A stretch of DNA of 64,000 nt from an uncultured Pseudomonadota bacterium (lineage in GTDB: Bacteria; Oederibacteriota; Muellerivitia; Muellerivitales; Muellerivitaceae). The first letter of the stretch is position 1. Each line of letters begins with the position of its first letter. Shown one piece after another: positions 1 through 64,000 of the stretch. The stretch spans positions 1,184,001 to 1,248,000 of the forward strand of contig CAWIIP010000002.1 in assembly GCA_963836235.1 (NCBI GenBank), in the 5' to 3' direction. The notes beneath the pieces were generated by a model, which had not been told where the DNA came from, ran no database searches, and was given only the letters and a program-made list of their open reading frames with translations. The translations under genes were made by a program, and so were the position numbers.

Positions 1-81
1 TTACTGATTTTGTCCAAGAAGTAGCCCTGCCCGTTGGGCCGGGTACTAGGAGGACTATTGCATCCTTGGGGGAGGAATCGA

Positions 82-945
82 ATGACTAAAACCATCTCCT
101 CCATTTCGGCCCTAGAACCCAAGGATGTTGAGACCTTGGTCTATATCCATTCCAACAAGTTCATCACGACCAAGCTCTTTCATCGGAAATTTCATCCCCA
201 ACATTCCTATTGGACGGCTTGTCTGCACCTAAAACGCCTCATGGAGAAGGGCCTGCTTCTGAAGACTCGGAACCTTCCCAATGAGGACACTTTCTACTGC
301 CTCACCCGTCCGGCGATGCGCCTTTTATCCGAGCTGGCCCGAATCCTTATTTCCCCGGAAGTGCGTTCCCCCCATATCAACCCCTTTGAGCGGGAGCATG
401 ACAAACGGGTCCTCACCATGCGTATCCAGATTGAAGAGGCGGGCGGTTTGGAAGGGTTGACCTGGCTTTCAGACTACGAGATGCGGTGCGGGTTGAGGCT
501 CGATTGGAAAAAGGCCCTGGCCGAGGGCCGGGGTTGGGCCCTCGCCGGGCAGAGACTCCACCGGGTTCACCACCGCACCCCGGACGGATACTTTGAGGGC
601 TCCCTCGCGGGCAAAGGTTTTGCCTTTGCCTTGGAGTATGAGCATACGTCCTACAACCGGGAGAAGATGACCGCCATGGTCTTGAACCTGACCCGTGACT
701 TCCCAGGAGCCTTCCGGCTAGTGGTCAGCCGGGACAAGGCCCATGCGTTGAGGATGATTGAGGGCCTGGAAACCTTCCTCAAGGGTGATCCCCGGAACCG
801 GGACCTCTGGGGCTTTTCCTTCTTTGAGAAAGTAGTCCGGCTTCCCTTCATCCGGGTGCCCTGGATCAACATGATGGGCGAATACCTACCTTTCGTGAAA
901 GACCCGATCCTGAAGGCGACCTCAACGGCGGAGGTAACGGCATGA
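82..945 (+). CDS. Replication-relaxation (Replic_Relax) family protein
   Basis: N-terminal wHTH-like segment, EHD motif, PDG...ALEYE nuclease-like motif; GGAGG before ATG at 82. Confidence 0.7.
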   Translation: MTKTISSISALEPKDVETLVYIHSNKFITTKLFHRKFHPQHSYWTACLHLKRLMEKGLLLKTRNLPNEDTFYCLTRPAMRLLSELARILISPEVRSPHINPFEREHDKRVLTMRIQIEEAGGLEGLTWLSDYEMRCGLRLDWKKALAEGRGWALAGQRLHRVHHRTPDGYFEGSLAGKGFAFALEYEHTSYNREKMTAMVLNLTRDFPGAFRLVVSRDKAHALRMIEGLETFLKGDPRNRDLWGFSFFEKVVRLPFIRVPWINMMGEYLPFVKDPILKATSTAEVTA

Positions 946-1361
946 ACCTGAACCCAGGAAACTACCAACAGAGGTTGAAACAGAGTCAAACCCAAATCCA
1001 CATAAACGCCCGCGAAAAGGGGGGATTCGGCTCTCTTGCGACGCCAGCCCCCACTCCCCCTGCATCAAGTACAGAGTGCAGGAATACGGGAGTGGGGGCT
1101 GGCCTCTCATCCATCCGAATCCCTATAAGCGCGGGCGTGAAGAATGAAGATAAGAATCAACAGATACAGATAAAGAATACGGATACAGCGAAAGTCAAAA
1201 GCAAAGTCAACGGCAACGGCAAAACAAACACCGTGGAAAACCCCCCGGACCTATTGGCAATGAAACAGGTTTTGGGAGCGGGGTTTTCCACACCTTTCCC
1301 CGAAGGTGCCCCTTTGGGGGATCTTTATTTATTAACTTTGAAAAACGGAGGTAAAGCATGA
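942..1361 (+). CDS. Doubtful hypothetical ORF; the region contains the inverted repeat GTGGAAAACCCC/GGGGTTTTCCAC (~1233-1291)
   Basis: ATGA overlaps with both neighbours, but the translation is low-complexity. Confidence 0.3.
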   Translation: MNLNPGNYQQRLKQSQTQIHINAREKGGFGSLATPAPTPPASSTECRNTGVGAGLSSIRIPISAGVKNEDKNQQIQIKNTDTAKVKSKVNGNGKTNTVENPPDLLAMKQVLGAGFSTPFPEGAPLGDLYLLTLKNGGKA

Positions 1362-1615
1362 CGGAACGCAGAAGAACAGGCGAACGGCGGAATCATTTAA
1401 TGACCGATCAAGAAATGGCCGAGCTGGTTTCTGTTTCCGTTAATACGGTCCGCTATTGGCGGCAAACCGGCATCCTTCCCTTCGTCCGGGTGGGCAAATA
1501 CCCCAGGATTTGGTACTCGGAATTTGAGAGGCTTTTCAAAAAACCCCTGTCCCATTGGGTATTGACGGCTGATACAATATCCAGTGCTGAGGGCAACATT
1601 AGGAGGCAGTTATGA
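1358..1615 (+). CDS. Excisionase-like MerR/HTH_17 DNA-binding protein
   Basis: MTDQEMAELVSVSVNTVRYWRQTGILPFVRVG; overlaps the integrase start. Confidence 0.8.
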   Translation: MTERRRTGERRNHLMTDQEMAELVSVSVNTVRYWRQTGILPFVRVGKYPRIWYSEFERLFKKPLSHWVLTADTISSAEGNIRRQL

Positions 1616-2715
1616 GCAAGCCTAATGTTCATGGGTTACCCCAACATCTCCGCAAGGACGGTAAGGGGTATTTCCTGGATTATTTCACTACGGAAGGAGG
1701 ATTGAGGAAGCGCAAAAGGGTCAGGTTGGGACAGATTCCGGCGTCCCAGGCCAAGCGAATTTTGGCCGAGCATACCAAGGAAATCGTGGCGGGGGAGTTC
1801 CTGCCCAGCGATAAGCCCAAGGTATCTTTCGATGAGGCGGCGGATGCGTTCCTGGCCTTTTCGGAATCCCGGAAGAAGAGTTACCGGCGGGATTTTTTCT
1901 CCGTAAAAGCCTTGAAGGCTTTTTTCGGCGGAAGGCCGCTGGACAGCCTGACCCCGAGTTTGGTCGAGGACTTCTTGAAGGAGCGCCGGAAGAAAGCCGA
2001 GGAAAAAGGGAAGACCCTGAAAGGGTCCTCCCTGAACCGGGAGATCGCCTGCCTGAAGACCATCGCCCGAAGGGCGGTGCTGGACAGGAAGATCGAACGG
2101 AATCCGGTCGAGGGTGTCAGGATGTTCCGGGAAACTTCCCGGAACCGGACACTCTCCCCGGAGGAATACCGGAGGCTTTTGGAAAACTGCTCCCCCCATT
2201 ACCGTCCCGTCGTGCAGTTGGCTTATGTCACCGGCATGAGGCGGGGTGAGATTACGGGGTTGAGATGGGACCAGGTGGACTTGAAGGAAGGCGTCATCAC
2301 CTTGAAGTCCGAGGATACCAAGACCCAGGAAGCACGGGAAATTCCGTTGGATGAGGGTTTAATGGACCTTTTCAAGCGGACACCCAAAGTCTTGGGCAGT
2401 CCCCATGTTTTCAACTTCCGGGGCCACGGCTTGAAAGACCCAAAAACGGCTTTCCTGAGGGCGTGCCAGCGTGCTAATATCACGGACTTTCATTTCCATG
2501 ATTTACGGCACTGCGCGGTCACAAACTTTCGCAAAGCCGGGGTGAGTGATTCCACGATCATGTCGATCTCAGGACACAAAACGTATGCGGTGTTTAGAAG
2601 GTATGACCGCATCGACCGGGGCGACCGAAAGGAAGCCTTGAGGCGTGTCCGGGCATTGAATGACACGGCAATGACACCGGCGGGTTTTTCGGACGCCCAA
2701 GGGTTTGGCAGTTGA
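1612..2715 (+). CDS. Phage-type tyrosine integrase
   Basis: TGMRRGE, FHDLRH, ISGHKT, RRY catalytic motifs; N-terminal arm-binding-like and SAM-like regions. Confidence 0.93.
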   Translation: MSKPNVHGLPQHLRKDGKGYFLDYFTTEGGLRKRKRVRLGQIPASQAKRILAEHTKEIVAGEFLPSDKPKVSFDEAADAFLAFSESRKKSYRRDFFSVKALKAFFGGRPLDSLTPSLVEDFLKERRKKAEEKGKTLKGSSLNREIACLKTIARRAVLDRKIERNPVEGVRMFRETSRNRTLSPEEYRRLLENCSPHYRPVVQLAYVTGMRRGEITGLRWDQVDLKEGVITLKSEDTKTQEAREIPLDEGLMDLFKRTPKVLGSPHVFNFRGHGLKDPKTAFLRACQRANITDFHFHDLRHCAVTNFRKAGVSDSTIMSISGHKTYAVFRRYDRIDRGDRKEALRRVRALNDTAMTPAGFSDAQGFGS

Positions 2716-2751
2716 GCTGAAAATGTTGTGCCGTAAGTGTTTCACGGAGAT

Positions 2752-2838
2752 GGAGGGTTAGTCCTAATTGGTAAGGCAGTGGACTTGAAATCCACCGGGG
2801 GAAACCCCTTGCAGGTTCGAGTCCTGCACCCTCCGCCA
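2752..2838 (+). tRNA. tRNA-Ser(TGA)
   Basis: GGAGGGT/ACCCTCC acceptor stem, GTGGA-CTTGAAA-TCCAC anticodon arm, long variable arm, GGTTCGAGTCC, GCCA end. Confidence 0.92.
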
Positions 2839-2938
2839 ATTTTTTAAAAAGGACGAGAACCGGGGTGATAGGGGCGTAGCCCCTATGTTGTTGAGGTGGG
2901 GTACACAGGGGGGAGTTCCCCTGTGAGCGCGTAAGCGC

Positions 2939-2964
2939 GGTTCGATGTTCTGCACCCTCCGCCA
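2939..2964 (+). repeat. Imperfect duplicate of the tRNA-Ser(TGA) 3' end
   Basis: GGTTCGATGTTCTGCACCCTCCGCCA versus GGTTCGAGTCCTGCACCCTCCGCCA. Confidence 0.85.
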
Positions 2965-3075
2965 ATTATTGAAATAAATAAAATTTTAAGTTCTAAATGT
3001 TTTCGTTCGATAGAACGAAGCGTGAGAGCGGCGCTCAACTCAAAATTTAGAATTTTCAAATCACGACGAATACGT

Positions 3076-3169
<94 letters not shown>

Positions 3170-3286
3170 TTTTGCGGAGCAAAATTCAAAAAAGATTTGA
3201 ACCCGTGAAGGGTTCGGGGAAACAATTGTTTCCCCGGTTGTTTAATGGGATACACAAGGGGTTTTACCCTTGTGAGCGCGAAGCGC

Positions 3287-3312
3287 GGGTTCCAATCCCT
3301 CCCTCTCCGCCA
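3287..3312 (+). repeat. Duplicate of the tRNA-Ser(GCT) 3' end
   Basis: GGGTTCCAATCCCTCCCTCTCCGCCA, one mismatch to the tRNA. Confidence 0.88.
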
Positions 3313-3473
3313 TGTATTTAGTGGTGATTGCGAAATAAACCTCTACCACTTGTGACTATTCCACAAATTACCTTTACCCCCTTTTAGGGCTATTTCCCCT
3401 CTTTTCCTTTCAAGACCGGCAAGGCTCAGGTAAAATAAGCAAAGAGAAAGTAACCTAAACCCTGGAGACACCT

Positions 3474-4016
3474 TTGAACACCTACATTCGAAACACCATG
3501 TTCTTGATTCTCTTGACCGTGGCTGTCATTTCTCTTCCGGCCTGCGGAAGCAAAAACGACATCAAAAGCGAAAAGGCTCCGGAATCAGTTTTAAATCCTG
3601 AACAAGCTCCTGTGACAGCTTCGGCTTCAAGCGAAAGTTCCGCGAGTTCCCATGTGAAAAAAGCTCACCATACAAAGATGGCCCAGTCCACCACCACTAC
3701 GGCGGCCCCTGTCAGCGCAACTGCTCCCACTCCGGCTCCCGCCCAACCAGCCCCTCAAGTTTCCATGGATACAACGACTCCGATTCAAAAGAGCGGACAT
3801 TTCCATTGGTTCTTGTGGCTGTTGGTCCTTCTGGTTCTTGGGGCTATTGGCTGGTACTTCTGGTCTAAAAACCAAGAAGAAACCCATACTCCACCGACAC
3901 AACCCATGGCACCCACGGGCGGCCTTTCGCCGGTCAGCGGTTTTACGGCGATGAAAGATGGAATCGAAGACGAGATTGAGGCCAAGCCCTCCTTCTGGTC
4001 GAAAAAAATATTCTGA
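3474..4016 (+). CDS. Hypothetical lipoprotein with a low-complexity linker and a TM helix
   Basis: Lipobox-like LPAC, Ser/Thr/Pro linker, hydrophobic WFLWLLVLLVLGAIGWYFW. Confidence 0.65.
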   Translation: MNTYIRNTMFLILLTVAVISLPACGSKNDIKSEKAPESVLNPEQAPVTASASSESSASSHVKKAHHTKMAQSTTTTAAPVSATAPTPAPAQPAPQVSMDTTTPIQKSGHFHWFLWLLVLLVLGAIGWYFWSKNQEETHTPPTQPMAPTGGLSPVSGFTAMKDGIEDEIEAKPSFWSKKIF

Positions 4017-4039
4017 CCTGCCTGGCGTCCTAATCTTTT

Positions 4040-4675
4040 ATGCCTTCCTTCGCTGATCCAGATAGATATGTCGAAGTCCTTCAACCCGACCGCTGCCCTC
4101 TTTGCTTTATCGTGCGCTCCTACGTTTACGAACATCTGAAATCCCTTTTGGATGAATGCGTCACCGATCCTTCCACCCGCGACCGGCTTTTTGAATCGAA
4201 AGGCTTCTGCCGCCGCCATGCCTGGCAGGGCGTCCAACAGCGGCAAGCCCTGGGGATGGGCGTCATCTATGGCAGCCTTTTGGAAAAAGGCTTAAAAGAA
4301 CTTTCCGCTCAGCCGCGTTTTTGGGAATCAAAAAAATCCAAGCCCTGTCCCATCTGCGAGTCCGAAACCAACCGGGAAAAATCCTGCGTCCAGGAATTCG
4401 CCCTTTGCTGGTCGGATTCGGAAAAATTGAGGGCCGCCTTTCAGGAACGCGGTATTCTCTGCCTTCCCCATTTAGAAAAGACCCTTACCCAAAAAATGGA
4501 TTCCACCCAAAGGAAAAACCTCCACGAAATAGGCAAAAAAGCCCTGGAAAGCCTGTCGCAAGATTTAAATGAATTCTTGAATAAACAAGACTATCATCGT
4601 TCCCAAGAGTCCTTGGGGCCGGAATGGGACGCTTGGGTTCGCGCGGTGCGAATGATCAGCGGGGAACGGGATTAA
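4040..4675 (+). CDS. DUF6062-like protein
   Basis: CPLC...GFCRRHAW...CPIC...LCLPH pattern. Confidence 0.7.
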   Translation: MPSFADPDRYVEVLQPDRCPLCFIVRSYVYEHLKSLLDECVTDPSTRDRLFESKGFCRRHAWQGVQQRQALGMGVIYGSLLEKGLKELSAQPRFWESKKSKPCPICESETNREKSCVQEFALCWSDSEKLRAAFQERGILCLPHLEKTLTQKMDSTQRKNLHEIGKKALESLSQDLNEFLNKQDYHRSQESLGPEWDAWVRAVRMISGERD

Positions 4676-4678
4676 CAG

Positions 4679-5113
4679 ATGGCAGATCCAATGTATAAAG
4701 ACAACCGGGAGTGGGGAACCACCGATTATTACTTCATTGACCTGATTGTCACTTTGGCTTCTTCGGCCAAGATTGATTTGGGCGAATTGGTGCATCCCTA
4801 TTACAAAGACAAGGATCTCAACCTTCCCCGGGCCCGCATGACGATCAACATGATCGGCTCCCTCATCAAAAAGACCGCGGGAAACCTGAACATCGAGGAA
4901 AAAAAGGTCTTGCGCGAAGTCTTGGACGACCTTCAAAAGACTTACGTGGATAAAACCAAGGAAAAGTTAAGAACGGCTCCCGCCGGACCCGCCATGCCTC
5001 CCCGTCCCTTAATTCCCACTCCTCCCCAACCCAAGAAGGACGTGAAAGAGTGGATTTCCCTGGTACAACAGGAAATCGCCAAGAAAAAACAGACCCCGCC
5101 ACCAAAAGCTTAG
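4679..5113 (+). CDS. DUF1844-like protein
   Basis: LG...P...NLPRARMTINMI...KKTAGNL..EE..L...L.DLQ..YV. Confidence 0.75.
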   Translation: MADPMYKDNREWGTTDYYFIDLIVTLASSAKIDLGELVHPYYKDKDLNLPRARMTINMIGSLIKKTAGNLNIEEKKVLREVLDDLQKTYVDKTKEKLRTAPAGPAMPPRPLIPTPPQPKKDVKEWISLVQQEIAKKKQTPPPKA

Positions 5114-5193
5114 CCGCGAATTTTCGCGGCCAAGAAAAAGACCTACATCTTCTTAATTTTTTAACTGCGATCATTTGCGCCAATTCGCGGCTA
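5111..5193. repeat. REP-like intergenic inverted repeat (GCCGCGAATT...AATTCGCGGC); related element at ~29589-29728
   Basis: Terminal inverted repeats between convergent genes. Confidence 0.55.
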
Positions 5194-6318
5194 AACGGTT
5201 TTAAGCTTTCGCCCTTTCCAATGGCCTCCGCCGAACCAAAACCACCTGATGGAATTCAATCCGATCAAGGCGAATAAGAAGCACCCTAAAGGATGAAAAA
5301 AAACCGAACCTTTATGGTAGTTGTACCTGACGGCCTGAAGCCATCGAACGCCTAAAGACATCAAGGCCATGGCCAACCCCGGCCAAAACAGGGGAAAGCT
5401 TGGCCCCATCGCGACCGCCAGGAACGGCAATACCCCATCCAAGATCAAAACAATGAAAGCGTTCGAAAAATAGAGGAGTGAAAAAGCCATCGCGGGGAAA
5501 AAGTTCTTGGAAAACCCCTCCCACACTTCCCGGGCATTGGTGTACATGCGGCAATAGGAAAAATCCGACCCATCGCCATAAACCAGCCGGTAGCCGCGCC
5601 GGACCACCTGCTTGCCGAAATTCAAATCCTCGACGATCTCGTTCTTGACCGCCTCATGGCCGCCAAAGGCCTTGTAAACCTTTTGCCGGACAAAAATAAA
5701 CTGGCCGCTGGCCCCCGCGAAACGGTTGAAGCGGCTGTTCTTGCTCAAGGACAAGCGGGCCGGGAGGAATGCAAGCAGGGTATAAGCCATGACCGGAACC
5801 ACCAGGATCTCCATCCAGGTTTGGGTGATCTGGCGGGTAAAAAGCGTGAGCACGTCGGCTTGCTTTTCTTCCGCCATCCGGACGGTACGCTTCAACATAT
5901 CGGGTAGATGCCAGGTATCGGCATCCGTGAAAAACAGCCACTCACCCTTGGCTTTGCGGGAAAGCTGGGCGCAGGCCCAGGGCTTCCCTAGCCATCCGGC
6001 GGGCAGTTCTTTGCCCCGCAAAATCTTTAGCCGCGCATTGCGCTTGGCATAAGCCTGCACTACATTGAACGTGCGGTCCGTGGAACGGTCATCGAGCACT
6101 AGGATTTCGTAGGAAGGATAATCCTGCTGGAGCATTCCTTGGATACAGGGCTCTATTCGGCTTTCCTCGTTGCGGGCGGGAATGAGAATGGAAACGAAGG
6201 GCCACTTTTTCCTGTCCGGATCGGACGGCGGCGGTTTGACGAAAAGACGGGTATTGTCCCAGGCGCAATAAAGCATATAAGCCGCGAGTAACCACCAATA
6301 GCAGGCGAGAAAGGCCAC
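5191..6318 (-). CDS. Family 2 glycosyltransferase (carotenoid/hopanoid glycosyltransferase-like)
   Basis: SILIPARNEE, LDDRSTD, GWLGKPWAC, FTDAD, IVED, WEGFSKN; C-terminal TM helices. Confidence 0.88.
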   Translation of the reverse strand: MAFLACYWWLLAAYMLYCAWDNTRLFVKPPPSDPDRKKWPFVSILIPARNEESRIEPCIQGMLQQDYPSYEILVLDDRSTDRTFNVVQAYAKRNARLKILRGKELPAGWLGKPWACAQLSRKAKGEWLFFTDADTWHLPDMLKRTVRMAEEKQADVLTLFTRQITQTWMEILVVPVMAYTLLAFLPARLSLSKNSRFNRFAGASGQFIFVRQKVYKAFGGHEAVKNEIVEDLNFGKQVVRRGYRLVYGDGSDFSYCRMYTNAREVWEGFSKNFFPAMAFSLLYFSNAFIVLILDGVLPFLAVAMGPSFPLFWPGLAMALMSLGVRWLQAVRYNYHKGSVFFHPLGCFLFALIGLNSIRWFWFGGGHWKGRKLKTV

Positions 6319-7467
6319 ATGAACCTCTTAACCGGAGTGAACCAGGATTTCCACCGCCCCCAAAAGGCGCCGGGGGCTTACGAATGGTGGCACTTCGACG
6401 CTACGGACGAAAAGTCCGGCTATTCCTTCTCCATCCAATTCTTCGCCGGAAACCTTTTTTCCGCCTATTATCAAGATAGCCTGAAAACCTACTGGGAAAA
6501 AACAAAATCGCCCCTTGTTGGGTCCACCCCGGCTCCAGCTTCAGATGCCCCTAATCCTCTCGATTATTGCGGAGTCACCTTTCGTATTTTCCATAAAGGG
6601 GGCTTGGTCGGCGAGAGCCTCCAGGAATTCGAGGGAACTTTCTTAAAGGCTTCGGATAAACAAGGCGCGGTTTTATTGGGGCCCAACCGTTTCAACTGGG
6701 ACGAAAGGGGCGATCCGCCTTCCTATACGGTAACGGTTCAGGCGCCGGTCAAGGGCGGTAAAAAACTCTTAAGGGCCAGGCTTTTTTTCACGCCGCTTTT
6801 GAAGGAATTTCCCTCTCTTCCCCCGAACGAAATCCATTCCACCCACACCTGGGTTCTAGCCGCGCCGCTTTGCCACGTGGAAGGAACCCTGCAGTGGGTG
6901 GATTCACAAGGAGAGTCCGAAAAAGAACAGCCTTTCGTGGGCAAGGGATATCACGACCACCATTTTGGTTCCGTTCCCCTGGACCGCTTCGTCAAGGCCT
7001 GGCATTGGGGCCGGGCTTTTCTAGGTGACGAAACACTGGTTTATTCGTTACAGATTCCAACCGAAGCGGGAGAACCACCCGAAGGATTTCTCCTTACCGC
7101 CGGCCCCTCCGGCGTCCAGTCTTGGCAAGTGGCTTTTGAGCTTTCAAAGAACCGGAGGAATTTTTTCTGGCTTCCCTATCAAAAAAATCTGGGATTCACG
7201 GATGTCCAGTCTTTAAGCGTCAACCACCGCCAAATCCTCAGTGATGGTCCGGTTTCATTGATTTTCGAGGACCAGGTTCAATGGACCGCCGACGGGAAAG
7301 CCCTCAAGGGAACAGGCATGTCGAACTATCTATACACTCCCCGTCTTTCCAACCGCTTCTTTTTCCCCATGTTGAAGGGCAAAACGATCATCGTGACGAA
7401 GGCCGTGGAAAACTCGGAGCCTCCCCCGCCTTCCGGCGACGTGACCATCAACCGTCCAACGGTATAA
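6319..7467 (+). CDS. Carotenoid 1,2-hydratase (CrtC)/tocopherol-cyclase-like protein
   Basis: GAYEWWHFDA, GKGYHDHHFG, WHWGRA motifs. Confidence 0.7.
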   Translation: MNLLTGVNQDFHRPQKAPGAYEWWHFDATDEKSGYSFSIQFFAGNLFSAYYQDSLKTYWEKTKSPLVGSTPAPASDAPNPLDYCGVTFRIFHKGGLVGESLQEFEGTFLKASDKQGAVLLGPNRFNWDERGDPPSYTVTVQAPVKGGKKLLRARLFFTPLLKEFPSLPPNEIHSTHTWVLAAPLCHVEGTLQWVDSQGESEKEQPFVGKGYHDHHFGSVPLDRFVKAWHWGRAFLGDETLVYSLQIPTEAGEPPEGFLLTAGPSGVQSWQVAFELSKNRRNFFWLPYQKNLGFTDVQSLSVNHRQILSDGPVSLIFEDQVQWTADGKALKGTGMSNYLYTPRLSNRFFFPMLKGKTIIVTKAVENSEPPPPSGDVTINRPTV

Positions 7468-7479
7468 CTCAATAATGAT

Positions 7480-7752
7480 CTAAAGATTGCGAAGAATTCT
7501 TTCCAGTTCTTTTCGGTCCAAGACACGCAAAACAACCACTCCCTTTTCAGTGGGTTCGAAGAGGGACCGGTAATTCCCGGTTCTTAAGCGGTAAAGATTC
7601 TTATAACCTTCCAGTTTTTTTAACTTGGGTGGGCCGGGCCAAGGGCGGGTTTGCGGGATTTTCAGGTCGTCCAAAATTTCCCCGGCGGCGGCTTTTTCAA
7701 GGGCTTTCAAATCCCTCAAAGCACGGGGTGAAAGCTCAACCAGGAGGGGCAA
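7480..7752 (-). CDS. RelE-family toxin
   Basis: SPRALRDLKAL...KKLEGYKNLYRLRTGNYR; TTG start directly after the antitoxin stop. Confidence 0.85.
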   Translation of the reverse strand: MPLLVELSPRALRDLKALEKAAAGEILDDLKIPQTRPWPGPPKLKKLEGYKNLYRLRTGNYRSLFEPTEKGVVVLRVLDRKELERILRNL

Positions 7753-7753
7753 A

Positions 7754-8008
7754 TCAGAGTCCCAGCCGCTTGCGGGCGTCCGAAAGGGAAACCCCGCCTT
7801 TCTTGCCATATTCCTTCCTCGACTCCTCGATTTGGGCCATGAACTCTGGCTGCTTATAAACCAAATCCTCTATTTCGTCCTCGGTCAGGTGCAGCAGGAC
7901 GGCCTGGGGCTTTCCATGGTTCGTAATGACGTATTTTTCCCCTTTTTCCACGTCCTTCATCACCGAAGGGGTTTTCAAGCGCAAGTCGCGCATATTCACG
8001 AATTTCAA
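7754..8008 (-). CDS. Phd/YefM antitoxin
   Basis: VNMRDLR...VITNHGKPQAVL. Confidence 0.88.
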   Translation of the reverse strand: MKFVNMRDLRLKTPSVMKDVEKGEKYVITNHGKPQAVLLHLTEDEIEDLVYKQPEFMAQIEESRKEYGKKGGVSLSDARKRLGL

Positions 8009-8019
8009 GGGGGACTCCT

Positions 8020-8041
8020 ATGTTACTTATTTGAGTAACAT
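8020..8041. promoter_or_regulatory. Putative TA autorepression operator
   Basis: ATGTTACT-N6-AGTAACAT palindrome just upstream of the antitoxin. Confidence 0.5.
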
Positions 8042-8092
8042 TATTTTAAGCCCCGGCCAGACGGAAAGCAAGCGTTCGGACAGCGGATTTTT

Positions 8093-8120
8093 TGTCCAAC
8101 CCGGGTCCCCGTCGTGGACA
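8093..8120. repeat. 28-bp cassette site (distal)
   Basis: TGTCCAACCCGGG-TC-CCCGTCGTGGACA. Confidence 0.9.
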
Positions 8121-8123
8121 ACT

Positions 8124-9107
8124 TCACCCGCCGCCTTTTCGATCATACCCACATTTCCCACAAAATTTTTGGTTGTGTTGAATGGGATGCCCGCACGTGA
8201 GACACCGCATGGTTTTTAACCAATAAAAGACTAAGTAATAGAAAAGGGCAAAAAACAAAACCCCGGTCAAAATTCCAAACAATGGGTTTATGAAAAGCAT
8301 CATAAAAAGATTGAAAAAGATAACCGAAATATAAGAGGTCGTATTTAATGAATAAAAACCACCATGGAATTGTTTGATGAAGGCGGGAAGATCCATATAA
8401 CTATTCGGGGGAACAAGAGGCTGAACAGGGTATCTAATTGTGGGAAAGGACTTGTCCTCAAATTTGAGTACCTCCGGGGTGGGGGTAGGTAACAATTCCG
8501 ATGTTCCCAATTCATTTGATTCCGACGCCCGCAACAAGAAGCTAATGTTTTTATAACAAAATGGGAGACCGTCAAAAGAATTACTCCGTTCCACAACCTG
8601 ATGAACAAGTTTCATATCCAGTTTTATATTTTTTCCACCCACGGCAAGAGTGAGCGGTTTTTGAATTGGGGTTGGCACGACGGTCGGGCAGAAAAAATAA
8701 TCGTTTTTAAAATCCTTAGGGAATTGTTTCGTATGCGGTTCTGTCTTGGGGAGGATTTCGATATTGATCCCGTCAAAATTCATTCCTAAAGCAGGGCCAG
8801 CAGTGCATATTCTTAACAAGAACAACGAACCATCCTTTTTTTGGAGCCATGCGCCATAGGTGTTCTGGAGCCCGTCCTTCGTTTTGCCCAGTTGAAATTT
8901 CAGATCGCATGGAAGTTTATAGGTCGTTTGCGGGTTGGTGACGCTCTCGAATGTTTGGACAAGCAAAGGCTGGTCCGATCGGCCATGGCCCTGAATCGCG
9001 AAAATGCCACAAAGAATGATGATCAGACTCATTACGAAATAATGACGAGGCAACAGATAACGCAGCTTCATCGATACCCACTTCCTATTCAGAAACGAAA
9101 GTGCCAA
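8124..9107 (-). CDS. Hypothetical membrane protein with C-terminal double CxxC zinc ribbon (cassette)
   Basis: N-terminal TM/signal, C-terminal TMs, CLTCG...FCGKCG. Confidence 0.7.
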   Translation of the reverse strand: MALSFLNRKWVSMKLRYLLPRHYFVMSLIIILCGIFAIQGHGRSDQPLLVQTFESVTNPQTTYKLPCDLKFQLGKTKDGLQNTYGAWLQKKDGSLFLLRICTAGPALGMNFDGINIEILPKTEPHTKQFPKDFKNDYFFCPTVVPTPIQKPLTLAVGGKNIKLDMKLVHQVVERSNSFDGLPFCYKNISFLLRASESNELGTSELLPTPTPEVLKFEDKSFPTIRYPVQPLVPPNSYMDLPAFIKQFHGGFYSLNTTSYISVIFFNLFMMLFINPLFGILTGVLFFALFYYLVFYWLKTMRCLTCGHPIQHNQKFCGKCGYDRKGGG

Positions 9108-9139
9108 CTTTATTATCCTGCTGTTTACCAGATTTTACC

Positions 9140-9167
9140 TGTCCACTCCGGGTCCCCGTCGTGGACA
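9140..9167. repeat. 28-bp cassette site
   Basis: TGTCCACTCCGGG-TC-CCCGTCGTGGACA. Confidence 0.9.
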
Positions 9168-9176
9168 ACCTTGGTG

Positions 9177-9842
9177 TCATAAGCTCCAAAATTCGTAACC
9201 AAGAGAAAATAACCCATCTAGATGTTGGCCAAAACCATTGATGGATCTCCCATCATTACTTTTAAGGGTATTGTTATAAATATAACCCTCCCCTAGTTCG
9301 AGTCTTGCGTCCAAAACAAAATTACCGAGTTCAAATGAAGCGCCAAAGTCGAACCCCCAATCCAATGGGTTGTAGGAAGGAGTGGTTGACGCTGGAAAAC
9401 CGGCGGGGACCGAAGGGCTATAGAGCCCCTGTAAAAGCAAACCGGTATAGGGCCCAAACAAAAGGTTTGCTTTAAAATCCTGGATGGTCAGAACCTTTCC
9501 TTTCAGGAGGAGCGGTATTTCCAAATAGGGGAAAGGGTAACGATAACTTGGATAGTTAGGATTACTGTAGACATCTTCATCCCCTTTTAAGACATATAAA
9601 AGCTCAGGTTGGAATGATAGGAAGTCATAGATTTTTATGTCGGAAAACAACCCCACATTGAACCCATAATAACCCGCACCCCCAAAGTAAAAAGTTCCTG
9701 TTCCTCCTACAGCTGGATAAATTTGGCAATTAGTAACACCCGCCTTAACCCCCAACGTGACTGGATCGGCCCAGGAATACATGGATGAAAAAAATTGGAG
9801 GAAAAGAAAACAACTAGTAATAAATAAGCTTGGCTTCATCAT
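9177..9842 (-). CDS. Outer-membrane beta-barrel, porin-family (cassette)
   Basis: Signal peptide, GVKAG, FQPELLY..KG, YLEIPLLLK, terminal SLGYEF. Confidence 0.8.
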   Translation of the reverse strand: MMKPSLFITSCFLFLQFFSSMYSWADPVTLGVKAGVTNCQIYPAVGGTGTFYFGGAGYYGFNVGLFSDIKIYDFLSFQPELLYVLKGDEDVYSNPNYPSYRYPFPYLEIPLLLKGKVLTIQDFKANLLFGPYTGLLLQGLYSPSVPAGFPASTTPSYNPLDWGFDFGASFELGNFVLDARLELGEGYIYNNTLKSNDGRSINGFGQHLDGLFSLGYEFWSL

Positions 9843-9902
9843 GCCTCCCTATTCTGGACAACTTATCTTGCCTTTATTTTAGCTCTTTGACGGCAAAAGG
9901 GT

Positions 9903-9930
9903 TGTCCACGACGGGTCCCCGTCGTGGACA
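9903..9930. repeat. 28-bp cassette site (perfect)
   Basis: TGTCCACGACGGG-TC-CCCGTCGTGGACA. Confidence 0.95.
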
Positions 9931-9932
9931 AG

Positions 9933-10796
9933 TTAAACAACGGCCTTGATTCGTTTCCAATCCTCTTCAATAAAACCAACCACACTGTCATCCTGATTCG
10001 ATCCGATGATCTGATGGGCATGTTTCTTTAATTCCGGCTCGGCGTTGCTCACGGCGATGCTTCGATCCGCTATCTTGAACATCTTGATATCGTTCATGTG
10101 GTCCCCAAAAACCACCAATTCCCTGTCCTGAAGTCCCATTCGCTCCTGAAGAGTGCGGATCGCCTGGTCCTTGGTTGCCCGGTGGTCGTGGATGGTCAGC
10201 CAGTGCCAACCACGACAATAGATGTCCTCAACAAAATGGGTTTCCACCCCTGACCCATGACTTTTTTGGATGGTTTTTTCCAAAGGTTGTAAGGTTTCCT
10301 CTTTCCCAATGACCGTCAGGCAAACCACATCTTGGGATTTGATGGCTTCGAAATTCCTTACCTGGAGAAGCCGATGGTCGTTATTTTTCCTACGGTCGTT
10401 CAAATAAAATTCCATCCCATCATTCTTGATCTCGCTGTAATAAAGCCGGTCATTTTCGCCGTCGAACGCGGATACGAAAGGCAGGTGTCGATGATCCAAA
10501 ATGGTTTTGAGGAGGTCTTTCACGATCTCAGGTTGGATACAGTTGATGAGCTGATGGTCACCGGTTTGGTAATCAGAAATAAAAGCGCCGTTGAATTCGA
10601 TGACCGGCAAAGCAAGGGAAAGCCCCCTTAAAACCTGGCGGATGGAAACGATGCTCCGGGCACTGGCAACGGTGAACAGAAGTCCTTCCTTCAATAAAAA
10701 CTCTAAAGTGCGCAAGGAAACATCGGACAATTTCCCATTATTGGCAAGAAGGGTTCCATCCAAGTCCGATATATATAATGGTTTCGTCGAAGTCAT
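9933..10796 (-). CDS. Cof-type HAD-IIB hydrolase (cassette)
   Basis: SDLDGTLL, ASAR, FGDHMNDIKMF. Confidence 0.9.
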   Translation of the reverse strand: MTSTKPLYISDLDGTLLANNGKLSDVSLRTLEFLLKEGLLFTVASARSIVSIRQVLRGLSLALPVIEFNGAFISDYQTGDHQLINCIQPEIVKDLLKTILDHRHLPFVSAFDGENDRLYYSEIKNDGMEFYLNDRRKNNDHRLLQVRNFEAIKSQDVVCLTVIGKEETLQPLEKTIQKSHGSGVETHFVEDIYCRGWHWLTIHDHRATKDQAIRTLQERMGLQDRELVVFGDHMNDIKMFKIADRSIAVSNAEPELKKHAHQIIGSNQDDSVVGFIEEDWKRIKAVV

Positions 10797-10842
10797 GTCC
10801 TATTATTCTTCATCGGTTTCTTTCGCGCCAAGGATTTTCCCT

Positions 10843-10870
10843 TGTCCAATCTGTGTCCCCGTCGTGGACA
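10843..10870. repeat. 28-bp cassette site
   Basis: TGTCCAATCTGTG-TC-CCCGTCGTGGACA. Confidence 0.85.
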
Positions 10871-10875
10871 ACCAC

Positions 10876-11307
10876 TTAACCAATCTTCTTATATAAAAAG
10901 TACCGTTCGCTTCCCTTTGGGAAGTGTTTTAAGGAACCAAATCTTTTAAAACCTAATTTTCGATAAAATCCCGGAGCTTGGAAATCGAAAGTGTCCAAAT
11001 GGACATACTTGCAGCCCCTCTTTTTTGCAACTGCCTCAGCCTTATTAAGGAGTTGAGTTCCAATGTCCTTGTTCCTGTGTTTTTCATCCACCCATAACAT
11101 TTTTACAAAAAGCCAGCCCCAATAGGTGCCGCTGACCAAACCGGCGATCAATTTCCCCTTGGAGTCGATGGCCTCAAAATCCAAGTCCTTCCAATTGAAA
11201 CGGCCAATCTTTTTCGCGTTATAAGCATTGAGTTCTTGGACAACCCTATTTCGGAATTTTTTATTCGATGACGATACGGGTTTGATTGAAGCTGAAGTTC
11301 TTGTCAT
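10876..11307 (-). CDS. GNAT acetyltransferase (cassette)
   Basis: LWVDEKHRNKDIGTQLL, LDTFDFQAPGFYRKLGF. Confidence 0.9.
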   Translation of the reverse strand: MTRTSASIKPVSSSNKKFRNRVVQELNAYNAKKIGRFNWKDLDFEAIDSKGKLIAGLVSGTYWGWLFVKMLWVDEKHRNKDIGTQLLNKAEAVAKKRGCKYVHLDTFDFQAPGFYRKLGFKRFGSLKHFPKGSERYFLYKKIG

Positions 11308-11351
11308 GCCGCCCCTTTACGCCTTAATAAATAATCATCGCCTGAAAAGGT

Positions 11352-11379
11352 TGTCCACGACGGGTCCCCGTAGTGGACA
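11352..11379. repeat. 28-bp cassette site
   Basis: TGTCCACGACGGG-TC-CCCGTAGTGGACA. Confidence 0.92.
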
Positions 11380-11410
11380 GATTTTTTATATCAAAAGGGC
11401 GAATTGGAAT

Positions 11411-12544
11411 TTATTGGATTTCCCGGATCAGGTTGTTGTCCTGGTCCGCGATGTAGATTTTCCCGGAGGAATCCACCGCGATTCCATCAGGCTGGTTGAA
11501 AAGGGCCTGGTAGCAATTTCCGTTGGTTGAACCCGCGACCCCCACTTTTCCCAACAGGGTCGTCACCACGCCCCCTGGGGTAATTTCACGGATCAGGTTG
11601 TTCCACGCGTCCGTCACGTAAACATTTCCGGAGGAATCCACCGCGACCCCAAGGGGCATATTGAAAGACGCCGCGGTCCCGATTCCGTCGGCCGAGCCGG
11701 CTGACCCGGACCCCGCCAGGGTCGTCACCACGCCTCCCGGAGTGATTTTCCGGATCATGTCGTTGTAAGAATCCGCGACATAAACATTCCCCGAAGAATC
11801 GACCGCGAGTCCAACGGGATTATAAAAAGACGCGGCGGTTCCGGTTCCGTTGGTGGCCCCCCAGGCACCCGATCCCGCCAGGGTCGTCACGACGCCGCCC
11901 GGGGTAATTTTCCGGATGAGGTCGTTGGTTTGATCCGCCACATAAACGTTTCCGGAAGCATCGACGGCTATTCCCCAAGGTCCGTTGAACGAAGCGGCGG
12001 TTCCCGTTGCGTTTACCGCGCAACAAGGCCCGCCTCCGGCCAAGGTGGTCACCACCCCACCGGGGGTTATCATCCGGATCAGGTTGTTAATGGTATCCGC
12101 GACATAAACATTGCCCGAAGAATCCACCGCCAGGGCGTAGGGAGTATGAAAGGACGCGGCGGTCCCGGTGGCGTTGACGGCTCCAATCGCCCCGGACCCG
12201 GCCAAGGTCGTTACTACCCCACCTGACGTGATTTCCCGTATCAGGTTGTTGTAAGTATCCGCCACATAAACATTCCCGGAAGAATCCACGGCGGCCCCCG
12301 TAGGGAAATTGAACGACGCGGCTGTACCAGTGGCGTTGACGGCTCCAACCAACCCGGACCCCGCCAAGGTCGAAACGATTTTCCCGCTACAGGTGGGGGT
12401 AGGCGAACCTGTGGCGGTAAAGGTTTTGGTGGGAGGTGGAGCGGGAGTTGGAACGCTCAGAGGGCCTAACGTATAGGTCTTCTGGCAAGCCAGGGGGAAC
12501 AGGCCGATCAAGAGGATTACCGCGATAAGGAAAAGTCGATTCAT
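11411..12544 (-). CDS. NHL-repeat lipoprotein (cassette)
   Basis: Lipobox LAC, six repeats of FN.P.G.AVDSSGNVYVAD..N..IR.IT. Confidence 0.9.
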   Translation of the reverse strand: MNRLFLIAVILLIGLFPLACQKTYTLGPLSVPTPAPPPTKTFTATGSPTPTCSGKIVSTLAGSGLVGAVNATGTAASFNFPTGAAVDSSGNVYVADTYNNLIREITSGGVVTTLAGSGAIGAVNATGTAASFHTPYALAVDSSGNVYVADTINNLIRMITPGGVVTTLAGGGPCCAVNATGTAASFNGPWGIAVDASGNVYVADQTNDLIRKITPGGVVTTLAGSGAWGATNGTGTAASFYNPVGLAVDSSGNVYVADSYNDMIRKITPGGVVTTLAGSGSAGSADGIGTAASFNMPLGVAVDSSGNVYVTDAWNNLIREITPGGVVTTLLGKVGVAGSTNGNCYQALFNQPDGIAVDSSGKIYIADQDNNLIREIQ

Positions 12545-12596
12545 ACTTGCCTCAATTATAGAAGCGTAACGAAGATTGGATTATACCCCTTTTACC

Positions 12597-12624
12597 TGTC
12601 CACGATGGGTCCCCGTCGTGGACA
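12597..12624. repeat. 28-bp cassette site
   Basis: TGTCCACGATGGG-TC-CCCGTCGTGGACA. Confidence 0.92.
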
Positions 12625-12638
12625 AGTGTTTTCGTTGA

Positions 12639-12923
12639 TTAATGAGCGGCCAGATGGTGGCGTTTCTTTTTAGCTAGATAGTGCTGGTCCAATCCTTGGC
12701 GAAGGATCGATTTGATAACTGCTTGGCGGCTTACATTCATTTCGCGGACCAACCCATCCAATTCCTTAAGCATGTTTTCCGCGAAATCCACATTGACCCG
12801 GCGGATGGCCGGCATCATTTTTCCGTGGTTCGTAAAATGTTTCGAGATGTTCTCCCCTTTGTCAGCCATTTGAGCTAATTGTTCAGCCGTTGGAACTGTT
12901 TTTGCCTTATGAATGGTTTTCAT
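12639..12923 (-). CDS. CopG/RHH antitoxin (BrnA-type partner)
   Basis: RRVNVDF...LD....MNVSRQAVIK; overlaps the upstream toxin. Confidence 0.8.
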   Translation of the reverse strand: MKTIHKAKTVPTAEQLAQMADKGENISKHFTNHGKMMPAIRRVNVDFAENMLKELDGLVREMNVSRQAVIKSILRQGLDQHYLAKKKRHHLAAH

Positions 12924-13185
12924 ATAATTTCCTTTCTTCCTTAGTGGATTTCCAAAGAGTGACTAAGTGAATGTACTCGCCATCCCGATCCGTTCTCTCT
13001 TCATAGATCACGGTATAGAGCCTTTCCCCAACCCAACCAATAGCCCGCCATTGCTCCGGTAAATCCGAACGCTGGTCAAGGTAGTAAGGGCTTTCCCAAA
13101 GCATTTGGGCTTCCTCGAAACCAATGCCACGTGCCCGGTTCCGACGAAGGCTATTGCTCTTGTTCCTGTCGAACTTAAACCGCAT
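12907..13185 (-). CDS. brnT: BrnT-family toxin
   Basis: FKFDRNKS...RGIGFEEAQ...ERKLYE; operator-like palindrome GTATAAC-T-GTTATAC at 13197-13211. Confidence 0.85.
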   Translation of the reverse strand: MRFKFDRNKSNSLRRNRARGIGFEEAQMLWESPYYLDQRSDLPEQWRAIGWVGERLYTVIYEERTDRDGEYIHLVTLWKSTKEERKLYENHS

Positions 13186-13257
13186 CTACGCTCCATGTAT
13201 AACTGTTATACCATCTATTCCTGATTACCTCAAGAAAGCATCCGGCACGAATTTAGG

Positions 13258-13285
13258 TGTCCACGACGGGTCCCCGTCGTGGACA
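13258..13285. repeat. 28-bp cassette site (perfect)
   Basis: Exact consensus. Confidence 0.95.
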
Positions 13286-13302
13286 GCCTTTGAATGGGTT
13301 CC

Positions 13303-15021
13303 TCATTCAAAACCATAGAATGAATAAGGAACTGATTTTGAATCTTTCACCGTGCTGTTGACATAAACTTTACCGGAATCGCTGTCGTAGAGCCAACCTA
13401 TGTTACTACCAGTGGGGACTTCCCCCTTTTTGGCCATAGTGACATAATTTCCTTCCGGGCTTTTGGCACTTGCGACAAAAGCGCTAGTGACCTGGACCAT
13501 GGGAATAACTTGGGTTCCGGATGTATCCCTGCTTTCCATCACAGCCTGTTCCAGTTTTTCGGATGAGGCCGGCCAGCGATGGTGTTTTTGATGGTATGAA
13601 TGAACCCCTATATAAATCCGCAACAAATCACAACGAGTACAAGTTTCGTTCGTTTTTTCGACCATCTGGGCAAAGCGTGGCCTAGAGAACGAACTCATCA
13701 ACCATGTTTTTCTCCAGTCATCATCACGGACATGTTCAGCGGCGGCGGGACCCATTTTGAGAGCTTTCATATATTGGACACCATAATCATATTGGGAACC
13801 CTGGTCGAATAGCAAAAAGGGCCAATAAATGATTCCAAAGAATTTGCTAATAGCATTGCCTTCGAGGGTTACATATCCCCACCAACCTAATTGGCAAAAA
13901 TCCGTCAAATAAAATTTAAACAAGTCGTTTTGCATCGCTGTAAAAAATTCAGTTCTGATCCTACTCGGCTCAATGAAAGGAAAAAGCTCCATCCCTCCTT
14001 TCCCTTTTACCTCTAAAAGCGGCAAAACTCGCTCGGCTGGAGCCACCATCATTCCCGCAACGGCCACACCTATCATTTCTCCAATTAAGGTATGGGTTTG
14101 ATCCACCATATCTGCCAATAGGAACCCCTCCTCAAGGCTGCGGACCGCACCTTGGGCATTTCCGTCCATGGCTTGCACGGTCGCCCGAAAACGGATCAAA
14201 CGCGCAAGAGACAAAAGATGTGTCATCCGTGGAATAGCGATTTGCCAAGAGGGTTTATGATTCCAGTCAATTCCCCAATCTACTCCCTTGTATTCCGTAG
14301 TGGCGTCGATCAACCGGAAAGCATCTTCATGTTCTTTCAACAACTTTCGGGCATAGGCCTTGTCCTCGGCTGTCACGAGACCCTGGGAAACCCGGTGGGT
14401 GAAATAAATCGCGAATTCATCTTCAGCCATCTTTCCAAAAAAGGGCTGGTTGGTCAGGTTGGGCTGATTTTTATGATTCCCATATTTCCGTGTGTTTTCG
14501 GAAAACCTGCCATTGGGTGCGGGGTCATCATAAATTGCCGATAGCCCTCCGAATTTACGCATGGAAGGCGAGTTCCAGGCCTCGTTGATGAGGACAACGG
14601 CGTTTTGATCGTCCGGCAGCACGGGTGCATTTGACGAGGGTTCAAGGCTGTACCCGCCTTCTATGACGTCTTTTTGTGCGATGTTCAGGGAGATTTGCCC
14701 CATATACCGCCAAAAAAAACCGCCAGCTACATAACCCAGGATCATGAATAATAAAAACGGAAGGATGGAGCTAGCGAGTGCCCGAAACCCATTTTTCTTT
14801 TTGCGGTATTTCGGGAACGATTTTCTCCACAACCAAAAAAGGAAAGGGACTGATGCCGCCAATAACAGAAGAGTGATTGCCCAAAACCAAAAGGACTTGG
14901 TATCGGACCAAGGGGTTAAGCCCGACCAAGGCATGATTTTGCCAAGCCAGAAACCCGGCAAAGTTACCAACAATAAACCAGCTACCACTGGGGGCCAGAC
15001 GGTTTTCCAAAGAGATTTCAA
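13303..15021 (-). CDS. Hypothetical membrane protein (cassette)
   Basis: 572 aa with 3 N-terminal TM helices and a helical body. Confidence 0.75.
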   Translation of the reverse strand: MKSLWKTVWPPVVAGLLLVTLPGFWLGKIMPWSGLTPWSDTKSFWFWAITLLLLAASVPFLFWLWRKSFPKYRKKKNGFRALASSILPFLLFMILGYVAGGFFWRYMGQISLNIAQKDVIEGGYSLEPSSNAPVLPDDQNAVVLINEAWNSPSMRKFGGLSAIYDDPAPNGRFSENTRKYGNHKNQPNLTNQPFFGKMAEDEFAIYFTHRVSQGLVTAEDKAYARKLLKEHEDAFRLIDATTEYKGVDWGIDWNHKPSWQIAIPRMTHLLSLARLIRFRATVQAMDGNAQGAVRSLEEGFLLADMVDQTHTLIGEMIGVAVAGMMVAPAERVLPLLEVKGKGGMELFPFIEPSRIRTEFFTAMQNDLFKFYLTDFCQLGWWGYVTLEGNAISKFFGIIYWPFLLFDQGSQYDYGVQYMKALKMGPAAAEHVRDDDWRKTWLMSSFSRPRFAQMVEKTNETCTRCDLLRIYIGVHSYHQKHHRWPASSEKLEQAVMESRDTSGTQVIPMVQVTSAFVASAKSPEGNYVTMAKKGEVPTGSNIGWLYDSDSGKVYVNSTVKDSKSVPYSFYGFE

Positions 15022-15186
15022 ATTAATATTCCCTTCTCCATTACATGCAAAAGAAAATTGTTAGAAATCCCAAAACACCTCGTTGGCCCATAATAAAGCC
15101 GCCTCGATTGGCCGGACCGGAACCGGTTTATCTCATCTTGGTCCGTTGAGATATGCTCCTGAAAACAGGGGCCATCCATTTTTCCT

Positions 15187-15214
15187 TGTCCACGACGGGT
15201 CCCCGTGGTGGACA
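15187..15214. repeat. 28-bp cassette site
   Basis: TGTCCACGACGGG-TC-CCCGTGGTGGACA. Confidence 0.92.
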
Positions 15215-15226
15215 ACCAAAACCTAT

Positions 15227-15811
15227 TTATTTGCGATCAACCCATTTTTCCACAGATGTTGGAATATAAGCTTCCATTTCCTTAAGAAGTTGTTCCGGCT
15301 CTTGGGCCACCAATATCATTTGACGGTGTTCCTCCCTCAAAAAACGCTGGTCAACGGCGTGGTCCAAAAAATCCATCAAACGGTCGAAATAACCACGGAC
15401 GTTTAAAAAACCAACCGGTTTCGAATGGATGCCCAACTGCGCCCAGGTCAAAACTTCTGTCACTTCTTCCAATGTTCCCAGACCCCCGGGCATGGCAACG
15501 AACCCGTCCGACAATTGGAACATCTTGGTCTTTCTTTCGTGCATTGTTGGAACAACGTGAAGTTCCCCCAGGCCCTTATGGCCAACCTTTTGATTGAGTT
15601 CTTCGGTAATGACCCCAATCACTTCCCCCCCATGGCTCAAAACCGAGTTGGCGATCTCCCTCATTAGACCCACATTCGCCCCCCCATAGATAAGCGAACT
15701 ACCCCTCTGCGCCAGCCTCTTTCCCAACTCGCGGGATGCATCGACATACTCGGGGTGAGCCCCTGGGCTGGAGGCACAATTGACGCAAATTCTTTTTAGT
15801 TTTCCAGACAT
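15227..15811 (-). CDS. LOG-family (TIGR00730) nucleotide phosphoribohydrolase (cassette)
   Basis: LIYGGANVGLM, MHERK, MPGGLGTLEE. Confidence 0.92.
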   Translation of the reverse strand: MSGKLKRICVNCASSPGAHPEYVDASRELGKRLAQRGSSLIYGGANVGLMREIANSVLSHGGEVIGVITEELNQKVGHKGLGELHVVPTMHERKTKMFQLSDGFVAMPGGLGTLEEVTEVLTWAQLGIHSKPVGFLNVRGYFDRLMDFLDHAVDQRFLREEHRQMILVAQEPEQLLKEMEAYIPTSVEKWVDRK

Positions 15812-15850
15812 TTAAACCACCTTTATAAAAAACCATCACTTAAATTTACC

Positions 15851-15878
15851 TATCCAAGAAGGATCCCCGTCGTGGACA
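15851..15878. repeat. 28-bp cassette site (degenerate left arm)
   Basis: TATCCAAGAAGGA-TC-CCCGTCGTGGACA. Confidence 0.85.
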
Positions 15879-15888
15879 ACCAAAATAT

Positions 15889-16572
15889 TTAAGCGGGGAG
15901 CAATCCTGGCAATTCCATCAAACTCTGTATAACGGGAACTTCTAAACCCGATTCCACACCCCTGCTTTTGCGGTCCAGCCAAATACCTTTCATCCCGGCT
16001 TTTTGACTGCTCCTAGCATCTGTTTCTAATCGATCTCCTACGTAAACACAATCTGTCAATGGAACTCCCGCTTGTTTCGCGGCCAATTCAAAGATGGCTT
16101 GTTCGGGTTTGGCGCAACCCACCTCACCGCTGATGATGACGGTCGAAAAATATGGTTCCAAGTCTGTCTTTCGGATTTTGGACCGGTGTTGTTCCTTTTC
16201 ACCGTTGGTGATTAGCCCTAGGGAGCGTCCTTTCAGGGACCGCAAGCATGGAAGGGAGTCGGTGAAGAGTTCCCACCGAGATTCATAGGTATCCAGGTAC
16301 ACCTGAAAACGGGCATCTGCCTCGATCTCGGAAAGAGGATGGGAAAAGATTTCCCTCACCCTACCCCTGCGGCGTTCCTCTGTAGTCAACCTCAGGAAAG
16401 GAGAATTTGACTGGAAATATTTTTCCGAAACGGTTTCCCAACGCAAAAGAAAATCTTCCAAGTCTTCCTTAAAAGAAGACCGGTAAGTTTCATAGACCTT
16501 TGTGGCCCCGGCTTTGGCTGCGGCGCTGTGGTCCAAAAGAGTATCATCGAGGTCAAAAAATACCATGGTCAT
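15889..16572 (-). CDS. HAD-IA hydrolase (cassette)
   Basis: FFDLDDTL, ITNG, KP, VGDRLETD. Confidence 0.9.
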   Translation of the reverse strand: MTMVFFDLDDTLLDHSAAAKAGATKVYETYRSSFKEDLEDFLLRWETVSEKYFQSNSPFLRLTTEERRRGRVREIFSHPLSEIEADARFQVYLDTYESRWELFTDSLPCLRSLKGRSLGLITNGEKEQHRSKIRKTDLEPYFSTVIISGEVGCAKPEQAIFELAAKQAGVPLTDCVYVGDRLETDARSSQKAGMKGIWLDRKSRGVESGLEVPVIQSLMELPGLLPA

Positions 16573-16584
16573 CCTTTTATCCCT

Positions 16585-16612
16585 TGTCCACGACGGGTCC
16601 CCGTCGTGGACA
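16585..16612. repeat. 28-bp cassette site (perfect)
   Basis: Exact consensus. Confidence 0.95.
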
Positions 16613-16696
16613 AGGTCTGACTAACCTTTTTATTCTGTGTAGTATTTCGTGTCCAAACAAAACTTGGGATAGGAAAGATCGATTTTCGAAACACTT

Positions 16697-17095
16697 TTAA
16701 ACATGGGGAAACACCTTTCTTATCCATGCCTGCAAAACCAAAGCGTTGGTACAAGCGCATAAAACAATAATCAAAAACCAAGTAAAATATTTCCATTTAA
16801 ATTTGGAAGTGTATAAAAGAAACATTCTTATCAGCAACACATAAACGACGATGAAGCCATATAGTGGCACCGCGCTCCCTTCCAAGCTCCAATTAATTGA
16901 TAGCGCTTTATAAACAATCCGAAGAAGAATAAAGGGCGCGCTAACGAAATAGTATTGAACATTGGCGCTAATAATTTCGAGCCAGAAATAATTTGAATTG
17001 TTCAGGATTTTTACTTCTTTTGTTGCCCACAGAACAAAAGACACACCCGCAACTAAAACCATTTCACTGAGTAGTTTAGATTTATTAATATTCAT
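16697..17095 (-). CDS. Hypothetical multi-TM membrane protein (cassette; start at 17095 or 17143)
   Basis: Hydrophobic AT-rich ORF; the longer called ORF reads through the repeat site. Confidence 0.6.
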   Translation of the reverse strand: MNINKSKLLSEMVLVAGVSFVLWATKEVKILNNSNYFWLEIISANVQYYFVSAPFILLRIVYKALSINWSLEGSAVPLYGFIVVYVLLIRMFLLYTSKFKWKYFTWFLIIVLCACTNALVLQAWIRKVFPHV

Positions 17096-17156
17096 GTTTA
17101 TTAATGGTTTCCCGAGTTGGTCTCGAACTGGCCCGGCATTCATTCTCAATTTCACC

Positions 17157-17184
17157 TGTCCACGATGGGTCCCCGTCGTGGACA
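17157..17184. repeat. 28-bp cassette site
   Basis: TGTCCACGATGGG-TC-CCCGTCGTGGACA. Confidence 0.92.
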
Positions 17185-17237
17185 ACCTTTTCACTAATTT
17201 TTAACCCCACCACAAGAATCACTTTTGAGTTTTCTAT

Positions 17238-18137
17238 CTATTCTTTATTCCAATCCCTCAGAAGAGAATCCACTTCATATTTCAAATGCCTGTTTTTTGT
17301 GCTTTTTGAAAAATCTTCCAATGATTTTTTAACATTGTCATTTTTCATCTTCGTTAAAATCAAAAGCGCTTTATCTCGCAGATCATCTTTTTGGGATTCA
17401 TCTCGCAAAACTTTTATAATCGGCGAAAGTATCAGCTTTTGAACATCCATCGAAGCGCCCGATTGTTCTAAAAGCTCCATTGCCTCTGCCGCTTTAATTG
17501 AAACTTCCGGTGTCATATTCAAAGCTTTAATGAGGATCGGCTTGGCTTTTTCGTCCACATAGTTTCGATCTTTTAAAAAGTCATATTCATAAAGCGAATT
17601 TATTTCGTACCATTCATTATTTTCCAACCACCTTTGGTAATAAGGGGTCACAGTTTTTAAATCATCCAAACGATACAAAATATACACGGCATTTTTATCT
17701 TTATTGTTTCCAGTCAAAAACTCCTTCATTTTTTCAATAATAATTTTTTTATCATTCTTTTGAAATACCGGATCATTTTTCAAAGATGAGACTAACGCAC
17801 CCAGGACATAGAACGGGGAAAGGGATTTTAAATCGGTGGGATTATTTATTAAATCCAACACAGGCCCGATGGCCCGTCGGTCCCGCGAATTTGAAATCTG
17901 TTTTAAGGCTGCCTGTTTTTCCTCTAAATTCCCATTCTTAAGTTTTTCCAATAACTCGGATAAATGAGCCTGTATTGTTTGGGCTTCGGCCCGGGTTAAT
18001 TCTTCGGTCTTAACTCGACTTAACCGTTTTTCATCTTCATTACCAACGCTCTGTTTCTCGGTTTGGCCAAAACCGGGCGGAACACTTAAAAAGGTTAGCG
18101 TTATTAAAAATAATGCATTCCTCATAATTGATTTCAT
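17238..18137 (-). CDS. Secreted HEAT-repeat-like protein (cassette)
   Basis: Signal peptide, helical repeats (D.RAIGPVL; LRDKALLIL). Confidence 0.65.
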   Translation of the reverse strand: MKSIMRNALFLITLTFLSVPPGFGQTEKQSVGNEDEKRLSRVKTEELTRAEAQTIQAHLSELLEKLKNGNLEEKQAALKQISNSRDRRAIGPVLDLINNPTDLKSLSPFYVLGALVSSLKNDPVFQKNDKKIIIEKMKEFLTGNNKDKNAVYILYRLDDLKTVTPYYQRWLENNEWYEINSLYEYDFLKDRNYVDEKAKPILIKALNMTPEVSIKAAEAMELLEQSGASMDVQKLILSPIIKVLRDESQKDDLRDKALLILTKMKNDNVKKSLEDFSKSTKNRHLKYEVDSLLRDWNKE

Positions 18138-18169
18138 ATAACACCTTTCAATTTTTATGGCTTTTCACC

Positions 18170-18197
18170 TGTCCAATGCGGGTCCCCGTAGTGGACA
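18170..18197. repeat. 28-bp cassette site
   Basis: TGTCCAATGCGGG-TC-CCCGTAGTGGACA. Confidence 0.88.
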
Positions 18198-18233
18198 GCG
18201 TTTCATCTTCCTAAACGTCAATTATTTCCTTTT

Positions 18234-18626
18234 TCATTTCTTCTTTTTAAATTCCCCTACTTTAAATATTGCTTGGGCGCAAACTGCGATAACACAATTT
18301 ATTGCAACCATTGCGATCAACAACAAGACGTCCGAATCCCCCGTTAGGGCTGGAATAATGCCAAGGTAATACAGATACAACCGTAGTCCGATCATAAACA
18401 AAGCGGAGAGCAACCAAATAAGGGTGAATTTAGAAATAAATTTTCCCTTATCATCCCTAACAAATATGAAAACCAAAAAAACCATAAGAATAAAATAAAC
18501 AATAGTGCCACCGACAAGATGATGCAATTCCTCGGATAATCCCAAGGGATCCAAAATCAAATCCGACGCCCACCAGCCGCCGGCACCGATGAATATTGCG
18601 ATTAATGTTTCTATCCAGGTTGCCAC
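18234..18626 (-). CDS. Hypothetical 4-TM membrane protein (cassette)
   Basis: Four hydrophobic segments; fills the interval between sites. Confidence 0.7.
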   Translation of the reverse strand: MATWIETLIAIFIGAGGWWASDLILDPLGLSEELHHLVGGTIVYFILMVFLVFIFVRDDKGKFISKFTLIWLLSALFMIGLRLYLYYLGIIPALTGDSDVLLLIAMVAINCVIAVCAQAIFKVGEFKKKK

Positions 18627-18652
18627 TTATTCACACCCCTAGTGCTTTTCCC

Positions 18653-18680
18653 TGTCCACGATGGGTCCCCGCCGTGGACA
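18653..18680. repeat. 28-bp cassette site (proximal)
   Basis: TGTCCACGATGGG-TC-CCCGCCGTGGACA. Confidence 0.9.
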
Positions 18681-18831
18681 TGTTCCAATCCATGAACCAT
18701 TCTCCATCCATCCTTAGACCCGCGCCACAAGGATAAGCCCTCTAAAACCCAAGCAGGCCCTTCACCTTATCGGTGGCCGATTTGGCCTGGTCGGCCGTGT
18801 TGACCGCGCTTTGATAATTTTTCACTCCGGC
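18681..18831 (-). repeat. Diverged copy of the ParB-like gene 3' end plus trailer (21570-21718)
   Basis: Encodes ...GVKNYQSAVNTADQAKSATDKVKGLLGF* versus GVKGYQSAVNTADQAKSATDRVKSLLGF*. Confidence 0.9.
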
Positions 18832-19198
18832 TCCCCGCCGGGAACAGGCTAAGACCGGAACTGAAGGTAAAAGTTCGGGTCAAGGGGAAAAACCGGGGAG
18901 TGGGATGGGGAATTCCAAGGCAGATAAGGCAAATAGTAAAATTAATTTGACGAAATCAGCCGGTTTTTTTCAGGCCTAATTTATGTTCGATTTTTCGGAC
19001 GCGCTCTTCGAGAGTTGCATTATCAGACATGGAACGCTTTAAAATGGAGTTCATGAGAGTTTGGTAAGGGATTCCCTGTCTTTTGCCTTCCTCGATAAGC
19101 CAATGGTAAACCGACTCATCCAACCGGAAGGTTTTCTGGATCTTGGAACCTTTGGAAGCTAAGAGAGGGCCCTTATGGACCTTCGCTTTAGAAAAATC

Positions 19199-20685
19199 GT
19201 AACTGTTCAGGCCCCTTGCAGAGCAAAAGGAGATATGGCAACATCGTAGAGGATGAACGACACCCCTTCAATACCAACCAACTGTCCGAATTGTGAGCGT
19301 TTGCAGGCTAGGGTGGAAACTCTGGAATCCGAAGTCCAAGAGTTAAAAGCCTTGGTACGGGAGTTGACGGCCCGCTTACAGCAAAACTCTTCCAATTCGT
19401 CCAAACCACCCTCTTGCGATAGTCCTTTTCAAAAATCCCAACAATCGAAGCCCAAGAGTGACCGAAAACCAGGTGGCCAACCGGGACACATGGGATGCAC
19501 CCGAAAGCCGTTTCCCAAGGAAATGGTGACAGATGTACAGATTCACTTGCCCCTGAAATGCGGGGAATGCGGCCATGAACTGGCCAAACGGGCTGGGAAG
19601 AGAGACCCCGAACCTCAAGTGCATCAAGTGGTGGAAATCCCACCGTTCAAGCCGGAGGTGATCGAACACCAAGTCCAGGGCCGGTGTTGTTCTTCCTGCG
19701 GGAAGGTAACCTGGGGAATGCTGCCGGAGGACGTTCGGGGAAGTTTCGGACCTCGGTTAACGGGGTTGATCGCCTTCTTCAGTGGCCGGTGCCAAATGAG
19801 TAAACGGGTGGTTCAGGAGGTTTTGGAAGGGTTGTTAGGAGTGCGGATGGCCCTGGGAAGCTTGAGCGCCAAGGAACGAGAAGTCAGTGAAGCCCTGAGA
19901 GAATCCTGGGTGGAAGCAAAAGAAGCGGTACGGCAGTCGGCGGTGAAGAATGCGGATGAGACGGGATGGTACCTGAGCGGGAAATTGAAATGGCTCTGGG
20001 TTGGCACAACGCCGCGGGTGGCGGTTTTTGAGGTTCAGGAGCACCGGAACCAGGAAGCGATGAAGGAATTGCTGGGTGAGAAGGCGAAAGGGATAGTTGG
20101 GAGCGACCGGTTCGGAGCCTACACACCGATCCCCTTGGAGCAAAGGCAGTTGTGCTGGGCCCATTTCAAGAGGGACTTACAGGGATTGATCGAGTCGGGG
20201 GAAGAGAAAGGCCAAAGGATCGGGAAAGGCTGTCTTCGGACACTGAAGGCGGTGTTTGAGGCGTGGGGGAAATACGAGGATGAGAAGGTGGGCCGAAAGG
20301 GCTTGCGACGAAGACTAGAACCACTAAAGACACGATTAGCCCGATGGTTAAAGCGGGGCCGGGAAGGTCCGGCGGACAGTACCAGCCGCCTTTGTGGGCG
20401 GGTTCTAAAACTCTATGAAGCTTACTGGACCTTCATGAGGGTGGAAGGGGTTGAACCGACGAACAACCTGGCGGAGCGGGACCTTCGGACGGCTGTTTTA
20501 TGGCGCAAGCGCAGCTATGGAAATCGGAGCCGGGAAGGGTGCCGGTTCACGGAACGCGTACTGACGGCAGTACAGACGCTTCGAAAGCAAAAGCGGAATG
20601 TGTTGGATTATCTGGCTGAGGCGGTGCTGGCCCACCGGGCAGGAAGATTGGCGCCCTCGTTAGTGTCCTTGGCCTGAACAGATAC
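19199..20685 (+). mobile_element. IS66-family element (single-ORF, ISBst12-like)
   Basis: TIRs GTAACTGTTCAGGCC / GGCCTGAACAGATAC; 8-bp TSD GAAAAATC at 19191-19198 and 20686-20693. Confidence 0.93.
19253..20677 (+). CDS. IS66 transposase
   Basis: NSSNSSKPPS, KPGGQPGH, zinc finger, ADETGW, QLCWAH, PTNNLAERDLR. Confidence 0.95.
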   Translation: MNDTPSIPTNCPNCERLQARVETLESEVQELKALVRELTARLQQNSSNSSKPPSCDSPFQKSQQSKPKSDRKPGGQPGHMGCTRKPFPKEMVTDVQIHLPLKCGECGHELAKRAGKRDPEPQVHQVVEIPPFKPEVIEHQVQGRCCSSCGKVTWGMLPEDVRGSFGPRLTGLIAFFSGRCQMSKRVVQEVLEGLLGVRMALGSLSAKEREVSEALRESWVEAKEAVRQSAVKNADETGWYLSGKLKWLWVGTTPRVAVFEVQEHRNQEAMKELLGEKAKGIVGSDRFGAYTPIPLEQRQLCWAHFKRDLQGLIESGEEKGQRIGKGCLRTLKAVFEAWGKYEDEKVGRKGLRRRLEPLKTRLARWLKRGREGPADSTSRLCGRVLKLYEAYWTFMRVEGVEPTNNLAERDLRTAVLWRKRSYGNRSREGCRFTERVLTAVQTLRKQKRNVLDYLAEAVLAHRAGRLAPSLVSLA

Positions 20686-20743
20686 GAAAAATCATATTCT
20701 TTTTTCATAGTTTTCCCGTTCCTTTCGCGTGGCTTTTCTGGCC

Positions 20744-21043
20744 TTAGCGTATTTCCGAAATCAATTCTGGATGGGATTTAAGAATGCGGATCAGTTTTGA
20801 CGCGGAACCACTGGGCCGTCGAATGCCCTGTTCCCAATGTTCAACGGCATTAGCACTTGCGCCCACAACTCCCGCAAACCCGGCTTGGGTCAAATGCAAA
20901 GCTTTACGAACGCCTTTCACTTCATCAGCGGTAGCCGGTTTTGGCCGGTAGCTTTCCCGCATCCCGTGAAGTTTCTTGCCTTTTTTGATCTCGATGGATT
21001 GCTTGAGGCTCTTCCGCATCAGCTTGAAGTCTTTATCGTTCAT
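20744..21043 (-). CDS. HigA-like XRE HTH antitoxin
   Basis: RKALHLTQAGFA..VGAS.NAVEHWEQGIRRPSG. Confidence 0.85.
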   Translation of the reverse strand: MNDKDFKLMRKSLKQSIEIKKGKKLHGMRESYRPKPATADEVKGVRKALHLTQAGFAGVVGASANAVEHWEQGIRRPSGSASKLIRILKSHPELISEIR

Positions 21044-21460
21044 TTCTTACCTCCTGTTTTCCCTTTGCCCAAAGCCTGCCGCAAATCTTGGACTAGGATC
21101 TTTTCTTGTCCGGCTGTTAGATCCGGAGCCTTTCGCTTATCGATGATGAAAAAGAGGTAAATGTCATCAGGCTCATCGAAAAAGTACCAAACCCGGTAAC
21201 CACCGCTATTCCCCTGTGGCGAACCCACCAGGTGAGCCACACGACTTGGGTGTGCCCGATCAAAATTTTAAAAAGATCGGGTGCCCTTCGGGCCTCTTGG
21301 TTGAGGCAACGCGCAACTTATGAATGCCACCCCCTAAAAGCTTCCCGCCAGCGGGGTTGTTGTTGATGGCTTCTTCAATCGCGACTTGTAAACCATCCTC
21401 ACGAATGGCGTCGATCAGTTTTGAATAGATAGGCGACTGGATAAAATGGTGTCGTTCCAT
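21040..21460 (-). pseudogene. HigB-2/RelE-like toxin disrupted by a 73-bp insertion
   Basis: Two ORF halves join as ...GIHKLRVASTKRPEG|NSGGYRVWYF... when 21211-21283 is removed; palindrome TCCTACA-T-TGTAGGA upstream (21480-21494). Confidence 0.8.
21211..21283 (-). mobile_element. ~70-bp two-hairpin mini-element (related copies 23342-23410 and 48932-48999)
   Basis: Shared frame: hairpin-GCACACCCA-hairpin-ACAGGGG. Confidence 0.7.
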
Positions 21461-21540
21461 TACCCATCCTTTTAATATATCCTACATTGTAGGACTTTTT
21501 GGAAAACAGTCAAGATTCACTTAAACCGGCTGATAAAGGT

Positions 21541-21568
21541 TGTCCACGACGGAGCCCCGACGCAGACA
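21541..21568. repeat. Degenerate 28-bp site downstream of the ParB-like gene
   Basis: TGTCCACGACGGA-GC-CCCGACGCAGACA. Confidence 0.8.
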
Positions 21569-21628
21569 ATGTTCCAATCCATCAACCATTTTCCATCCAT
21601 CCTTAGGCCCGCGCCACAAGGATAACCC

Positions 21629-23299
21629 CTAAAACCCCAGCAGGCTCTTCACCCTATCAGTAGCCGATTTCGCCTGGTCGGCCGTGTTGACCGCGCTTTG
21701 ATAACCCTTCACTCCGGCACCTATTTGGGCTAACACGTCTCCCCCTTTTGCGGGGGTGGGGTTACCCGAAGAGTTGGGCGCTTGCTTGGTCTGTACCGAG
21801 CCCGTTTGTGTGGCTCCGGTTCCTCCGCCACTCTGGCTCGGCACAACCAAGGCTTGTCCCCCGGCTTGAGGGCCGGGGGACAGGTGACCCGAAACAACCT
21901 GGCTTGCCGGGGCTGAGTTGGAAACAATCCTCCCTATTCCCCCTTGGCCTTGAAAGGTCGGGCGGGTGGCGGATGGGCTCAACCAGGAGTATAAGATCCC
22001 AGTCCAAAATCTATTCATCAACCGGCCCGTGAGATTGATGAGGGTGCTTCCCACGAACAGAAAAAGAACAAGGGTGAGCAATGTCGCCAAAGTGGGGTTC
22101 TTGATGCCCAACCCCGCGAAGAGGCCCCGGGCCCGGTGGAAAAGCCGGGTCAACCCGGGTAAAAGCCGGTTCATCAATGGGGAAGGTATATGAAGCTTCT
22201 TCCCCAATTCGTGGCCCGCGATAGTGGTTGCGACCTGGGAATGGAGGTCCGGCTTCGCCGAGTTAGAAGTGAGGAGTTGGGAGTTAGGAGTTGAACCGGC
22301 TTTAGCCCCTTTACCACCGCCCGTCTCCCCAACCGCCTTCACAGGAGAAACACCCCTCACCCTACCCTCTCCCGCAAGGGGCGAGGGGTTTACCACCGAG
22401 CCCCCTTTTGTGGCTCCGGTACCTACGCCACTCTGGCTCGGCGCAACCACCCGTTGTCCGCTATCGCGGCCAAGGGCGATAGAACCCATCGAAGCTTGTC
22501 CCCCGACTTGAGGGTCCGGGGACAGGTGGGCTTGTCCAAAGGCTTCCGGGGGGTTGCCGGCCGAAACCCACTTCACCAGCGCCTTCACCTGGGGGCCACT
22601 CATTTCACGGGACAGGATGACCGGTAGGGTCTTCTCCACCAGGGCCTGAGCCTCCTGGAGGGTCCGCTTATTCCAGAGGCTGGCCAGCGGAAACGCGACT
22701 TTCTCTAAAAGACCCCATTTTTCCTCATTTTTCGATGGGCCTTTTTTCAGGGGTTTTTCAACATTCCGGAACGGTTCCGGATTGCCATTATTCCCCTTAT
22801 TTTTAGATGGGTCTTCCAGCAAACTTTCCCGGATCAAACTCCGGGAGGCGGGGTTAAGAACCGCTAGCAGGCTTCGCGCCCGCCGAACCCAGGTGCTATC
22901 CACTCCCTCAAGGGCCCCAATCGCCTCATCGGTCAGCCTCGAACCCGGCGCGAAATAATTTTCCCAACTCTCGTACTCTTCCAGCCAATTCAGGGCCTCA
23001 CTCCGGTTGGACGTACGGGCCAGCCGTTTGGCCTCTTCCAGGCTGACGTGGAAAATCTCGGCTTCAATCAGGGGTATCCCCAGCTGCCGGTAAACCGTCA
23101 AGCGCCTCTGGCCCGCGATGACGGACTTTCCATCCCCTCCCCAAACCCAAATCCGGGGGATGGTGCCCCCCGCCTCCACGTGGGCTTTCAGGGCGGCCAA
23201 ACCCGGCACGGACATGGTCTTGCGGGGGTTCCAATCGGGCACCTCCAACCCATCCGTAGGCAAAAAGCGGATATTGGCAGGCTTGGGTTCTTGATCCAT
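21629..23299 (-). CDS. ParB/Srx-domain protein with HTH, long disordered linker and TM helix
   Basis: WNPRK, IAGQRRL (ParB box), TSNR, HTH LTDEAIGALEGVDSTWVRR; TM LATLLTLVLFLFVG; start MDQEP with GGGAGA RBS. Confidence 0.8.
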   Translation of the reverse strand: MDQEPKPANIRFLPTDGLEVPDWNPRKTMSVPGLAALKAHVEAGGTIPRIWVWGGDGKSVIAGQRRLTVYRQLGIPLIEAEIFHVSLEEAKRLARTSNRSEALNWLEEYESWENYFAPGSRLTDEAIGALEGVDSTWVRRARSLLAVLNPASRSLIRESLLEDPSKNKGNNGNPEPFRNVEKPLKKGPSKNEEKWGLLEKVAFPLASLWNKRTLQEAQALVEKTLPVILSREMSGPQVKALVKWVSAGNPPEAFGQAHLSPDPQVGGQASMGSIALGRDSGQRVVAPSQSGVGTGATKGGSVVNPSPLAGEGRVRGVSPVKAVGETGGGKGAKAGSTPNSQLLTSNSAKPDLHSQVATTIAGHELGKKLHIPSPLMNRLLPGLTRLFHRARGLFAGLGIKNPTLATLLTLVLFLFVGSTLINLTGRLMNRFWTGILYSWLSPSATRPTFQGQGGIGRIVSNSAPASQVVSGHLSPGPQAGGQALVVPSQSGGGTGATQTGSVQTKQAPNSSGNPTPAKGGDVLAQIGAGVKGYQSAVNTADQAKSATDRVKSLLGF

Positions 23300-23603
23300 A
23301 GAGTTCTCCCTTAAATAATTTAAATTGCGGTCATTGCGAGGCCCCTGTGCTGAACCCACCGGGTGAAGCACATGCCTTGGGTGTGCTGATGCCCAAACAG
23401 GCATCAGCTCTAGGCCATGCGAATAGCAGGGCGTTTACGCCGCGGCAACCTCGGGTTAGAACGGCATATGGGAGAAAACTACCGAATTCTTTTTTGGATT
23501 TCCAGCGTTCTTTTGAAAAAAGGGGTTTGGGGGGAGGGAAAAGGGCCGGAAGTGGACAGTCTTTGGGCAGGTTTTAACCTAGTTTTAGGACTTAAATTAC
23601 AAA

Positions 23604-24419
23604 CTACAGGTCAAAGCCTTTTTTGCGCCTCAATTCGGCTAAACCTTCCAAGGTTTTTTGGGAACCAGGATAATTTCCCACTCTGACTACAGGGATCGAT
23701 AGCACCCCATTGGATTTGAGTCGCAAGCGCAAATAAGGTTCAGGAATTTGATGGCTTTGAACTCCAACATTAAACCGATAACCCCCTGCCGCAAAAGAAG
23801 CCAAGTTTGTTCCCCCTGGCCCTTTCCCCCTACCAGGGAGATGAACAAATTCGCTAAATATGTCTTTCGGATCAACTCGCAGAATAAATATCGGATAAAT
23901 ATTGTCGTCAAGTTGTAGAACATCCTTATAAACATTTTTCATTCTTTCAAAATGCTTCTCTCCAAGGAGTCCAGTTCCCTCATCCGTCTTGGCCATATAC
24001 CCTCTCATCACAACGCCAAGAACAAATTTTTGAAGTTTCTTAAAATTTACCCCTTCTAAAACAAAACATTTTCGATAAGTCCATTCAGTATCCGGAATCA
24101 ACGTCTCTTTCGCATCCGCTACATTGGGAATGGTTGACTTAGGATTTTTAAAGCCAAAAACCTTACTTGCGTAACGATCATCATCAGAAAAAGTTTCTTC
24201 ACAATCTCGACAGATGAAAGATTTTTTTGTTCCACTTTGGACTGGTTTTGCTTCCTCCTTACGTAAATCGACACTTGCGTATTTACCTTGTTTCCCATAG
24301 GTGAGTTTGAAGAGCCATTCTGGAACCACATGGCTATTGGGGTGAAATTTTTCAACGACTTTTTCGCAAAATGGACATTTCATCGTTTTAAGCTTTGGTA
24401 TCGTCGAAGGGCATGGCAA
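23604..24419 (-). CDS. HNH-like endonuclease domain protein
   Basis: CPFC...NSHVVPEW...FICRDCE. Confidence 0.6.
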   Translation of the reverse strand: MPCPSTIPKLKTMKCPFCEKVVEKFHPNSHVVPEWLFKLTYGKQGKYASVDLRKEEAKPVQSGTKKSFICRDCEETFSDDDRYASKVFGFKNPKSTIPNVADAKETLIPDTEWTYRKCFVLEGVNFKKLQKFVLGVVMRGYMAKTDEGTGLLGEKHFERMKNVYKDVLQLDDNIYPIFILRVDPKDIFSEFVHLPGRGKGPGGTNLASFAAGGYRFNVGVQSHQIPEPYLRLRLKSNGVLSIPVVRVGNYPGSQKTLEGLAELRRKKGFDL

Positions 24420-24789
24420 CTACCTGAAATTCGTCCTCATAAACAATATACCCAACTCTTTTTTCCCGAATCATTCGAACTGTTATTCCATGATTCTTTA
24501 AAAGCTCGGCCAATTCTCTCATTTTCGAAATGTGCTCTTTAGCACTGTCTTTGAACCAACTAAGTGCTTTTTCCTTGGCATTTGGATTTCTAGAACGAGT
24601 GAATTTGGTAGGTGTTTTTAAGTTTTTTCCAAACCATTGGGTCAGAGCAGTAAATTGTCCTTGTTCTATATAACTTAATTTTTGATCGTCACTCAATTTA
24701 TAACCGGTAGCAAACAATCCTTGAAGACGATTAGAGTCTTCCACCTTTTCATTAACGACAAATCTCAAGTACATATAACCAACCTTCAT
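24388..24789 (-). CDS. Conserved hypothetical protein
   Basis: YLRFVV...WF..NL..P...SWFK...GYIVYEDEFQVVA.P. Confidence 0.7.
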   Translation of the reverse strand: MKVGYMYLRFVVNEKVEDSNRLQGLFATGYKLSDDQKLSYIEQGQFTALTQWFGKNLKTPTKFTRSRNPNAKEKALSWFKDSAKEHISKMRELAELLKNHGITVRMIREKRVGYIVYEDEFQVVAMPFDDTKA

Positions 24790-25558
24790 TTCACCCTGAG
24801 TTAAAAATGTACACGCCTGTCCACTTTGTTCTCGGTGTCTTCAATAATCTAATGGGAAAGACTTAGAACGAATGGAACTTATTTTCAATGAATGCCAGTA
24901 ACGCGGACATAATTTTATAAACAATTCCTGCCGTAACAAAAGCAAGATATCCACCAAGTTTTGATGCGTAACTTGTTTTGAATAATTTTAATGAGTTGGC
25001 CGCTTTCATAACTAGAAACATACACTTTTGATTTCAAAAGCCAAGTGAGTATTTTTTAAAAATATAATATTTTAGTCTTATTCACAAACCATCCACAAAA
25101 TAATTTCACTTGTTCACAATCGAAGTATTAAAAACAATTATTATTTGTATAACTTCCTGATGAAAGGCACTAAAGCGGCACAGTTTAACGTTGGTGTTTA
25201 AAACATTGCGGTGAAAATCGCTGGCATTGTGCGATGCCATAGCAAAGTTGGTGGGTAGTTATTATCTAAGTGGATAGCAAGGCACTAACTAACGAGTTAT
25301 TCAACGGCCTTTATTCTTCTTCATATTGCTTGGAGTAGCTTCGGGCGGTCTAAAAAATACTTCTAATCTTAAATAACCAGCTGTCGAGCCATTTCAGAAA
25401 TGATTCCATTGCCTCACCGGAAATGAAGTTGAATTCATATTTCCTATGATCATTATGAATATTAATTTGTTTGGCATGAACAGATTGAAAGAATAAAGGG
25501 TCAGGCTGGGGTTCCCTTTCTTGTGCTCCAAATGGTTTCCCTTAGTTTAATGCCCTAT

Positions 25559-26272
25559 TCAAAACCTGACGCTCTCGTTTCTGGAAGCTCCCCGATTGGC
25601 CGGACCGTCGGTTAGGTCCTTCCCCTTTTCTTGGCCTGCCGCTGACGCAGATCCCGGCGGGTGCGCAAGGAATAAAGGGGTTTTCCAGCGCCGCTCGACC
25701 GTCGAGATGAGCAACGGGTAAATGATCGCGTGCCGGGCGGGCCAAATGGCCGCCATGTACAGGCGGGTCAAGACGCCCCGTGACTTGATATACACGGCCA
25801 GCTCGGACGCGGAACCCGGCGCGCAGCTGACGTGCATCAGCGCGTGCACGGTGTCGTTCGAGAGTTCCCACAGGGCCTCCTGGTCGAACCGGTACACCGG
25901 TCTTACCTTCGCGGCGGGTAACGGCGACGGCTCGTCGGGCCCGAAGCGGTTGCTCGCCCGGTCTGAGGCGTTGAGGCGCTCGGCGACGAAGCGTTCGGCG
26001 CACCCGGGAATGGGTTTGCTGTCCGGCGTTGAGTCCCATCCCATCGCCCGGCCGATCGCGACCCGCATCCGGAATAGGGGCGTACGCTCGACCGAGCGAA
26101 GCGCCTGCCAGAAGACCTCGAGGAAGGCGTCGAAGCCGCGGACCTGATCAAGCCGCACCTCGAAGCGCCATACGTCGATCAGCTCGAAATCCGCGGCAAG
26201 GCTGTGCACGCGCCACGGGTGGGCGAAGTGCGCCTGCTGGTTGAGCTTCATGCGCGGCTCCTTGACGGCCAA
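25559..26272 (-). CDS. DUF2867-like protein (GC-rich) whose C-terminus runs into a duplicated segment
   Basis: DF.L.DVW, LFRMR..IGR.MGWD, LYMAAIWPARHAIIYP. Confidence 0.7.
   Translation of the reverse strand: MAVKEPRMKLNQQAHFAHPWRVHSLAADFELIDVWRFEVRLDQVRGFDAFLEVFWQALRSVERTPLFRMRVAIGRAMGWDSTPDSKPIPGCAERFVAERLNASDRASNRFGPDEPSPLPAAKVRPVYRFDQEALWELSNDTVHALMHVSCAPGSASELAVYIKSRGVLTRLYMAAIWPARHAIIYPLLISTVERRWKTPLFLAHPPGSASAAGQEKGKDLTDGPANRGASRNESVRF
25585..25667. repeat. 83-bp direct repeat of 27541-27623
   Basis: AAGCTCCCC...GGTTAGG.CCTTCCCCTTTTCTTGGCCTG...GTGCGCA present in both. Confidence 0.9.
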
Positions 26273-26277
26273 TCATT

Positions 26278-27495
26278 CTACTTTGGTTGGATGGAGTACC
26301 ATGAAATACCCAAAGCCCCAGGATGCCAGTTGATCGTGACCGGATCCCCAACCTGGTATTGGGAGTAGGTCTTCTTACCAACCACGTATGACTTCCTATC
26401 CGTAACAGGCCCCCATGGGCTCAAGACGAACCAAAAGGAAGTATATTTACCATGGGTAATATCCTTGCCCAACAAAGTGGTTGGATAAGGAGTCGAGTCA
26501 GCAAAGTCCCAACAAGAGTTCAAATTGAGAGTGCCGGAAAAAGCGCAAATCCAGCAAAACATGAAGGAAAGAAACAAATTACTGAAGGAATTTCTCGCCT
26601 CCTGAACTCCGCACCACAAAACACCCGCAAGGACAAAGGCATAGAGAAAGTTAATAATCCAAAAAACCGTCCAGCCTAAAATTCTATCGATGAAAGCCCC
26701 GGATAAAAAAACAGGGAAAATGGAAAGAACGAACAAGGCGAAGGCAATGCTTGGAAAGGGGTTGCTCATTTTCGCAAAAGCCGTCACCTTGCCTTGATAA
26801 GTCCACAAGACGTAAATGCAGGAAAGGGGTAAAAGAGAAAGAAGCGTCGAGGAAACGACGCGGTGTCCTGGATCGATCAAAGCTTCGAATAAGATCGCCA
26901 TGGTGAATACGAAAATAGCCAAATTGAACAAAAGCGTGAAGTTTTTTATTTTCCAAAAGTTGGCCTTTCTCTCTTCCGTAGTGGACCCAAAGCTCGAATT
27001 GGAATCGATGAGGTCACTCTCCTGTTTTCTCTTTAAACCCATGACACTCCCATAAGTGGCTTGGGCCAAACCCTTCAGTTCATCCCCCTCGATCAGACCG
27101 GTTTGGATCGTGAGTAGGGTTTTCTCGTTTTTTGACATAAAACGCAGGGTACCCCGGTCCATCAAACAAATTTCCAAGTCGGTAACCGATATGGATTTTG
27201 TCCTGAAAAAACCCACTACTTTCACAAGGGGCCCGTCCCAAGTCACGCAATAACAAAAGGCTCCCCTGATCAAAAAAACACTGGTCACCCACAGGGGCAA
27301 AGCGATCAAGCCAAAGATGAGAAAGTTGGAATCGCAAGAACCCGCCACAGAGAAAAAAGGGTACATCGCGAAAAAGGCGCTGAGTAAGGCGAGGAACACA
27401 CCAAATCCGATCCATCCGATGCGGGTGGATGGGGTGAAACGGTAGGTTTTGAGTTCCCTATTTTTTCTGGGATCTTCTGGATTAAAGGTCGACAA
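26278..27495 (-). CDS. Hypothetical multi-TM membrane protein
   Basis: About 7 TM helices, bacterial PH-like segment, C-terminal GALGISW. Confidence 0.7.
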   Translation of the reverse strand: MSTFNPEDPRKNRELKTYRFTPSTRIGWIGFGVFLALLSAFFAMYPFFSVAGSCDSNFLIFGLIALPLWVTSVFLIRGAFCYCVTWDGPLVKVVGFFRTKSISVTDLEICLMDRGTLRFMSKNEKTLLTIQTGLIEGDELKGLAQATYGSVMGLKRKQESDLIDSNSSFGSTTEERKANFWKIKNFTLLFNLAIFVFTMAILFEALIDPGHRVVSSTLLSLLPLSCIYVLWTYQGKVTAFAKMSNPFPSIAFALFVLSIFPVFLSGAFIDRILGWTVFWIINFLYAFVLAGVLWCGVQEARNSFSNLFLSFMFCWICAFSGTLNLNSCWDFADSTPYPTTLLGKDITHGKYTSFWFVLSPWGPVTDRKSYVVGKKTYSQYQVGDPVTINWHPGALGISWYSIQPK

Positions 27496-27567
27496 AAAAA
27501 CACCTCCTTGCTATTTAAAACCCGATATCTAACCTTCTTAAAGCTCCCCACTTGGCCGGACTATCGG

Positions 27568-28140
27568 TTAGGCCCTTCCCCTTTTCTTGGCCTGTCGCTT
27601 ACGCAGATCCCGGCGCGTGCGCACGATGGCGAACCACAGAATGAGCTCCCAAGCGCTATAAATACTGTTTAACAGGATGATGAGGGTCGAAACCGCGAGC
27701 ACGCCGAAGGGCGTATGTCCCATCCAAAAGGCGGCGCCGCAGCCCGTGAACCCGAGATACACCGCCAACGGCACGATGAAGCCGGACAGCCAATCCGCCA
27801 TCCCCAAATCGTTGAATTGGCGTTGGGCGGTGCTCAAACCCCGGTGGACCCCGGCGAGAACCATCAGGCTCAACAGGCCGACACCCGTCAAAAGACCGCC
27901 GAAAAGGGCGGTCTGCATCCCGGGCATGAGCGCTATGCCCGCGATGACGACTACCTGGACGAAATGGAGGATGGTGGGGTCGAGAAAAGCGCGCGCGATC
28001 GGCATGTTTTTTTCGTCGATGAGGTGCGCGCCGAAGGTGACGGCCACGAACATCAAGCCGATCAGCGTGAAGGCGCCGGTACCCACGAGCAGGTAAAAAT
28101 CGTGCCAGGACGTGAGGATCGTTTCAAAAGACGGGGTCAT
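27568..28140 (-). CDS. Hypothetical membrane protein
   Basis: WHDFYLLVGT.A.TLIGLMFVA motif, 5 TM helices. Confidence 0.75.
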   Translation of the reverse strand: MTPSFETILTSWHDFYLLVGTGAFTLIGLMFVAVTFGAHLIDEKNMPIARAFLDPTILHFVQVVVIAGIALMPGMQTALFGGLLTGVGLLSLMVLAGVHRGLSTAQRQFNDLGMADWLSGFIVPLAVYLGFTGCGAAFWMGHTPFGVLAVSTLIILLNSIYSAWELILWFAIVRTRRDLRKRQAKKRGRA

Positions 28141-28152
28141 GGGGTCTCCTAA

Positions 28153-28452
28153 TCAAGGCAAAGGCCGCCTTTTCTTCCAATAACCCGGCTTTCGGGATAA
28201 GTGTCCAACCGCGATAACGACGCATTGGTTGCCGGCGGGTCGATAGTAGATGCCGTAGGGAAACCATTTTAACAGACAGCGGCGTAACGACGGCGGGGCG
28301 ACGAGTGTCCAGGCTTCCGGATGGGTCTTAATCCGTTGAAGCCCATCCTGAACGGCCTCAAGAAACCTTTCTTCCAACCCCGGAAGTTGGGCTTGGTAAT
28401 ACCTGGCGGAGTCGAGAATATCCGACTTCGCGGCCGGAAGAATAATCATCAT
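28153..28452 (-). CDS. ParE/RelE-family toxin
   Basis: A..DI....YY....PGL..RF, RRCLLKWFPYGIYY, HLSRKPGYW. Confidence 0.88.
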   Translation of the reverse strand: MMIILPAAKSDILDSARYYQAQLPGLEERFLEAVQDGLQRIKTHPEAWTLVAPPSLRRCLLKWFPYGIYYRPAGNQCVVIAVGHLSRKPGYWKKRRPLP

Positions 28453-28805
28453 TTATTTTTGAGCTGCCTTCGGATTTGGGCGATGGCCTTGTCGGCCGGA
28501 ATGGCCTTGGTTTTACCATCCAGAAAATCCTGGTAACGCCTTTCACATTCGGCGATCCAGGCTTTAAGAACCTCCGGGTCATCCGCCATATAGGCCACCG
28601 CGGATTCGGCAGCTTGCGGCGGGGCACCCTTGGTCCGGTTCCTTCGGTGGCGGTACAGGTCTTCGTCGAAAGTTTCCTCTTTCAAGTCGCTCATTAAGGC
28701 CACCGGTTTTCCATGGGAAGTCAGGATGATTTCCTTCTCTTTTTTCAGCTGGTTCAAGACGGCACGCGGATGGTTTCGGACGTCGCGCAAAGGCACGAAT
28801 TTCAT
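28449..28805 (-). CDS. Phd-type antitoxin fused to an addiction-module-like C-terminus
   Basis: LTSHGKPVALM plus AWIAECERR...GK.KAIP. Confidence 0.75.
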   Translation of the reverse strand: MKFVPLRDVRNHPRAVLNQLKKEKEIILTSHGKPVALMSDLKEETFDEDLYRHRRNRTKGAPPQAAESAVAYMADDPEVLKAWIAECERRYQDFLDGKTKAIPADKAIAQIRRQLKNK

Positions 28806-28879
28806 GGGCCTCTCCTGTAGTCAAAATGTAGCTCAATTGTAGTCAAACCAGGGAGTGCCTTCAAGGAAACCCCTGGTAA

Positions 28880-28913
28880 TAAAAAAAGGGAACCCCTTTC
28901 GGGATTCCCCTTT
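28880..28913 (-). terminator. Rho-independent terminator of ahpC
   Basis: GGGAA-CCC/GGG-TTCCC stem followed by a U-tract on the minus strand. Confidence 0.6.
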
Positions 28914-28930
28914 AAAAACAAACTCCAAAC

Positions 28931-29452
28931 TTAGTTGATCGTCTTTTCTCCCGGAGTCCAGCCGCAGCCCGTCAGCTTGCCGGTCTCAAAGGCCGCCAAG
29001 GTGCGGATGGTCTCTTCCACGTTACGGCCGACGGCCGTGTCGTTCACGGTGGAATGCTTCAAATTCCCCTCGGGGTCGATGACGAAGGTGCCGCGCAAGG
29101 CGATGCCCTTATCCTCGATCAAGACGCCGTAGGCGCGGGAAATATGGTGGGCGGTGTCCGCCAAATGGGGGAACTTCAGCTTGCCCAGGCCGGCTTCCTG
29201 CCAGGCCTTGTGGCTGTAGACGCTGTCGGTGGAGGCCGTGATGACTTCGGCGCCCATCTTCTTGAACTCCTCGTACTTCTCGTTGAAGGCTTTGATTTCC
29301 GTCGGGCACACGAAGGTGAAATCGAGGGGGTAAAAGAACAAAACCACCCACTTCCCCTTATAGTCCGAAAGCTTCACTTCCTTAAACTCGCCATTCGGCA
29401 TTACCGCTTGTCCCTGAAAATCAGGGGCTTTTTGTCCCACTTGAACTGGCAT
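28931..29452 (-). CDS. ahpC: 2-Cys peroxiredoxin
   Basis: FFYPLDFTFVCPTE, ALRGTF, C-terminal GCGW. Confidence 0.92.
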   Translation of the reverse strand: MPVQVGQKAPDFQGQAVMPNGEFKEVKLSDYKGKWVVLFFYPLDFTFVCPTEIKAFNEKYEEFKKMGAEVITASTDSVYSHKAWQEAGLGKLKFPHLADTAHHISRAYGVLIEDKGIALRGTFVIDPEGNLKHSTVNDTAVGRNVEETIRTLAAFETGKLTGCGWTPGEKTIN

Positions 29453-29761
29453 CGCACGGCCTCCTTTTGATTTAACTTTTCACTGCTTTTGAGAGAGCTG
29501 TAGTATCCAAATCTCACCTACCCGGTTCAAGACCTTCTACAAAATAATTGCTCTTCCATCAGTATTTAAACCTAAAAACGGCAGTCGGGCCGCAAATCAG
29601 CGTAAATTTTCGCGGATTTAAAAGGCAAACCAAAAGAACTTCAAGAAAAGGCATCTCACCTTTTGGGTGAGGATTGGTGAATATTGTTTTTGTTTTAAAA
29701 TCAGCGTCAATTTGCGCAAATCCGCGGCAAATGGCTTTTTTTGATTTTTTGTTCGGAGTTC

Positions 29762-30772
29762 TTACTTCAACAGGGTTTGTTCAACGGGCCTTCGGTGGGT
29801 ATGGGGCCATTTCTTGTTTTCGGGCTGGCCAAAACGGACCAGCAAAACCGGCTCTTCCCCTTCCGCCGCCCCAAACCTTTGCCTTAATTCCGCGTGGCAA
29901 AATTCCAGGGAAATCGGAAGGTGGAGGATTTGGAAACCCAATTCCATTTCATTCAAAGTCAGCAATATCCTCTGCGTCCACCGGCCCGCGTTTAAATATC
30001 CCAGGGGACCCGGATTCCGGGTCGTCATCAACAAAAAGGCGGGGGCTTCGATCCCATGTCCCTGGCGCAGGAGCGCCTGCCGGGCGACTTCCTGGATTTC
30101 CTTCCCTAAAGCCAAGTACCTCAAAAAAGCGAAGCGAGCCTTCACCGAGATCGGCAGTCCGATGTGGGCCACCGGCAGACCTTCCGGCCCATTGGTTTTC
30201 GGGGTAATCCACCGGGCGCCTTCTTGGACCATAGCGGTTTTTCGGGAACCCTCGTGGGAAAGGTCGTGAAGAAGCAGGGACAACTCCTTGCGTTTCGCTT
30301 CCTCCGTCATGTAATGAATTTTTTCCTGGTCGGAAAAAGCCGGGAGGACCCAAAGCCGTTCCAAATGAATGTCCGCCACCGAGCCCGGTTTGTAGGCGCC
30401 CGCGTGGGAATGGCGGATCAGCAAAGTGGAAAAGAGGGGCTCGGGCATCACTTCCGAAACGGGCTTTAGTTCCAAGCGCGCGGCGGGAAAAAGTTTTTTT
30501 CCCGAGAGCCCTTGGGGAAAAAGCTTTTCATGGACTTCATATCCCAAGGCGGGGCCGGCGAGAACGATATTCTCCAGGCAAGCGCCCAAGGCCAGGTACA
30601 ACTCCCTTTGGCCGGGGTCCAATTCCAAGGGCCGGGCCCGCGCTTCATCCGGATAAACCTCGATCGCGCCGTCGGAGGCGCTAAGGGAAAACTTCCAGGG
30701 CTGGCTGTTATAAATGGAAGGGGCCAGAACGGCATATTCCAAAAGCCGCCGTTGGATTTTGTCGTAGCTCAT
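29762..30772 (-). CDS. Acg-family nitroreductase-like protein
   Basis: AVLAPSIYNSQPW, LGACLEN, VRFG. Confidence 0.8.
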   Translation of the reverse strand: MSYDKIQRRLLEYAVLAPSIYNSQPWKFSLSASDGAIEVYPDEARARPLELDPGQRELYLALGACLENIVLAGPALGYEVHEKLFPQGLSGKKLFPAARLELKPVSEVMPEPLFSTLLIRHSHAGAYKPGSVADIHLERLWVLPAFSDQEKIHYMTEEAKRKELSLLLHDLSHEGSRKTAMVQEGARWITPKTNGPEGLPVAHIGLPISVKARFAFLRYLALGKEIQEVARQALLRQGHGIEAPAFLLMTTRNPGPLGYLNAGRWTQRILLTLNEMELGFQILHLPISLEFCHAELRQRFGAAEGEEPVLLVRFGQPENKKWPHTHRRPVEQTLLK

Positions 30773-30871
30773 CGTAAATCCCCGTTCAAAACGAGTTTGA
30801 AAGCGGCCCAAAGTCGGGGTTGGACTTTTTCCCCCGGCTGTTACAATAGTCCAAGACGAACAAGGAATCCA

Positions 30872-31309
30872 ATGCCCAACGACGATACTCAAATTAAAAT
30901 GCTGACCCTGGAGGAGGCCAATGCCCTTCTCCCCCAGATCCGCCTGACCTTGAAGTCCCTGCGGGAAATGCGTTCGGGTATTTTACGCACCCAGGCCCAG
31001 ATTGAGATTGAGGAAATGACGAATACCGCCTCTGAGGGGGAGCTGACCCCCCGGGGCAAGGCCGCCGTGACCAAGCAAATGGAGGCTTTTCACCAGCAAA
31101 CCCGTCAATTCGAGGAAAGATTGGAACAGCTGTTTCAATCGGGCGCCCACTTGAAGGACCTGGATAAGGGATTGGTTGATTTTTACTCCCGCCGCGGCAC
31201 AGAGATCATTTTTCTCTGTTGGATAGAAGGCGAGGAGGAAATCGGCCATTGGCATACCCTCCAGGGCGGTTTCCCCAGCCGCAAACCCCTCGACCATCCC
31301 CGCTTCTAA
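30872..31309 (+). CDS. DUF2203 protein
   Basis: TLEEANALLP, KDLDKGLVDF, LCW..GE..I.HWH...GGF..R. Confidence 0.88.
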   Translation: MPNDDTQIKMLTLEEANALLPQIRLTLKSLREMRSGILRTQAQIEIEEMTNTASEGELTPRGKAAVTKQMEAFHQQTRQFEERLEQLFQSGAHLKDLDKGLVDFYSRRGTEIIFLCWIEGEEEIGHWHTLQGGFPSRKPLDHPRF

Positions 31310-31425
31310 AACCCTGAAAAACCGGGCTTATTTGTTCCCCTCTTTTAACGCGCTCGCCTATTCATTCAAAATCATTTGTGTTAATTTGTCCGTCCGACGC
31401 CGTTTATCCCACGAAGGAGCCTTTC

Positions 31426-33432
31426 ATGTCCAAACCCTTTGACCAAGCCGATACCCTAGCGATTAATACCATTCGGATGCTGGCCGTGGACGCCACCGCC
31501 AAGGCCAATTCGGGCCATCCCGGCATGCCCATGGGCATGGCCGCCGTCGCCCACGTGCTTTGGAGCCGCCACCTGAAACATTCGCCTTCCAACCCCCATT
31601 GGACGGACCGGGACCGTTTCGTGCTGTCCGCCGGCCACGGTTCCATGCTGATCTACTCCCTTCTTCACTTACACGGCTACAACCTGTCCCTGGAAGAGCT
31701 AAAAAATTTCCGCCAATGGGGCAGCAAAACCCCCGGCCATCCCGAATATGGCCACACCGAGGGCGTGGAAACCACCACCGGCCCCTTGGGACAGGGCATC
31801 GCCACCGCCGTGGGTTTCGCCATGGGAGAGAGGATCATGGCCGCCCGCTTCGGGGACGAACTGGTGAACCATAAAACCTGGGTCATCGCCTCCGACGGCG
31901 ACCTGCAGGAAGGCGTGTCCCACGAGGCTTGCTCGCTGGCCGGACATTTGAAGCTGGCCAACCTCAAGGTGATTTACGACGACAACCATATTTCCATCGA
32001 GGGCGATACCAACCTGGCCTTTTCCGAGGACGTCTTGAAGCGCTATGAGGCCTATGGGTGGCACACCCTTCGGGTGACCGACGCCAACGACCTGGAAGCC
32101 CTGGATAAAGCCATGGCGGAAGCCGCGGCGGAAACCAAGCGCCCCTCCATCATCGCGGTGCGCTCCCACATCGGTTACGGAAGCCCGCTGCAAGACAGCG
32201 CCAAGGTGCATGGAAGCGCCATCCCGGCCGACATGATCGTGAAGACCAAGGAATTTTTCAAATGGCCCCAGGAACCCACCTTTTATATCCCTGAAGAAGG
32301 CAAGAAGCGCTGCCTGGAATCGGTGGAGAAGGGAAAGAAGGTCGAGGCGGATTGGAATACCAAGCGGGATGCTTATGCCAAAGCCAATCCGGACAAGTAC
32401 AAGCAGTTCCAGCAGGCCCTGGCGAAGGAACTTCCCGCGGACTTGGAAAAGAAACTGCCGGTCTTCCCGGCGGATGAGAAGGGCCTGGCCACCCGCCAGG
32501 CATCCGGCAAGACCATCAACGCCATCGCGAAGGAAGTTCCCTTCTTTTACGGCGGCTCGGCAGACCTGGCCGGCTCCAACGACACCTTGATCGACAAGGG
32601 CGGGGATTTCGAGGCGAATAATTACCTGGGGCGCATTTTTCATTTCGGCATCCGTGAGCATGGCATGGCGGCGGCCTTGAACGGCATGGCCTTGCACGGC
32701 GGGGTGATTCCCTTCGGCGCCACCTTCCTGATGTTCAACGACTATATGAAGCCCGCCTACCGACTGGCCCACCTGATGGGCGTGCAATCCATCTTTGTCT
32801 ACACCCACGATTCCATCGGCCAAGGCGAGGACGGCCCCACCCACCAACCGGTCGAAACCCTGGCCGCCATGCGGGCCACCCCGAACGGCTGTGTCCTGCG
32901 CCCCGGCGATTCAGCCGAGGTACCCTATGCCTGGCTGGCCGCTCTTCAGCGCAAGAACGCCCCGACCGCGTTGGTTTTCTCCCGGCAAGCCGTACCCACC
33001 TATGACCGTACCAAGTTCGCTCCCGCGTCCGGAACCTTGAAAGGGGCTTATACCTTTTCAGAGGCCAAGGGCGGCAAACCCCAGGTGATCCTGATCGGCA
33101 CCGGCTCGGAATTGCAACTTTGCGTGAAGGCCCAGGAAGCTCTGGAAAAGGAAGGGATTATGGCCCGGGTGGTCAGCGCCCCCTCGCTGGAACTCTTCGC
33201 CGCCCAACCCGCCTCATACCAAGATGAGGTTCTTCCGCCATCGGTGAAGGCCCGGGTCGTCGTGGAAGCCGCGACTTCCTTCGGCTGGCAACGCTGGGCG
33301 GGGGACCATGGCCGGTTTGTGACCCTAGAGCGCTTCGGAGCCAGCGCGCCCGGCGCCGTGGCCCTGAAAAACCTGGGCTTCACCCCCGAAAACGTGGTCA
33401 AGGCGGCGAAGGAAAGCCTAAAGTCTATCTGA
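31426..33432 (+). CDS. tkt: Transketolase
   Basis: [31 protein letters not shown]. Confidence 0.97.
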
Positions 33433-33456
33433 TCTTAAATCTTTAAGAAGCCATCC

Positions 33457-33620
33457 GTCATTGCGAGGTCCAGCCCCAATCGGGGCGGGTTGGACCGTGG
33501 CAATCTCAGGTTGTTCGTATTAAACAAACGTCACAACCTGAGATTGCCACGTCGCAAACCGTACCAATATCCATATCTGTTCATTTTATTATGGAAATTG
33601 GCACAGCTCCTCGGAATGAC
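33457..33620. repeat. REP-like element (GTCATTGCGAG...GCAATCTC...GAGATTGC...AATGAC)
   Basis: Nested inverted repeats; a fragment GTCATTGCGAG also lies at ~23330. Confidence 0.7.
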
Positions 33621-33668
33621 AGCAGGGACGCTTTTGCCAAAGTCAAAAAATAACTCTAGAATGCCGCC

Positions 33669-34247
33669 ATGATCACCACCACCCACGTCATCCTGAACAC
33701 CGCCCTCTTGGGCCGAAAAAAACACCCCGAACGGAACTGGCCCCTGGTGTTGGGCTCAATACTTCCCGATCTGCCGATGATCCTTTTCGCCCTTTTGACG
33801 GTGTTTACCCATGGCCGCCTTCACGCCCCGGGAAAAGCGGGTTTTATAAGCGAATATCATTTCCGCCAGCTCTGGGTGGATTGGGGCCACTCCATTCCCC
33901 TGGCAGCGGCGGGGATATTGATTTGCCTGCTTTTCAAGAGCGACTGGGGGCTTTATTTTTTCTCCGCCATGGGCCTGCATGACCTGGAAGACCTTCCCGT
34001 TCACGCCGAATACGCCCACCGGCATTTTTTGCCCTTCAGCGATTGGCGTTTCTCCAGCCCTATTTCCTATTCCGATCCCAGGTACCACGCCGACATCGTG
34101 GCGCCCCTGGAATGGCTGATTGTTTTGGTTTGCATCGGCATCCTCTGGCGCCGGGGGCTTTCTCCCAGGGTCCAAACCCTTTTATTGTTCGTCGGTGTTT
34201 TCCAGGGCCTCTGGCTGCTTTTTGAATATGGAGGTATCCGATGGTAA
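33669..34247 (+). CDS. Membrane metal-dependent hydrolase-like protein
   Basis: TTTH, GSILPD, HS, HDLEDLPVH..YAHRHF.PFSDWRF.SP. Confidence 0.7.
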   Translation: MITTTHVILNTALLGRKKHPERNWPLVLGSILPDLPMILFALLTVFTHGRLHAPGKAGFISEYHFRQLWVDWGHSIPLAAAGILICLLFKSDWGLYFFSAMGLHDLEDLPVHAEYAHRHFLPFSDWRFSSPISYSDPRYHADIVAPLEWLIVLVCIGILWRRGLSPRVQTLLLFVGVFQGLWLLFEYGGIRW

Positions 34248-34332
34248 TCTCTATGCCAAAACCCATTAGATAGAAAGAGATAACGTGATTCGAGTCCAGT
34301 TTGGGAAAGCATTACAAAAAAATGGTGATTTT

Positions 34333-35268
34333 ATGAAGTCTAAAAAAATACGATACCCAAAAAATGTTTGTTTCTTGGATATCGAAACCCATAAAACTAA
34401 TTTGAGGATTAAAGAAGATTCAAAAGTTGCTGTGGTTGGTCTTAAATTTTACAAATACAAGAAGTCCAAATATAAGCATGTTGGTTATAAATATTATTTA
34501 GAAAATGAGTTAAAAAATTTAGGACGTTTTCTAACCGGTTTTAACGGTCTTATTGTTGGATACAATACGTATCGATTTGATTACATAGTTTTGAAAAAAT
34601 ACTTTTCTTTTAAAAAAATTATTCCAAAATCCGTCGATCTCTTGTTTCTTTTAAGATCATTTAATTCATCCTACAGAGGACTCTCTTTAAACGATGTTTG
34701 TAGATTAAATTTCAAGATTGGAAAAACAATTAAGGGTCGAGCAATTCCAAAATTGTGGCTTTTGGGGGAAAAAGAAAAAGTAATTAAATATAACGAGAAC
34801 GATTGCTATTTAACATTTAGGTTATGGGAGAAAATGATCTTCGAAGGCGAAATTGATCTTACGAAGTGGCAATGGAATGAAGGCAGAGATACAAAAATAA
34901 TACTTAATGCCCTTGAAAATAAATACTTAATTGGAAAATTCCCGTGCACTTATTTCCTATGGGATAGAGAAAAAAATAACACTGAATATTTTTCTTTTCA
35001 AGATTTGAAGTTTGAAATGAAAATCCACAAGTATCCTAATGGGATTGGGGATTTAGAGGAACAATATGCCATGTGGAAAGATCGAATAAAAAATAGGCGT
35101 TTCCAATCAAAAGCTAAACATAAGTTAGCCGAAATACGATTAGAACGTATTCGGTTGAAAATGGTCGAAACCCCTTTGCGATCAAAATACTGGCCTTTTG
35201 CAAAAATAAACCGATTTATAAATTTCCCTATTTATAAATCGGTTAGCATGAATAGCCAATTATTTTGA
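34333..35268 (+). CDS. RNase H-like (YprB/RNase_H_2) domain protein, AT-rich
   Basis: FLDIET, VGYN..RFD, YNENDC acidic motifs. Confidence 0.75.
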   Translation: MKSKKIRYPKNVCFLDIETHKTNLRIKEDSKVAVVGLKFYKYKKSKYKHVGYKYYLENELKNLGRFLTGFNGLIVGYNTYRFDYIVLKKYFSFKKIIPKSVDLLFLLRSFNSSYRGLSLNDVCRLNFKIGKTIKGRAIPKLWLLGEKEKVIKYNENDCYLTFRLWEKMIFEGEIDLTKWQWNEGRDTKIILNALENKYLIGKFPCTYFLWDREKNNTEYFSFQDLKFEMKIHKYPNGIGDLEEQYAMWKDRIKNRRFQSKAKHKLAEIRLERIRLKMVETPLRSKYWPFAKINRFINFPIYKSVSMNSQLF

Positions 35269-36165
35269 TTTAAGTAGCGAGGCCGCCGCTTCGTCCAAGG
35301 CGAAAACAAGCTTCCCGTCCGAAGGCCGCAAATATTGGACCGGGTACCGGGGCGGGTCCGAAGGGCCTTTCAGGACTTCCTTGGCCATCTTGGCTTTCTT
35401 CTCCCCTTCCAGTAACACCAACAGGAACCGCGAGGCGTTGAGGACCGGAAAAGTAAGTGAAACCCTTTCTTTGCGCGCCTTGTCCACGAAATAGCCCACC
35501 ACCCATCTTTCCAGCTCGTTCACCTGGGGCATGCCGGGAAAAAGGCTGGCGGTATGGCCATCGTCACCCATCCCCATAAGGGCCAGGTCAAAGCGAGGCA
35601 GGGCTCCCGTCCCGAAAAACTTTCCCATCTTCATCTCGTAGGAGGACGCCGCCCTCTCCACCGGCTGGCTGCCGTCGGTCATGGGAAAAACATTGGCCGC
35701 CGGAATGGGCGCCTTGAAAAGAAGGTATTCCTGGATCATGCGGTAATTGCTGGTTTCATCGTCCAGGGGAACATGGCGCTCGTCCACGAAGAAGAAATAG
35801 GTCTTGTCCCAGGGAATCAGCGAGTAGTAGGGTTCTTCGGTCAACTGCTGGAACAGCCCCTTGGGGGTCGTGCCACCGGAGAGGGCCGCCACGAAACGCC
35901 CCCGAGCGTTGACCGCTTCCCGGGCGATTTGCATCACCTGGTGGGCCGTCTCCTGGACCAGGGTCTCGGGAGTGTCGTAAACGCGGATCTCCGGCTCAAA
36001 CTTCAACCTTTTGAGTTTCGCGGTTTTGGAAGCAAGGGGCACAATTTTTTTCGAGGAAGACTTTTTAGGGGAAGAAGCCGGGGCTTTGGATTTAGACGGC
36101 TTGGAACGGACTGCTTTTTTCTTCATGGCCATGATTTTCCTCCACCGTCTATGCTTTTTCCTCAA
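35260..36165 (-). CDS. pgl: 6-phosphogluconolactonase
   Basis: ALSGGTTP, VDERHVP, SNY, GMGDDGHTASLFP. Confidence 0.93.
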   Translation of the reverse strand: MRKKHRRWRKIMAMKKKAVRSKPSKSKAPASSPKKSSSKKIVPLASKTAKLKRLKFEPEIRVYDTPETLVQETAHQVMQIAREAVNARGRFVAALSGGTTPKGLFQQLTEEPYYSLIPWDKTYFFFVDERHVPLDDETSNYRMIQEYLLFKAPIPAANVFPMTDGSQPVERAASSYEMKMGKFFGTGALPRFDLALMGMGDDGHTASLFPGMPQVNELERWVVGYFVDKARKERVSLTFPVLNASRFLLVLLEGEKKAKMAKEVLKGPSDPPRYPVQYLRPSDGKLVFALDEAAASLLKSK

Positions 36166-37264
36166 GGGTTAATTTGGGTTTCATTAAAACCGTTCCCGCG
36201 AATTGCAGTGTCTTTTTCCAAACCTGGTCTTCTTCCAAATGCTTTAATCCCAGATTCAAGAGTTCGTTGGAATGGAGATGCTCGAAAGTAAGGGTTCGTG
36301 AAAAAGCCACCTTATGATTGACCTCGGATCGGGCGACAACACAATGCGGATCCTGGTCCCGTACCACGGTAAAAAGGCCGGGTGTTTCCCCGCCGGTTTG
36401 GATGCCCACGGCGAAAATCCTGTCCCGCTTGATGTCCGGCACGGGAACGGGTTTCAGCAAAACCTCCGCTTTTCCTTGCGGCGTTTCAAAAGCCAATTGG
36501 TTGGAGAACTCGGTAAGCCGAGGGCCTATGTATTTCCACCCCAACCGGGAGGCGATCCAACAGGCTAGGAAAAAGCTCCGGGTGGGCTGGGTGCCTTGGC
36601 CGTATTCAATGGTGACCCGGTTGATTTCCTTGAGATAACCGGACCATTCCCCGTCGAACATCTCGGCGATCAGGGCCCGCCATCTTTGGATGCGGATCCA
36701 ATTGAGGTCTCCCAAAAGGGTATGGGGATAGCGGCTGTTCCAGAAAGTGGATAGCCGGGCGAAGGATGGGATGGGCTTTTTGAACTTGGAGGAATCCAGC
36801 CAAACACGGTTGGATTCTTGGGCCATTTTCTCGAAATAAAGATTTTCATAGGGCAGGTCGCCGGGCCACCAAAATTCCACCGGCAAGTCGGGCATCAGCA
36901 GCGAGAAGGTAAAGCCATAGAGGTTCTCGATGACTTCGGACTGAGCCACCAGCTTGATAATGTCGCAACAGACCCGCTTTTCCCGTCCCGCCCCGAACAG
37001 GCAATGGCCGGAAACGTAATAACGCAAGGGGGGCTCAGTGAGATCGGCGGCGGGCCGCACCAAGATGTAACGCCCCGGGTGTTTTTCCGCCAAATCGTTC
37101 AGGATCTGTTCCACCCGGTAGCCTTCCTCGTGATCGGAAGCGTAAGCCACCAGGTTGGTGGTATAGACCCTTTGGAGGCCTAATTCCTTGGTTGTTTTAT
37201 CCCCGGACGAGTCTTTCCAAAGGTCCGCCACGTCTTTTTCGATGGTTTGGGCTGAGATTGTCAT
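36149..37264 (-). CDS. opcA: G6PDH assembly protein OpcA
   Basis: NLV, HPGR, LL.PDLPV.FWW, DLNW.R..WR; lies between zwf and pgl. Confidence 0.88.
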   Translation of the reverse strand: MTISAQTIEKDVADLWKDSSGDKTTKELGLQRVYTTNLVAYASDHEEGYRVEQILNDLAEKHPGRYILVRPAADLTEPPLRYYVSGHCLFGAGREKRVCCDIIKLVAQSEVIENLYGFTFSLLMPDLPVEFWWPGDLPYENLYFEKMAQESNRVWLDSSKFKKPIPSFARLSTFWNSRYPHTLLGDLNWIRIQRWRALIAEMFDGEWSGYLKEINRVTIEYGQGTQPTRSFFLACWIASRLGWKYIGPRLTEFSNQLAFETPQGKAEVLLKPVPVPDIKRDRIFAVGIQTGGETPGLFTVVRDQDPHCVVARSEVNHKVAFSRTLTFEHLHSNELLNLGLKHLEEDQVWKKTLQFAGTVLMKPKLTLEEKA

Positions 37265-37364
37265 GCATACACCTTTAACAAAAGCTATTGGCGGTTAGCC
37301 GATGGCTGTTGGCTGGAACCTTCCTAAAAGGTAAGGGCCAATCGCTATCCGCTAACAGCGGTTG

Positions 37365-38900
37365 TTACATCCGCCGCCACTTACGCCAGGGCTTTTCTAA
37401 CATCTTGTCGGCTTCCGCCGGGCCCCAGCTTCCCGCCTCGTAATTGGGAAAATCGCCCTCGGGTTCGGTGGTTTCCCAGTGTTTGATGACCGGCATGAGG
37501 GCGCCCCATGCCGCTTCCGTCTCGTCGCCGCGGATAAAAAGGGTGGCGTCCCCCAGCATGCAATCTAACAGAAGCCTTTCATATGCTTCCGAGGTGCCTT
37601 CGGCGAAAGTCGTGCCGTAGCGGAAGTCCATATTGACCGTCCGGGCTTCCATGGTCATGCCGGGCACCTTGGTCTCGAATTTCAAGGTTATTCCCTCGTC
37701 GGGCTGGATGCGCACCACCAGCACGTTGGGAGAAAGGTCGGTGACGTTGTTTTTGAATAACAGATTGGGGGGCTCTTTGAACTGGATGGCCACTTCAGTG
37801 GTGCGTTTCGGCAGACGCTTACCCGAGCGAAGGAGGAAAGGCACGCCGTGCCACCGCCAGGTATCGAGAAAGACCTTGATGGCGGCGTAAGTGGGGGTGA
37901 TGGATTTGGGATCAACGCCCTCTTCCTGACGGTAACCGGGAACCCGCTCCCCCGCCAAATAGCCGGGGCCGTACTGCCCCCGCACCGCCCATTGGGTCAG
38001 CGTATGCTCGTCGAAAGGCCGGATGGATTTTAAAATTTTTAATTTTTCGTCCCGGATAGCGTTGGCTTCGTAACTGACCGGTGGCTCCATGGCGATGAGG
38101 CACATAACCTGGAAAAGATGGTTTTGGAACATGTCCCTCAAAATCCCCGAACTCTCGTAATAACCCGCGCGGCTTCCCACTCCCAAGTCCTCGGAGGCGG
38201 TGATTTGGACATGGTCCACGTGGCGGCGGTCCCAAATGGGCTCGAAAATGGAATTGGCGAAACGCATGACCAAAAGATTTTGGACCGTTTCCTTGCCCAG
38301 GTAATGGTCGATGCGGTAAATCTGGTGTTCCCGGAAGACTTCCTTCACATGAAGGTTCAATTCCTTGGCCGAGTCCAGATCGTGGCCGAAGGGCTTCTCA
38401 ATGACGACTCGGGAATATCCCTTGTCTTCCTTGGCTAAGCCCGCCGCCCCCAGGTTGAAAATGATATTCTCAAAAACGTTAGGCGGGGTGGAAAGGTAAA
38501 AAATACGGTTGCCGGACGTTCCATTTTCCCTGTCCTTCTCATCCAACAAGGTGGAAAGGCTTTGGTAGGCCTTCATGTCGTCATATCCGCCCGCAATGTA
38601 ATGGAAGTTTTGGGAAAAGCTGTCCCAAAGGGAATCGGATAATTGGGGTTCGGTTTGCTTTAAGGAATCCTTCAGCTTTTGCTTAAATTCCTCGTCGCTC
38701 ATCTTGGAACGCGACAGGCCCACCAGGCTGAAAGATGTGGGTAAAAGGTGCTTCTGGTAAAGGTCGAAGAGGGCCGGTACCAGTTTGCGGTGGGTCAGGT
38801 CCCCCGAAGCTCCGTAAATAACCAGGCTGCAGGGAGCGGGGACACGGTCGGACGACAGTCCTTGACGCAGGGGATTTTCCAACAGGGTGGGTGTGGCCAT
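37365..38900 (-). CDS. zwf: Glucose-6-phosphate dehydrogenase
   Basis: GASGDL, EKPFG, RIDHYLGKE. Confidence 0.97.
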   Translation of the reverse strand: MATPTLLENPLRQGLSSDRVPAPCSLVIYGASGDLTHRKLVPALFDLYQKHLLPTSFSLVGLSRSKMSDEEFKQKLKDSLKQTEPQLSDSLWDSFSQNFHYIAGGYDDMKAYQSLSTLLDEKDRENGTSGNRIFYLSTPPNVFENIIFNLGAAGLAKEDKGYSRVVIEKPFGHDLDSAKELNLHVKEVFREHQIYRIDHYLGKETVQNLLVMRFANSIFEPIWDRRHVDHVQITASEDLGVGSRAGYYESSGILRDMFQNHLFQVMCLIAMEPPVSYEANAIRDEKLKILKSIRPFDEHTLTQWAVRGQYGPGYLAGERVPGYRQEEGVDPKSITPTYAAIKVFLDTWRWHGVPFLLRSGKRLPKRTTEVAIQFKEPPNLLFKNNVTDLSPNVLVVRIQPDEGITLKFETKVPGMTMEARTVNMDFRYGTTFAEGTSEAYERLLLDCMLGDATLFIRGDETEAAWGALMPVIKHWETTEPEGDFPNYEAGSWGPAEADKMLEKPWRKWRRM

Positions 38901-39092
38901 GGAAACCTCGCTGGGGAAAAAATAGAAGCCTTATATCGGGCTTCAGCAAGAGGGATTATTTTAGTGGTTTATTTGAACAGAGGCTTGTTTTTCTTTCAAG
39001 TCCGGCCCAAACTCAAAAGAAGTTCGATTTTATGGTGAAAATGATCGGCTTTTTATATTCGCCGTAAATTTTAGTTTGGCCCTAGGAAATCC

Positions 39093-39980
39093 ATGGCCGA
39101 CTTCAAGAAACGTATTTCTGAGAATATGAATGGCGAGTTCTTCGTCGATTCCACCTGCATCGATTGTGATACTTGTCGGCAATTGGCTCCCGACATTTTT
39201 GAGGACACTGGCGACAGTTCCTTCGTCCAGTCCCAACCCCAAACCCCGGAAGAAATCCGGGCCGCCACCCAAGCCCTCCTCGCCTGCCCTACCGGCTCCA
39301 TCGGAACCCTCCATCCCAATCATTCTTCCGAAATTATGAACGATTTCCCCATACCCGTCGAGGAGGGCGTCTTTTATTGCGGCTTTAATTCCGCCAAATC
39401 CTTTGGCGGCAACAGTTATTTCATCCAACACCCGGAGGGTAATTGGCTGGTGGACTCCCCCAAGTTCCTTCCCCATCTAGCGCGTCAGTTCACCGAAATG
39501 GGCGGTATTCAATATATCTTTTTGACCCATCAGGACGACGTCGCCGAGGCCGCCCAATACGCGGAAAAATTTGGAAGCCGAAGGATCATTCACCAGAAGG
39601 ACAAAGGCGCCCAACCGGACGCGGAAATACTTATCCAGGGAATGGACTTGGCCGAACCGGTACGGGGTTTCAAAATCATCCCCACACCCGGCCATACGGA
39701 AGGGCATTGCGTTCTTCTCTATCGGGATAAATTCCTTTTCACCGGAGACCATTTATGGTGGAAGCGTAAGCGCAAACAATTGGGCGCCTCCCAAAACGTG
39801 GCCTGGTATTCCTGGCGTAAGCAAACCGAATCCATGGAAAGGTTGTTAAGGTTCGATTTCGAGTGGGTCCTGCCGGGACATGGGCAGAAGATCCATCTCC
39901 CCCCAAAGGAAATGCGGGGGGAATTGGAGGCACTGGTCAATCGCATGAAAGCTTCGTTGAAACCGGGGTGGAAACCCTAA
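39093..39980 (+). CDS. Ferredoxin-MBL-fold fusion hydrolase
   Basis: CIDCDTC...CP; THQDD, PGHT, TGDH, PGHG. Confidence 0.88.
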   Translation: MADFKKRISENMNGEFFVDSTCIDCDTCRQLAPDIFEDTGDSSFVQSQPQTPEEIRAATQALLACPTGSIGTLHPNHSSEIMNDFPIPVEEGVFYCGFNSAKSFGGNSYFIQHPEGNWLVDSPKFLPHLARQFTEMGGIQYIFLTHQDDVAEAAQYAEKFGSRRIIHQKDKGAQPDAEILIQGMDLAEPVRGFKIIPTPGHTEGHCVLLYRDKFLFTGDHLWWKRKRKQLGASQNVAWYSWRKQTESMERLLRFDFEWVLPGHGQKIHLPPKEMRGELEALVNRMKASLKPGWKP

Positions 39981-40013
39981 GGGGATGTTAAAAGATTTTC
40001 GTGTTGAAAATCG

Positions 40014-41042
40014 TCAATATTTTATCGTCTGTATCTTGTCCTTCACCTGGGAAAGAAAAGCTTCCGGCAAGGGCCCATAGCAAAGTTCGGGTTCCTTTTT
40101 CTGGCCGTCGGTAAAAATCCAATTGAGAAAATCCATCAAGGCCTGGCCTTTCTTGTGGTCGTGATAAACCCCCAGGTAATCCTGGTAAACCAAAAGATAG
40201 GAAAAAGCGCAAAGCGGATAGGCGCCTTTCGCCCGGGAACGGGTGAGATTGACCTGAAAATCCTCCGGCAAGTTGGGGAAATCGGAGGCGGTCGCCTCCA
40301 AGGAATCCACCGACGGGGCCACAAAATGGCCCGCCGCGTTTTTGAGCGCCGCCACAGGAAGGCCCTTTTGGCCCGCGAAGGAAAAATCGACCGCCGCGAT
40401 GACGCCAGGCCACAATCTCATTTTCTCCAAAATCTTATCGTTGCCTTTTACCTTTTCTCCCAGGGGCCAATGCAATTTCTTCTCTTTTTCCCGTTTCGCC
40501 ATCCATTGGGGGTCCAGGCTGGCGAGGTATCCGGGGAAAAGATCATGAAGGCTGCTTTCTTCCTCGCGGTGAAGGACCCGGATATCCATATCCGGCAGGG
40601 TGATTCCCGGGTTGAGTTCCTTGATGGCGATGTTGTTCCATTTTTTGATCGCGCCCAGGTAGATATCGGAAAGAACCCCCGGGGTCAGTTTTAACCCCGT
40701 CGGCACCCCCGGCAGGTTATAGGTGATGGCCACCGCCTCCAAAGCCGCGGGCAAATGAAGAATAATCCGCCTCATCGTTTTTTGTTCCTCCGGATCCGTC
40801 AAAGGGGTGTCGGTGGAAGAAAAATCCGAGCCATGGTCCAGGGCTTTTTTCACGCCCTCATCCGAATCTTTGGCTTCATACTTTATTTTCACGTCCGGTT
40901 GTTCCTGGGCCCGGTCTTGAATCCATTGGAAATACAAGGGCGCCGCCAGGGTGGAACCCGTTCCCTTCAAGGAAACGGCCGCCATAGCCGCCGAAGCGGG
41001 CAAAAGCGCAAAAAATAACGGAACTATCTTTTGAAATTTCAT
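40014..41042 (-). CDS. pstS: Phosphate-binding protein PstS-like (divergent)
   Basis: GTGST, YNLPG, IY.G.IKKWN...ELNP, AYP...FSYLLV. Confidence 0.7.
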   Translation of the reverse strand: MKFQKIVPLFFALLPASAAMAAVSLKGTGSTLAAPLYFQWIQDRAQEQPDVKIKYEAKDSDEGVKKALDHGSDFSSTDTPLTDPEEQKTMRRIILHLPAALEAVAITYNLPGVPTGLKLTPGVLSDIYLGAIKKWNNIAIKELNPGITLPDMDIRVLHREEESSLHDLFPGYLASLDPQWMAKREKEKKLHWPLGEKVKGNDKILEKMRLWPGVIAAVDFSFAGQKGLPVAALKNAAGHFVAPSVDSLEATASDFPNLPEDFQVNLTRSRAKGAYPLCAFSYLLVYQDYLGVYHDHKKGQALMDFLNWIFTDGQKKEPELCYGPLPEAFLSQVKDKIQTIKY

Positions 41043-41246
41043 CCGGCCTCTCCTTGGGTTGGGCTCTATCCACTGACGACCGAGATTGCCATGGCCAAAA
41101 CCGACCGTCAATGAAAATTCTAGGCCGCTTTTCCCAAGGAAGGGGAAAATCACTACAATTCCCCCTGAAGCCGCCTCCTCAATCCCCCCTTTGCCAAAGA
41201 AGACCCTGATCGTATGATGTTTACATATTGAGGCTTATGGAGAATC

Positions 41247-41969
41247 ATGAAAACCTACGATTATGAAAAACTGAACCAGGAATTCGAGGCGAAATCCGCC
41301 GGGGAGATCATCCGCTGGGCCGCGGACGAGTTCGGTCCTGACTTGGCGATGTCGACTTCTTTCGGCGCCGAGAGCGCCGTATTACTCCATTTGACCACCC
41401 AAGTGAACCCGGATATCCCCGTGCTCTTCACCAATACCGGTTTCCATTTCAAGGAAACCCTGGAGCACCGGGACCTGCTGGTAAAGCGGCTCAAATTAAA
41501 TCTGCGGGAGTTAAAACCCGAAATTCCAAACGATCAATTCCTGGCCCAATATGGAAAGCTTTATGAAAGGGACCCGGACGCCTGTTGCGCCATGAACAAG
41601 ATCGCCCCTTTTGAGGAAGGCCTGAAGGATTACAAGGGCTGGATCACGGGCATCCGCCGCAACCAAGCCGATACCCGAAAGTCCTCCAAGTTCGTGGAGA
41701 ACTACCGGGACCAGTTGGTCAAGGTCAGTCCGCTCTTGACTTGGACGGCCAAGATGTTGGGAGATTACGCCAAGAAATATGACCTGCCTTATCATCCCCT
41801 GTGGGAGAAAGGCTATTTTTCCATCGGCTGTTCACCGGAAAACTGCACCCGCCCGGTCAAATTGGGGGAAGATCCCCGTTCGGGGCGGTGGGCCGGCACG
41901 GGTAAAATTGAATGCGGAATCCATACCTTCATGCAGAACGAAAAGCCTGAAAAGACAGAAAAACCTTAA
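41247..41969 (+). CDS. cysH: PAPS/APS reductase
   Basis: TSFG, CC...K, SIGC...CT, RSGRW, ECGIH. Confidence 0.92.
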   Translation: MKTYDYEKLNQEFEAKSAGEIIRWAADEFGPDLAMSTSFGAESAVLLHLTTQVNPDIPVLFTNTGFHFKETLEHRDLLVKRLKLNLRELKPEIPNDQFLAQYGKLYERDPDACCAMNKIAPFEEGLKDYKGWITGIRRNQADTRKSSKFVENYRDQLVKVSPLLTWTAKMLGDYAKKYDLPYHPLWEKGYFSIGCSPENCTRPVKLGEDPRSGRWAGTGKIECGIHTFMQNEKPEKTEKP

Positions 41970-42463
41970 AACTCCCAGGCGTAAGCTGCTCCTACCCCAT
42001 CCCGCCGGGGGCCCATCGTGGTTTGAATATTTAAAGCGGGGCGCCCCAGTAATTCCAGGGTCAACAACGTGGCCGTGTGGGTTCCCACCGCGATCCAGGC
42101 CCTTTCCCGCGTCGAGGAGTCCGAGGCCCGCAGAAGTGTCACTACCGGGTAGATGGTTTTAGCGCACCCGGCCGCGTTCACCAAAAAAAGCCCCGCATCG
42201 TAATCCTTGGCGGCGAAAAAAAGGGTCCATCCCAAACTATCCACCCCTGCGACGGACCAAGCGTAAACATCGGCATGGTCCTCAAAAGCCTCGGTATAGG
42301 CCCAACCATAATAATCGGCCAGAACGACGGGAACCGTCACTAGTTCATTGGCCGCGCGGACCGGCCTCGTCGTTAGGATCAACCCTAAAACGAGCCCCCC
42401 TACAGCCCTGAAAAAAAAACGGCACCTCCCACTTCGACCGGTGAAAACGGAAAGTTTGCTCAC
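41966..42463 (-). CDS. Hypothetical protein
   Basis: ORF coupled to its upstream neighbour; signal-like segment. Confidence 0.55.
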   Translation of the reverse strand: MSKLSVFTGRSGRCRFFFRAVGGLVLGLILTTRPVRAANELVTVPVVLADYYGWAYTEAFEDHADVYAWSVAGVDSLGWTLFFAAKDYDAGLFLVNAAGCAKTIYPVVTLLRASDSSTRERAWIAVGTHTATLLTLELLGRPALNIQTTMGPRRDGVGAAYAWEF

Positions 42464-43125
42464 TCATCATCCTCGGGAGTCGGGGTAGGCGTCGGCGACG
42501 GGGTGGACGTGACGGTTGCTATAGGTGTAAAAGTAGGAGTCAAACTCGGCGAGATCCACACAACATTTACCGGCAGGTTGACAATAGGATAAATATAAAT
42601 AAAGACGGGATAATCGGAATTGACGTCTTGGCAATTTTCCCCTTCGTTCCAGACATAAATGGGAATACTCACTTGGTAACAATCGGTGGTCATTTCGTCC
42701 CCGTAAGGCCTGGCTCTTTGACAAGCATTGTTCATGGGGATGACGACAATGGAGACGATTTGCCGCGTCCAATCAATCAAGGGTTTTGAGTTTTGAGATA
42801 CGACCTTATTTTGATCCAGTTGGACCGTGAGTCCGGTCCACCATTGGTCAAAGGTCGCCTGATCAGTCATAAGCCCCCCACCGGAATGAATAAAGGGGGA
42901 AGCTGATCCGATTGAACCCTGAATTAACCGGTGGGGCAGCACATGGGGAGTGCATTGGTCAACGATGCTGCGGTTAAACTGATCCACTTGGCCCGGCGGC
43001 TGAACCTGCACCTTCGTGTCACTGATATCCACGCAACCTGCCTGCCATAAGAGAGCCAGGAAAAACAATCCGTAAACCAGTATGAATTTCCACGAAAAAT
43101 AAGGGGTTGGTTTTTTTTCTTTCAT
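42460..43125 (-). CDS. Hypothetical lipoprotein
   Basis: Lipobox QAGC, PT-rich tail. Confidence 0.65.
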   Translation of the reverse strand: MKEKKPTPYFSWKFILVYGLFFLALLWQAGCVDISDTKVQVQPPGQVDQFNRSIVDQCTPHVLPHRLIQGSIGSASPFIHSGGGLMTDQATFDQWWTGLTVQLDQNKVVSQNSKPLIDWTRQIVSIVVIPMNNACQRARPYGDEMTTDCYQVSIPIYVWNEGENCQDVNSDYPVFIYIYPIVNLPVNVVWISPSLTPTFTPIATVTSTPSPTPTPTPEDDE

Positions 43126-43172
43126 GTTTCAATTCCGTTTGAATTTTATGCCAAAAGCCTCCCCGCCCGCCC

Positions 43173-44759
43173 TCAACCAGTGAAATCCCCCGCCGGATTT
43201 TCACTCCGCACCGGGCGGCCGTCCAAGAGAAAAACTTTCCCTTCGGACAGGATCCATTCCACTTCGGTAAACTTCTGCCACCGGGCGGCCAGTTTCCTGG
43301 TCAGCTTGACCATGTCAAACAGCTCGAACCCCCTCAGGGGGAAAGAGGACGGAAAATAATTCCAAGGCGTGTCGATGAAGCCCTTGAACAGGTTTCGTTG
43401 GGGCGTCAACCTCAGGATTAAGACGTTCCCGGCAGGCAAAGAGGTCACCCGAATTTCAACATCCGTCAATTTAAACCCTTTGGCGGGAAAGGCACGGCAA
43501 AGGCCTACCGCCGAGACTTTCAGGGCCTTTTGAACGATGAAATGGCGTTTAGCGACGGGATTAAAAACCGCCCGGATGATTTGCTCGGTGGAAAGGGGTT
43601 TTAAAGCCTGAAGGCTGTTTTTCTTGGACCCAGAGGCATCCGAAGGCCTCAGCCAAAAGGGCCCCTCGCCCAAGTCGCTCAAGGCCTGCCGCACAACCTC
43701 CTCCCCCCGGTTGCGCGGAATCCCCCCGGTGATGAATCCAGGGGATGTCTGGCCGCCTAAGGGTAAAAGCTCGCTCAAACGCCCCGCCAATTTGCCGTAA
43801 CTGTCCCCATGGCCCTCCGTCAGGTTCAAAAGCCAAACCCTTGGCGGATTCAAGGTGCGCCGGTAAGCCCCCACCAAAATTTCCACTTGAGGGGCCATCC
43901 AGGCGCTGACGGCGGCTAAGAGCCCACCGCTGATCAGGTCCGGGAGATAATGAAATCCAAGAAAAAGGGTGGAGAGCCAGATGCCGATGGTCAAAGGAAT
44001 TCCCCAAAGCAGGGACCGGCGGTCATGGGCCATTTGCCAAAAAAGGAGATAAGCCGAGAGGGCCCCATGAAGGCTCGGGAAAACATCGAAACGGGAACCA
44101 AGACTGACGATCAAAAACTCGGCTCCTTTGAAGATCACTCCGCCCTGAAGCCAGGTCCATTCTTGGGGATAGGCGAAACGGGGTCCGATGGCCGGATAAA
44201 CCAAGTACCCCAGAAAACCACCGATATAAACCAGGATGAGTCCCAGCATGAACCGCTGGTAAAGGGCCCGCCGCAGGTAGCTATGAAAGATCAGGAGGCC
44301 TAAAAGCCAGGCGAACAAGCCCAAATAACAGACGGAAAAAAAGTCGGTCAAGTGGGGACTCCCCATTAGCGCCTGTTGCCAAAGCGAAGGGCCCCGTCCC
44401 ATGAGTTTTAAATCCAGTCCATGAAGGTCAGCGTCGAAAAGCTGTGGATGGAGTACCGGAACGAGAGGCTTCATGAGGCTGTAACAAAGCACCAAGCCAA
44501 GCCAGGGAGCCAGCCCCCGGAGCAGTCCCCAAAGGTCAAAAGGCGGAGGCCTTCGGATCGCCACGAAATACATCCACCCGCTCCAAAGAAGGGTGGAAAG
44601 AAGGGCCTGTTCAAAAGCGGCTTCCGCGCCGATCCTTTCGGCGAAACAAGCTCCCATCGCCAAAAAGAAGAAAACAAAAATAAGAACCGAAGTCAGCAAC
44701 TCGGAAGGGGAAAACACCCACGCGTTTTTCCGGAAGGTGTTGGGAAAAGAGAACCTCAA
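43173..44759 (-). CDS. PAP2/AUR1-like membrane protein fused to a PEP/pyruvate-binding-like remnant
   Basis: PAIGPR, FPSLH, FHYLPD; C-terminal EVEW...GKVFLLDGRPV. Confidence 0.75.
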   Translation of the reverse strand: MRFSFPNTFRKNAWVFSPSELLTSVLIFVFFFLAMGACFAERIGAEAAFEQALLSTLLWSGWMYFVAIRRPPPFDLWGLLRGLAPWLGLVLCYSLMKPLVPVLHPQLFDADLHGLDLKLMGRGPSLWQQALMGSPHLTDFFSVCYLGLFAWLLGLLIFHSYLRRALYQRFMLGLILVYIGGFLGYLVYPAIGPRFAYPQEWTWLQGGVIFKGAEFLIVSLGSRFDVFPSLHGALSAYLLFWQMAHDRRSLLWGIPLTIGIWLSTLFLGFHYLPDLISGGLLAAVSAWMAPQVEILVGAYRRTLNPPRVWLLNLTEGHGDSYGKLAGRLSELLPLGGQTSPGFITGGIPRNRGEEVVRQALSDLGEGPFWLRPSDASGSKKNSLQALKPLSTEQIIRAVFNPVAKRHFIVQKALKVSAVGLCRAFPAKGFKLTDVEIRVTSLPAGNVLILRLTPQRNLFKGFIDTPWNYFPSSFPLRGFELFDMVKLTRKLAARWQKFTEVEWILSEGKVFLLDGRPVRSENPAGDFTG

Positions 44760-44799
44760 GAAAATTCCTTTCTTTAATCACAAAATCAAAGGCCATTTG

Positions 44800-44913
44800 A
44801 ACCACCAAGACACGAAGGGCACTAAGTAAAGCGAAAGATAAAAATTTTTAAAAATAGCTAGAAAATCAATCTTGTTTTTTGCCTTTCTTGGTGCCCTTCG
44901 TGTCTTCGTGGTT
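44800..44913. repeat. Paired inverted repeat of the GxxExxY-flanking family
   Basis: AACCACCAAGACACGAAGGGCACTAAG...CTTGGTGCCCTTCGTGTCTTCGTGGTT; copies also at 52496-52522, 54765-54791, 55204-55230. Confidence 0.85.
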
Positions 44914-44930
44914 AACTGGCTTTTGTTGGT

Positions 44931-45371
44931 TTATCCGGCTTGTCCCGACTTTGGGGAAACCTGGTAGGAAAATTCCAGCAGGTTCCCGTCGGGGTCCGAA
45001 ATCACGCAAAAGTAACCTTTCATATGCCCGCCATAATTAGCTGGTTCTCTCAGGCAGTTGCCGGCTTTGGCTTTGGAGCTGATCTCTTCTACGGGCTTCA
45101 TGTCGGCCAGGCGGAATGAAAAATGCTGGAGGCTGTTGGCCGCTCCCGCCGTGGTTTTAAGCTGAGTCTCCTCGACGAATACCAGCAAGGGGGCGTAAGG
45201 ATTCTCGGAAAATCTCATCCAAACCCATCTTTTCCCATCCCCGTCCTTTTGATCCAAGACCGCGCCCATCCCCAGGTATTCGCTGTAAAAACGGATGGAT
45301 TGGTCCGCGTCCTTCACTTTAAAAAGAACATGGTGCCATTCGGCGTAATGGGATACAAACTCAAGTGTCAA
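44931..45371 (-). CDS. VOC/glyoxalase-family protein
   Basis: HH...V.D...SIRFY, HFSF, DPDGNLLE. Confidence 0.85.
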   Translation of the reverse strand: MTLEFVSHYAEWHHVLFKVKDADQSIRFYSEYLGMGAVLDQKDGDGKRWVWMRFSENPYAPLLVFVEETQLKTTAGAANSLQHFSFRLADMKPVEEISSKAKAGNCLREPANYGGHMKGYFCVISDPDGNLLEFSYQVSPKSGQAG

Positions 45372-45450
45372 GGCTTCAACCTTTGGGGACAGCGGTTGGC
45401 GGTAAGCTTTTGGCTAAAAGCCAAGCGCCAGCGGCTATCGGCTTTATTTT

Positions 45451-46437
45451 TTAAGAAACTATCTTCCAAACCTCGTCCACGAACTTGCTGCGGGCCGCCG
45501 GTTGGTTCAAGCAAGTTTGAATCAAATGGGCTAACGGGGTTTCCACCGCCGACTCGTTTTTCTCCAAGATCATTTCCAGGGTTCTTACGCCTTCCGGCAC
45601 CACATTGCCTAATTTTTCCAGGGCCTTTTCATAGCCGATGCCTGAGGCCAGATATTCCCCCAGCTTGCGGTTGTGGGAGTCCGGTGAAAAACCCGTCGTG
45701 ATCAAGTCCCCCAGTCCCGCGAGGCCGTCCAAGGTCTTTTCCTGGGCGCCCAGGGTAACCGCAATTTCCTTCATTTCTTTGAGGGCCATAATCAGAAAGG
45801 CGGATTTTAGATTGGGGCTTCCATGATTCAACCCGTCCAAAAGGCCGAAACCCAAGGCGTAAATATTCTTGAGAACCCCCCCCAATTCCACTCCCGGCAG
45901 GTCCCCTGAGGTTTCCACCCGAAAATAAGGATTGGCCAGGGAACCCGCCGCCTTCTGCAGACAGGAATGGTTGGTCCCGGCGATCACAACGGCCGTGGGC
46001 CTCTTTCGGGCGAACTCATTGGCGATCGAGGGACCTGAGAGAGCGACATAATGGTCGGGCGTATGCAGGGCCGCCTCGGCGTAAACCTGGCTCATTCTTT
46101 TTTCGGTGGAAGCCTCCAAACCTTTGGAAGTTCCCAGCACCACCGCTTGGGGCATGGAAAAGGGGGAGAATTCCTTCACCACCTGCCGGAAATAAAGCGA
46201 GGGGGTGGCAATGAGGATCAGCTGGGCTTCCCGGACCACATGGTTCAAAAGATGGTCGGCGGTCACGCTGGAAGGCAGGGTGATATCGGGAAGGAACCGG
46301 GAGTTTTGGTGGTTTTTGCGGATTTCCTCCACCACCTCGGGCATATGGTCCCAACAGGTCACGGTGTGCCCATTGTCGGCGAGAAGGCAGGCCAAGGCCG
46401 TTCCCATATTCCCCGTGCCAATAACGGCGGTTTTCAT
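45451..46437 (-). CDS. gpsA: NAD(P)H-dependent glycerol-3-phosphate dehydrogenase
   Basis: GTGNMGTALA, SKGLE, LSGPS, GGVLKN, GLGDL. Confidence 0.93.
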   Translation of the reverse strand: MKTAVIGTGNMGTALACLLADNGHTVTCWDHMPEVVEEIRKNHQNSRFLPDITLPSSVTADHLLNHVVREAQLILIATPSLYFRQVVKEFSPFSMPQAVVLGTSKGLEASTEKRMSQVYAEAALHTPDHYVALSGPSIANEFARKRPTAVVIAGTNHSCLQKAAGSLANPYFRVETSGDLPGVELGGVLKNIYALGFGLLDGLNHGSPNLKSAFLIMALKEMKEIAVTLGAQEKTLDGLAGLGDLITTGFSPDSHNRKLGEYLASGIGYEKALEKLGNVVPEGVRTLEMILEKNESAVETPLAHLIQTCLNQPAARSKFVDEVWKIVS

Positions 46438-46483
46438 AAAGCCCCCTCAAGGTAAAAAGCGGGACTATTATAATTCAGCGGGG

Positions 46484-47059
46484 CTAGGAAGCCTTTTTTA
46501 TCTTTGCTTTGACCTTGCCCGGTTTCCCGGGCAGGCCCAGCGCCGCGAGTATCTCCTGGGCGATCTTCTCGGCGGATTTCCCTTGGGTTTTCACCGAGAG
46601 GTCGGCGTATTTATCGAAGAGAGGAGCTCTTTCCTGGAAAAGGGCAGGCAGGCTGTCGCCGCCGTGGCAAACCACCCCCCGGTTCGACCAATCGGGAAGG
46701 CGTTTCTTTAAGGTAGCCAGGGAAGTGTTCAGAAAAATCCGGGGCCCCAAGCTTTTTAAATGGTTCATTCCCTTGGGGTAATAGACCGCGCTTCCCCCGG
46801 GCGAGATCACACAATGCCAGTTCCGGAGGGCCTGGAGGGTTTTGTCCTCCATTTTCATGAAGCCTTTCATTCCCAGTTCGTCCAAAACCTTCTGCAGGGG
46901 CTTTTTGAACTTCCCCTCGATCAACTGATCCACGTCCACGAAATGGTACCGGAGCTTGGCCGCCAAAATCTTGCCGATGGTGCTCTTCCCGCTCCCGAAC
47001 ATGCCGATCAGGACCAAGTTTTCGGGAAATTCCTTGGGGCGGGAAACGGGGGTTTTCAT
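46484..47059 (-). CDS. aroK: Shikimate kinase
   Basis: GMFGSGKSTIG, DVD, SPGGS. Confidence 0.9.
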   Translation of the reverse strand: MKTPVSRPKEFPENLVLIGMFGSGKSTIGKILAAKLRYHFVDVDQLIEGKFKKPLQKVLDELGMKGFMKMEDKTLQALRNWHCVISPGGSAVYYPKGMNHLKSLGPRIFLNTSLATLKKRLPDWSNRGVVCHGGDSLPALFQERAPLFDKYADLSVKTQGKSAEKIAQEILAALGLPGKPGKVKAKIKKAS

Positions 47060-47168
47060 GGCGAACCTTTCAAGGATGCTGAAGTGCCAGCATTATAACC
47101 TCGAAATTTTTCTTGAAAAGCTTCGGAACCAATGGGACCGGACCGAAAAAGTCTGTTTTACAGTAGGT

Positions 47169-47186
47169 TGTCCACGACGGGGACCC
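47169..47186 (+). repeat. Orphan, interrupted copy of the cassette site in opposite orientation
   Basis: TGTCCACGACGGG-GA-CCC, an exact 18-bp match to the array site read on the minus strand. Confidence 0.8.
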
Positions 47187-47294
47187 ATTCGACGAGCTCA
47201 TGGCAGGCCTTCGCGGCCCCCTGACGAACCATGGTTCTGCCGCCTGATTTTCCAAAACTCCCACATTAGCGCCGAAAAGGGAGTAAGCTTCCGT

Positions 47295-47594
47295 GTGAGC
47301 CAAAAAGTCAGGGTCCGCCTTAAATGGCTGGAACGAAAAAATCCCGGCAGTTATATCAACGGCATCCCGGTGCGTTTTGTCGATGAGGGCGAAAATTGGA
47401 AGTACCGGGACATGTGGGGGCTGGTGATCATGATCGAGGGACAGCCCAATTCGAACCGGGAACAAAATGGGACGGCCTGGTATTTCTCCGAAAAAGCGCC
47501 CCACGAGGATTTAAAGGCGGGCCGGAGCTTTTTCGTCCTGGAAGGGGCCCACGAAACGGCTATGGGTGTTATTAAGGAAGTGCTTTCAAAATAA
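47295..47594 (+). CDS. Hypothetical protein
   Basis: GTG start with AAGGGAG upstream; C-terminal F...EG...A.G.I resembles EF-Tu C-terminal-like small proteins. Confidence 0.55.
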   Translation: MSQKVRVRLKWLERKNPGSYINGIPVRFVDEGENWKYRDMWGLVIMIEGQPNSNREQNGTAWYFSEKAPHEDLKAGRSFFVLEGAHETAMGVIKEVLSK

Positions 47595-47611
47595 TTGAAT
47601 AAAGGCGGACC

Positions 47612-47815
47612 ATGTTCATCAAAGTGTTAGGCGCGGACGGCTGCCAGCATCACATCAATACGGGCCATATTTCCCAGGTGGTTGAGGCTTCGGGAATGCT
47701 GAGGGTGGAGTTTTCTTCCTCCAACGGCGACAACGGAAAATTAAAAACCGTAAGTTTCAATATCACCGACCTGGCGTCCAAAACCGCCCTGCTGGCGGCG
47801 CTTAAAAACGGCTAG
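47612..47815 (+). CDS. Small hypothetical protein
   Basis: 67 aa with RBS-like GGCGGA. Confidence 0.5.
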   Translation: MFIKVLGADGCQHHINTGHISQVVEASGMLRVEFSSSNGDNGKLKTVSFNITDLASKTALLAALKNG

Positions 47816-47950
47816 CCGGCCCGCAGCTCAATGGTTTTGTGACGGGTTCATAAAAAATTAAAGCCCCATCCCGCCCTCCTCCCCTATACTTACCTCACCG
47901 GTTATCCGCCCCCACCTCACCCGCGCCGGAATTTTCCCATCGAGAAGTAT

Positions 47951-48892
47951 GTGATGAAACCGAATTCCATCCGGTATTGGGTTTTCCTCATCGGCCTGGC
48001 GGCCGTGATGCCCTGGGGCTGCGGCAAAAGCAACAGTCCCTCTTCCCCCGCGTCCTCCGCCCCCGCCGTGCCTACCTACCGTTTCGGTTATTATTTCGGT
48101 CCAGGCACCATGAATGTGCCCGTCGGGCTGGCCTTCTCCGGCGACCTTCTCTGGGTATCAAACTCGGGCAATGACAGCCTCCAAACCTGGACCCTGACCC
48201 AGAGCCTCCTCGGAACAATCACCTCCTACGGCACCCCCGTTACCACGATCTACTATCCCGGGCAAGTGGCCGTAGGGCCGGACAGCTATGTCTATATGAT
48301 GGACTCGTTCAATAAGCAGGTAGCTGTTTTCTCGCCCACGGGGATTTTCGAGACGACTTTTGGAAGCGCCCAGCTGGGCGGGGACGTCGGATCCGGCGTG
48401 GCGGTGAACGGGAATTACGCCTACCTGTCGAACAACGCCAGCCCCGCCATCTACCGTTACACGATCGGCGGTTCGGGCCTCGCCAAAACCTTCACCGCCC
48501 CGGTGACCTATGGGACCACGGGCACCGGAACCCTCCAATCGGTCATCTACCTGGCCCTGGATTCGGCCGGTGACCTTTACGCGGCGGACCAGGCATCGCA
48601 ACGGGTGATGATTTACAACGCGGGCGGGGTTTACCAATCGGCGGTCACGGTTTCCGCCACCGCCGCCAACGGCCCCGTCGGGTTGGCGTTGGACTCGCAG
48701 AACAATATCTACGCCAGCATGGCAAACGAACCGGACGTGAGGATGTTCAGCTCCTCGGGCGCCCTCCTGGCCGTCATCGGCGCCGGGGACGTGACGAACC
48801 CCGATGGCTTAACCTTTGACCCCTCCGGCAACCTCTACGTGGCGGACAGCGCCCCCGGCGCCAACAAAGTGGTGGTCTTCCTGAAAAATTAA
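47951..48892 (+). CDS. NHL-repeat lipoprotein
   Basis: Lipobox WGC, P.GLA.D..G.LYVAD repeats. Confidence 0.82.
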   Translation: MMKPNSIRYWVFLIGLAAVMPWGCGKSNSPSSPASSAPAVPTYRFGYYFGPGTMNVPVGLAFSGDLLWVSNSGNDSLQTWTLTQSLLGTITSYGTPVTTIYYPGQVAVGPDSYVYMMDSFNKQVAVFSPTGIFETTFGSAQLGGDVGSGVAVNGNYAYLSNNASPAIYRYTIGGSGLAKTFTAPVTYGTTGTGTLQSVIYLALDSAGDLYAADQASQRVMIYNAGGVYQSAVTVSATAANGPVGLALDSQNNIYASMANEPDVRMFSSSGALLAVIGAGDVTNPDGLTFDPSGNLYVADSAPGANKVVVFLKN

Positions 48893-49079
48893 TCCCCTGG
48901 TTTGGGTAGGTAAATAGGTTCGGCACAGGGGCACTGATGCCTGTTCGGGCATCAGCACACCCATACCCTGTTTCTCGCCTTGCGGGCTCGAAACAGGGGT
49001 TTGGACTTTTTACGGCCCATGAACCATCCTGTTAGCGTCTAAAAGACGTAATCAAATTTTGAGGAATAGGGAGATATCA

Positions 49080-49499
49080 ATGACACATCCAATCGTGGCT
49101 TACTTAATCAGTTTGGCGGTGGGTTATTGGGTTTTGACCCTGGCCGACAAGCAAAACGGCCTGACGAAAACCCTGGGGCATGTATTCGCGTGGATCATCA
49201 TTGTGGTTTCACTGCTGGGCCCGGTGTGCGTGGCCGCGACGGCCTGGTGCCGCCATTCCCAGGGCGGGCGTTGGGGCCATTCGGACAGGTGGTCCCGGGG
49301 CGGATGGAACCGGGGCGGGGTGGGCGACTCCTGCATGATGGGCGGTGAATGCGACATGGACGGAAAAGGCAAAGGGATGAAGGATGAATGCCCGATGATG
49401 GGAAAAGGAAACATGATGAAAGGCCAGATGGGGTCCGGCGACAAGGGGATGATGGATAAGGATTCCGGAAAATCCGACGACAAGGACGACTCGAAGTAA
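49080..49499 (+). CDS. Small 2-TM protein with Met/Cys/Gly-rich tail
   Basis: LAVGYWVL..A.K; CMMG..C..M..K.CPMM. Confidence 0.65.
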   Translation: MTHPIVAYLISLAVGYWVLTLADKQNGLTKTLGHVFAWIIIVVSLLGPVCVAATAWCRHSQGGRWGHSDRWSRGGWNRGGVGDSCMMGGECDMDGKGKGMKDECPMMGKGNMMKGQMGSGDKGMMDKDSGKSDDKDDSK

Positions 49500-49554
49500 A
49501 ATATTTCTAAACTAAAGCCGCCCCCTTCAAGCCCCGCCGCCTGCGGGGCTTTTT
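49456..49554 (+). repeat. ~98-bp direct repeat (gene 3' end plus terminator), second copy at 51209-51306
   Basis: ATAAGGATTCCGGAAAATCCGAC.ACAAGGACGACTCGAAGTAAAATATTTC...GCGGGGCTTTTT. Confidence 0.92.
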
Positions 49555-49555
49555 T
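49529..49555 (+). terminator. Rho-independent terminator (copy at 51281-51306)
   Basis: AAGCCCCGC-N5-GCGGGGCTT followed by a T-tract. Confidence 0.8.
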
Positions 49556-49722
49556 GTCCTTTCCCCATCACCCCTTCTGACTTCTGAGCCTTCCGTAATG
49601 AAATGGGATGAGGGATGGCCTTTATTACGTTGCTTGGACCCATCCGTCCCATTAAACTCCTCCTCATTAAAACCGATGGTGAAAGCCGTTCGATTCGGTG
49701 AATTCGTTGGGAGAGGGAGCAA

Positions 49723-51180
49723 ATGAATATCCGAATCTTAGGCTTTTTCCCGCTTTTGGCAGGTTTCACTTTGGTGATGGCTGGCTGTCCCTCCAAAAGC
49801 ACAACCCCTACCACCCCCGCGGCTTCCACGAACACCCCTACCCCGGCCATCACCAGCACGCCCACAAACAGCGCCACCAGCACCTTGTCCGGCACACCCA
49901 CTTCCAGCCCCACCGTCACGCCAAGCACGACCATCACCCGCACGCCGACGGCTTCGCCAACCGCCACCGCTTCCGGCACGCCGACCGACAGCGCCACGCA
50001 AACCGCCACTGCGACCATAACAAATACGGCGACCGCTACCGGCACCGCGACGATCACCGGCACACCGACCAGTACATTTCCCTTCAGCCCCACCTCCACG
50101 CCGACGGGCACGGCGACAGCCACCCCGACGGTGACGGACACCACCACCGGACCCTCATGGAAGGTCGTGGGGAGCGCGGGCTTCGGCTCGCCGGCGGGTT
50201 ACACCAACATGATTTTCAACGGCGGTAATCCCTATGTGGTTTACATGGATACGGGCAACGGCAACAAGGGCATGGTAGAGGAATACCTCGGAAGCGCCTG
50301 GACGACGGTGGGCTCCGCGGATTTCACGGCGGCGAGCGCCTATGCCATCTCCCCGGTTTTTTACAACAACAACCTTTACGTGTCTTTCGCCGACAGCACG
50401 AAAAATGACCTGGCCACTGTGGAGGAATATACGGGGGGGGGGTGGGTGACGATCGGGAGCGCTGGCTTCGGCGTGACCTGTTCCTACACGTCGCTGGCCA
50501 TCGACGGCAGCGGCAATCTTTATGTGGGCCTCACGGGCATCAATTACAGTTACCTGATGGAGTACACCGGCACGGCCTGGGTGACGGTGGGCGGCGGGGC
50601 TTTCTCAACCGGGACGGGGAGTTTCGTATCCGTGGCCATCGACGCCAGCAACAACCCCTACGTGGCCTACGGGGACGGCTATTACGGCGGCGCCACAGTG
50701 GCGGAATATGTCTCCGGCGGTTGGACCTATCTCGGTGGATACGCTGGCGCCGGGGGCTCCGGGGGTGGCACCAAAGTCGCTAATTACACCTCGCTGGTCT
50801 TTAACGGCGGCAACCCCTATGTGGCTTATATGGATTTAAGCGATAACTACTTACCCAATTTGGTGGAGTGGACCGGAAGCTGGGCGGGGGTTGGAAGCGA
50901 GGGCTTCGGCACCACCACCAAGGCTTACTATACCAAGCTGGCCTTTAACCCCATCAACGGCAATCCCTACGTGTCTTTCGCGGATGAAAATGTCACCGAT
51001 GAGGCGATGGTCATGGAGTACAGCGCTTCGAGCTGGGTGACGGTGGGAAGCCCGCATTTCTCCGACGGCGCGACTTCCTATAATTCACTTGCCTTCGACG
51101 CCGCTGGAAACCCCTATGTGGCCTACGAGGATGAAAACATCGCCAACGGCAACCGGGTTACCGTCATGGAATACCATTGA
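49723..51180 (+). CDS. Lipoprotein with Thr-rich stalk and beta-propeller-like repeats
   Basis: Lipobox AGC, TPT linker, repeats W.TVG..GF...Y.SL.F..GNPYVAY.D. Confidence 0.8.
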
Positions 51181-51310
51181 AATAATGATTCACCGCCCGG
51201 AACCCCGAATAAGGATTCCGGAAAATCCGACAACAAGGACGACTCGAAGTAAAATATTTCTAAACTAAAGCCGCCCCATCAAGCCCCGCCCCCCGCGGGG
51301 CTTTTTATTT

Positions 51311-52540
51311 TCAAAACGAATAGGCCAGCGAAACCCCGGTGCGGCCAGGGTAAAGGTCCATCGGACCTTGCCAAGCCCCGATCAGCCATTGAGCCTGGAA
51401 GCCCAGTTCCCAGGAAGGCTCAAAGTCCCAGCTCGCCTTGGGCCAGAAAAGGAAAGGCCCCCCTTCCAAAGGCGCCACCAGGGCAAGCGTGGCTTTTGAT
51501 TGCCCGGTAACGCTGCCCCCCGCCGACATAAAAGCGTAAGTCGCCGGGACAACTTGATTCGAATAATTCCCGAGGATTTCACCCGTCTCGTCCCTTAAAA
51601 ACTCCGCCGTATACTTCACGCCCTCGTGCGAGGTGGAGACCCCTAAATTCCAATTGGAGGCCGTATGGCCATCGGGATAAAGCCAATCCACGCCTTCCAA
51701 ACGCACCTGGACCGTGGGAAAGGTTCCCACCGCCTCCAGGCCGAAACCATTGCGGCCCGTCATCCAGGCCAGGCTGGGAGTGAAGGTAATGCCGATGCCC
51801 TTGTCCACCAGTTTCAAAACCCCGTTGGCGGTCCCCCCTTCAAGCCACCGCGCCGCCCCTTCCAGGCTCAGGTCGTCGAACAGGAAGCAGGTAGCGTCCA
51901 ACCCTTCGCTCCCCAGGGGTTCTTCCCCCTGCCATTGGAGGGGGGACAAGGGGAAAAAATAATCGGTGGGCCGGTAAAAATAAGAATAACCCCACTGGGG
52001 TTTAAAAAGGCCCGCCGTCACGTCCAGCCGCCCGGTGGCCAGGTGAAGGTAAGCCCGTTCCAGTTCCAGGAGATAATGATTGGTTCCCGCTTCGGAGTCG
52101 TCATTGTCCGTCTCGAGGTTGAGGACATTTTCCACCGGATATTCGGGCTCGGACGGCGGCATGGGTTTTCCCGAGGTCTGCCAACCCGCTTCCCCCTCCA
52201 ACCCATAGGAAAGGCCGGAAAAAAGGTCCTGGTGGCTTCCCAGGGAAAGCCGGGAATATTGGTAAGCCGATAAGGAATTCCCGGGCGTCTGAAAACTACC
52301 CCCCTCGGCGCTGATTTGCCCGGAGAGGATTTGTGTTTCGTCTTCATCTTCCGCGGCCCACAAGGGTTGAAGGGCCGGAAGCAGGAACCCCAATAGAAGA
52401 ACAAAGAACCTCAAACAAAAACCCATTTCATCACGAACGATGAAAGACAAGGATGTTAAAAAGATGTTGTGAACCTGATCCCTTTTCCCGTTTTTCTTGG
52501 TGCCCTTCGTGTCTTCGTGGTTCAAAGAGCCTTTATTCAT
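51311..52540 (-). CDS. Putative outer-membrane beta-barrel protein (start may be 52426)
   Basis: Signal-like segment, terminal LAYSF; the N-terminus contains a translated repeat (NHEDTKGTK). Confidence 0.65.
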   Translation of the reverse strand: MNKGSLNHEDTKGTKKNGKRDQVHNIFLTSLSFIVRDEMGFCLRFFVLLLGFLLPALQPLWAAEDEDETQILSGQISAEGGSFQTPGNSLSAYQYSRLSLGSHQDLFSGLSYGLEGEAGWQTSGKPMPPSEPEYPVENVLNLETDNDDSEAGTNHYLLELERAYLHLATGRLDVTAGLFKPQWGYSYFYRPTDYFFPLSPLQWQGEEPLGSEGLDATCFLFDDLSLEGAARWLEGGTANGVLKLVDKGIGITFTPSLAWMTGRNGFGLEAVGTFPTVQVRLEGVDWLYPDGHTASNWNLGVSTSHEGVKYTAEFLRDETGEILGNYSNQVVPATYAFMSAGGSVTGQSKATLALVAPLEGGPFLFWPKASWDFEPSWELGFQAQWLIGAWQGPMDLYPGRTGVSLAYSF

Positions 52541-53289
52541 GAATTCGTTTCCTCGAGAAGTTTCTCCCGCAACAATTCTAACGCTTCCCCCGCTGGGGAC
52601 CGAACCGAAAGGGCGACTTGCTTGGAAAGCGGTGTTTCCTCGGGATTGATCTCGATCACCAGCTTACCCCGCCGAAGCGGATCTTCCGGCAAGGCGGCGG
52701 CGGGATAAACCAGGGCCGAGGTCCCGATGACGAGAAAAGCGTCGCAGTCCCGGGCGGCTTCCTCGGCTTGGGCCCAAGGTTCCGGCGGCAACCCCTCGCC
52801 GAACCAAACCACTCCCGGCCTTAAAAGGGCGCCGCATTGCGGGCAGTGGGGTGGAAGATTCACCAGTTCATGCCTATCTTCCCATTCGCCACAGGAAGGG
52901 GAGCCAGTGCAACGCACCATCCACAGGCTTCCATGCAATTCAATGGGCCTGCGGCTTCCCGCCTTGTTATGAAGCCGGTCCACGTTTTGGGTGATCAAGG
53001 CCACTTCCGGGAAAAACGCTTCCATCCAGGCCAAGACCTCGTGGCCAGGGTTGGGTTCAGCCCCCGCCACTTGGCGTCGCCGTGCCTCGTACCATTCCCA
53101 AACAGTTTTGGGGTCTTTGGCGAAAGCCTCGGGTGTTGCCAATTTTAATGGATCAGCCTTTTCCCATTGGCCCCCCACGCCTCTAAAAGTCGCGATACCC
53201 GATTCCGCCGATATGCCCGCGCCGGTCAGAACCGTAACTTTTTTACATTTTGAGAGCCGTTGGAGAATGTCTTGCGGAAAGAGGTCCAC
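52537..53289 (-). CDS. cobB: NAD-dependent deacylase (sirtuin)
   Basis: GAGISAESGI.TFRG, TQNVD.LH, HGS, RPGVVWFGE. Confidence 0.93.
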   Translation of the reverse strand: MDLFPQDILQRLSKCKKVTVLTGAGISAESGIATFRGVGGQWEKADPLKLATPEAFAKDPKTVWEWYEARRRQVAGAEPNPGHEVLAWMEAFFPEVALITQNVDRLHNKAGSRRPIELHGSLWMVRCTGSPSCGEWEDRHELVNLPPHCPQCGALLRPGVVWFGEGLPPEPWAQAEEAARDCDAFLVIGTSALVYPAAALPEDPLRRGKLVIEINPEETPLSKQVALSVRSPAGEALELLREKLLEETNS

Positions 53290-53291
53290 GC

Positions 53292-54278
53292 TTATTGTTT
53301 CTTATAATAGGAGGCGGCATCCGGCGCCGCCTTGGAGAAGGTTGGGTAGCCGCCCTTCTCGTCGTGGTCTTCCCAAGCCAGGACTTTCCCGGTTTCCGAA
53401 TTGAGGATATAGATGACGTTGTGGGAAACTTCCCCTTTTCCCGTGAAATGAACCGCCGCCATGACCAGGCGCTTATGATCCTTTCGGAAGAGGGCCAGGG
53501 ACATTTCCCCGATGGGCCCGGGGGCGAAGGGCAAGTGGGTTTTCCAATTGACCTGTTTCTTCGGGCCGAAGGAAAGAACATCCCCGGGGGCCGCGTCGGC
53601 CACGTAGGTATTGGCCCAGGGATCCCGAACCGCGTCCCGGGCGTCCTTGAGCCCGTCCTCCGGGCCCAGGGTGAAAACGACCTTGTCTTCCTGGAAATAA
53701 ATTTCCTCGATCGTCGAGTCCTTGAGGATCACCAGGTAATTCCCGCTGTCGGTGCAAAGATGCACCCGCCGGGGGGGCGCGGGAAGCTTGTATTCCCATC
53801 GGATCTTCGGATTCTTGGACTTGGCGTCCGCCAGGAAGAGCCGCTGGTTGAGGCTGTCGGCGGCCAGGATCAGGGCGGGATTATCCTTCTCGTCCCAATT
53901 GGCCACCACGGCGCTTTCCACCTTGATCCCCTCAAAATCGCTCCAATCCCAGAGGGTTTTGCATCCCTTCCAGATTTTCTGAATCAGGGCCACTTGGGAC
54001 GAGGCTCCCGTCACCAGGTAAGTACCGGGTTGGGGTTCGGACTGGACGTCTTGGAGGGGGCCGTCGAAGGAACAATCCCAATTCATTTTGCCCCGGTGAA
54101 TATGGAAGAGATGGTTGTGCTTCTTTCCGCAAAGGATAAGATCAGGAATGAGCGATGGGGGAGAGGGAGCCTGGGTATAACCCGCGCCCGGAACGCAAAA
54201 AGCGACCGTTCCGACGGCCCACAAAATAACAAAATGAAAGCGGATGGCTGTTCCCTTTACCACTGTCTTCATGTGCAC
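53292..54278 (-). CDS. Hypothetical secreted beta-propeller-like protein
   Basis: Signal peptide, W-ending beta repeats. Confidence 0.6.
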   Translation of the reverse strand: MHMKTVVKGTAIRFHFVILWAVGTVAFCVPGAGYTQAPSPPSLIPDLILCGKKHNHLFHIHRGKMNWDCSFDGPLQDVQSEPQPGTYLVTGASSQVALIQKIWKGCKTLWDWSDFEGIKVESAVVANWDEKDNPALILAADSLNQRLFLADAKSKNPKIRWEYKLPAPPRRVHLCTDSGNYLVILKDSTIEEIYFQEDKVVFTLGPEDGLKDARDAVRDPWANTYVADAAPGDVLSFGPKKQVNWKTHLPFAPGPIGEMSLALFRKDHKRLVMAAVHFTGKGEVSHNVIYILNSETGKVLAWEDHDEKGGYPTFSKAAPDAASYYKKQ

Positions 54279-54745
54279 CAGAATCGAATCAACTCAAAAC
54301 TGCGGTTGGCCTCCCGGATGCGGGAGCAAAGGGTATTGACCAGAATATCCTGGATACGCAAAGCGGTGCCGGGATGTTCCCTTTGCAGTTTTTCGTATTC
54401 TTCAAGGGACAGGTAAAAAAGGATGGCGTTTTCTTCCACGATGGCGTCCGCCGACCTCGGTGTCCCGTCGATCAAGGCCATCTCCCCGAAAAGGTTTCCG
54501 GCGGTCAAAACCGCCAGAAGCATTTCTTGGGGCGTCTTTTTCCCTTCCGGGACGACCTGTTTGCTGATCTTCACCTTGCCCGCCCGGATAAAGTAAAAAC
54601 CGTCTCCCGGTTCCTTTTCCCGGAAAACCATTTGCCCGATGTTCGGGCGAACTTCCCTGAGCCTGTCGGCCAGAATGACCCAATCTTGTTCTTGAAATCC
54701 ACGGTAGGGAGCGGCCGTCTTAAAAACCGAAAGATCCACAGCCAT
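54269..54745 (-). CDS. cNMP-binding domain protein
   Basis: FGEMAL..G.PRSA. Confidence 0.88.
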   Translation of the reverse strand: MAVDLSVFKTAAPYRGFQEQDWVILADRLREVRPNIGQMVFREKEPGDGFYFIRAGKVKISKQVVPEGKKTPQEMLLAVLTAGNLFGEMALIDGTPRSADAIVEENAILFYLSLEEYEKLQREHPGTALRIQDILVNTLCSRIREANRSFELIRFWCT

Positions 54746-54801
54746 GAAAACCTCCAAAGGGTTGAACCACCAAGACACCAAGGGCACCAAGAAAAGCTTA
54801 A

Positions 54802-55194
54802 TTATAAAACGATTCTCTTGATTCCGTTTTTAATCAACGGAACATTAAAGTTGATAAGCAAACCCAGTCTTTGATTTGTGATTTTTAAATACGTTATCAC
54901 TTGCGCCTCATGAACCGGTTGAAGATTCTCAATCGCTTTTAACTCGACAATAAGTCTTTCTTGAACAAGTAAATCAATCCTGAATCCGATTTCCATTCTT
55001 TCGCCGTCATAAATCAATGGCACTTCAACTTGACGTTCAACCTTAAGGCCTCGCTTTTGCAATTCACGAAAAAGACATGCCTCGTAAGCGCTTTCTAACA
55101 ATCCAGGTCCGAAATGTTTATGTATTTTATAGGCCGCATCTACCACTTCAGCCGCAATCTTATCTAGTTGAGTATCTATTTTTTCAAAACTCAT
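54802..55194 (-). CDS. GxxExxY protein
   Basis: GPGLLESAYE, RIDLLV, IVELK, LGLLINF. Confidence 0.93.
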   Translation of the reverse strand: MSFEKIDTQLDKIAAEVVDAAYKIHKHFGPGLLESAYEACLFRELQKRGLKVERQVEVPLIYDGERMEIGFRIDLLVQERLIVELKAIENLQPVHEAQVITYLKITNQRLGLLINFNVPLIKNGIKRIVL

Positions 55195-55234
55195 TTTTCC
55201 GTTCTTGGTGCCCTTAGTGTCTTGGTGGTTCAAT

Positions 55235-56662
55235 CTAGATTTTTCCTTTAAGGTCGTTGATGAACTGCCTCGCGGTGCGTCCTGACCGGACGTTGTTGGA
55301 CTTTTCCCATTGAACCGCCCGGGCATGCAGTTCCTGGGGTTTCATCTTGATGCCTTCCGCCTTGGCCCAGCTGTCCACCATTTTAAAGTAGGTTTCCTGG
55401 TCGGGGGCGTAAAAGGAGATCACCAGGCCGAAACGATCGGCCAGGGAAAGTTTTTCCTCGACCGTATCCGCTCCGTGGATTTCTCCTTCTTTCTGGAGGC
55501 CGCCCAAACGATCGTCGAAAAATTCTCGGATCAAATGCCTGCGGTTGGAAGTGGCGATCAGAATAACGTTACGGGGGGTAGCTTCTACCGCGCCCTCCAT
55601 CAGGGCTTTCAACCCTTTATAAGAAGTCTCATTTTCTTCGAAGGAAAGGTCGTCCACGAAAAGGATGAATTTCTCCTGGCGTCCCCTTAAATAAGGAAAG
55701 ATATCATGGAGGTTCTTTAGTTCCCTCGGCGTCACCTCCACCAGCCGTAGTCCTTTCTCCTGGTACTGGTTCAGAAGGGCCTTGACCGTGGAGGACTTGC
55801 CCGTTCCCCTTTCGCCATAGAGGAGGGTGTTGTTCGCGGGCTTGCCCGCCACGAAGGCTTCGATGTTTTCAATCAGTGGCCGGCGTTGTTCGTCGTAGCC
55901 CACCAGGTTTTCCAGGCGAATGGGGTCCGCCGCTTCTATTCCGACCAGTTCCCCCTTCCCTTTCCCGCGATCCTCCCATCGGAAGGCCCGGTAACGCCCA
56001 AAAAGACCCCAACCGTTTTTGAAAAAATGCCCGGCGACTTCGGTTAAAAGATGGTTTCCTTTGGCGCCGGAAAGAAGGCTTCGTTTCATTTTCTCCCGGG
56101 CTTGAAGCCCGGGGGTAAGGGGCTGGTCCCCGGCCCATCCACCTTCGCCTTCCAGCGACGGAGGCGCCTCTTTTCCCATCAAATCGGATTTATCTCGGTA
56201 CTCGGCCTCCCAATCGGTTTTCAATATTTTTTGGACTGTTCCCAATTCCGCCAGGTAAGCGCGGCTTAAAGAAGATCCGATTTGGGAAAGGGGCGCCAGT
56301 TCCGCTTTGCGGTTAAAAGGATTGTCATTTTCCAGGAGCTTTTCCAGGAAATGGTCCTGCAGGATATTTCCCACCCGGGGATGCCGGATGAACTCCTCTT
56401 GCTTCACCAGCGTCTTCCACAATTGGCCGTAACGCCGGGGACCCTTGGAGGGTTGCCTATCCTCCTTGGCCAGCCACTTTAAGAGCCTCCGGAATTCCAG
56501 ACCGGCCTCATCCAAGAAAATATCCACCAGCAACACCAGGGAGTTCAAGCCTTCCAACGCCTTGCGGGCCGTCAGGGAAGCTTTCGGGCTGGGTTTTATT
56601 TTTTCTTTTTCCAATTTTATTTTTGAGCCGCGCGTCATTTTTTTCTCCGATAGGAGGGCCAT
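55235..56662 (-). CDS. DUF815 AAA+ ATPase
   Basis: GERGTGKSS, FVDDLSF, TSNRRHL, EEKLSLADRFG, RSGRTA.QF. Confidence 0.92.
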   Translation of the reverse strand: MALLSEKKMTRGSKIKLEKEKIKPSPKASLTARKALEGLNSLVLLVDIFLDEAGLEFRRLLKWLAKEDRQPSKGPRRYGQLWKTLVKQEEFIRHPRVGNILQDHFLEKLLENDNPFNRKAELAPLSQIGSSLSRAYLAELGTVQKILKTDWEAEYRDKSDLMGKEAPPSLEGEGGWAGDQPLTPGLQAREKMKRSLLSGAKGNHLLTEVAGHFFKNGWGLFGRYRAFRWEDRGKGKGELVGIEAADPIRLENLVGYDEQRRPLIENIEAFVAGKPANNTLLYGERGTGKSSTVKALLNQYQEKGLRLVEVTPRELKNLHDIFPYLRGRQEKFILFVDDLSFEENETSYKGLKALMEGAVEATPRNVILIATSNRRHLIREFFDDRLGGLQKEGEIHGADTVEEKLSLADRFGLVISFYAPDQETYFKMVDSWAKAEGIKMKPQELHARAVQWEKSNNVRSGRTARQFINDLKGKI

Positions 56663-56735
56663 TTTACGCCTTTTTGAACTAGACGCATCTTTTTTTCCCC
56701 CTGCGTGAGGCCTACTATATGAGGAAAGGTGAATC

Positions 56736-57893
56736 GTGTCGAAAACACTGTCTCTCGAACAATTACTGACGGACCGCACCACCGAAGGATTGCTTTATGA
56801 AAAGCTTTCTGAAAACCGGGTGCAATGTTACGCCTGCGCCCATCGCTGCCGCGTCCCGGAAGGAAAAAAAGGCATCTGCAAGGTCCGTTATAATGAGGGC
56901 GGAATGTTGCGGGTTCCCCACAATTACGTGGGCGCCCTGCAGGTGGACCCCATCGAGAAGAAACCCTTCTTTCACGCCCTTCCGGGCAGCCAGGCCTTTT
57001 CCTTCGGCATGCTGGGCTGTGATTATCACTGCGATTACTGCCAAAACTGGATCACCAGCCAAGCCTTAAGGGACCCGGCTTCCGAGCAAAATGGGGCCCG
57101 TCCCAGAGACCTGACCGCCCGGGAACTGGCCGCCACCGCCCTCAAACACAAATGTCAAACCGTAACCTCCACTTACAACGAACCCTTGATCACCAGCGAA
57201 TGGGCCGTGGAGGTTTTCAAGGAGGCCCGGACCAATGGGCTTTTAACCTCCTACGTTTCCAACGGCAACGCCACGAAGGAAGTGCTGGAGTTTATCCGGC
57301 CCTGGGTGGACCTCTATAAGGTCGATTTGAAATGCTTCAACGACAAAACCTACCGCCGCAACATCGGGGGCACGCTGAAGCCCGTACTGGAATCCATTGA
57401 GCGGTTGAAAGCCATGGGTTTCTGGCTGGAAATCGTGACGCTGGTGGTTCCGGGAATGAACGATAGCGAAAAGGAACTGGCGGATATCGCGCGTTTCCTG
57501 GCCTCTATTTCCAGGGATATCCCCTGGCACGTCACCGCCTTCCATCCGGACTATAAAATGGAGGACCGGGAATGGACCGACCCGGATAAGTTGAACGTGA
57601 GTTACCAGATCGGCAAGGAAGCAGGCCTGCGTTATGTCTATTCGGGAAACCGCCCCGGCGAAGTCGGCACCACCGAAAACACCTATTGCCCTTCTTGCGG
57701 TGAACTTTTGATCGAACGTTACGGCTTTCAAGTCATGAGAAACCTGCTGGGGCCGGAGGGCGAATGCCCGAAATGCTCCACCCTTATCCCGGGTGTTTGG
57801 AAAATCCCTTCCCGTGAACCTAACGCGGTCATCCCCCTCGAAAAAACTCCCCACGCCGATAAAGCACTTACGGAAATCCCAAAATCCGAATAA
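56736..57893 (+). CDS. amrS: AmmeMemoRadiSam system radical SAM enzyme
   Basis: CYACAHRC, DPIEKKPFFH, C..HCDYCQNW, TYNEP. Confidence 0.9.
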   Translation: MSKTLSLEQLLTDRTTEGLLYEKLSENRVQCYACAHRCRVPEGKKGICKVRYNEGGMLRVPHNYVGALQVDPIEKKPFFHALPGSQAFSFGMLGCDYHCDYCQNWITSQALRDPASEQNGARPRDLTARELAATALKHKCQTVTSTYNEPLITSEWAVEVFKEARTNGLLTSYVSNGNATKEVLEFIRPWVDLYKVDLKCFNDKTYRRNIGGTLKPVLESIERLKAMGFWLEIVTLVVPGMNDSEKELADIARFLASISRDIPWHVTAFHPDYKMEDREWTDPDKLNVSYQIGKEAGLRYVYSGNRPGEVGTTENTYCPSCGELLIERYGFQVMRNLLGPEGECPKCSTLIPGVWKIPSREPNAVIPLEKTPHADKALTEIPKSE

Positions 57894-57936
57894 AATAACG
57901 CCCCAGCCAATCCACTTCCTGATGAGGCAATAAACC

Positions 57937-58635
57937 TTGTTCGTTACTTTCGTCGAGGATACCCCGGCTTCCAAAAAAATCCCTTGGGCCAATACCATTA
58001 TGATTCTTGTGAACGTGGTAGTGGCCTATCAAACCATCAACCGTCCGGATTTCCCAAAAATCCTGGACCATTACGGTTTTATCCCCGTTCGCCACTTGGG
58101 GATCGGAATTCTAACGGGACTTTTCCTTCAAAGCAGTTGGACCCAGTTGGTGGCCAACATGACCTTCCTTTATATGTTCGGCAAGGGCGTGGAACAACGG
58201 CTGGGGAGGTTGAACTATTTGATCGCTTATTTCGTCGTGGGGCTGGCCAGCGAGGGCGTCCATTGGTATTTCAACCGGGAGAGCGTTCTTCCTCTCATCG
58301 GGGCCTCCCGAATCGTCACGGGCTTAGGGGCCATCTACCTTATGCTTTATCCCTGGGGGAAGATGAAATGGTTCTTTTCCTTTTTCGGCGTGCCCCTCCT
58401 GGAAATACCTTCTCGAACCATCTTCGTCATGGGATTCTGGGCCGCTGTCCAGGCCGGCATGGCTTTCTTCCCCTGGTCCCGCTTCGCCGGTCTTTTTCAA
58501 TCCTTAACGAAGATGGGCATCTCTCTTTTTACCGTGAACCCCACGGCGGGCACCGCCTGGCGGGCCCACTTGGGGGCGTTGGCGGCGGGGTTCGTCCTGC
58601 ATTTCCTGATGCCCCAGAAAAAATCCAAGAGGTAG
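57937..58635 (+). CDS. Rhomboid-like protein (atypical motifs)
   Basis: FLQSSWTQLVANM, IGASR, AHLG. Confidence 0.75.
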   Translation: MFVTFVEDTPASKKIPWANTIMILVNVVVAYQTINRPDFPKILDHYGFIPVRHLGIGILTGLFLQSSWTQLVANMTFLYMFGKGVEQRLGRLNYLIAYFVVGLASEGVHWYFNRESVLPLIGASRIVTGLGAIYLMLYPWGKMKWFFSFFGVPLLEIPSRTIFVMGFWAAVQAGMAFFPWSRFAGLFQSLTKMGISLFTVNPTAGTAWRAHLGALAAGFVLHFLMPQKKSKR

Positions 58636-58638
58636 GCT

Positions 58639-59283
58639 ATGTTCTGGTTCCTTCCGGTACAAGAGGGTAACCCTCCCCGCCAGTTTCCCCTGGCGAACGT
58701 GTTGCTGATCACCTTAAATTTTTACGTCTTTTTCAAGACCATTTCCCGCCGGTCTTTTGACCATATCGTCTCGCAGTACGGTTTTACCCCCGCCCACCCC
58801 CATTTCCAGAACGTGATTTCGTCCATGTTCCTGCACGCGGGGTTCGCCCATATCCTGGGCAACATGTATTTCCTTTATGTTTTCGGGGACAAGGTGGAGG
58901 AACGGCTGGGAAAGGTGAACTATCTCATCGCCTACCTGCTCTCGGGATTCGGCGCCTGTTACCTGCAATATTCTGTTGATCCCCATTCGACTTTGCCGCT
59001 GGTCGGCGCTTCGGGGGCCATCTCCGGCATTTGCGCCCTTTATATGGTGATGTTCCCCTGGCAGAAAATGCGCCTGCAATTTTTCTTTATCGTCTTCCCG
59101 ATCTTTTCCATCCCGGTCCGGGCTGTTCTCGTGGTGGGAGTCTGGTTTCTGGAACAGTATTTCATGGCCATCGCTTCAAACCCGATGATGGGGGGCGTGG
59201 CCTTCTGGGCCCATGTGGGAGGCTTCCTGACAGGACTCGTCCTCTTCGCTTTCATGGACTCGGGTAAAAACAAGAAAGCCTGA
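58639..59283 (+). CDS. Rhomboid protease
   Basis: FLHAGFAHILGNM, GASGAI, AHVGG. Confidence 0.92.
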   Translation: MFWFLPVQEGNPPRQFPLANVLLITLNFYVFFKTISRRSFDHIVSQYGFTPAHPHFQNVISSMFLHAGFAHILGNMYFLYVFGDKVEERLGKVNYLIAYLLSGFGACYLQYSVDPHSTLPLVGASGAISGICALYMVMFPWQKMRLQFFFIVFPIFSIPVRAVLVVGVWFLEQYFMAIASNPMMGGVAFWAHVGGFLTGLVLFAFMDSGKNKKA

Positions 59284-59307
59284 GAAGCAAAACAACTTTT
59301 TTGATTT

Positions 59308-60660
59308 TTATGAGGGACGTTTTATCAGAAGTATCCTCTTGAGTTTGACCCCTTCCGACTCGGTCAGGTAAAGAATATAAACCCCGCTAGCACAGTTATC
59401 CCCGTACTTGTTTTTTCCGTTCCAGGTATAAGCCCTTTGAAAAGGCGCGGAGATGGTTTGGTCATTATCCAGGGTCAGGATATGCTCCCCCGCCGAATTG
59501 TAAATCATCAGGCTGTAGATGCCCGAATAGGGGTATTGGACTTCGATGGAAACGGGCCCCTGGCTGGGAACCAGCAAATTTCGGGAAACGTAAAAAACAT
59601 CCGCGTTGTTCAGTGTAGCCGTCGGCGTGGCGGTGATCGTTGGGGTGAAAGTCACCGTAAAGGTGTTGGTGACCGTGGGGGTTAAAGTAATCGTATAGGT
59701 CGCCGTGTTGGTGGAAGTGGAAGTGACCGTATAAGTGGACGTGGGTGAGAATGTGGCCGTCGGGGTGGAAGTAACGGTGAAAGTGTCCGTGACCGTGGGA
59801 GTGGAAGTGGCCGTAAAGCTGGCCGTGCTGGTAGGAGTGGAAGTAACCGTATAAGTAGCCGTGGAGGTAGCGGTATTGGTCGCAGTGGAGGTGAGGGTAG
59901 AAGTACTCGTATCAGTGGGAGTGGAAGTAGGCGTCAAGGTGGCCGTGTTGGTGGCGGTGGAAGTGAAAGTAAAAGTGTCCGTGGATGAATAGGTGGCGGT
60001 CGGGGTGGAGGTAGGGGTAAAGGTACTCGTAACCGTCGGAGTGGAAGTGGCCGTAAAGCTGGCCGTGCTGGTGGCGGTGGAAGTCAACGTAAAGGTATCC
60101 GTGGGTGTAGGTGTGGCGGTAGGGGTTGGGGTGAGGGTAAAGGTACTGGTAACCGTATGGGTGGAGGTTGCCGTAGCGGTGGCGGTCTTAGTAGGCGTGG
60201 AGCTGGGGGTATTGGTAAAGCAGTCGACCGTGTAAGAGACCGGAACGGGGGTAGGGAAAGCCACCGGGGGTGAACCGTAATAAATAGTGTCGTCGTCAAA
60301 AAAAGAGCTGGTGTTGCAAGTCGTAATTTGCACCGTGACCGTGACCGCGACGTTCGTATTTGGGGGAACGGTTCCCACGTCCCAAACCACCGCCCCTCCG
60401 GCGGTGAGGGCGCAAGGCGCCCCGGAACAGGAAACGTAAGTGACATCCGTGGGAAGGGTGTCAATGATCGTAACATTGGTCAAAGTCGGGTTCGTGGAGG
60501 GATTGGTAAAGCTGGGGATAAAGGACACGTTTTGACCGAGAACGAATTGGGCCTTGGCGAGTGAAAAGCCAAGGAGCCAAAGAAACGCGGAACCTAAAAA
60601 TATTTTCCACAACCGCCCGCCGGACCGACCCATCATGATTTTTTTGATAAAGGCCCACAT
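59308..60660 (-). CDS. Secreted DUF11 + Thr-rich + FlgD-Ig-like protein
   Basis: DTLP..VTYVS, TPT repeats, IYNSAGE...WNGKN..G...ASGVY. Confidence 0.8.
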   Translation of the reverse strand: MWAFIKKIMMGRSGGRLWKIFLGSAFLWLLGFSLAKAQFVLGQNVSFIPSFTNPSTNPTLTNVTIIDTLPTDVTYVSCSGAPCALTAGGAVVWDVGTVPPNTNVAVTVTVQITTCNTSSFFDDDTIYYGSPPVAFPTPVPVSYTVDCFTNTPSSTPTKTATATATSTHTVTSTFTLTPTPTATPTPTDTFTLTSTATSTASFTATSTPTVTSTFTPTSTPTATYSSTDTFTFTSTATNTATLTPTSTPTDTSTSTLTSTATNTATSTATYTVTSTPTSTASFTATSTPTVTDTFTVTSTPTATFSPTSTYTVTSTSTNTATYTITLTPTVTNTFTVTFTPTITATPTATLNNADVFYVSRNLLVPSQGPVSIEVQYPYSGIYSLMIYNSAGEHILTLDNDQTISAPFQRAYTWNGKNKYGDNCASGVYILYLTESEGVKLKRILLIKRPS

Positions 60661-60926
60661 TTGATTTAATAGCCCTTCAAGGCTGGCTGGCCCGTTTACC
60701 GACCAGCGACGAATGGAAAATGGATCATTAACAAGTGCCTAAGTTTATCACGAAATTCCAAGGCTGGTTGGGGCCAAGAGCAGGGGGAAAGGAGGATGGA
60801 TATTTAATCCCAAAACCTGAAGAGCGCCTAAAACAGTGAAAAGCAGGAACACCTAAAAAAAAATTGGATGAACCACGACTCATTGGCCTTTAACCAATGG
60901 GTCGTGGTTCAAAAAGCTTTTCTTTT

Positions 60927-62939
60927 TTAGGGGCAGATGTCCCCATAAAAAGACAGAAAGCCGGTGTTGGAACTGGATGGGCCGGTATAAGCGGACGGAA
61001 GACTTGCCCCGGGTTGACTCAAGTAGCTGGAAAACAAAATCCCGCCGTTGAAAATACAGTTGGTGGAAACTTCTATCGCCAGCCAATAGTTATTTCCCCC
61101 CGTCACATTCACCGGAGTGTTAAGGGGAATGCTGTTCCATCCGGCAATACTGGTAAAGGGATCTGAGGAGGATAAAAGGGTTCCTGGAACTCCCGAATTG
61201 TCCGAATAAAGCCCCACGGTGGCGGTCGTTCCCGAAGCTAAAAAACTGGGGTGGAGGGTCGAAACCGTCCCGGAAAGTCCCGCCCCGTCCTCCACGTAAT
61301 ACAAATTACCGGCAAGAAGCGTAACGGGGGAAAAGGAATAATAGGCCGGTCCTATAACGGTGGCGCCCAAACAAGCCGGGGCAGGCGGCGTTTGTATCGG
61401 GGTGCTGGTAAAGGTAGGGGTAGCCGTGGCGGAGCCCGACCCGCAGGAATTCACGCACATTTCATAGCACCAGCCGGTTTTGGGAGAGGTCAGCGCGCCG
61501 GGATTCGGGTAAGTGGAAGGCATGGCGCCCGTTTGGTTTCCATTATCTCCGTTGCAATTGGCCCCGCTGGAGGAGGCGCCCACAAAAAGGGTCGCGCTTT
61601 GGCTGTGGGCCACGAGAATCACCGAGTCCCCGCAGGGGATGGAAACCGGGGGAATGGAGGCCGAAAGCCATCCTTGGCTGGAAGCCGGGACGGCTATTGT
61701 CGTGTCCGCGACCAGAAGGGTGTTGTCATAAACTGCGATTTCCATGTTCGCGCTGCTGGAACTGAAATTTCCGGCAAAGACTTGTACTTCATTGAGGCTG
61801 GCGCCACAGGCGCTGCCCACCGGATAGATATTGGCCTGGTAATTGTTATTGACCAGCGTAATGGTGACGACGGGGCTGGGATCATGGAGGCCCAGGGTCA
61901 CGCAACCCGAGGAGGGCGTGGAAGTGGACGTAACGGTCACGGGGACCGTGGCTGTGGTACTGGGCTTGGCAGTGACCGTAGTGGTCACGGTAGGATCAAC
62001 AATGGGAGTCGGGTCAAAAGTAGGCGAGGTGGTGAAGGTGACCGGAACAGTAGTTGTAACCGTGGGGGTAAAGGTCGCGGAAATGATCGGAGTAGGATCG
62101 AAAGTAGGCGAGGAAGGAATTGTGCTGACGGTGGGGGTCGCCGAAACCGTGGGAGTCGATGTTGCGCAAGTAACGAAACAGACAACCCCATTGGATAAAA
62201 GGGGACTGGCCCCCGATGCGGTCATCTCGGCGATGTTGGTGATCGCGCTGGAGGGAACACAGCTCACAATACCGACCCAAGCGACGCTGCCCGAAAGGCC
62301 GCTGATGGGATTGGAAAAGGTCCAGGTGAGCAGGCTGCCGTTCTGGTTGAAAACCACTCCTGGGTCCCCCGCAACCGCTGTCGATGAATAGGCATAGGTA
62401 ACTTCCGCCGGAACCGTGTCACTCAGCACCAAGTTGGAGGCTGAACCACTGGTTTGGGCATAGGAAAGGGTGTAGGTGATCGCCTGTCCGGAAACCAGCG
62501 AAGAAGCCGACTCACTCTTGACCAGAGTGAGTTTGGCGGTAGGCAGAGGGGTAGGGGTAAAGGTGGCCGGAATAGTGGACGAGGGAGTTGGGGTGGAAGA
62601 GGGTGGTACGGTGGAGGTAAATGTCACCGGGTAGGTGGCCGTGATGCTGGGCGTAAAGGTGACGGGAATGGTGGAGGAATAGGTTGGGGTGGAAGGAATC
62701 GTCGTAGCGGTAAAGGTCACGGGAATAGTGGGGGTAAGGGTGATCGGAATGGGACCCCCGCCGATAGTCGAGGTCGAAGAAGGGTATACCGTAGCCGTAA
62801 AAGTGACCGGAACAACACTAGTGGAAGTGGGTGTGTAAAAGAGACTGATGGGAGCAAGGGGAGGGGCAGGCGATCTAACACATGCTCCAAGACTCATCAA
62901 AAGTACTGTCAAAACCGCCCAAATGGCTTTTTTATTCAT
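60927..62939 (-). CDS. Large Thr/Pro-rich lipoprotein with DUF11-like domain
   Basis: Lipobox LGAC, L.L.KS...ITYTL, DTVP. Confidence 0.75.
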   Translation of the reverse strand: MNKKAIWAVLTVLLMSLGACVRSPAPPLAPISLFYTPTSTSVVPVTFTATVYPSSTSTIGGGPIPITLTPTIPVTFTATTIPSTPTYSSTIPVTFTPSITATYPVTFTSTVPPSSTPTPSSTIPATFTPTPLPTAKLTLVKSESASSLVSGQAITYTLSYAQTSGSASNLVLSDTVPAEVTYAYSSTAVAGDPGVVFNQNGSLLTWTFSNPISGLSGSVAWVGIVSCVPSSAITNIAEMTASGASPLLSNGVVCFVTCATSTPTVSATPTVSTIPSSPTFDPTPIISATFTPTVTTTVPVTFTTSPTFDPTPIVDPTVTTTVTAKPSTTATVPVTVTSTSTPSSGCVTLGLHDPSPVVTITLVNNNYQANIYPVGSACGASLNEVQVFAGNFSSSSANMEIAVYDNTLLVADTTIAVPASSQGWLSASIPPVSIPCGDSVILVAHSQSATLFVGASSSGANCNGDNGNQTGAMPSTYPNPGALTSPKTGWCYEMCVNSCGSGSATATPTFTSTPIQTPPAPACLGATVIGPAYYSFSPVTLLAGNLYYVEDGAGLSGTVSTLHPSFLASGTTATVGLYSDNSGVPGTLLSSSDPFTSIAGWNSIPLNTPVNVTGGNNYWLAIEVSTNCIFNGGILFSSYLSQPGASLPSAYTGPSSSNTGFLSFYGDICP

Positions 62940-63049
62940 GGTCTTTACCCCCAAGGATTTCGTCTCTTTCTAGACGGGGTACAAGCCATTCCTTCCAAAA
63001 AAAATAACGAAAGGTCAAAATCCAACAAAGCCTTTAAAAAGGGGCTTAA

Positions 63050-64000
63050 TCAGGCTCCTTCCGAAAATAAAAGTCTCAACTTGTCAGGGGACACGGGCGG
63101 GACTAAGGCCACTTTCAGGTTCTCTTCCACGTGGTTCTTCCTTTTCATTCCGACCAAAGCCGCCGTCACGCCCGGCGAGGAACGCACGAATTGAATGGCC
63201 CTTTGGGCGTCGGTTTCCAGGCCGGTGAAAGTTTTGGCGACCACCGGCGGCAGGTTGCGGGACAAGCGGGCCTGGAGGATCGAGGCGCTGGTGAAAACGG
63301 CGATGTCGTTGGCGTGGGCGGCCTGGAGAAACGAAACCGTTTGGGACCCCAAAACCTGGTTATCCACCCCAATTGCCTCCGCCATTCCCAGGTTATAAGG
63401 AAGCTGGACGGCCTTAAAATGGTGGGACCCCTTCCCCGCTTTTTCCGCCGTCTTGAGGACTTCTTGAAGTGAAAGATATTCCGAACTGTTGGAGGAAACG
63501 CGGTAGCCGTTCCAAGTGGCGGTGCCGTAAGCCTTGATTTTCCCCGCCTGTGCCAATTTTTCCAGTTCCTCGAAAGCCTGGCCAAGACGGATAAAGAAAT
63601 TTTCTTTGGATACTTCGTCCAACTGCGTTTCGGGATTATGGAGGTAATAAAGGTCGATGCACTCCACCCCGAGATTTTGGAGGGATTTCTCCACTTGGCT
63701 GCGGATATAGGCCGGGGTCATGCAGTGACATCCCGCTACCAGGTCTTCGGGCCGGCAGATTCCGGTTTTGACGTAATTGTCCTGAAAATATTGCGGCAGA
63801 CTGGTAGTGGGCTCTCCGTCAAAAGGAATGAACCCGCCCTTGGTGCAGAGAACAACCTCTTCCCTTTTGATCTTTCCTTCTTTTATTAAATCTCCCAAGG
63901 CCTGTCCAATGTTGCGCTCGCTTCGCATACAGCGGTAATTAATGGCCGAATCGATCAGATTAACACCGGAAAGAAGGGCGGTCTTGATTGCTTCTATATA
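63050..64000 (-). CDS. Aldo/keto reductase (5' truncated by the window edge)
   Basis: IDSAINYR..RSE, TKGG, DLYYLHNP, VQLPYN. Confidence 0.88.
   Translation of the reverse strand, partial: YIEAIKTALLSGVNLIDSAINYRCMRSERNIGQALGDLIKEGKIKREEVVLCTKGGFIPFDGEPTTSLPQYFQDNYVKTGICRPEDLVAGCHCMTPAYIRSQVEKSLQNLGVECIDLYYLHNPETQLDEVSKENFFIRLGQAFEELEKLAQAGKIKAYGTATWNGYRVSSNSSEYLSLQEVLKTAEKAGKGSHHFKAVQLPYNLGMAEAIGVDNQVLGSQTVSFLQAAHANDIAVFTSASILQARLSRNLPPVVAKTFTGLETDAQRAIQFVRSSPGVTAALVGMKRKNHVEENLKVALVPPVSPDKLRLLFSEGA

Follow-up and report, generated by a model that had tools for sequence, protein, structure and literature searches.

A 28-bp palindrome bounding one-way gene cassettes in an order of uncultured bacteria, a probable core site of site-specific recombination

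The attC site of integrons is an imperfect hairpin of 57-141 bp with extrahelical bases and an unpaired central spacer; exchange takes place at its edge, at G|TT of the R' box, and the whole attC travels with the gene. In pdif modules, conservation is stronger in one site arm than in its counterpart and neighbouring sites alternate in orientation, the inner arms of dif being ATAA/TTAT. The res and hix sites have another geometry, in which two half-sites in inverted orientation flank a central dinucleotide that is asymmetric. The pdif modules are short, carry a single accessory gene or a small number of them, among these toxin-antitoxin pairs, and have 28-bp core sites of the form 11-6-11 (PMC6449649, PMC13141974, PMC10132070, PMC7399989). 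IS1111-attC elements and group IIC-attC introns are described as targeting attC (PMC11187229, PMC3001079).

The window analyzed here, a stretch of 64,000 nucleotides, contains at 8093-18680 an array of 12 minus-strand units split by 13 same-orientation copies of a 28-bp palindrome. The layout is of the integron type, a one-way array of mostly single-gene cassettes with a site behind each gene. Promoterless-looking genes, diverse cargo and many toxin-antitoxin pairs are shared with integron arrays; sites homogeneous inside a clade are shared with sedentary chromosomal integrons, and cassettes common to several taxa and parasitism of the sites by IS110/IS1111-type elements and group II introns with integrons in general. 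Unlike in integrons, the site measures only 28 bp and exchange is central; neither an integrase nor an attI-like anchor was found at the array head. The integron analogy drawn in the initial annotation holds for the array layout and fails for the exchange point, which is central as at dif/lox-type core sites and not at an attC edge.

The pdif (dif) modules of Acinetobacter, moved by XerC/XerD, are the closest known system. No recombinase lies within or beside the modules in either case and reliance on a host enzyme, here presumed, is common to both, as are one site arm better conserved than the other and an IS family whose insertions keep a constant distance to the site. Unlike pdif sites with their alternating orientation, the present sites are direct repeats; they build chromosomal arrays with co-oriented genes instead of plasmid mosaics, and one divergent Xer-like host enzyme stands here against XerC plus XerD. 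Furthermore, no dif resembling the 28-mer was found, and the inner arms of dif have no counterpart in it.

The array and its island

The host is an uncultured soil bacterium. When the window was scanned for the 28-mer with at most 3 mismatches, 10 matches were obtained, all on the plus strand, against 0 expected and with 0 of 100 shuffles reaching this number. Three more diverged copies (10843, 15851 and 18170) were picked up by the right-arm 13-mer and by repeat family D2, and the recount thereby returned the 13 same-orientation copies first reported for 8093-18680. A looser scan revealed two further degenerate copies, which stretch the array to 21568. The sites are as follows.

8093..8120 (+), site 1: distal-most full site, 3 mismatches in the left arm
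9140..9167 (+), site 2: metagenome contig joint 9148->16594 within the site
9903..9930 (+), site 3: consensus, perfect
10843..10870 (+), site 4: 23/28, diverged left arm
11352..11379 (+), site 5: one boundary of the NHL cassette duplicated at 100%
12597..12624 (+), site 6: opposite boundary of the duplicated NHL cassette
13258..13285 (+), site 7: perfect, start point of metagenome contigs with different neighbours
15187..15214 (+), site 8: contig joint 15198->18681 begins within the site
15851..15878 (+), site 9: 24/28, diverged left arm
16585..16612 (+), site 10: perfect, contig joint here
17157..17184 (+), site 11: 28-mer scan and repeat family
18170..18197 (+), site 12: AATGC variant of the left arm
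18653..18680 (+), site 13: 28-mer scan and repeat family
18819..18846 (+), degenerate site: 20/28
21541..21568 (+), degenerate site: 23/28, outer right arm decayed, last site toward the presumed promoter side

The consensus 28-mer folds as a perfect 12-bp stem (-22.4 kcal/mol as RNA), and its variants form a symmetric 3x3 loop, bulged bases being absent. Its dyad is described equally well as 11-6-11 (11-bp arms, centre GGTCCC), 13-2-13 or 10-8-10. The left arm is the looser one: its positions 7-10 agree with the consensus in 60-76% of sites versus 87-96% for their paired partners, and in about 40% of sites an internal bubble separates the outer from the inner stem. In the flanks, conservation extends for about 7 nt only.

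Interval lengths of 455-1901 bp were reproduced, and the ORF coordinates confirmed that each interval contains either a single minus-strand ORF or, in one case, the BrnT/CopG pair, with a stop-to-site gap of 2-84 nt. The cassette genes, compared with Pfam, are the following.

8124..9107 (-), 327 aa: C-terminal zinc ribbon, under the Pfam cut-off
9177..9842 (-), 221 aa: outer-membrane beta-barrel
9933..10796 (-), 287 aa: HAD hydrolase (Hydrolase_3)
10876..11307 (-), 143 aa: GNAT acetyltransferase
11411..12544 (-), 377 aa: NHL repeats
12639..13185 (-), two-gene cassette: BrnT (12907-13185) and RHH/CopG antitoxin (12639-12923)
13303..15021 (-), 572 aa: no family
15227..15811 (-), 194 aa: LOG / Lysine_decarbox
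15889..16572 (-), 227 aa: HAD hydrolase
16697..17194 (-), 165 aa or less: no family; its GTG start as listed runs into site 11, and translation probably begins further inside
17238..18137 (-), 299 aa: weak HEAT match only, GC 0.36
18234..18626 (-), 130 aa: no family

The cargo is as unrelated as had been proposed (GNAT, two HADs, LOG-type Lysine_decarbox, BrnT plus RHH, beta-barrel and NHL), and in 4 units of the array a family is absent or weak. The announced shifts in base composition were also recovered, with a unit GC of 0.36-0.571 compared with 0.50-0.52 for the contigs.

The array sits in a 21.4-kb island (7468..28877) which is missing from the same-genus genome G001, where both flanks are contiguous. 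Its other features considered here are listed below.

7480..8008 (-): ParE toxin (7480-7809) and Phd antitoxin (7754-8008), left edge of the island
19197..20689 (+): IS66-family element (transposase 19253-20677), interrupting a cassette
20744..21043 (-): MqsA-like antitoxin gene, with the IS66 element on one side and site 21541 on the other
21629..23404 (-): ParB_N-like protein of 591 aa, the last site lying 61 nt past the gene end

No site follows ParE in the window, and one metagenome contig has the ParE/Phd pair directly behind a site. The IS66 element has a 99.9% copy at C5:2863-4355 (C2, C4 and C5 denote contigs of the host genome, G000), and the cassette that it disrupts matches C4:140294-140596.

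Distribution of the site and movement of cassettes

The 3.97-Mb host genome carries 67 site copies, of which 61 are found in 12 arrays, with uniform orientation in 12/12. This is not the picture of ordinary REP sequences scattered in both orientations, which had been named beforehand as the outcome contrary to the initial annotation. Relative to the site, the longest ORF points the same way in 45/49 intervals of this genome, and chromosomal arrays reach up to 14 sites. Extending the analysis to the genomes of relatives and to metagenome contigs gave 241 loci with 683 sites; orientation was mixed in 3 of 179 multi-site loci and uniform in the other 176. The 438 distinct cassettes have a median length of 772 bp and a median stop-to-site gap of 18 nt, and a sense ORF is present in 417 of them.

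Within the order, the site was detected in 28 of 32 genomes (0-80 copies per genome), the site-free ones being G007, G017, G019 and G024. A wider sample revealed it in 18/24 genomes of family f1 and in the single genome of family f2, with 0 matches for a reversed-pattern control, and it was absent from 15/15 genomes of other families in the phylum. The site is spread throughout one family. In the genomes compared so far, it is restricted to a single order of FCPU426, an uncultured candidate division, and an identical 28-mer occurs across 16 genera.

Nor is the gene order conserved in relatives, the second outcome named beforehand as contrary to the initial annotation: G001 is devoid of the island, and cassettes recur with other neighbours, the breakpoints falling inside the site. 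The NHL cassette, both sites included (11350-12625), has a 100% copy among other neighbours at C4:57528-58803, and the BrnT/CopG cassette has a 91% copy at C5:251281-251958 and an 87% copy in G023. Between C2:1479156-1480011 and G021, which belongs to another genus, the interior is 99.6% identical and homology stops 1 bp past the sites, against only 78-86% identity for the core flanks of the host and same-genus G001. Locus L090 and C4 have a 975-bp cassette in common at 100% identity, and a 1.85-kb SDR plus TetR module is common to three genera at 89-92% identity, its boundary lying exactly at the site end. In assembled low-depth metagenome contigs, which can misjoin at repeats, site 9140 is joined to 16585 and 15187 to 18653, and other neighbours appear at six site edges; neither a circular cassette nor an empty site was seen among them. 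Judged from these alignments, single cassettes have moved between arrays and genera exactly at the palindrome.

Point of exchange and candidate enzymes

Among cassette pairs that are at least 99% identical, 9 have different left neighbours, and their left sites differ at positions 1-13, with one difference at position 19; in 10 such pairs with different right neighbours, the right-site differences occur at positions 19-28 only. No near-identical pair differs at positions 14-18. Since the site differences are limited to 1-13 on one side and 19-28 on the other, with one exception, exchange falls within the central TCCCC, positions 14-18. Array ends are compatible with an exchange inside the site: the hybrid end at C5:251271 retains only site positions 11-28, and the array at C2:164698-168036 is bounded by two decayed outer arms which are mutually palindromic at 11/13 positions. 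At hybrid ends GGG or CCC is usually kept beside the centre, a pattern that an 8-bp overlap region explains no less well than the crossover geometry of serine recombinases. One near-identical pair, locus L046 and C2, has a non-consensus outer arm in common in spite of different neighbours, which calls for either chance agreement or a crossover at another position of the site.

The 28-mer resembles serine crossover sites (res site I, hix, gix) by its 13-bp inverted half-sites around TC. Its direction comes from this asymmetric central TC alone, and the exchange interval 14-18 includes it. No small serine recombinase was found in the host genome, in which PF00239 detects 2 genes, one large serine recombinase and one truncated copy; that family was found in only 8/24 f1 genomes. 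At the 241 loci, tyrosine/serine recombinase queries match only 11 of 2817 ORFs, and no recombinase is linked to the arrays.

In the tabulation of recombinases suggested in the initial annotation, none tracks the site across genomes, and a Xer-like enzyme came out as the only universal candidate. This single divergent Xer-like tyrosine recombinase is present in 23/24 f1 genomes and in f2 (56-77% identity), other families having XerC/D-like proteins at about 30% identity. Its gene is also found in the site-free G017, G019, G024 and G007. No 11-mer is common to at least 7 of the 11 Xer-like gene flanks that were compared, the search for a chromosomal dif similar to the 28-mer came up empty, G017, G024 and G019 being without a match even to the outer boxes, and the single sites of site-poor genomes are not syntenic. 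The Xer-like recombinase is a candidate only: we consider it the likeliest actor on the site, while regarding its involvement as rather doubtful. Otherwise the actor would be an enzyme of an unrecognised kind, or one encoded on DNA outside these bins.

Alternative explanations and a proposed mechanism

The 28-mer probably serves as core site in a system of conservative site-specific recombination which moves single genes or toxin-antitoxin pairs. The palindrome could instead be a REP-like intercistronic hairpin that stabilises mRNA 3' ends or marks them for processing, and that was dispersed through gene conversion or a RAYT-type enzyme. Genes lying between two copies would in that case be exchanged by recombination that is transformation-driven or relies on short homology, which would produce the cassette pattern. 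As in REP/BIME, the site is a short, GC-rich, clade-specific extragenic palindrome after stops, with the 18-nt median gap and the RNA fold given above, and the host genome carries three Y1_Tnp genes. Exchange confined to the stretch common to two sites would also be expected from short-homology recombination, and shuffling of cassettes via natural transformation is reported for chromosomal integrons (PMC12614218). The site is in addition, like REP, a target of IS110-family elements, a trait on which two published accounts bear (PMC11208160, PMC11187229). Against these points, the copies number tens and not hundreds, are clustered one-way in accessory arrays only, and are not dispersed both ways. 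The flanks of the three Y1_Tnp genes are devoid of the motif, and the site-rich G001, G018 and G023 yielded no Y1_Tnp gene, while the site-free G007, G017 and G024 have one or more. REP elements were rejected on these two grounds, the clustered one-way copies and Y1 transposases that do not track the site. Moreover, no compensating changes preserve the hairpin, recurrent variants leading to the 3x3 internal loop, and the same 28-mer occurs in 16 genera. Two exchanges, each restricted to at most 18 bp of identity, would also give RecA a poor substrate. Taken together, a hairpin spread in this way is unlikely.

The resemblance to integrons could also mean that the arrays are CALIN-like attC-less remnants or miniature integrons, with an integrase on unbinned DNA or diverged past the model. 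The layout is that of sedentary chromosomal integrons, as is a cargo of toxin-antitoxin pairs, small enzymes and unknowns; the internal bubble recalls the attC central spacer, and the site is targeted by IS110-family elements and a group II intron much as attC is by IS1111-attC and group IIC-attC. However, the IntI model TIGR02249 gave a match above the cut-off in 0/41 genomes (best match in the host genome 40.9 bits against a cut-off of 265), and the pair of R'' (RYYYAAC) and R' (GTTRRRY) boxes that ends an attC was detected within 75 nt, on either strand, at 0/65 sites; that no IntI is present and that the sites are not attC had been proposed from the outset. With these two results, a 28-bp site and an exchange which is central rather than at the edge, an integron was rejected, and a relict or miniature form of it is very improbable. 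The least probable reading is that the palindromes are putative operators of ParB_N-like proteins (KorB/Noc/parS-like) silencing or partitioning the islands, exchange being a side effect. ParB-family proteins bind palindromes, and ParB_N-like genes adjoin the arrays: 17 such ORFs occur in the 241 loci, 15 of them with the 3' end toward the array and 6 at 29-91 nt from the nearest site, and the family is present in 13/24 f1 genomes and in none of the four site-free ones. It was not found, however, in the site-rich G001 and G022, it occurs at only about 7% of the loci, and binding would not account for exchange inside the site or for hybrid array ends; the gene may be merely a frequent cassette or the first gene ahead of an array.

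Site-specific recombination thus remains our preferred explanation, and the earlier proposal of a gene-capture system with its own site is supported; that its recombinase acts in trans is what we infer. Each unit would consist, in the order of the gene strand, of the variable arm, a Shine-Dalgarno-like stretch, the ORF, its stop and the conserved arm with the centre. Two direct-repeat sites would recombine and release the interval as a putative one-site circle, which could re-enter at any other site and sometimes at a look-alike sequence, leaving hybrid ends. The enzyme, which is not encoded beside the arrays, would act in trans; if it is the Xer-like one, the 28-mer would have the 11-6-11 form of a single-recombinase dif site, with one well-kept and one loose arm.

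More tentatively, the arrays could represent a third kind of system for capturing gene cassettes, one that owes nothing to either integrons or Acinetobacter pdif, with a double-stranded core site and a trans-acting recombinase, a broader reading on which our judgement is nearly balanced, leaning slightly against. If it is true, either the clade's single Xer-like enzyme has been co-opted for gene capture or an unrecognised recombinase family is at work, and the system builds chromosomal arrays, passes single genes between genera and has acquired two parasites specific to its site, one an IS110-family element and the other a group II intron. IS110-family elements and a group II intron do insert at fixed positions of the site.

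The 28-bp site and its arrays

The window was scanned for TGTCCACGACGGG-TC-CCCGTCGTGGACA with up to 3 mismatches and 10 matches were obtained, all on the plus strand, against 0 expected; none of 100 shuffled sequences reached 10. Three copies with a diverged left arm (10843, 15851 and 18170) were recovered by the right-arm 13-mer and by the repeat family D2, and two decayed copies were added by a looser scan. In the following, the bases of the site are numbered 1 to 28.

Features of the window:
8093-18680, plus-strand sites: array of 13 sites enclosing 12 minus-strand units
18819-18846: decayed copy of the site
21541-21568: decayed copy of the site
11417-12372: tandem units of the NHL gene
19197-20689: IS66-family element

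The 12 intervals of the array measure 455-1901 bp, each contains a single minus-strand ORF or a BrnT/RHH pair, and the stop codon stands 2-84 nt from the site. The layout of 13 copies in one orientation described in the initial annotation is thus confirmed, as are its unrelated cargo and shifting base composition: Pfam analysis identified a GNAT protein, two HADs, a LOG-type protein, BrnT and RHH, an outer-membrane beta-barrel and NHL, with family matches absent or weak in 4 units, and the GC content per unit ranges from 0.36 to 0.571 compared with 0.50-0.52 for the contigs of the source genome. The NHL gene consists of six 162-bp tandem units (66-78% identical), and joints between units were seen in metagenome contigs, as expected of a repeat protein. 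The IS66-family element, 99.9% identical to C5:2863-4355 on another contig of the genome, disrupts a cassette whose intact relative is found in the C4 array (C4:140294-140596). The 1-kb stretches 24001-25000 and 34001-35000 have a GC content of 0.36-0.37 for a window mean of ~0.52.

The source genome (3.97 Mb, contigs C1 to C5, the window being C2:1184001-1248000) carries 67 sites at up to 6 mismatches; 61 are grouped in 12 arrays of 2-14 sites, every array being uniform in orientation, and 6 are solitary. Relative to the site, the longest ORF of 45 of the 49 intervals runs in the direction seen in the window; an IS66 transposase is one of the 4 exceptions. In arrays with a clear local skew (C4, C5, start of C2, C1), cumulative GC skew places the genes on the leading strand. 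The right half of the site (right 18 bases) preceded by GTCGAAT was found at window 47169-47196 (minus strand; ORF 47070-47504), C2:427130 and C2:1943049. These three half-sites were rejected as array ends, for they sit at the 3' ends of the coding sequences of a small paralogous family, which has no Pfam match; the likeness may be fortuitous or may reflect a site that overlaps the end of the gene. An Rfam E-value scan of window 45000-50000 was empty.

With a fixed-centre pattern, the site was detected in 28 of the 32 genomes of the order (0 to 80 copies per genome), and the reversed-pattern control gave 0 throughout. Copy numbers differ strongly inside a genus (80, 9, 7 and 0 in one, with 80 in G018 and 0 in G024; 71, 37, 9 and 7 in another, with 71 in G045 and 7 in G020), and no site was found in a wider sample of 15 genomes drawn from eight further families of the phylum. 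In public records it is present on at least 103 stretches, which belong to metagenome-assembled genomes and for the most part bear the title 'candidate division FCPU426 bacterium'; metagenomes contain it on at least 120 stretches. Viral contigs gave 0 matches, phage records none and plasmid records one partial match, at chance level. A pool of 241 loci with 683 sites, in which some stretches derived from one genome overlap, showed mixed orientation in 3 of 179 multi-site loci. Its 484 intervals correspond to 438 distinct cassettes (median 772 bp; median stop-to-site gap 18 nt) whose longest ORF is sense in 417, antisense in 19 and lacking in 2. Conservation extends ~7 nt per side outside the 28 bp. 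On the gene strand, an AGG-AAA stretch downstream of the site resembles the ribosome-binding site of the next gene, and a loosely defined Shine-Dalgarno pattern was found ahead of the first start codon in 247 of the 417 sense cassettes.

Cassette exchange and its position in the site

Identical or nearly identical cassettes were found in different surroundings. Window 11350-12625 (site, NHL gene, site) equals C4:57528-58803 at 100% identity with different neighbours on both sides, and a 91% copy of the BrnT/RHH unit stands at the distal end of an array on C5. Between genera, C2:1479156-1480011 is 99.6% identical to a cassette of the related genome G021 over an 800-bp interior, the homology stopping 1 bp past the site on both sides; by comparison, the Xer-like orthologues of the two genomes share 67% protein identity. 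Genomes of three genera (the source genome, G012 and G003) share a 1.85-kb SDR+TetR unit, 89-92% identical, that terminates at the last base of the site in all three, a 975-bp cassette of locus L090 is 100% identical to one of C4, and additional site-bounded matches link the source genome with G016 and G023. The core flanks of the window and those of G001, of the same genus, share just 78-86% DNA identity. G001 lacks the whole stretch 7468-28877, and its flanks are contiguous at C11:202197/202205 of that genome, placing the array in a 21.4-kb island. ParE/Phd pairs are present at both island ends, and the low-GC stretch 24001-25000 falls within the island. Conserved gene order among relatives, named in the initial annotation as refuting its reading, was not observed: G001 is devoid of the island, and cassettes recur beside other neighbours with breakpoints in the site.

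In metagenome contigs from three soil-metagenome DNA runs of one study (small shares: 0.17, 0.14 and 0.05), site 9140 is joined to site 16585, skipping 7445 bp, with 20 letters fitting both sides, and site 15187 to the sequence following site 18653; the ParE/Phd pair of the left island edge immediately follows a site, and different neighbours appear at six site edges. As the depth of these contigs is 2-4 and misjoins at repeats may occur, such joints are counted as supportive only.

To map the exchange, cassette pairs at least 99% identical with a different neighbour on one side were collected and the sites of that side were compared.

Site differences in cassette pairs with one different neighbour:
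Left neighbour different: 9 pairs, 7 with site differences, at positions 1, 2, 5, 7-10, 12, 13 and once 19
Right neighbour different: 10 pairs, 3 with site differences, at positions 19, 20, 24 and 28

No difference was detected at positions 14-18 (TCCCC) in any of these pairs; the odd pair with position 19 on the left side is 99.6% identical and has interior substitutions too. Hybrid sites were also observed at array ends: C5:251271 has kept positions 11-28 next to an unrelated left part, and C1:370995 has kept positions 1-18. The array at C2:164698-168036 lies between two decayed outer arms that are mutually palindromic at 11 of 13 positions, as if the cassettes had entered a look-alike sequence. 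Hybrids keeping the right part are commoner than those keeping the left. The arms differ accordingly in conservation: agreement with the consensus was found in 60-76% of sites at left-arm positions 7-10 and in 87-96% at mirror positions 19-22. The latter figure is inflated because one site of each locus had to match exactly at positions 1-6 and 11-28 in the collection scans; the asymmetry is also present in the unbiased site list of the source genome. Left-arm variants include AATCC, AATGC and ACTCC. Xer sites on plasmids likewise have one well-kept and one loose arm. Taken together, these data indicate that the cassettes are probably moved by site-specific recombination at the 28-bp site. The gene-capture system with its own site proposed in the initial annotation stands with one correction to the integron analogy: exchange falls at the centre of the site, and the implied chemistry is that of a central core site and not of attC.

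The integron reading itself, by which the arrays would be attC cassettes served by IntI, was rejected. The attC sites differ from a centrally exchanged 28-bp site in length, anatomy and edge exchange point. The best TIGR02249 (IntI) score in the source genome was 40.9 bits for a cut-off of 265, and none of 41 genomes exceeded the cut-off, in agreement with the first impression that no IntI is visible. RYYYAAC and GTTRRRY boxes surrounded 0 of 65 sites, which upholds the earlier view that these sites are not attC, as assessed by a box scan in place of IntegronFinder (PMC4889954). Ordinary REP sequences, the alternative raised with the initial annotation, would be scattered in both orientations; the copies are few, clustered and one-way, with 61 of 67 in the 12 arrays, and the REP/RAYT reading was discarded. 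Y1_Tnp genes occur in the site-free genomes G007, G017 and G024, and none was detected in G001, G018 and G023, which are rich in sites. Nor does the motif stand at the flanks of the three Y1_Tnp genes of the source genome. As for an ordinary terminator, the consensus RNA is predicted to form a hairpin of -22.4 kcal/mol, with -10.5 to -17.1 kcal/mol predicted for recurrent left-arm variants in which an internal loop is opened. This reading was rejected as well, 1 of 13 sites being flagged, on the antisense strand. Promoter-like matches numbered 20 for 16.5 expected.

Search for the recombinase

The source genome encodes eight tyrosine recombinases, namely six integrase paralogues (~367-386 aa, 57-70% identical) and proteins of 425 aa and 353 aa, together with two serine recombinases, one large and one truncated (278 aa) abutting an array end, and three Y1 proteins. 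Clustering of flank ORFs of the 12 arrays of the source genome, then of 18 and then of 98 loci, revealed no recombinase common to array flanks; the recurrent families were NHL, ParB_N-like, IS110, group II intron RT, Sel1, PIN and ArdC. In cis, 11 of 2817 ORFs of the 241 loci match any recombinase query. Among 24 relatives of the host family, the large serine recombinase was present in 8, Y1_Tnp in 17, the 425-aa tyrosine recombinase in 7, the ParB-like protein in 13 and the 367-aa integrase family in 20; the last was not found in G006, G014, G019 and G024, despite 2-3 sites each in G006 and G014. None of these genes tracks the site.

An integrase encoded in the window was rejected as the array enzyme, since it is syntenic in G001, which is without the island.

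Integrase region of the window:
1612-2715: integrase, adjoining an upstream HTH_17 excisionase-like gene
2752-2835: tRNA gene
3076-3164: tRNA gene

Because of its excisionase and tRNA neighbours and its synteny in the island-less G001, it looks like an ordinary island integrase. Rfam identified two tRNAs in the window and nothing else. This integrase is one of the six paralogues and shares 88-90% protein identity with genes in six other genera, a higher conservation than that of the Xer-like housekeeping candidate (67-77%).

In several genomes, a truncated large serine recombinase (278-323 aa; 78-81% identity between genera) was found at a distance of 9-111 nt from the end of an array:
C2:163827-164663, source genome
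L055:7345-8316, locus L055
L277:247-1092, locus L277

Its C-terminal half was not found within 160-172 kb of contig C2; the gene was either severed by cassette entry or retained as a short form.

The 353-aa Xer-like protein (C1:328834-329895, also L060:2835-3896) scores below the XerC, XerD and XerA model cut-offs, and its nearest solved structures are those of XerA and XerD. Within the family it was detected in 23 of 24 genomes, and it was detected in the sister family as well (56-77% identity); other families of the phylum have XerC/D-like pairs that are just ~30% identical to it. The usual XerC/XerD pair appears to be replaced in the family by this single divergent recombinase, and the site is therefore nested in a clade with a single odd Xer. 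Such nesting is also the outcome of shared descent alone, and the gene is present in four site-free genomes too. No dif-like master copy of the site was found: the palindromes near the Xer-like gene comprise a terminator-like hairpin only, synteny was lacking both among singleton sites that share a variant and among the contexts of the single sites of five site-poor genomes, and no 11-mer is common to the surroundings of 11 Xer-like genes. The contig that carries the gene shows a broad maximum in GC skew. The Xer-like protein is the leading named candidate, put forward tentatively and rather unlikely to be the enzyme. As the site is short and exactly defined, with the exchange mapped to 5 bp, the identity of the enzyme is directly testable.

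Comparison with known systems and elements adjoining the site

Integrons are the textbook bacterial device for stockpiling and exchanging single genes and, to our knowledge, the Acinetobacter pdif modules are the sole other well-described cassette system. In appearance the arrays are closest to a sedentary chromosomal integron, although every molecular feature of integrons tested here was lacking. In their working they are closest to pdif modules, which combine 28-bp core sites, small accessory modules and a host-supplied enzyme (putative here; PMC6449649, PMC13141974 and PMC7399989). Unlike pdif, the present sites are direct repeats in long chromosomal arrays of co-oriented genes, with a different host enzyme set. 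Neither 13-mer half-site was found in the papers searched, and no integron-like or palindromic, non-attC, dif-like or Xer cassette array of this kind was described; among the matches listed for FCPU426, there were community surveys only. We thus found no description of the system. If it is confirmed as a further system, cassette capture would have arisen more than once, and part of the mobile gene pool would escape surveys that rely on IntI and attC. The site here is of another kind and far simpler, no integrase stands beside the arrays, and the phylum has no cultured members. The enzyme acting on the 28-bp site could serve as a recombination tool, and the arrays provide a collection of at least 438 distinct cassettes of soil bacteria, mostly with cargo of unknown function.

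The site is also occupied by other elements. IS110-family elements encoding a 358-aa DEDD transposase start directly after the site end ...GTGGACA, ~69 nt ahead of the transposase start, in four loci with differing flanks. They were found in both orientations of the site centre and appear to be insertion sequences specialised on the 28-bp site. A 1.93-kb element encoding a 436-aa group II intron RT/maturase interrupts the site between positions 10 and 11; its two copies are 99.85% identical with differing flanks, and related RT genes lie within arrays of other genomes.

Elements inserted in the site:
L097:5803-6976, L078:2058-3231, L113:5300-6472 and L131:1893-3065: IS110-family elements in the four loci
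C2:1476544-1478501 and C1:223031-224988: group II intron element, source genome

These parasites mirror those of integrons, whose attC sites are targets of IS1111-attC elements (PMC11187229) and group IIC-attC introns (PMC3001079), and the IS reported to target pdif sites (PMC10132070).

Two arrays contain or adjoin copies of a 1.7-kb IS (C5:253905-255614 and C1:372053-373763; 99.8% identity), which has terminal inverted repeats and encodes a 459-aa DDE_Tnp_1_4 transposase; a further copy, 89% identical, was found near an array of G022. Genes for large ParB_N-like proteins, which have a long low-complexity tail, are repeatedly found next to arrays and point their 3' end toward the array in 15 of 17 cases.

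ParB_N-like genes beside arrays:
21629-23404, window
C5:39555-41432, source genome
C1:368632-370986, source genome
L109, L133, L042, L046 and others, pooled loci

ArdC-like anti-restriction genes recur a few kb from arrays and hint that some arrays reside in conjugative or mobilisable islands.

Follow-up and report, generated by a model that had tools for sequence, protein, structure and literature searches.

The window, the whole 64,000-nucleotide stretch that was analysed, derives from the genome (labelled G000) of a soil bacterium of the uncultured phylum FCPU426. Thirteen copies of a 28-bp site with the consensus TGTCCACGACGGG-TC-CCCGTCGTGGACA lie between positions 8093 and 18680 and divide off 12 co-oriented units carrying unrelated genes, all of them on the strand opposite to the sites (Table 1). 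The first-pass annotation had counted 13 copies within 9140–18197; the count was correct, but that span holds 11 of them, the first and the last lying just outside. With as many as 2 mismatches allowed, the 15-mer TCCCCGTCGTGGACA gave 20 matches in the window, where 0.16 would be expected and where 100 shuffles yielded no more than 2. These repeats are a genuine family, far more frequent than chance predicts. An isolated half-site was also located at 47169–47186, on the opposite strand to the array sites.

Table 1 Coordinates of sites, cassettes and neighbouring features in the window. L and R, mismatches in the left and right arm.
Feature	Position	Strand	Description
Toxin-antitoxin pair	7480–8008	-	ParE toxin with Phd/YefM antitoxin; immediately outside site 1 and not followed by a further site
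Site 1	8093–8120	+	TGTCCAACCCGGG-TC-CCCGTCGTGGACA; L 3, R 0; distal array end in direction of transcription
Cassette 1	8107–9153	-	327-aa protein with C-terminal zinc ribbon; gene 8124–9107
Site 2	9140–9167	+	L 2, R 0
Cassette 2	9154–9916	-	Outer-membrane beta-barrel protein (OMP); gene 9177–9842
Site 3	9903–9930	+	Perfect consensus
Cassette 3	9917–10856	-	Cof-type HAD hydrolase; gene 9933–10796
Site 4	10843–10870	+	Left arm TGTCCAATCTGTG; L 5, R 0; ssDNA hairpin just -3.3 kcal/mol
Cassette 4	10857–11365	-	GNAT acetyltransferase; gene 10876–11307
Site 5	11352–11379	+	Right-arm variant GTAG
Cassette 5	11366–12610	-	NHL-repeat propeller; gene 11411–12544
Site 6	12597–12624	+	Left-arm variant CGAT
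Cassette 6	12611–13271	-	BrnT toxin and RHH antitoxin pair; 12907–13185 and 12639–12923
Site 7	13258–13285	+	Perfect consensus
Cassette 7	13272–15200	-	572-aa protein, no Pfam family; gene 13303–15021
Site 8	15187–15214	+	Right-arm variant GTGG
Cassette 8	15201–15864	-	LOG/lysine-decarboxylase-like protein; gene 15227–15811
Site 9	15851–15878	+	Left arm TATCCAAGAAGGA; L 4, R 0
Cassette 9	15865–16598	-	HAD hydrolase; gene 15889–16572
Site 10	16585–16612	+	Perfect consensus
Cassette 10	16599–17170	-	Unknown protein; listed ORF 16697–17194
Site 11	17157–17184	+	L 1, R 0
Cassette 11	17171–18183	-	299-aa protein, weak HEAT-repeat match alone; gene 17238–18137
Site 12	18170–18197	+	Left arm TGTCCAATGCGGG; L 3, R 1
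Cassette 12	18184–18666	-	130-aa hydrophobic protein, no family; gene 18234–18626
Site 13	18653–18680	+	L 1, R 1; right flank 90% identical to flank of the 21541 site
Remnant unit	18667–18832	-	Homologous to DNA just past the 3' end of the ParB-N-like gene 21629–23404
Degenerate terminal site	18819–18846	+	TTTTCACTCCGGC-TC-CCCGCCGGGAACA
IS66-family insertion sequence	19197–20689	+	Transposase 19253–20677; between array end and the 21541 site
Degenerate site	21541–21568	+	GC in the centre, left arm perfect, right arm poor; ParB-N-like stop codon 60 nt away

The listed GTG start of the cassette 10 gene overlaps site 11, so the true start probably lies further in. A 99.9% identical copy of the IS66 element is present at C5:2863-4355.

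As the annotation had described, the central TC and the CCC that follows it are invariant in 13 of 13 copies, and the two arms are unequally conserved. The right arm (positions 16–28), at the stop codon of the minus-strand gene, carries 0–1 mismatches and is perfect in 9 of the 13 copies, while the left arm (positions 1–13), before the next start codon, carries 0–5; both variant left arms that had been quoted, TGTCCAATCTGTG and TATCCAAGAAGGA, were found in the window. The asymmetry holds genome-wide. In a search that treated both arms equally, the 76 sites of the genome averaged 2.04 mismatches in the left arm versus 0.83 in the right, the left arm being the worse in 43 sites and the right in 17 (tie in 16).

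The 76 sites form 12 arrays and 8 singletons, and site orientation is strictly linked to gene strand in all 12 arrays. By analogy with established serine-recombinase chemistry, the asymmetric TC may enforce the uniform orientation, which fits this strict link. Of 30 further genomes in this family, 26 contain the site, its sequence being conserved across at least 16 genera; it was found in none of 67 genomes from more distantly related families of the phylum. Two copies of the site carry a group II intron that homed there.

Pairing between the arms

Scoring of the 13 arm pairs at each of the 76 sites gave 5 compensated, 49 G-T and 149 broken cells, versus a mean of 7.6 compensated cells in an arm-shuffling control. 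There is thus no excess of compensatory changes, in keeping with the annotation's observation that the mismatches are uncompensated and no hairpin is conserved. Single-stranded folding energies of the 13 window copies ranged from -3.3 to -14.4 kcal/mol; the consensus site forms a perfect 12-bp stem, and 4 of the 13 copies fold no better than 9–65 of 200 shuffles. On the gene strand, the palindrome lacks a downstream T-run. The missing covariation, together with the folding energies, supports a double-stranded site rather than a conserved hairpin, as had been suggested.

The same data bear on whether the 28-mers could be small sites of attC type, whose folded single strands would be the substrate of an integron-type enzyme or another that recognises hairpins. 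The arrays do resemble those of integrons and CALINs in their co-oriented, promoterless-looking cassettes, toxin-antitoxin pairs and GNAT gene, and the stem of the consensus is perfect. However, pairing shows no compensatory change and is poor in the four copies above; no IntI was detected in the genome (best TIGR02249 score 40.9 bits versus a cut-off of 265); attC sites conserve structure rather than sequence, unlike the 28-bp site; and the two arms of a site belong to different cassettes, as detailed below, whereas a whole attC travels with its cassette. This reading is considered highly improbable.

Cassette exchange and the crossover point

Cassettes are shuffled between arrays. The NHL cassette has a 100% identical copy over 1276 bp in a second array of the genome (C4:57528-58803), among other neighbours, and the BrnTA cassette has a 91% identical copy as the terminal cassette of a third array (C5:251281-251958), where homology begins at site position 11. 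Both the GTAG variant of site 5 and the CGAT variant of site 6 move with the NHL cassette to contig C4, the latter to C4:57529. The right flank and right arm of site 2 recur beside a different left arm in locus L041, and the position-13 variant of site 9 is unlike that of another site with the same right flank. Soil-metagenome contigs join across sites (9148 to 16594) and break at site edges, and array ends bear hybrid sites with one good and one foreign arm.

Linkage between arms and flanks was assessed by comparing flank pairs in a non-redundant set of 361 sites taken from G000 and its relatives, which yielded 55 left-flank-only pairs, 27 right-flank-only pairs and 3 sharing both. Non-consensus left arms were common to 18 of 28 left-flank pairs versus 0 of 17 right-flank pairs, and right-arm variants to 0 of 20 left-flank pairs versus 5 of 10 right-flank pairs. 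Arms travel with the adjacent flank, and each site is a hybrid of the arms of neighbouring cassettes, as the annotation had proposed. Among pairs whose flanks are at least 95% identical, left-flank-only pairs (n = 15) differed at 3 left-arm and 12 right-arm positions and right-flank-only pairs (n = 14) at 43 left-arm positions and 1 right-arm position, with no differences at positions 14–18 in either set. Since variants at 11, 12–13 and 13 segregate with the left flank and those at 18 and 19 with the right, positions 14–17 (TCCC) are left for the crossover, as judged from a small number of informative variants, with one to two pairs for each position. This window contains the TC, and the predicted central switch point was thereby recovered; taken by itself, it is also compatible with a short tyrosine-type overlap.

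Shuffling of this kind might instead be a by-product of homologous recombination between REP-like intergenic palindromes, serving as protein-binding sites, mRNA stabilisers or targets of Y1 (RAYT) transposases. The 76 copies per genome are always intergenic and just behind stop codons, the genome encodes three Y1_Tnp proteins, a homologue of one lies inside an array in locus L046, and group II introns home to hairpins as the intron did to two copies here. Nevertheless, exchange persists with unrelated left arms (e.g. TGTTCCTTTT and TTGGCGCGCT), where just 18 bp of identity is left, short for RecA-dependent exchange, and the breakpoints still fall within the same central stretch. Rather than being dispersed, the copies are grouped into 12 accessory-gene arrays, no Y1 gene occurs within 10 kb of any site in the genome, and neither conserved pairing potential nor a T-run on the gene strand accompanies the palindrome. 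REP-like elements are therefore a very unlikely explanation.

A short serine recombinase beside the sites

The candidate enzyme is a serine recombinase of ~278 aa in which PF00239 and PF07508 are the sole domains, with neither zinc ribbon nor coiled coil. Its Ser/Arg/Asp catalytic residues are invariant, and the fold predicted for it agrees with those of large serine recombinases in complex with DNA, 4kis (127 columns, 2.9 Å) among them. No large serine recombinase without a zinc ribbon is known to be active. The short form makes up a discrete clade of 19 clusters (275–283 aa, 74–100% identical, 0 with a zinc ribbon) whose next relatives are at most 61% identical. It is under purifying selection, with dN/dS of 0.04–0.16 in all unsaturated pairs. 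A search for a separate C-terminal half, using the C-terminal half of a paralogue as query, found none. The single intact copy in the genome (C2:163827-164663) lies about 1 Mb from the window array; no recombinase adjoins that array or most others of the genome.

Of the family's 27 genomes with sites, this one included, 5 yielded an intact short recombinase. A site begins 18–39 bp past the gene in 4 of the 5, and in the fifth the gene-proximal arm and TCC are present and then interrupted. Fragments of the 3' end of the gene are likewise followed by a site (5 of 6), and on metagenome contigs with at least 75% identity a site occurs within 130 bp in 5 of 5 evaluable cases; the orientation is the same in four, at up to about 52 bp, and inverted in one (L223), at 126 bp. 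As controls, even half-sites were absent from all 73 loci of large serine recombinases at most 61% identical, and 0 of 4 loci of full-length paralogues held a site or half-site. The association between recombinase and site is specific to the short form.

On contig L221 a single site comes after the recombinase, and its two arms correspond to the two outer arms of the two-cassette array in G000. The DNA past this site is homologous to G000, which has an extra gene between the site and the shared flanking gene; the contig appears to represent a nearly empty platform, though given that gene not a clean empty-versus-filled pair. In the window, the right arm of the degenerate site at 18819–18846 terminates in GGAACA, which mirrors the left arms of TGTTCC type that adjoin the serine recombinase in relatives, and this site is proposed to be the outer half of a split platform site.

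Four site-rich, nearly complete genomes, G050 (99%, 27 sites), G066 (98%, 39), G047 (90%, 34) and G044 (89%, 38), contain no serine recombinase at all, and good conservation of their sites persists. The explanation would be a different enzyme, a gene missed by these assemblies or arrays that turned fossil recently. A housekeeping tyrosine recombinase acting on double-stranded 11-6-11 crossover sites like dif, with cassettes akin to Xer-dependent modules, would explain these genomes. In G000 it could be the single Xer-like protein (353 aa, C1:328834-329895) or one of six paralogous 367-aa integrases, of which one lies 5.4 kb from the window array (1612–2715). The site equals dif in length (28 bp), pairs one conserved with one variable arm as plasmid Xer sites do, and has a near-invariant 8-bp core, GGGTCCCC, as expected of an overlap region. 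Yet tblastn with all eight tyrosine recombinases of G000 detected none in related-genome loci (up to 6 kb on each side of the site), the integrase copies in G000 adjoin tRNA genes and not arrays, and variants at 12–13 and 18, inside a 6–8-bp overlap, segregate cleanly with one flank. The GC-rich core also differs from known dif cores, and the association of the sites with a serine recombinase is specific. A tyrosine recombinase is accordingly judged unlikely. The annotation had held that the site fits either a 13-TC-13 or an 11-6-11 parse; linkage alone does not fully separate the two, and the serine parse is favoured because the short serine recombinase adjoins sites and no homologue of the eight tyrosine recombinases of G000 was found within 6 kb of the sites in related genomes.

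From these comparisons of sequence, the 28-mers are probably double-stranded site-specific recombination sites of integron-like cassette arrays, with the short serine recombinase as the likeliest enzyme. In each site an asymmetric TC is framed by two inverted arms of 13 bp, and sites bound mobile one- or two-gene cassettes in head-to-tail arrays. With strand exchange at the site centre, a cassette carries a conserved arm past its stop codon and a more variable arm, particular to itself, ahead of its start codon, making every array site a hybrid of two neighbouring cassettes. Exchange would be catalysed, with a 2-bp staggered cut at the TC, by this family-specific derivative of a large serine recombinase, which keeps the catalytic and DNA-binding recombinase domains. 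Sections of PMC3783163 describe the recombinase and zinc-ribbon domains as jointly contacting a 25-bp half-site, with the zinc-ribbon motif at bp 16–24 or 11–19, and the coiled coil as controlling directionality. Without a zinc ribbon, the half-site read should be about 13 bp, not 20–25 bp; without a coiled coil, the attP x attB directionality lock should be missing, so that the reaction may run in both directions, giving cassette excision (site x site) as well as insertion. The recombinase gene occupies one end of some arrays, head-on to the cassette genes, with a platform site 18–52 bp after it whose gene-proximal arm is specific to each recombinase subgroup. The window array may be served in trans by the intact copy on C2. 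Convergent transcription of recombinase and cassettes, unlike that in integrons, offers no account of cassette expression.

Comparison with known systems

No description of such a system was found in the literature searched. The 28-bp length, the conserved and variable arms and the small gene modules bounded by sites are shared with Xer/dif, the pdif modules of Acinetobacter plasmids and IMEX. Unlike pdif sites, which alternate in orientation, those described here all point the same way, and they differ from Xer/dif in the GC-rich core, the lack of a linked Xer gene and a linkage window below 6 bp. REP elements with RAYT are also short intergenic palindromes in many copies per genome; the present sites are instead clustered in arrays, locked in orientation to genes, do not flank Y1 genes and bound moving units.

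Among serine recombinase systems, the crossover sites of small resolvases and invertases (Tn3/gamma-delta res site I, hix, gix) share the geometry, pointed to by the annotation, of 26–28-bp inverted repeats centred on a 2-bp overlap; one dimer occupies each site. The small enzymes are about 180–200 aa, have a C-terminal helix-turn-helix and require accessory sites or an enhancer; here the recombinase domain is of the large serine recombinase type and no accessory sites are evident. Large serine recombinases and serine integrases (A118/LI, Bxb1, phiC31) share homologous catalytic and recombinase domains, the predicted fold and simple pseudo-palindromic double-stranded sites with a non-palindromic central dinucleotide, and Ccr-mediated SCC elements can likewise accumulate in tandem at one site. 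In contrast, the module of zinc ribbon and coiled coil is missing throughout the short clade, sites measure 28 bp versus 40–50 bp, all sites are equivalent with no attP/attB pair, and the arrays carry single genes as cargo instead of a phage or island.

Integrons (IntI, attI and attC, including sedentary chromosomal integrons and CALINs, which are attC clusters without an integrase) share the head-to-tail, co-oriented cassettes of one or two genes, the unrelated accessory functions including toxin-antitoxin pairs, and cassettes common to several arrays and genomes. In both, some arrays have at one end a recombinase gene with a special site next to it, many lack a recombinase, and group II introns have homed into sites. 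The present arrays differ from integrons in their serine-family recombinase, 28-bp sequence-conserved sites without structural covariation, mid-site crossover that makes each site a hybrid of two cassettes, convergent rather than divergent recombinase and cassette genes, and a dozen arrays per genome. The system looks like an integron built from different parts.

Structure and distribution of the 28-bp sites

The repeat search returned one dominant repeat family at window positions 8000–20000, with the core TGTCCACGACGGGTCCCCGTCGTGGACA. At up to 2 mismatches, the window contains 20 copies of the right-half 15-mer, where 0.16 would be expected. Each 28-bp site consists of a left arm (positions 1–13), a central TC (14–15) and a right arm (16–28); the right arm adjoins the stop codon of a minus-strand gene, the left arm precedes the next start codon, and the unit between two site centres is referred to as a cassette. 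The first-pass annotation had counted 13 copies between 9140 and 18197; 13 good copies were found, 11 of which lie within that span. Its description of their sequence was borne out: the central TC and the following CCC are invariant in all 13 copies, the stop-codon arm (read on the + strand) has 0–1 mismatches and is perfect in 9, and the start-side arm has 0–5.

All intersite genes lie on the minus strand, with 2–84 nt between stop codon and conserved arm. Their products are unrelated and comprise a zinc-ribbon protein, an OMP beta-barrel, two HAD hydrolases, a GNAT protein, an NHL propeller, a BrnT/RHH toxin-antitoxin pair, a LOG-like protein and four proteins without a clear family. The gene of the NHL cassette (11417–12372) contains five to six tandem 162-bp repeats, 69–87% identical, which match its propeller blades. 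Elsewhere in the window, a half-site stands alone on the opposite strand at 47169–47186, where a perfect conserved arm and core (TGTCCACGACGGGGACCC) are followed by unrelated sequence. It lies ~110 bp from the start of a shikimate kinase gene (46484–47059), with no cassette gene adjoining, and may be a scar or a secondary site.

The genome under study (G000; 3.97 Mb, 99% complete), in which the window occupies C2:1184001–1248000, was searched with the 28-mer at up to 7 mismatches, treating both arms alike and keeping the better strand. This search yielded 76 sites, of which 68 fall in 12 arrays of 2–14 sites and 8 are singletons. Site orientation is tied to gene strand in the same way in every array, and the central TC is present in 71 of the 76 sites. 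The arm asymmetry extends genome-wide, with a mean of 2.04 mismatches in the left arm versus 0.83 in the right; the left arm is the worse one in 43 sites and the right in 17. These figures are based on G000 alone because the loci of relatives had been seeded with a perfect right half, so that their conservation profile overstates right-arm conservation. A possible reason for the asymmetry is that dimers bind cooperatively, so that one strong half-site is enough, and that a weak arm on the start side reduces excision.

Of the 30 other family genomes, 26 (16 or more genera) carry the 18-mer GGGTCCCCGTCGTGGACA at up to 1 mismatch, as does the one sister-family genome; it was found in none of the 67 genomes of the phylum's other families. 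One record that carries the label Candidatus Firestonebacteria also has a perfect 28-mer (L076:5991–6018). The remaining matches in records not of the FCPU426 type (Actinomycetota, Myxococcus and others) contain the 18-mer half only and look like chance matches in GC-rich DNA. Genome-wide, the site varies most often at position 10 (C→T, giving CGAT) and position 19 (G→A, giving ATCG), both being transitions at the CpG dinucleotides beside the core. This pattern suggests a mutational hot spot, possibly cytosine methylation, and not selection.

A site recombined as a folded strand or acting as an RNA hairpin would be expected to conserve arm pairing, which the first-pass annotation had judged absent. 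Among the arm-pair cells (13 pairs in each of 76 sites), 785 were consensus, 149 broken, 49 G-T and 5 compensated. Shuffling the right arms among sites gave a mean of 7.6 compensated cells, and the observed 5 was reached in 1825 of 2000 shuffles; compensation is thus below the shuffle mean, in agreement with that judgement. Single-stranded DNA folding of the 13 window copies ranged from −14.4 kcal/mol, for three perfect copies, to −3.3 kcal/mol, and the copies at 8093, 10843, 15851 and 18170 were equalled or beaten by 65, 27, 27 and 9 of 200 shuffles, respectively. An Rfam search of window 7000–22000 at E ≤ 1 gave a single chance lncRNA match and no family for the site.

Coordinates of sites, neighbouring features, introns and recombinase-proximal arms (window coordinates unless a contig, locus or genome is named)
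Feature	Location	Strand	Details
Good 28-mer copies (start positions)	8093, 9140, 9903, 10843, 11352, 12597, 13258, 15187, 15851, 16585, 17157, 18170, 18653		n = 13
367-aa tyrosine integrase	1612–2715		tRNA-Ser genes at 2752–2838 and 3076–3167 adjoining
Toxin-antitoxin components flanking the array	7480–8008; 20744–21043		Phd/ParE pair; MqsA-like antitoxin
IS66-family element	19197–20689		just past array end; 474-aa transposase (DUF6444, zf-IS66, DDE_Tnp_IS66)
ParB-N-like 591-aa protein	21629–23404	minus	remnant at 18681–18818; long low-complexity stretches, transmembrane segment
Group II intron, copy 1	approx. L308:463–2393 (G000 C2:1476562–1478492)		436-aa ORF, RVT_1 + GIIM
Group II intron, copy 2	approx. 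L309:150–2080 (G000 C1:223049–224979)		436-aa ORF, RVT_1 + GIIM
Proximal arm CGTCCCCTAGGGG or TGTCCCCTCAGGG	G000, L220, L221, L222		
Proximal arm TGTCTACTACGCC	G052, L071		
Proximal arm TGTTCCTTTTGGG or TGTTCACTTTGGG	G048, G067, L225		
Proximal arm TGTCCACGATGGC	G054, L224		

Cassette movement and position of the crossover

Two window cassettes recur elsewhere in the genome. The NHL cassette (11350–12625) is present at C4:57528–58803 with 100% identity over 1276 bp and with other neighbours. The BrnTA cassette is found at C5:251281–251958, 91% identical, as the last unit of an array, with homology beginning at site position 11.

Linkage of arm variants to flanking DNA was analyzed in 361 non-redundant sites, pooled from G000 and the loci of relatives, by comparing 120 nt on each side. 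Left flanks only were shared in 55 pairs, right flanks only in 27, and both in 3. Where flanks were at least 95% identical, the left-only pairs (n = 15) differed at 3 left-arm and 12 right-arm positions, and the right-only pairs (n = 14) at 43 left-arm positions and 1 right-arm position; positions 14–18 showed zero differences in either set. Non-consensus left arms were common to 18 of 28 left-only pairs and 0 of 17 right-only pairs, and right-arm variants to 0 of 20 left-only and 5 of 10 right-only pairs. The hot spots at positions 10 and 19 add noise to this analysis. Each arm is therefore inherited together with the flank on its own side, as proposed when the sites were first described as hybrids of arms from neighbouring cassettes.

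Rare variants in the core delimit the switch more closely: T at 11, CC at 12–13 and A at 13 follow the left flank, and T at 18 and variants at 19 follow the right. Under a tyrosine-type parse with an overlap of 6–8 bp, the variants at 12–13 and 18 are inside that overlap; each segregates with one flank, in 1–2 pairs each. Exchange is therefore placed within positions 14–17 (TCCC), central TC included, and the earlier proposal of a switch at TC fits this interval, with 1–2 pairs per informative variant. The site is very probably double-stranded and centrally exchanging, judging from these sequence comparisons.

Insertion by central exchange into a pre-existing site predicts hybrid sites at array ends, and such sites were seen. 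Left ends combine a foreign left arm with a good right arm (C2:164698, C1:399376, C4:146642 and C5:251271–98), and right ends a good left arm with a foreign right arm (C2:168009, C5:4394 and window 21541). At the window array terminus, 18819–18846, the right arm is CCCGCCGGGAACA. Three soil-metagenome runs from one study share 0.20, 0.14 and 0.05 of the window in low-depth contigs. One soil-metagenome contig connects position 9148 with position 16594, each inside a site, and leaves 20 letters ambiguous; loose contig ends pile up at site edges (12591, 13258, 13294, 15180, 15840, 15880, 16583 and 17148). These joints and ends agree with other cassette orders in related strains and are no measure of circles or of excision rate, and gaps in coverage carry no information.

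Candidate recombinases

The enzyme acting on the sites was sought among all recombinases of the genome. The best match to the IntI-type integrase model (NCBIfam TIGR02249) in the whole of G000 scored 40.9 bits against a cut-off of 265, and similar sub-threshold matches were obtained in 14 control genomes. G000 encodes eight tyrosine recombinases (six 367-aa paralogues that are 57–70% identical, one Xer-like protein of 353 aa and one of 425 aa), three Y1 transposases and two serine recombinases. No recombinase adjoins the window array; the nearest genes are an IS66 transposase (19253–20677) and the 367-aa integrase at 1612–2715. The IS66 element has a 99.9% identical copy inside another array, at C5:2863–4355.

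Several candidates were rejected. The six 367-aa paralogues are scattered, none lies beside an array, and they probably belong to separate integrative islands. No site comes within 10 kb of any of the three Y1_Tnp (RAYT) genes, and none of the four loci of full-length large serine recombinase paralogues (512–570 aa) has a site beside it. All-against-all BLAST of the array flanks in G000 identified a sole recurring gene family, of 591–784 aa; its proteins weakly resemble ParB-N at the N-terminus (E = 0.09) and contain low-complexity or transmembrane stretches. Besides the member in the window, two longer paralogues (625 and 784 aa) and two fragments adjoin four other arrays (C5:39555, C1:368632, C2:413658 and C4:862644). 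This family behaves as cargo or neighbour and was dropped.

When all G000 recombinases were compared by tblastn with the array loci of other genomes, a short serine recombinase was found beside sites in four loci (L069, L071, L079 and L148), together with a weaker large serine recombinase match in L089, and no tyrosine recombinase was found. The same search located a Y1 (IS200-like) transposase gene between two sites of a relative's array, as if it were a cassette (L046:5555–6499); this gene is 72% identical to C5:263448–264407 of G000.

In G000 the short recombinase gene (278 aa; C2:163827–164663) ends 35 bp before the first site (164698) of array A5, and it and the A5 cassette genes are transcribed towards each other. 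Intact short forms are present in the relatives G054, G052, G048 and G067 (open frames of 281–329 aa, 74–81% identical), and full-length relatives of 512–570 aa are 48–55% identical. A same-orientation site follows the gene by 18–39 bp in G000, G052, G048 and G067. Among six gene fragments ending at residues 266–272, a site follows in five (three in G048, one each in G070 and G072); none follows the sixth, on G052:C57. Seven metagenome loci encode proteins at least 75% identical to the short recombinase. Two of these contigs stop, one inside the arm and one inside the gene, and in all five evaluable loci a site lies no more than 130 bp away; in four its orientation is the same and the distance at most ~52 bp, and in one (L223) it is inverted at 126 bp. 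The other 73 metagenome loci, encoding large serine recombinases 55–61% identical, show no half-site even at up to 3 mismatches.

The recombinase-proximal arm of the adjoining site varies by recombinase subgroup and includes TGTCCCCTAGGGG, TGTTCCTTTTGGG and TGTCTACTACGCC. L221, whose recombinase shows 89% identity, has just one site after the gene, TGTCCCCTCAGGG-TC-CCCCTAGGGGACA. In G000, array A5 has CGTCCCCTAGGGG as its outer left arm and CCCCAAGGGGACA as its outer right arm, with a TPR-protein cassette and a beta-lactamase-fold cassette between them. Past the right arm the two loci are homologous and share a gene with 68% nucleotide identity; an additional gene is present there in G000. The pair looks like one platform site split by central insertion, a comparison that is supportive rather than conclusive. 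In L303 (G054:C9) the site breaks after TGTCCACGATGGC-TCC and is followed by unrelated DNA with an inverted repeat, and the complete platform site is present in L224, a metagenome contig 99% similar to L303. Either DNA was inserted at the centre of the site or an exchange went wrong.

The short protein matches two Pfam families, PF00239 (residues 13–159, 79.3 bits) and PF07508 (187–271, 52.7 bits), and no other; R18, S20, D89, R90 and R93 are invariant in 18 aligned sequences. By database search, the short clade forms a discrete group of 19 clusters (P0001–P0019) of 275–283 aa, 74–100% identical. Both domains are present in all 19, and the PF13408 zinc ribbon with its coiled coil is absent from all 19. 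Identity beyond the clade is at most 61%, and many of those proteins have the zinc ribbon; in the alignment the short proteins end right before the CxxC motif of the long relatives. A split gene was rejected, as tblastn with the C-terminal 245 aa of the paralogue detected no separate C-terminal half in the genome or the array loci. The gene is maintained and is not a decaying remnant because dN/dS is 0.04–0.16 in every unsaturated pair among 11 genes (for example, 0.082 at dS 0.45 and 0.073 at dS 0.11). The best Foldseek matches of the AlphaFold model (mean pLDDT 76.6) are serine integrase-DNA complexes, including 9dxh, Bxb1 9iu2, phiC31 and 4kis_A (127 columns, 2.9 Å).

According to PMC3783163, the recombinase and zinc-ribbon domains jointly contact a 25-bp attP half-site, the zinc-ribbon motif lies at bp 16–24 in attP and 11–19 in attB, and the coiled coil inserted in the zinc ribbon controls site selectivity and directionality. 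A protein without this module would read ~13 bp per half-site, giving 13-2-13 = 28 bp, and would also miss the lock against the reverse reaction. Excision and insertion of cassettes through equivalent sites would call for such an enzyme, and all sites share one 28-bp consensus, not a distinct attP/attB pair.

An intact short recombinase is present in just 5 of the 27 site-bearing family genomes (G000 and 26 others). PF00239 is absent altogether from G044, G047, G050 and G066, which are 89–99% complete and carry 27–39 well-conserved sites. These genomes resemble integrase-less attC clusters and leave room for a second enzyme, such as the Xer-like protein. The head-on arrangement of recombinase and cassette genes offers no obvious promoter logic. 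The whole case is one of comparative sequence analysis, from which we consider it likely that the short serine recombinase moves the cassettes by central exchange.

Comparison with known cassette systems

Two group II intron copies, 99.8% identical and with differing outer flanks, each interrupt a different 28-bp site at the same point, with TGTCCACGA(T/C)GGGGACCC(A) as upstream exon and TCGTGGACA as downstream exon. Taken together, the data incline us towards a joint reading in which FCPU426 would possess a gene-capture system, complete and active, with an evolutionary origin separate from integrons. Its compact bidirectional enzyme would be a large serine recombinase that has shed the zinc-ribbon/coiled-coil module; it would insert, excise and shuffle single-gene cassettes at double-stranded sites of 28 bp, exchanging strands across the 2 bp of TC, and would serve a dozen arrays per genome in trans. 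The system would be parasitised by its own site-specific group II intron.

To our knowledge, integrons are the only well-established bacterial system that stockpiles and reshuffles single genes as cassettes, and their defining feature is a tyrosine recombinase that works on attC folded as a single strand. If the joint reading is true, cassette capture arose more than once, here with an unrelated enzyme and ordinary double-stranded sites. Such a system would be unseen by current integron finders, since these look for IntI and attC structure. The 28-mer provides an exact sequence tag of cassette boundaries, with which the accessory genes of a poorly known soil and peat phylum could then be catalogued systematically. 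The integrases now in genome engineering have 450–600 aa and 40–50-bp sites; a 278-aa enzyme with a 28-bp site, possibly bidirectional, would, if active, be far more compact. It would also probe the structural model in which the zinc-ribbon/coiled-coil module sets site length and directionality.

Like integrons, the system presents arrays of co-oriented mobile cassettes; the introns in the 28-mers parallel the group IIC-attC introns, and the toxin-antitoxin components flanking the window array recall the stabilising toxin-antitoxin cassettes of chromosomal integrons. Unlike integrons, it lacks IntI. An attC site is about 55–140 bp long, is conserved in structure rather than sequence, and is recombined as a folded strand with an outer-edge crossover, so that the whole attC moves with its cassette. 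The present site, in contrast, is 28 bp long, conserved in sequence across most of the family and free of structural covariation, and its crossover in positions 14–17 splits the arms between cassettes. With large serine recombinases, which use distinct attP and attB sites of about 40–50 bp for unidirectional integration, the short enzyme shares the catalytic domain with its serine nucleophile and the recombinase domain PF07508, but not the zinc-ribbon/coiled-coil module or the attP/attB dichotomy. The 28-mer geometry also fits the 11-6-11 layout of Xer/dif sites, and the single Xer-like gene of G000 is not linked to arrays. Unlike REP/RAYT elements, the sites are clustered and not dispersed, and the Y1 genes are unflanked by them. 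A full-text literature search outside subscription journals returned no serine-recombinase cassette array, no zinc-ribbon-less large serine recombinase clade and no FCPU426 mobile elements. Because the integron features tested (IntI, attC structure and edge crossover) fail, the array excepted, and because the defining module and site dichotomy of large serine recombinases are missing and no description was found in that literature, we class the arrays as a new kind of cassette system.
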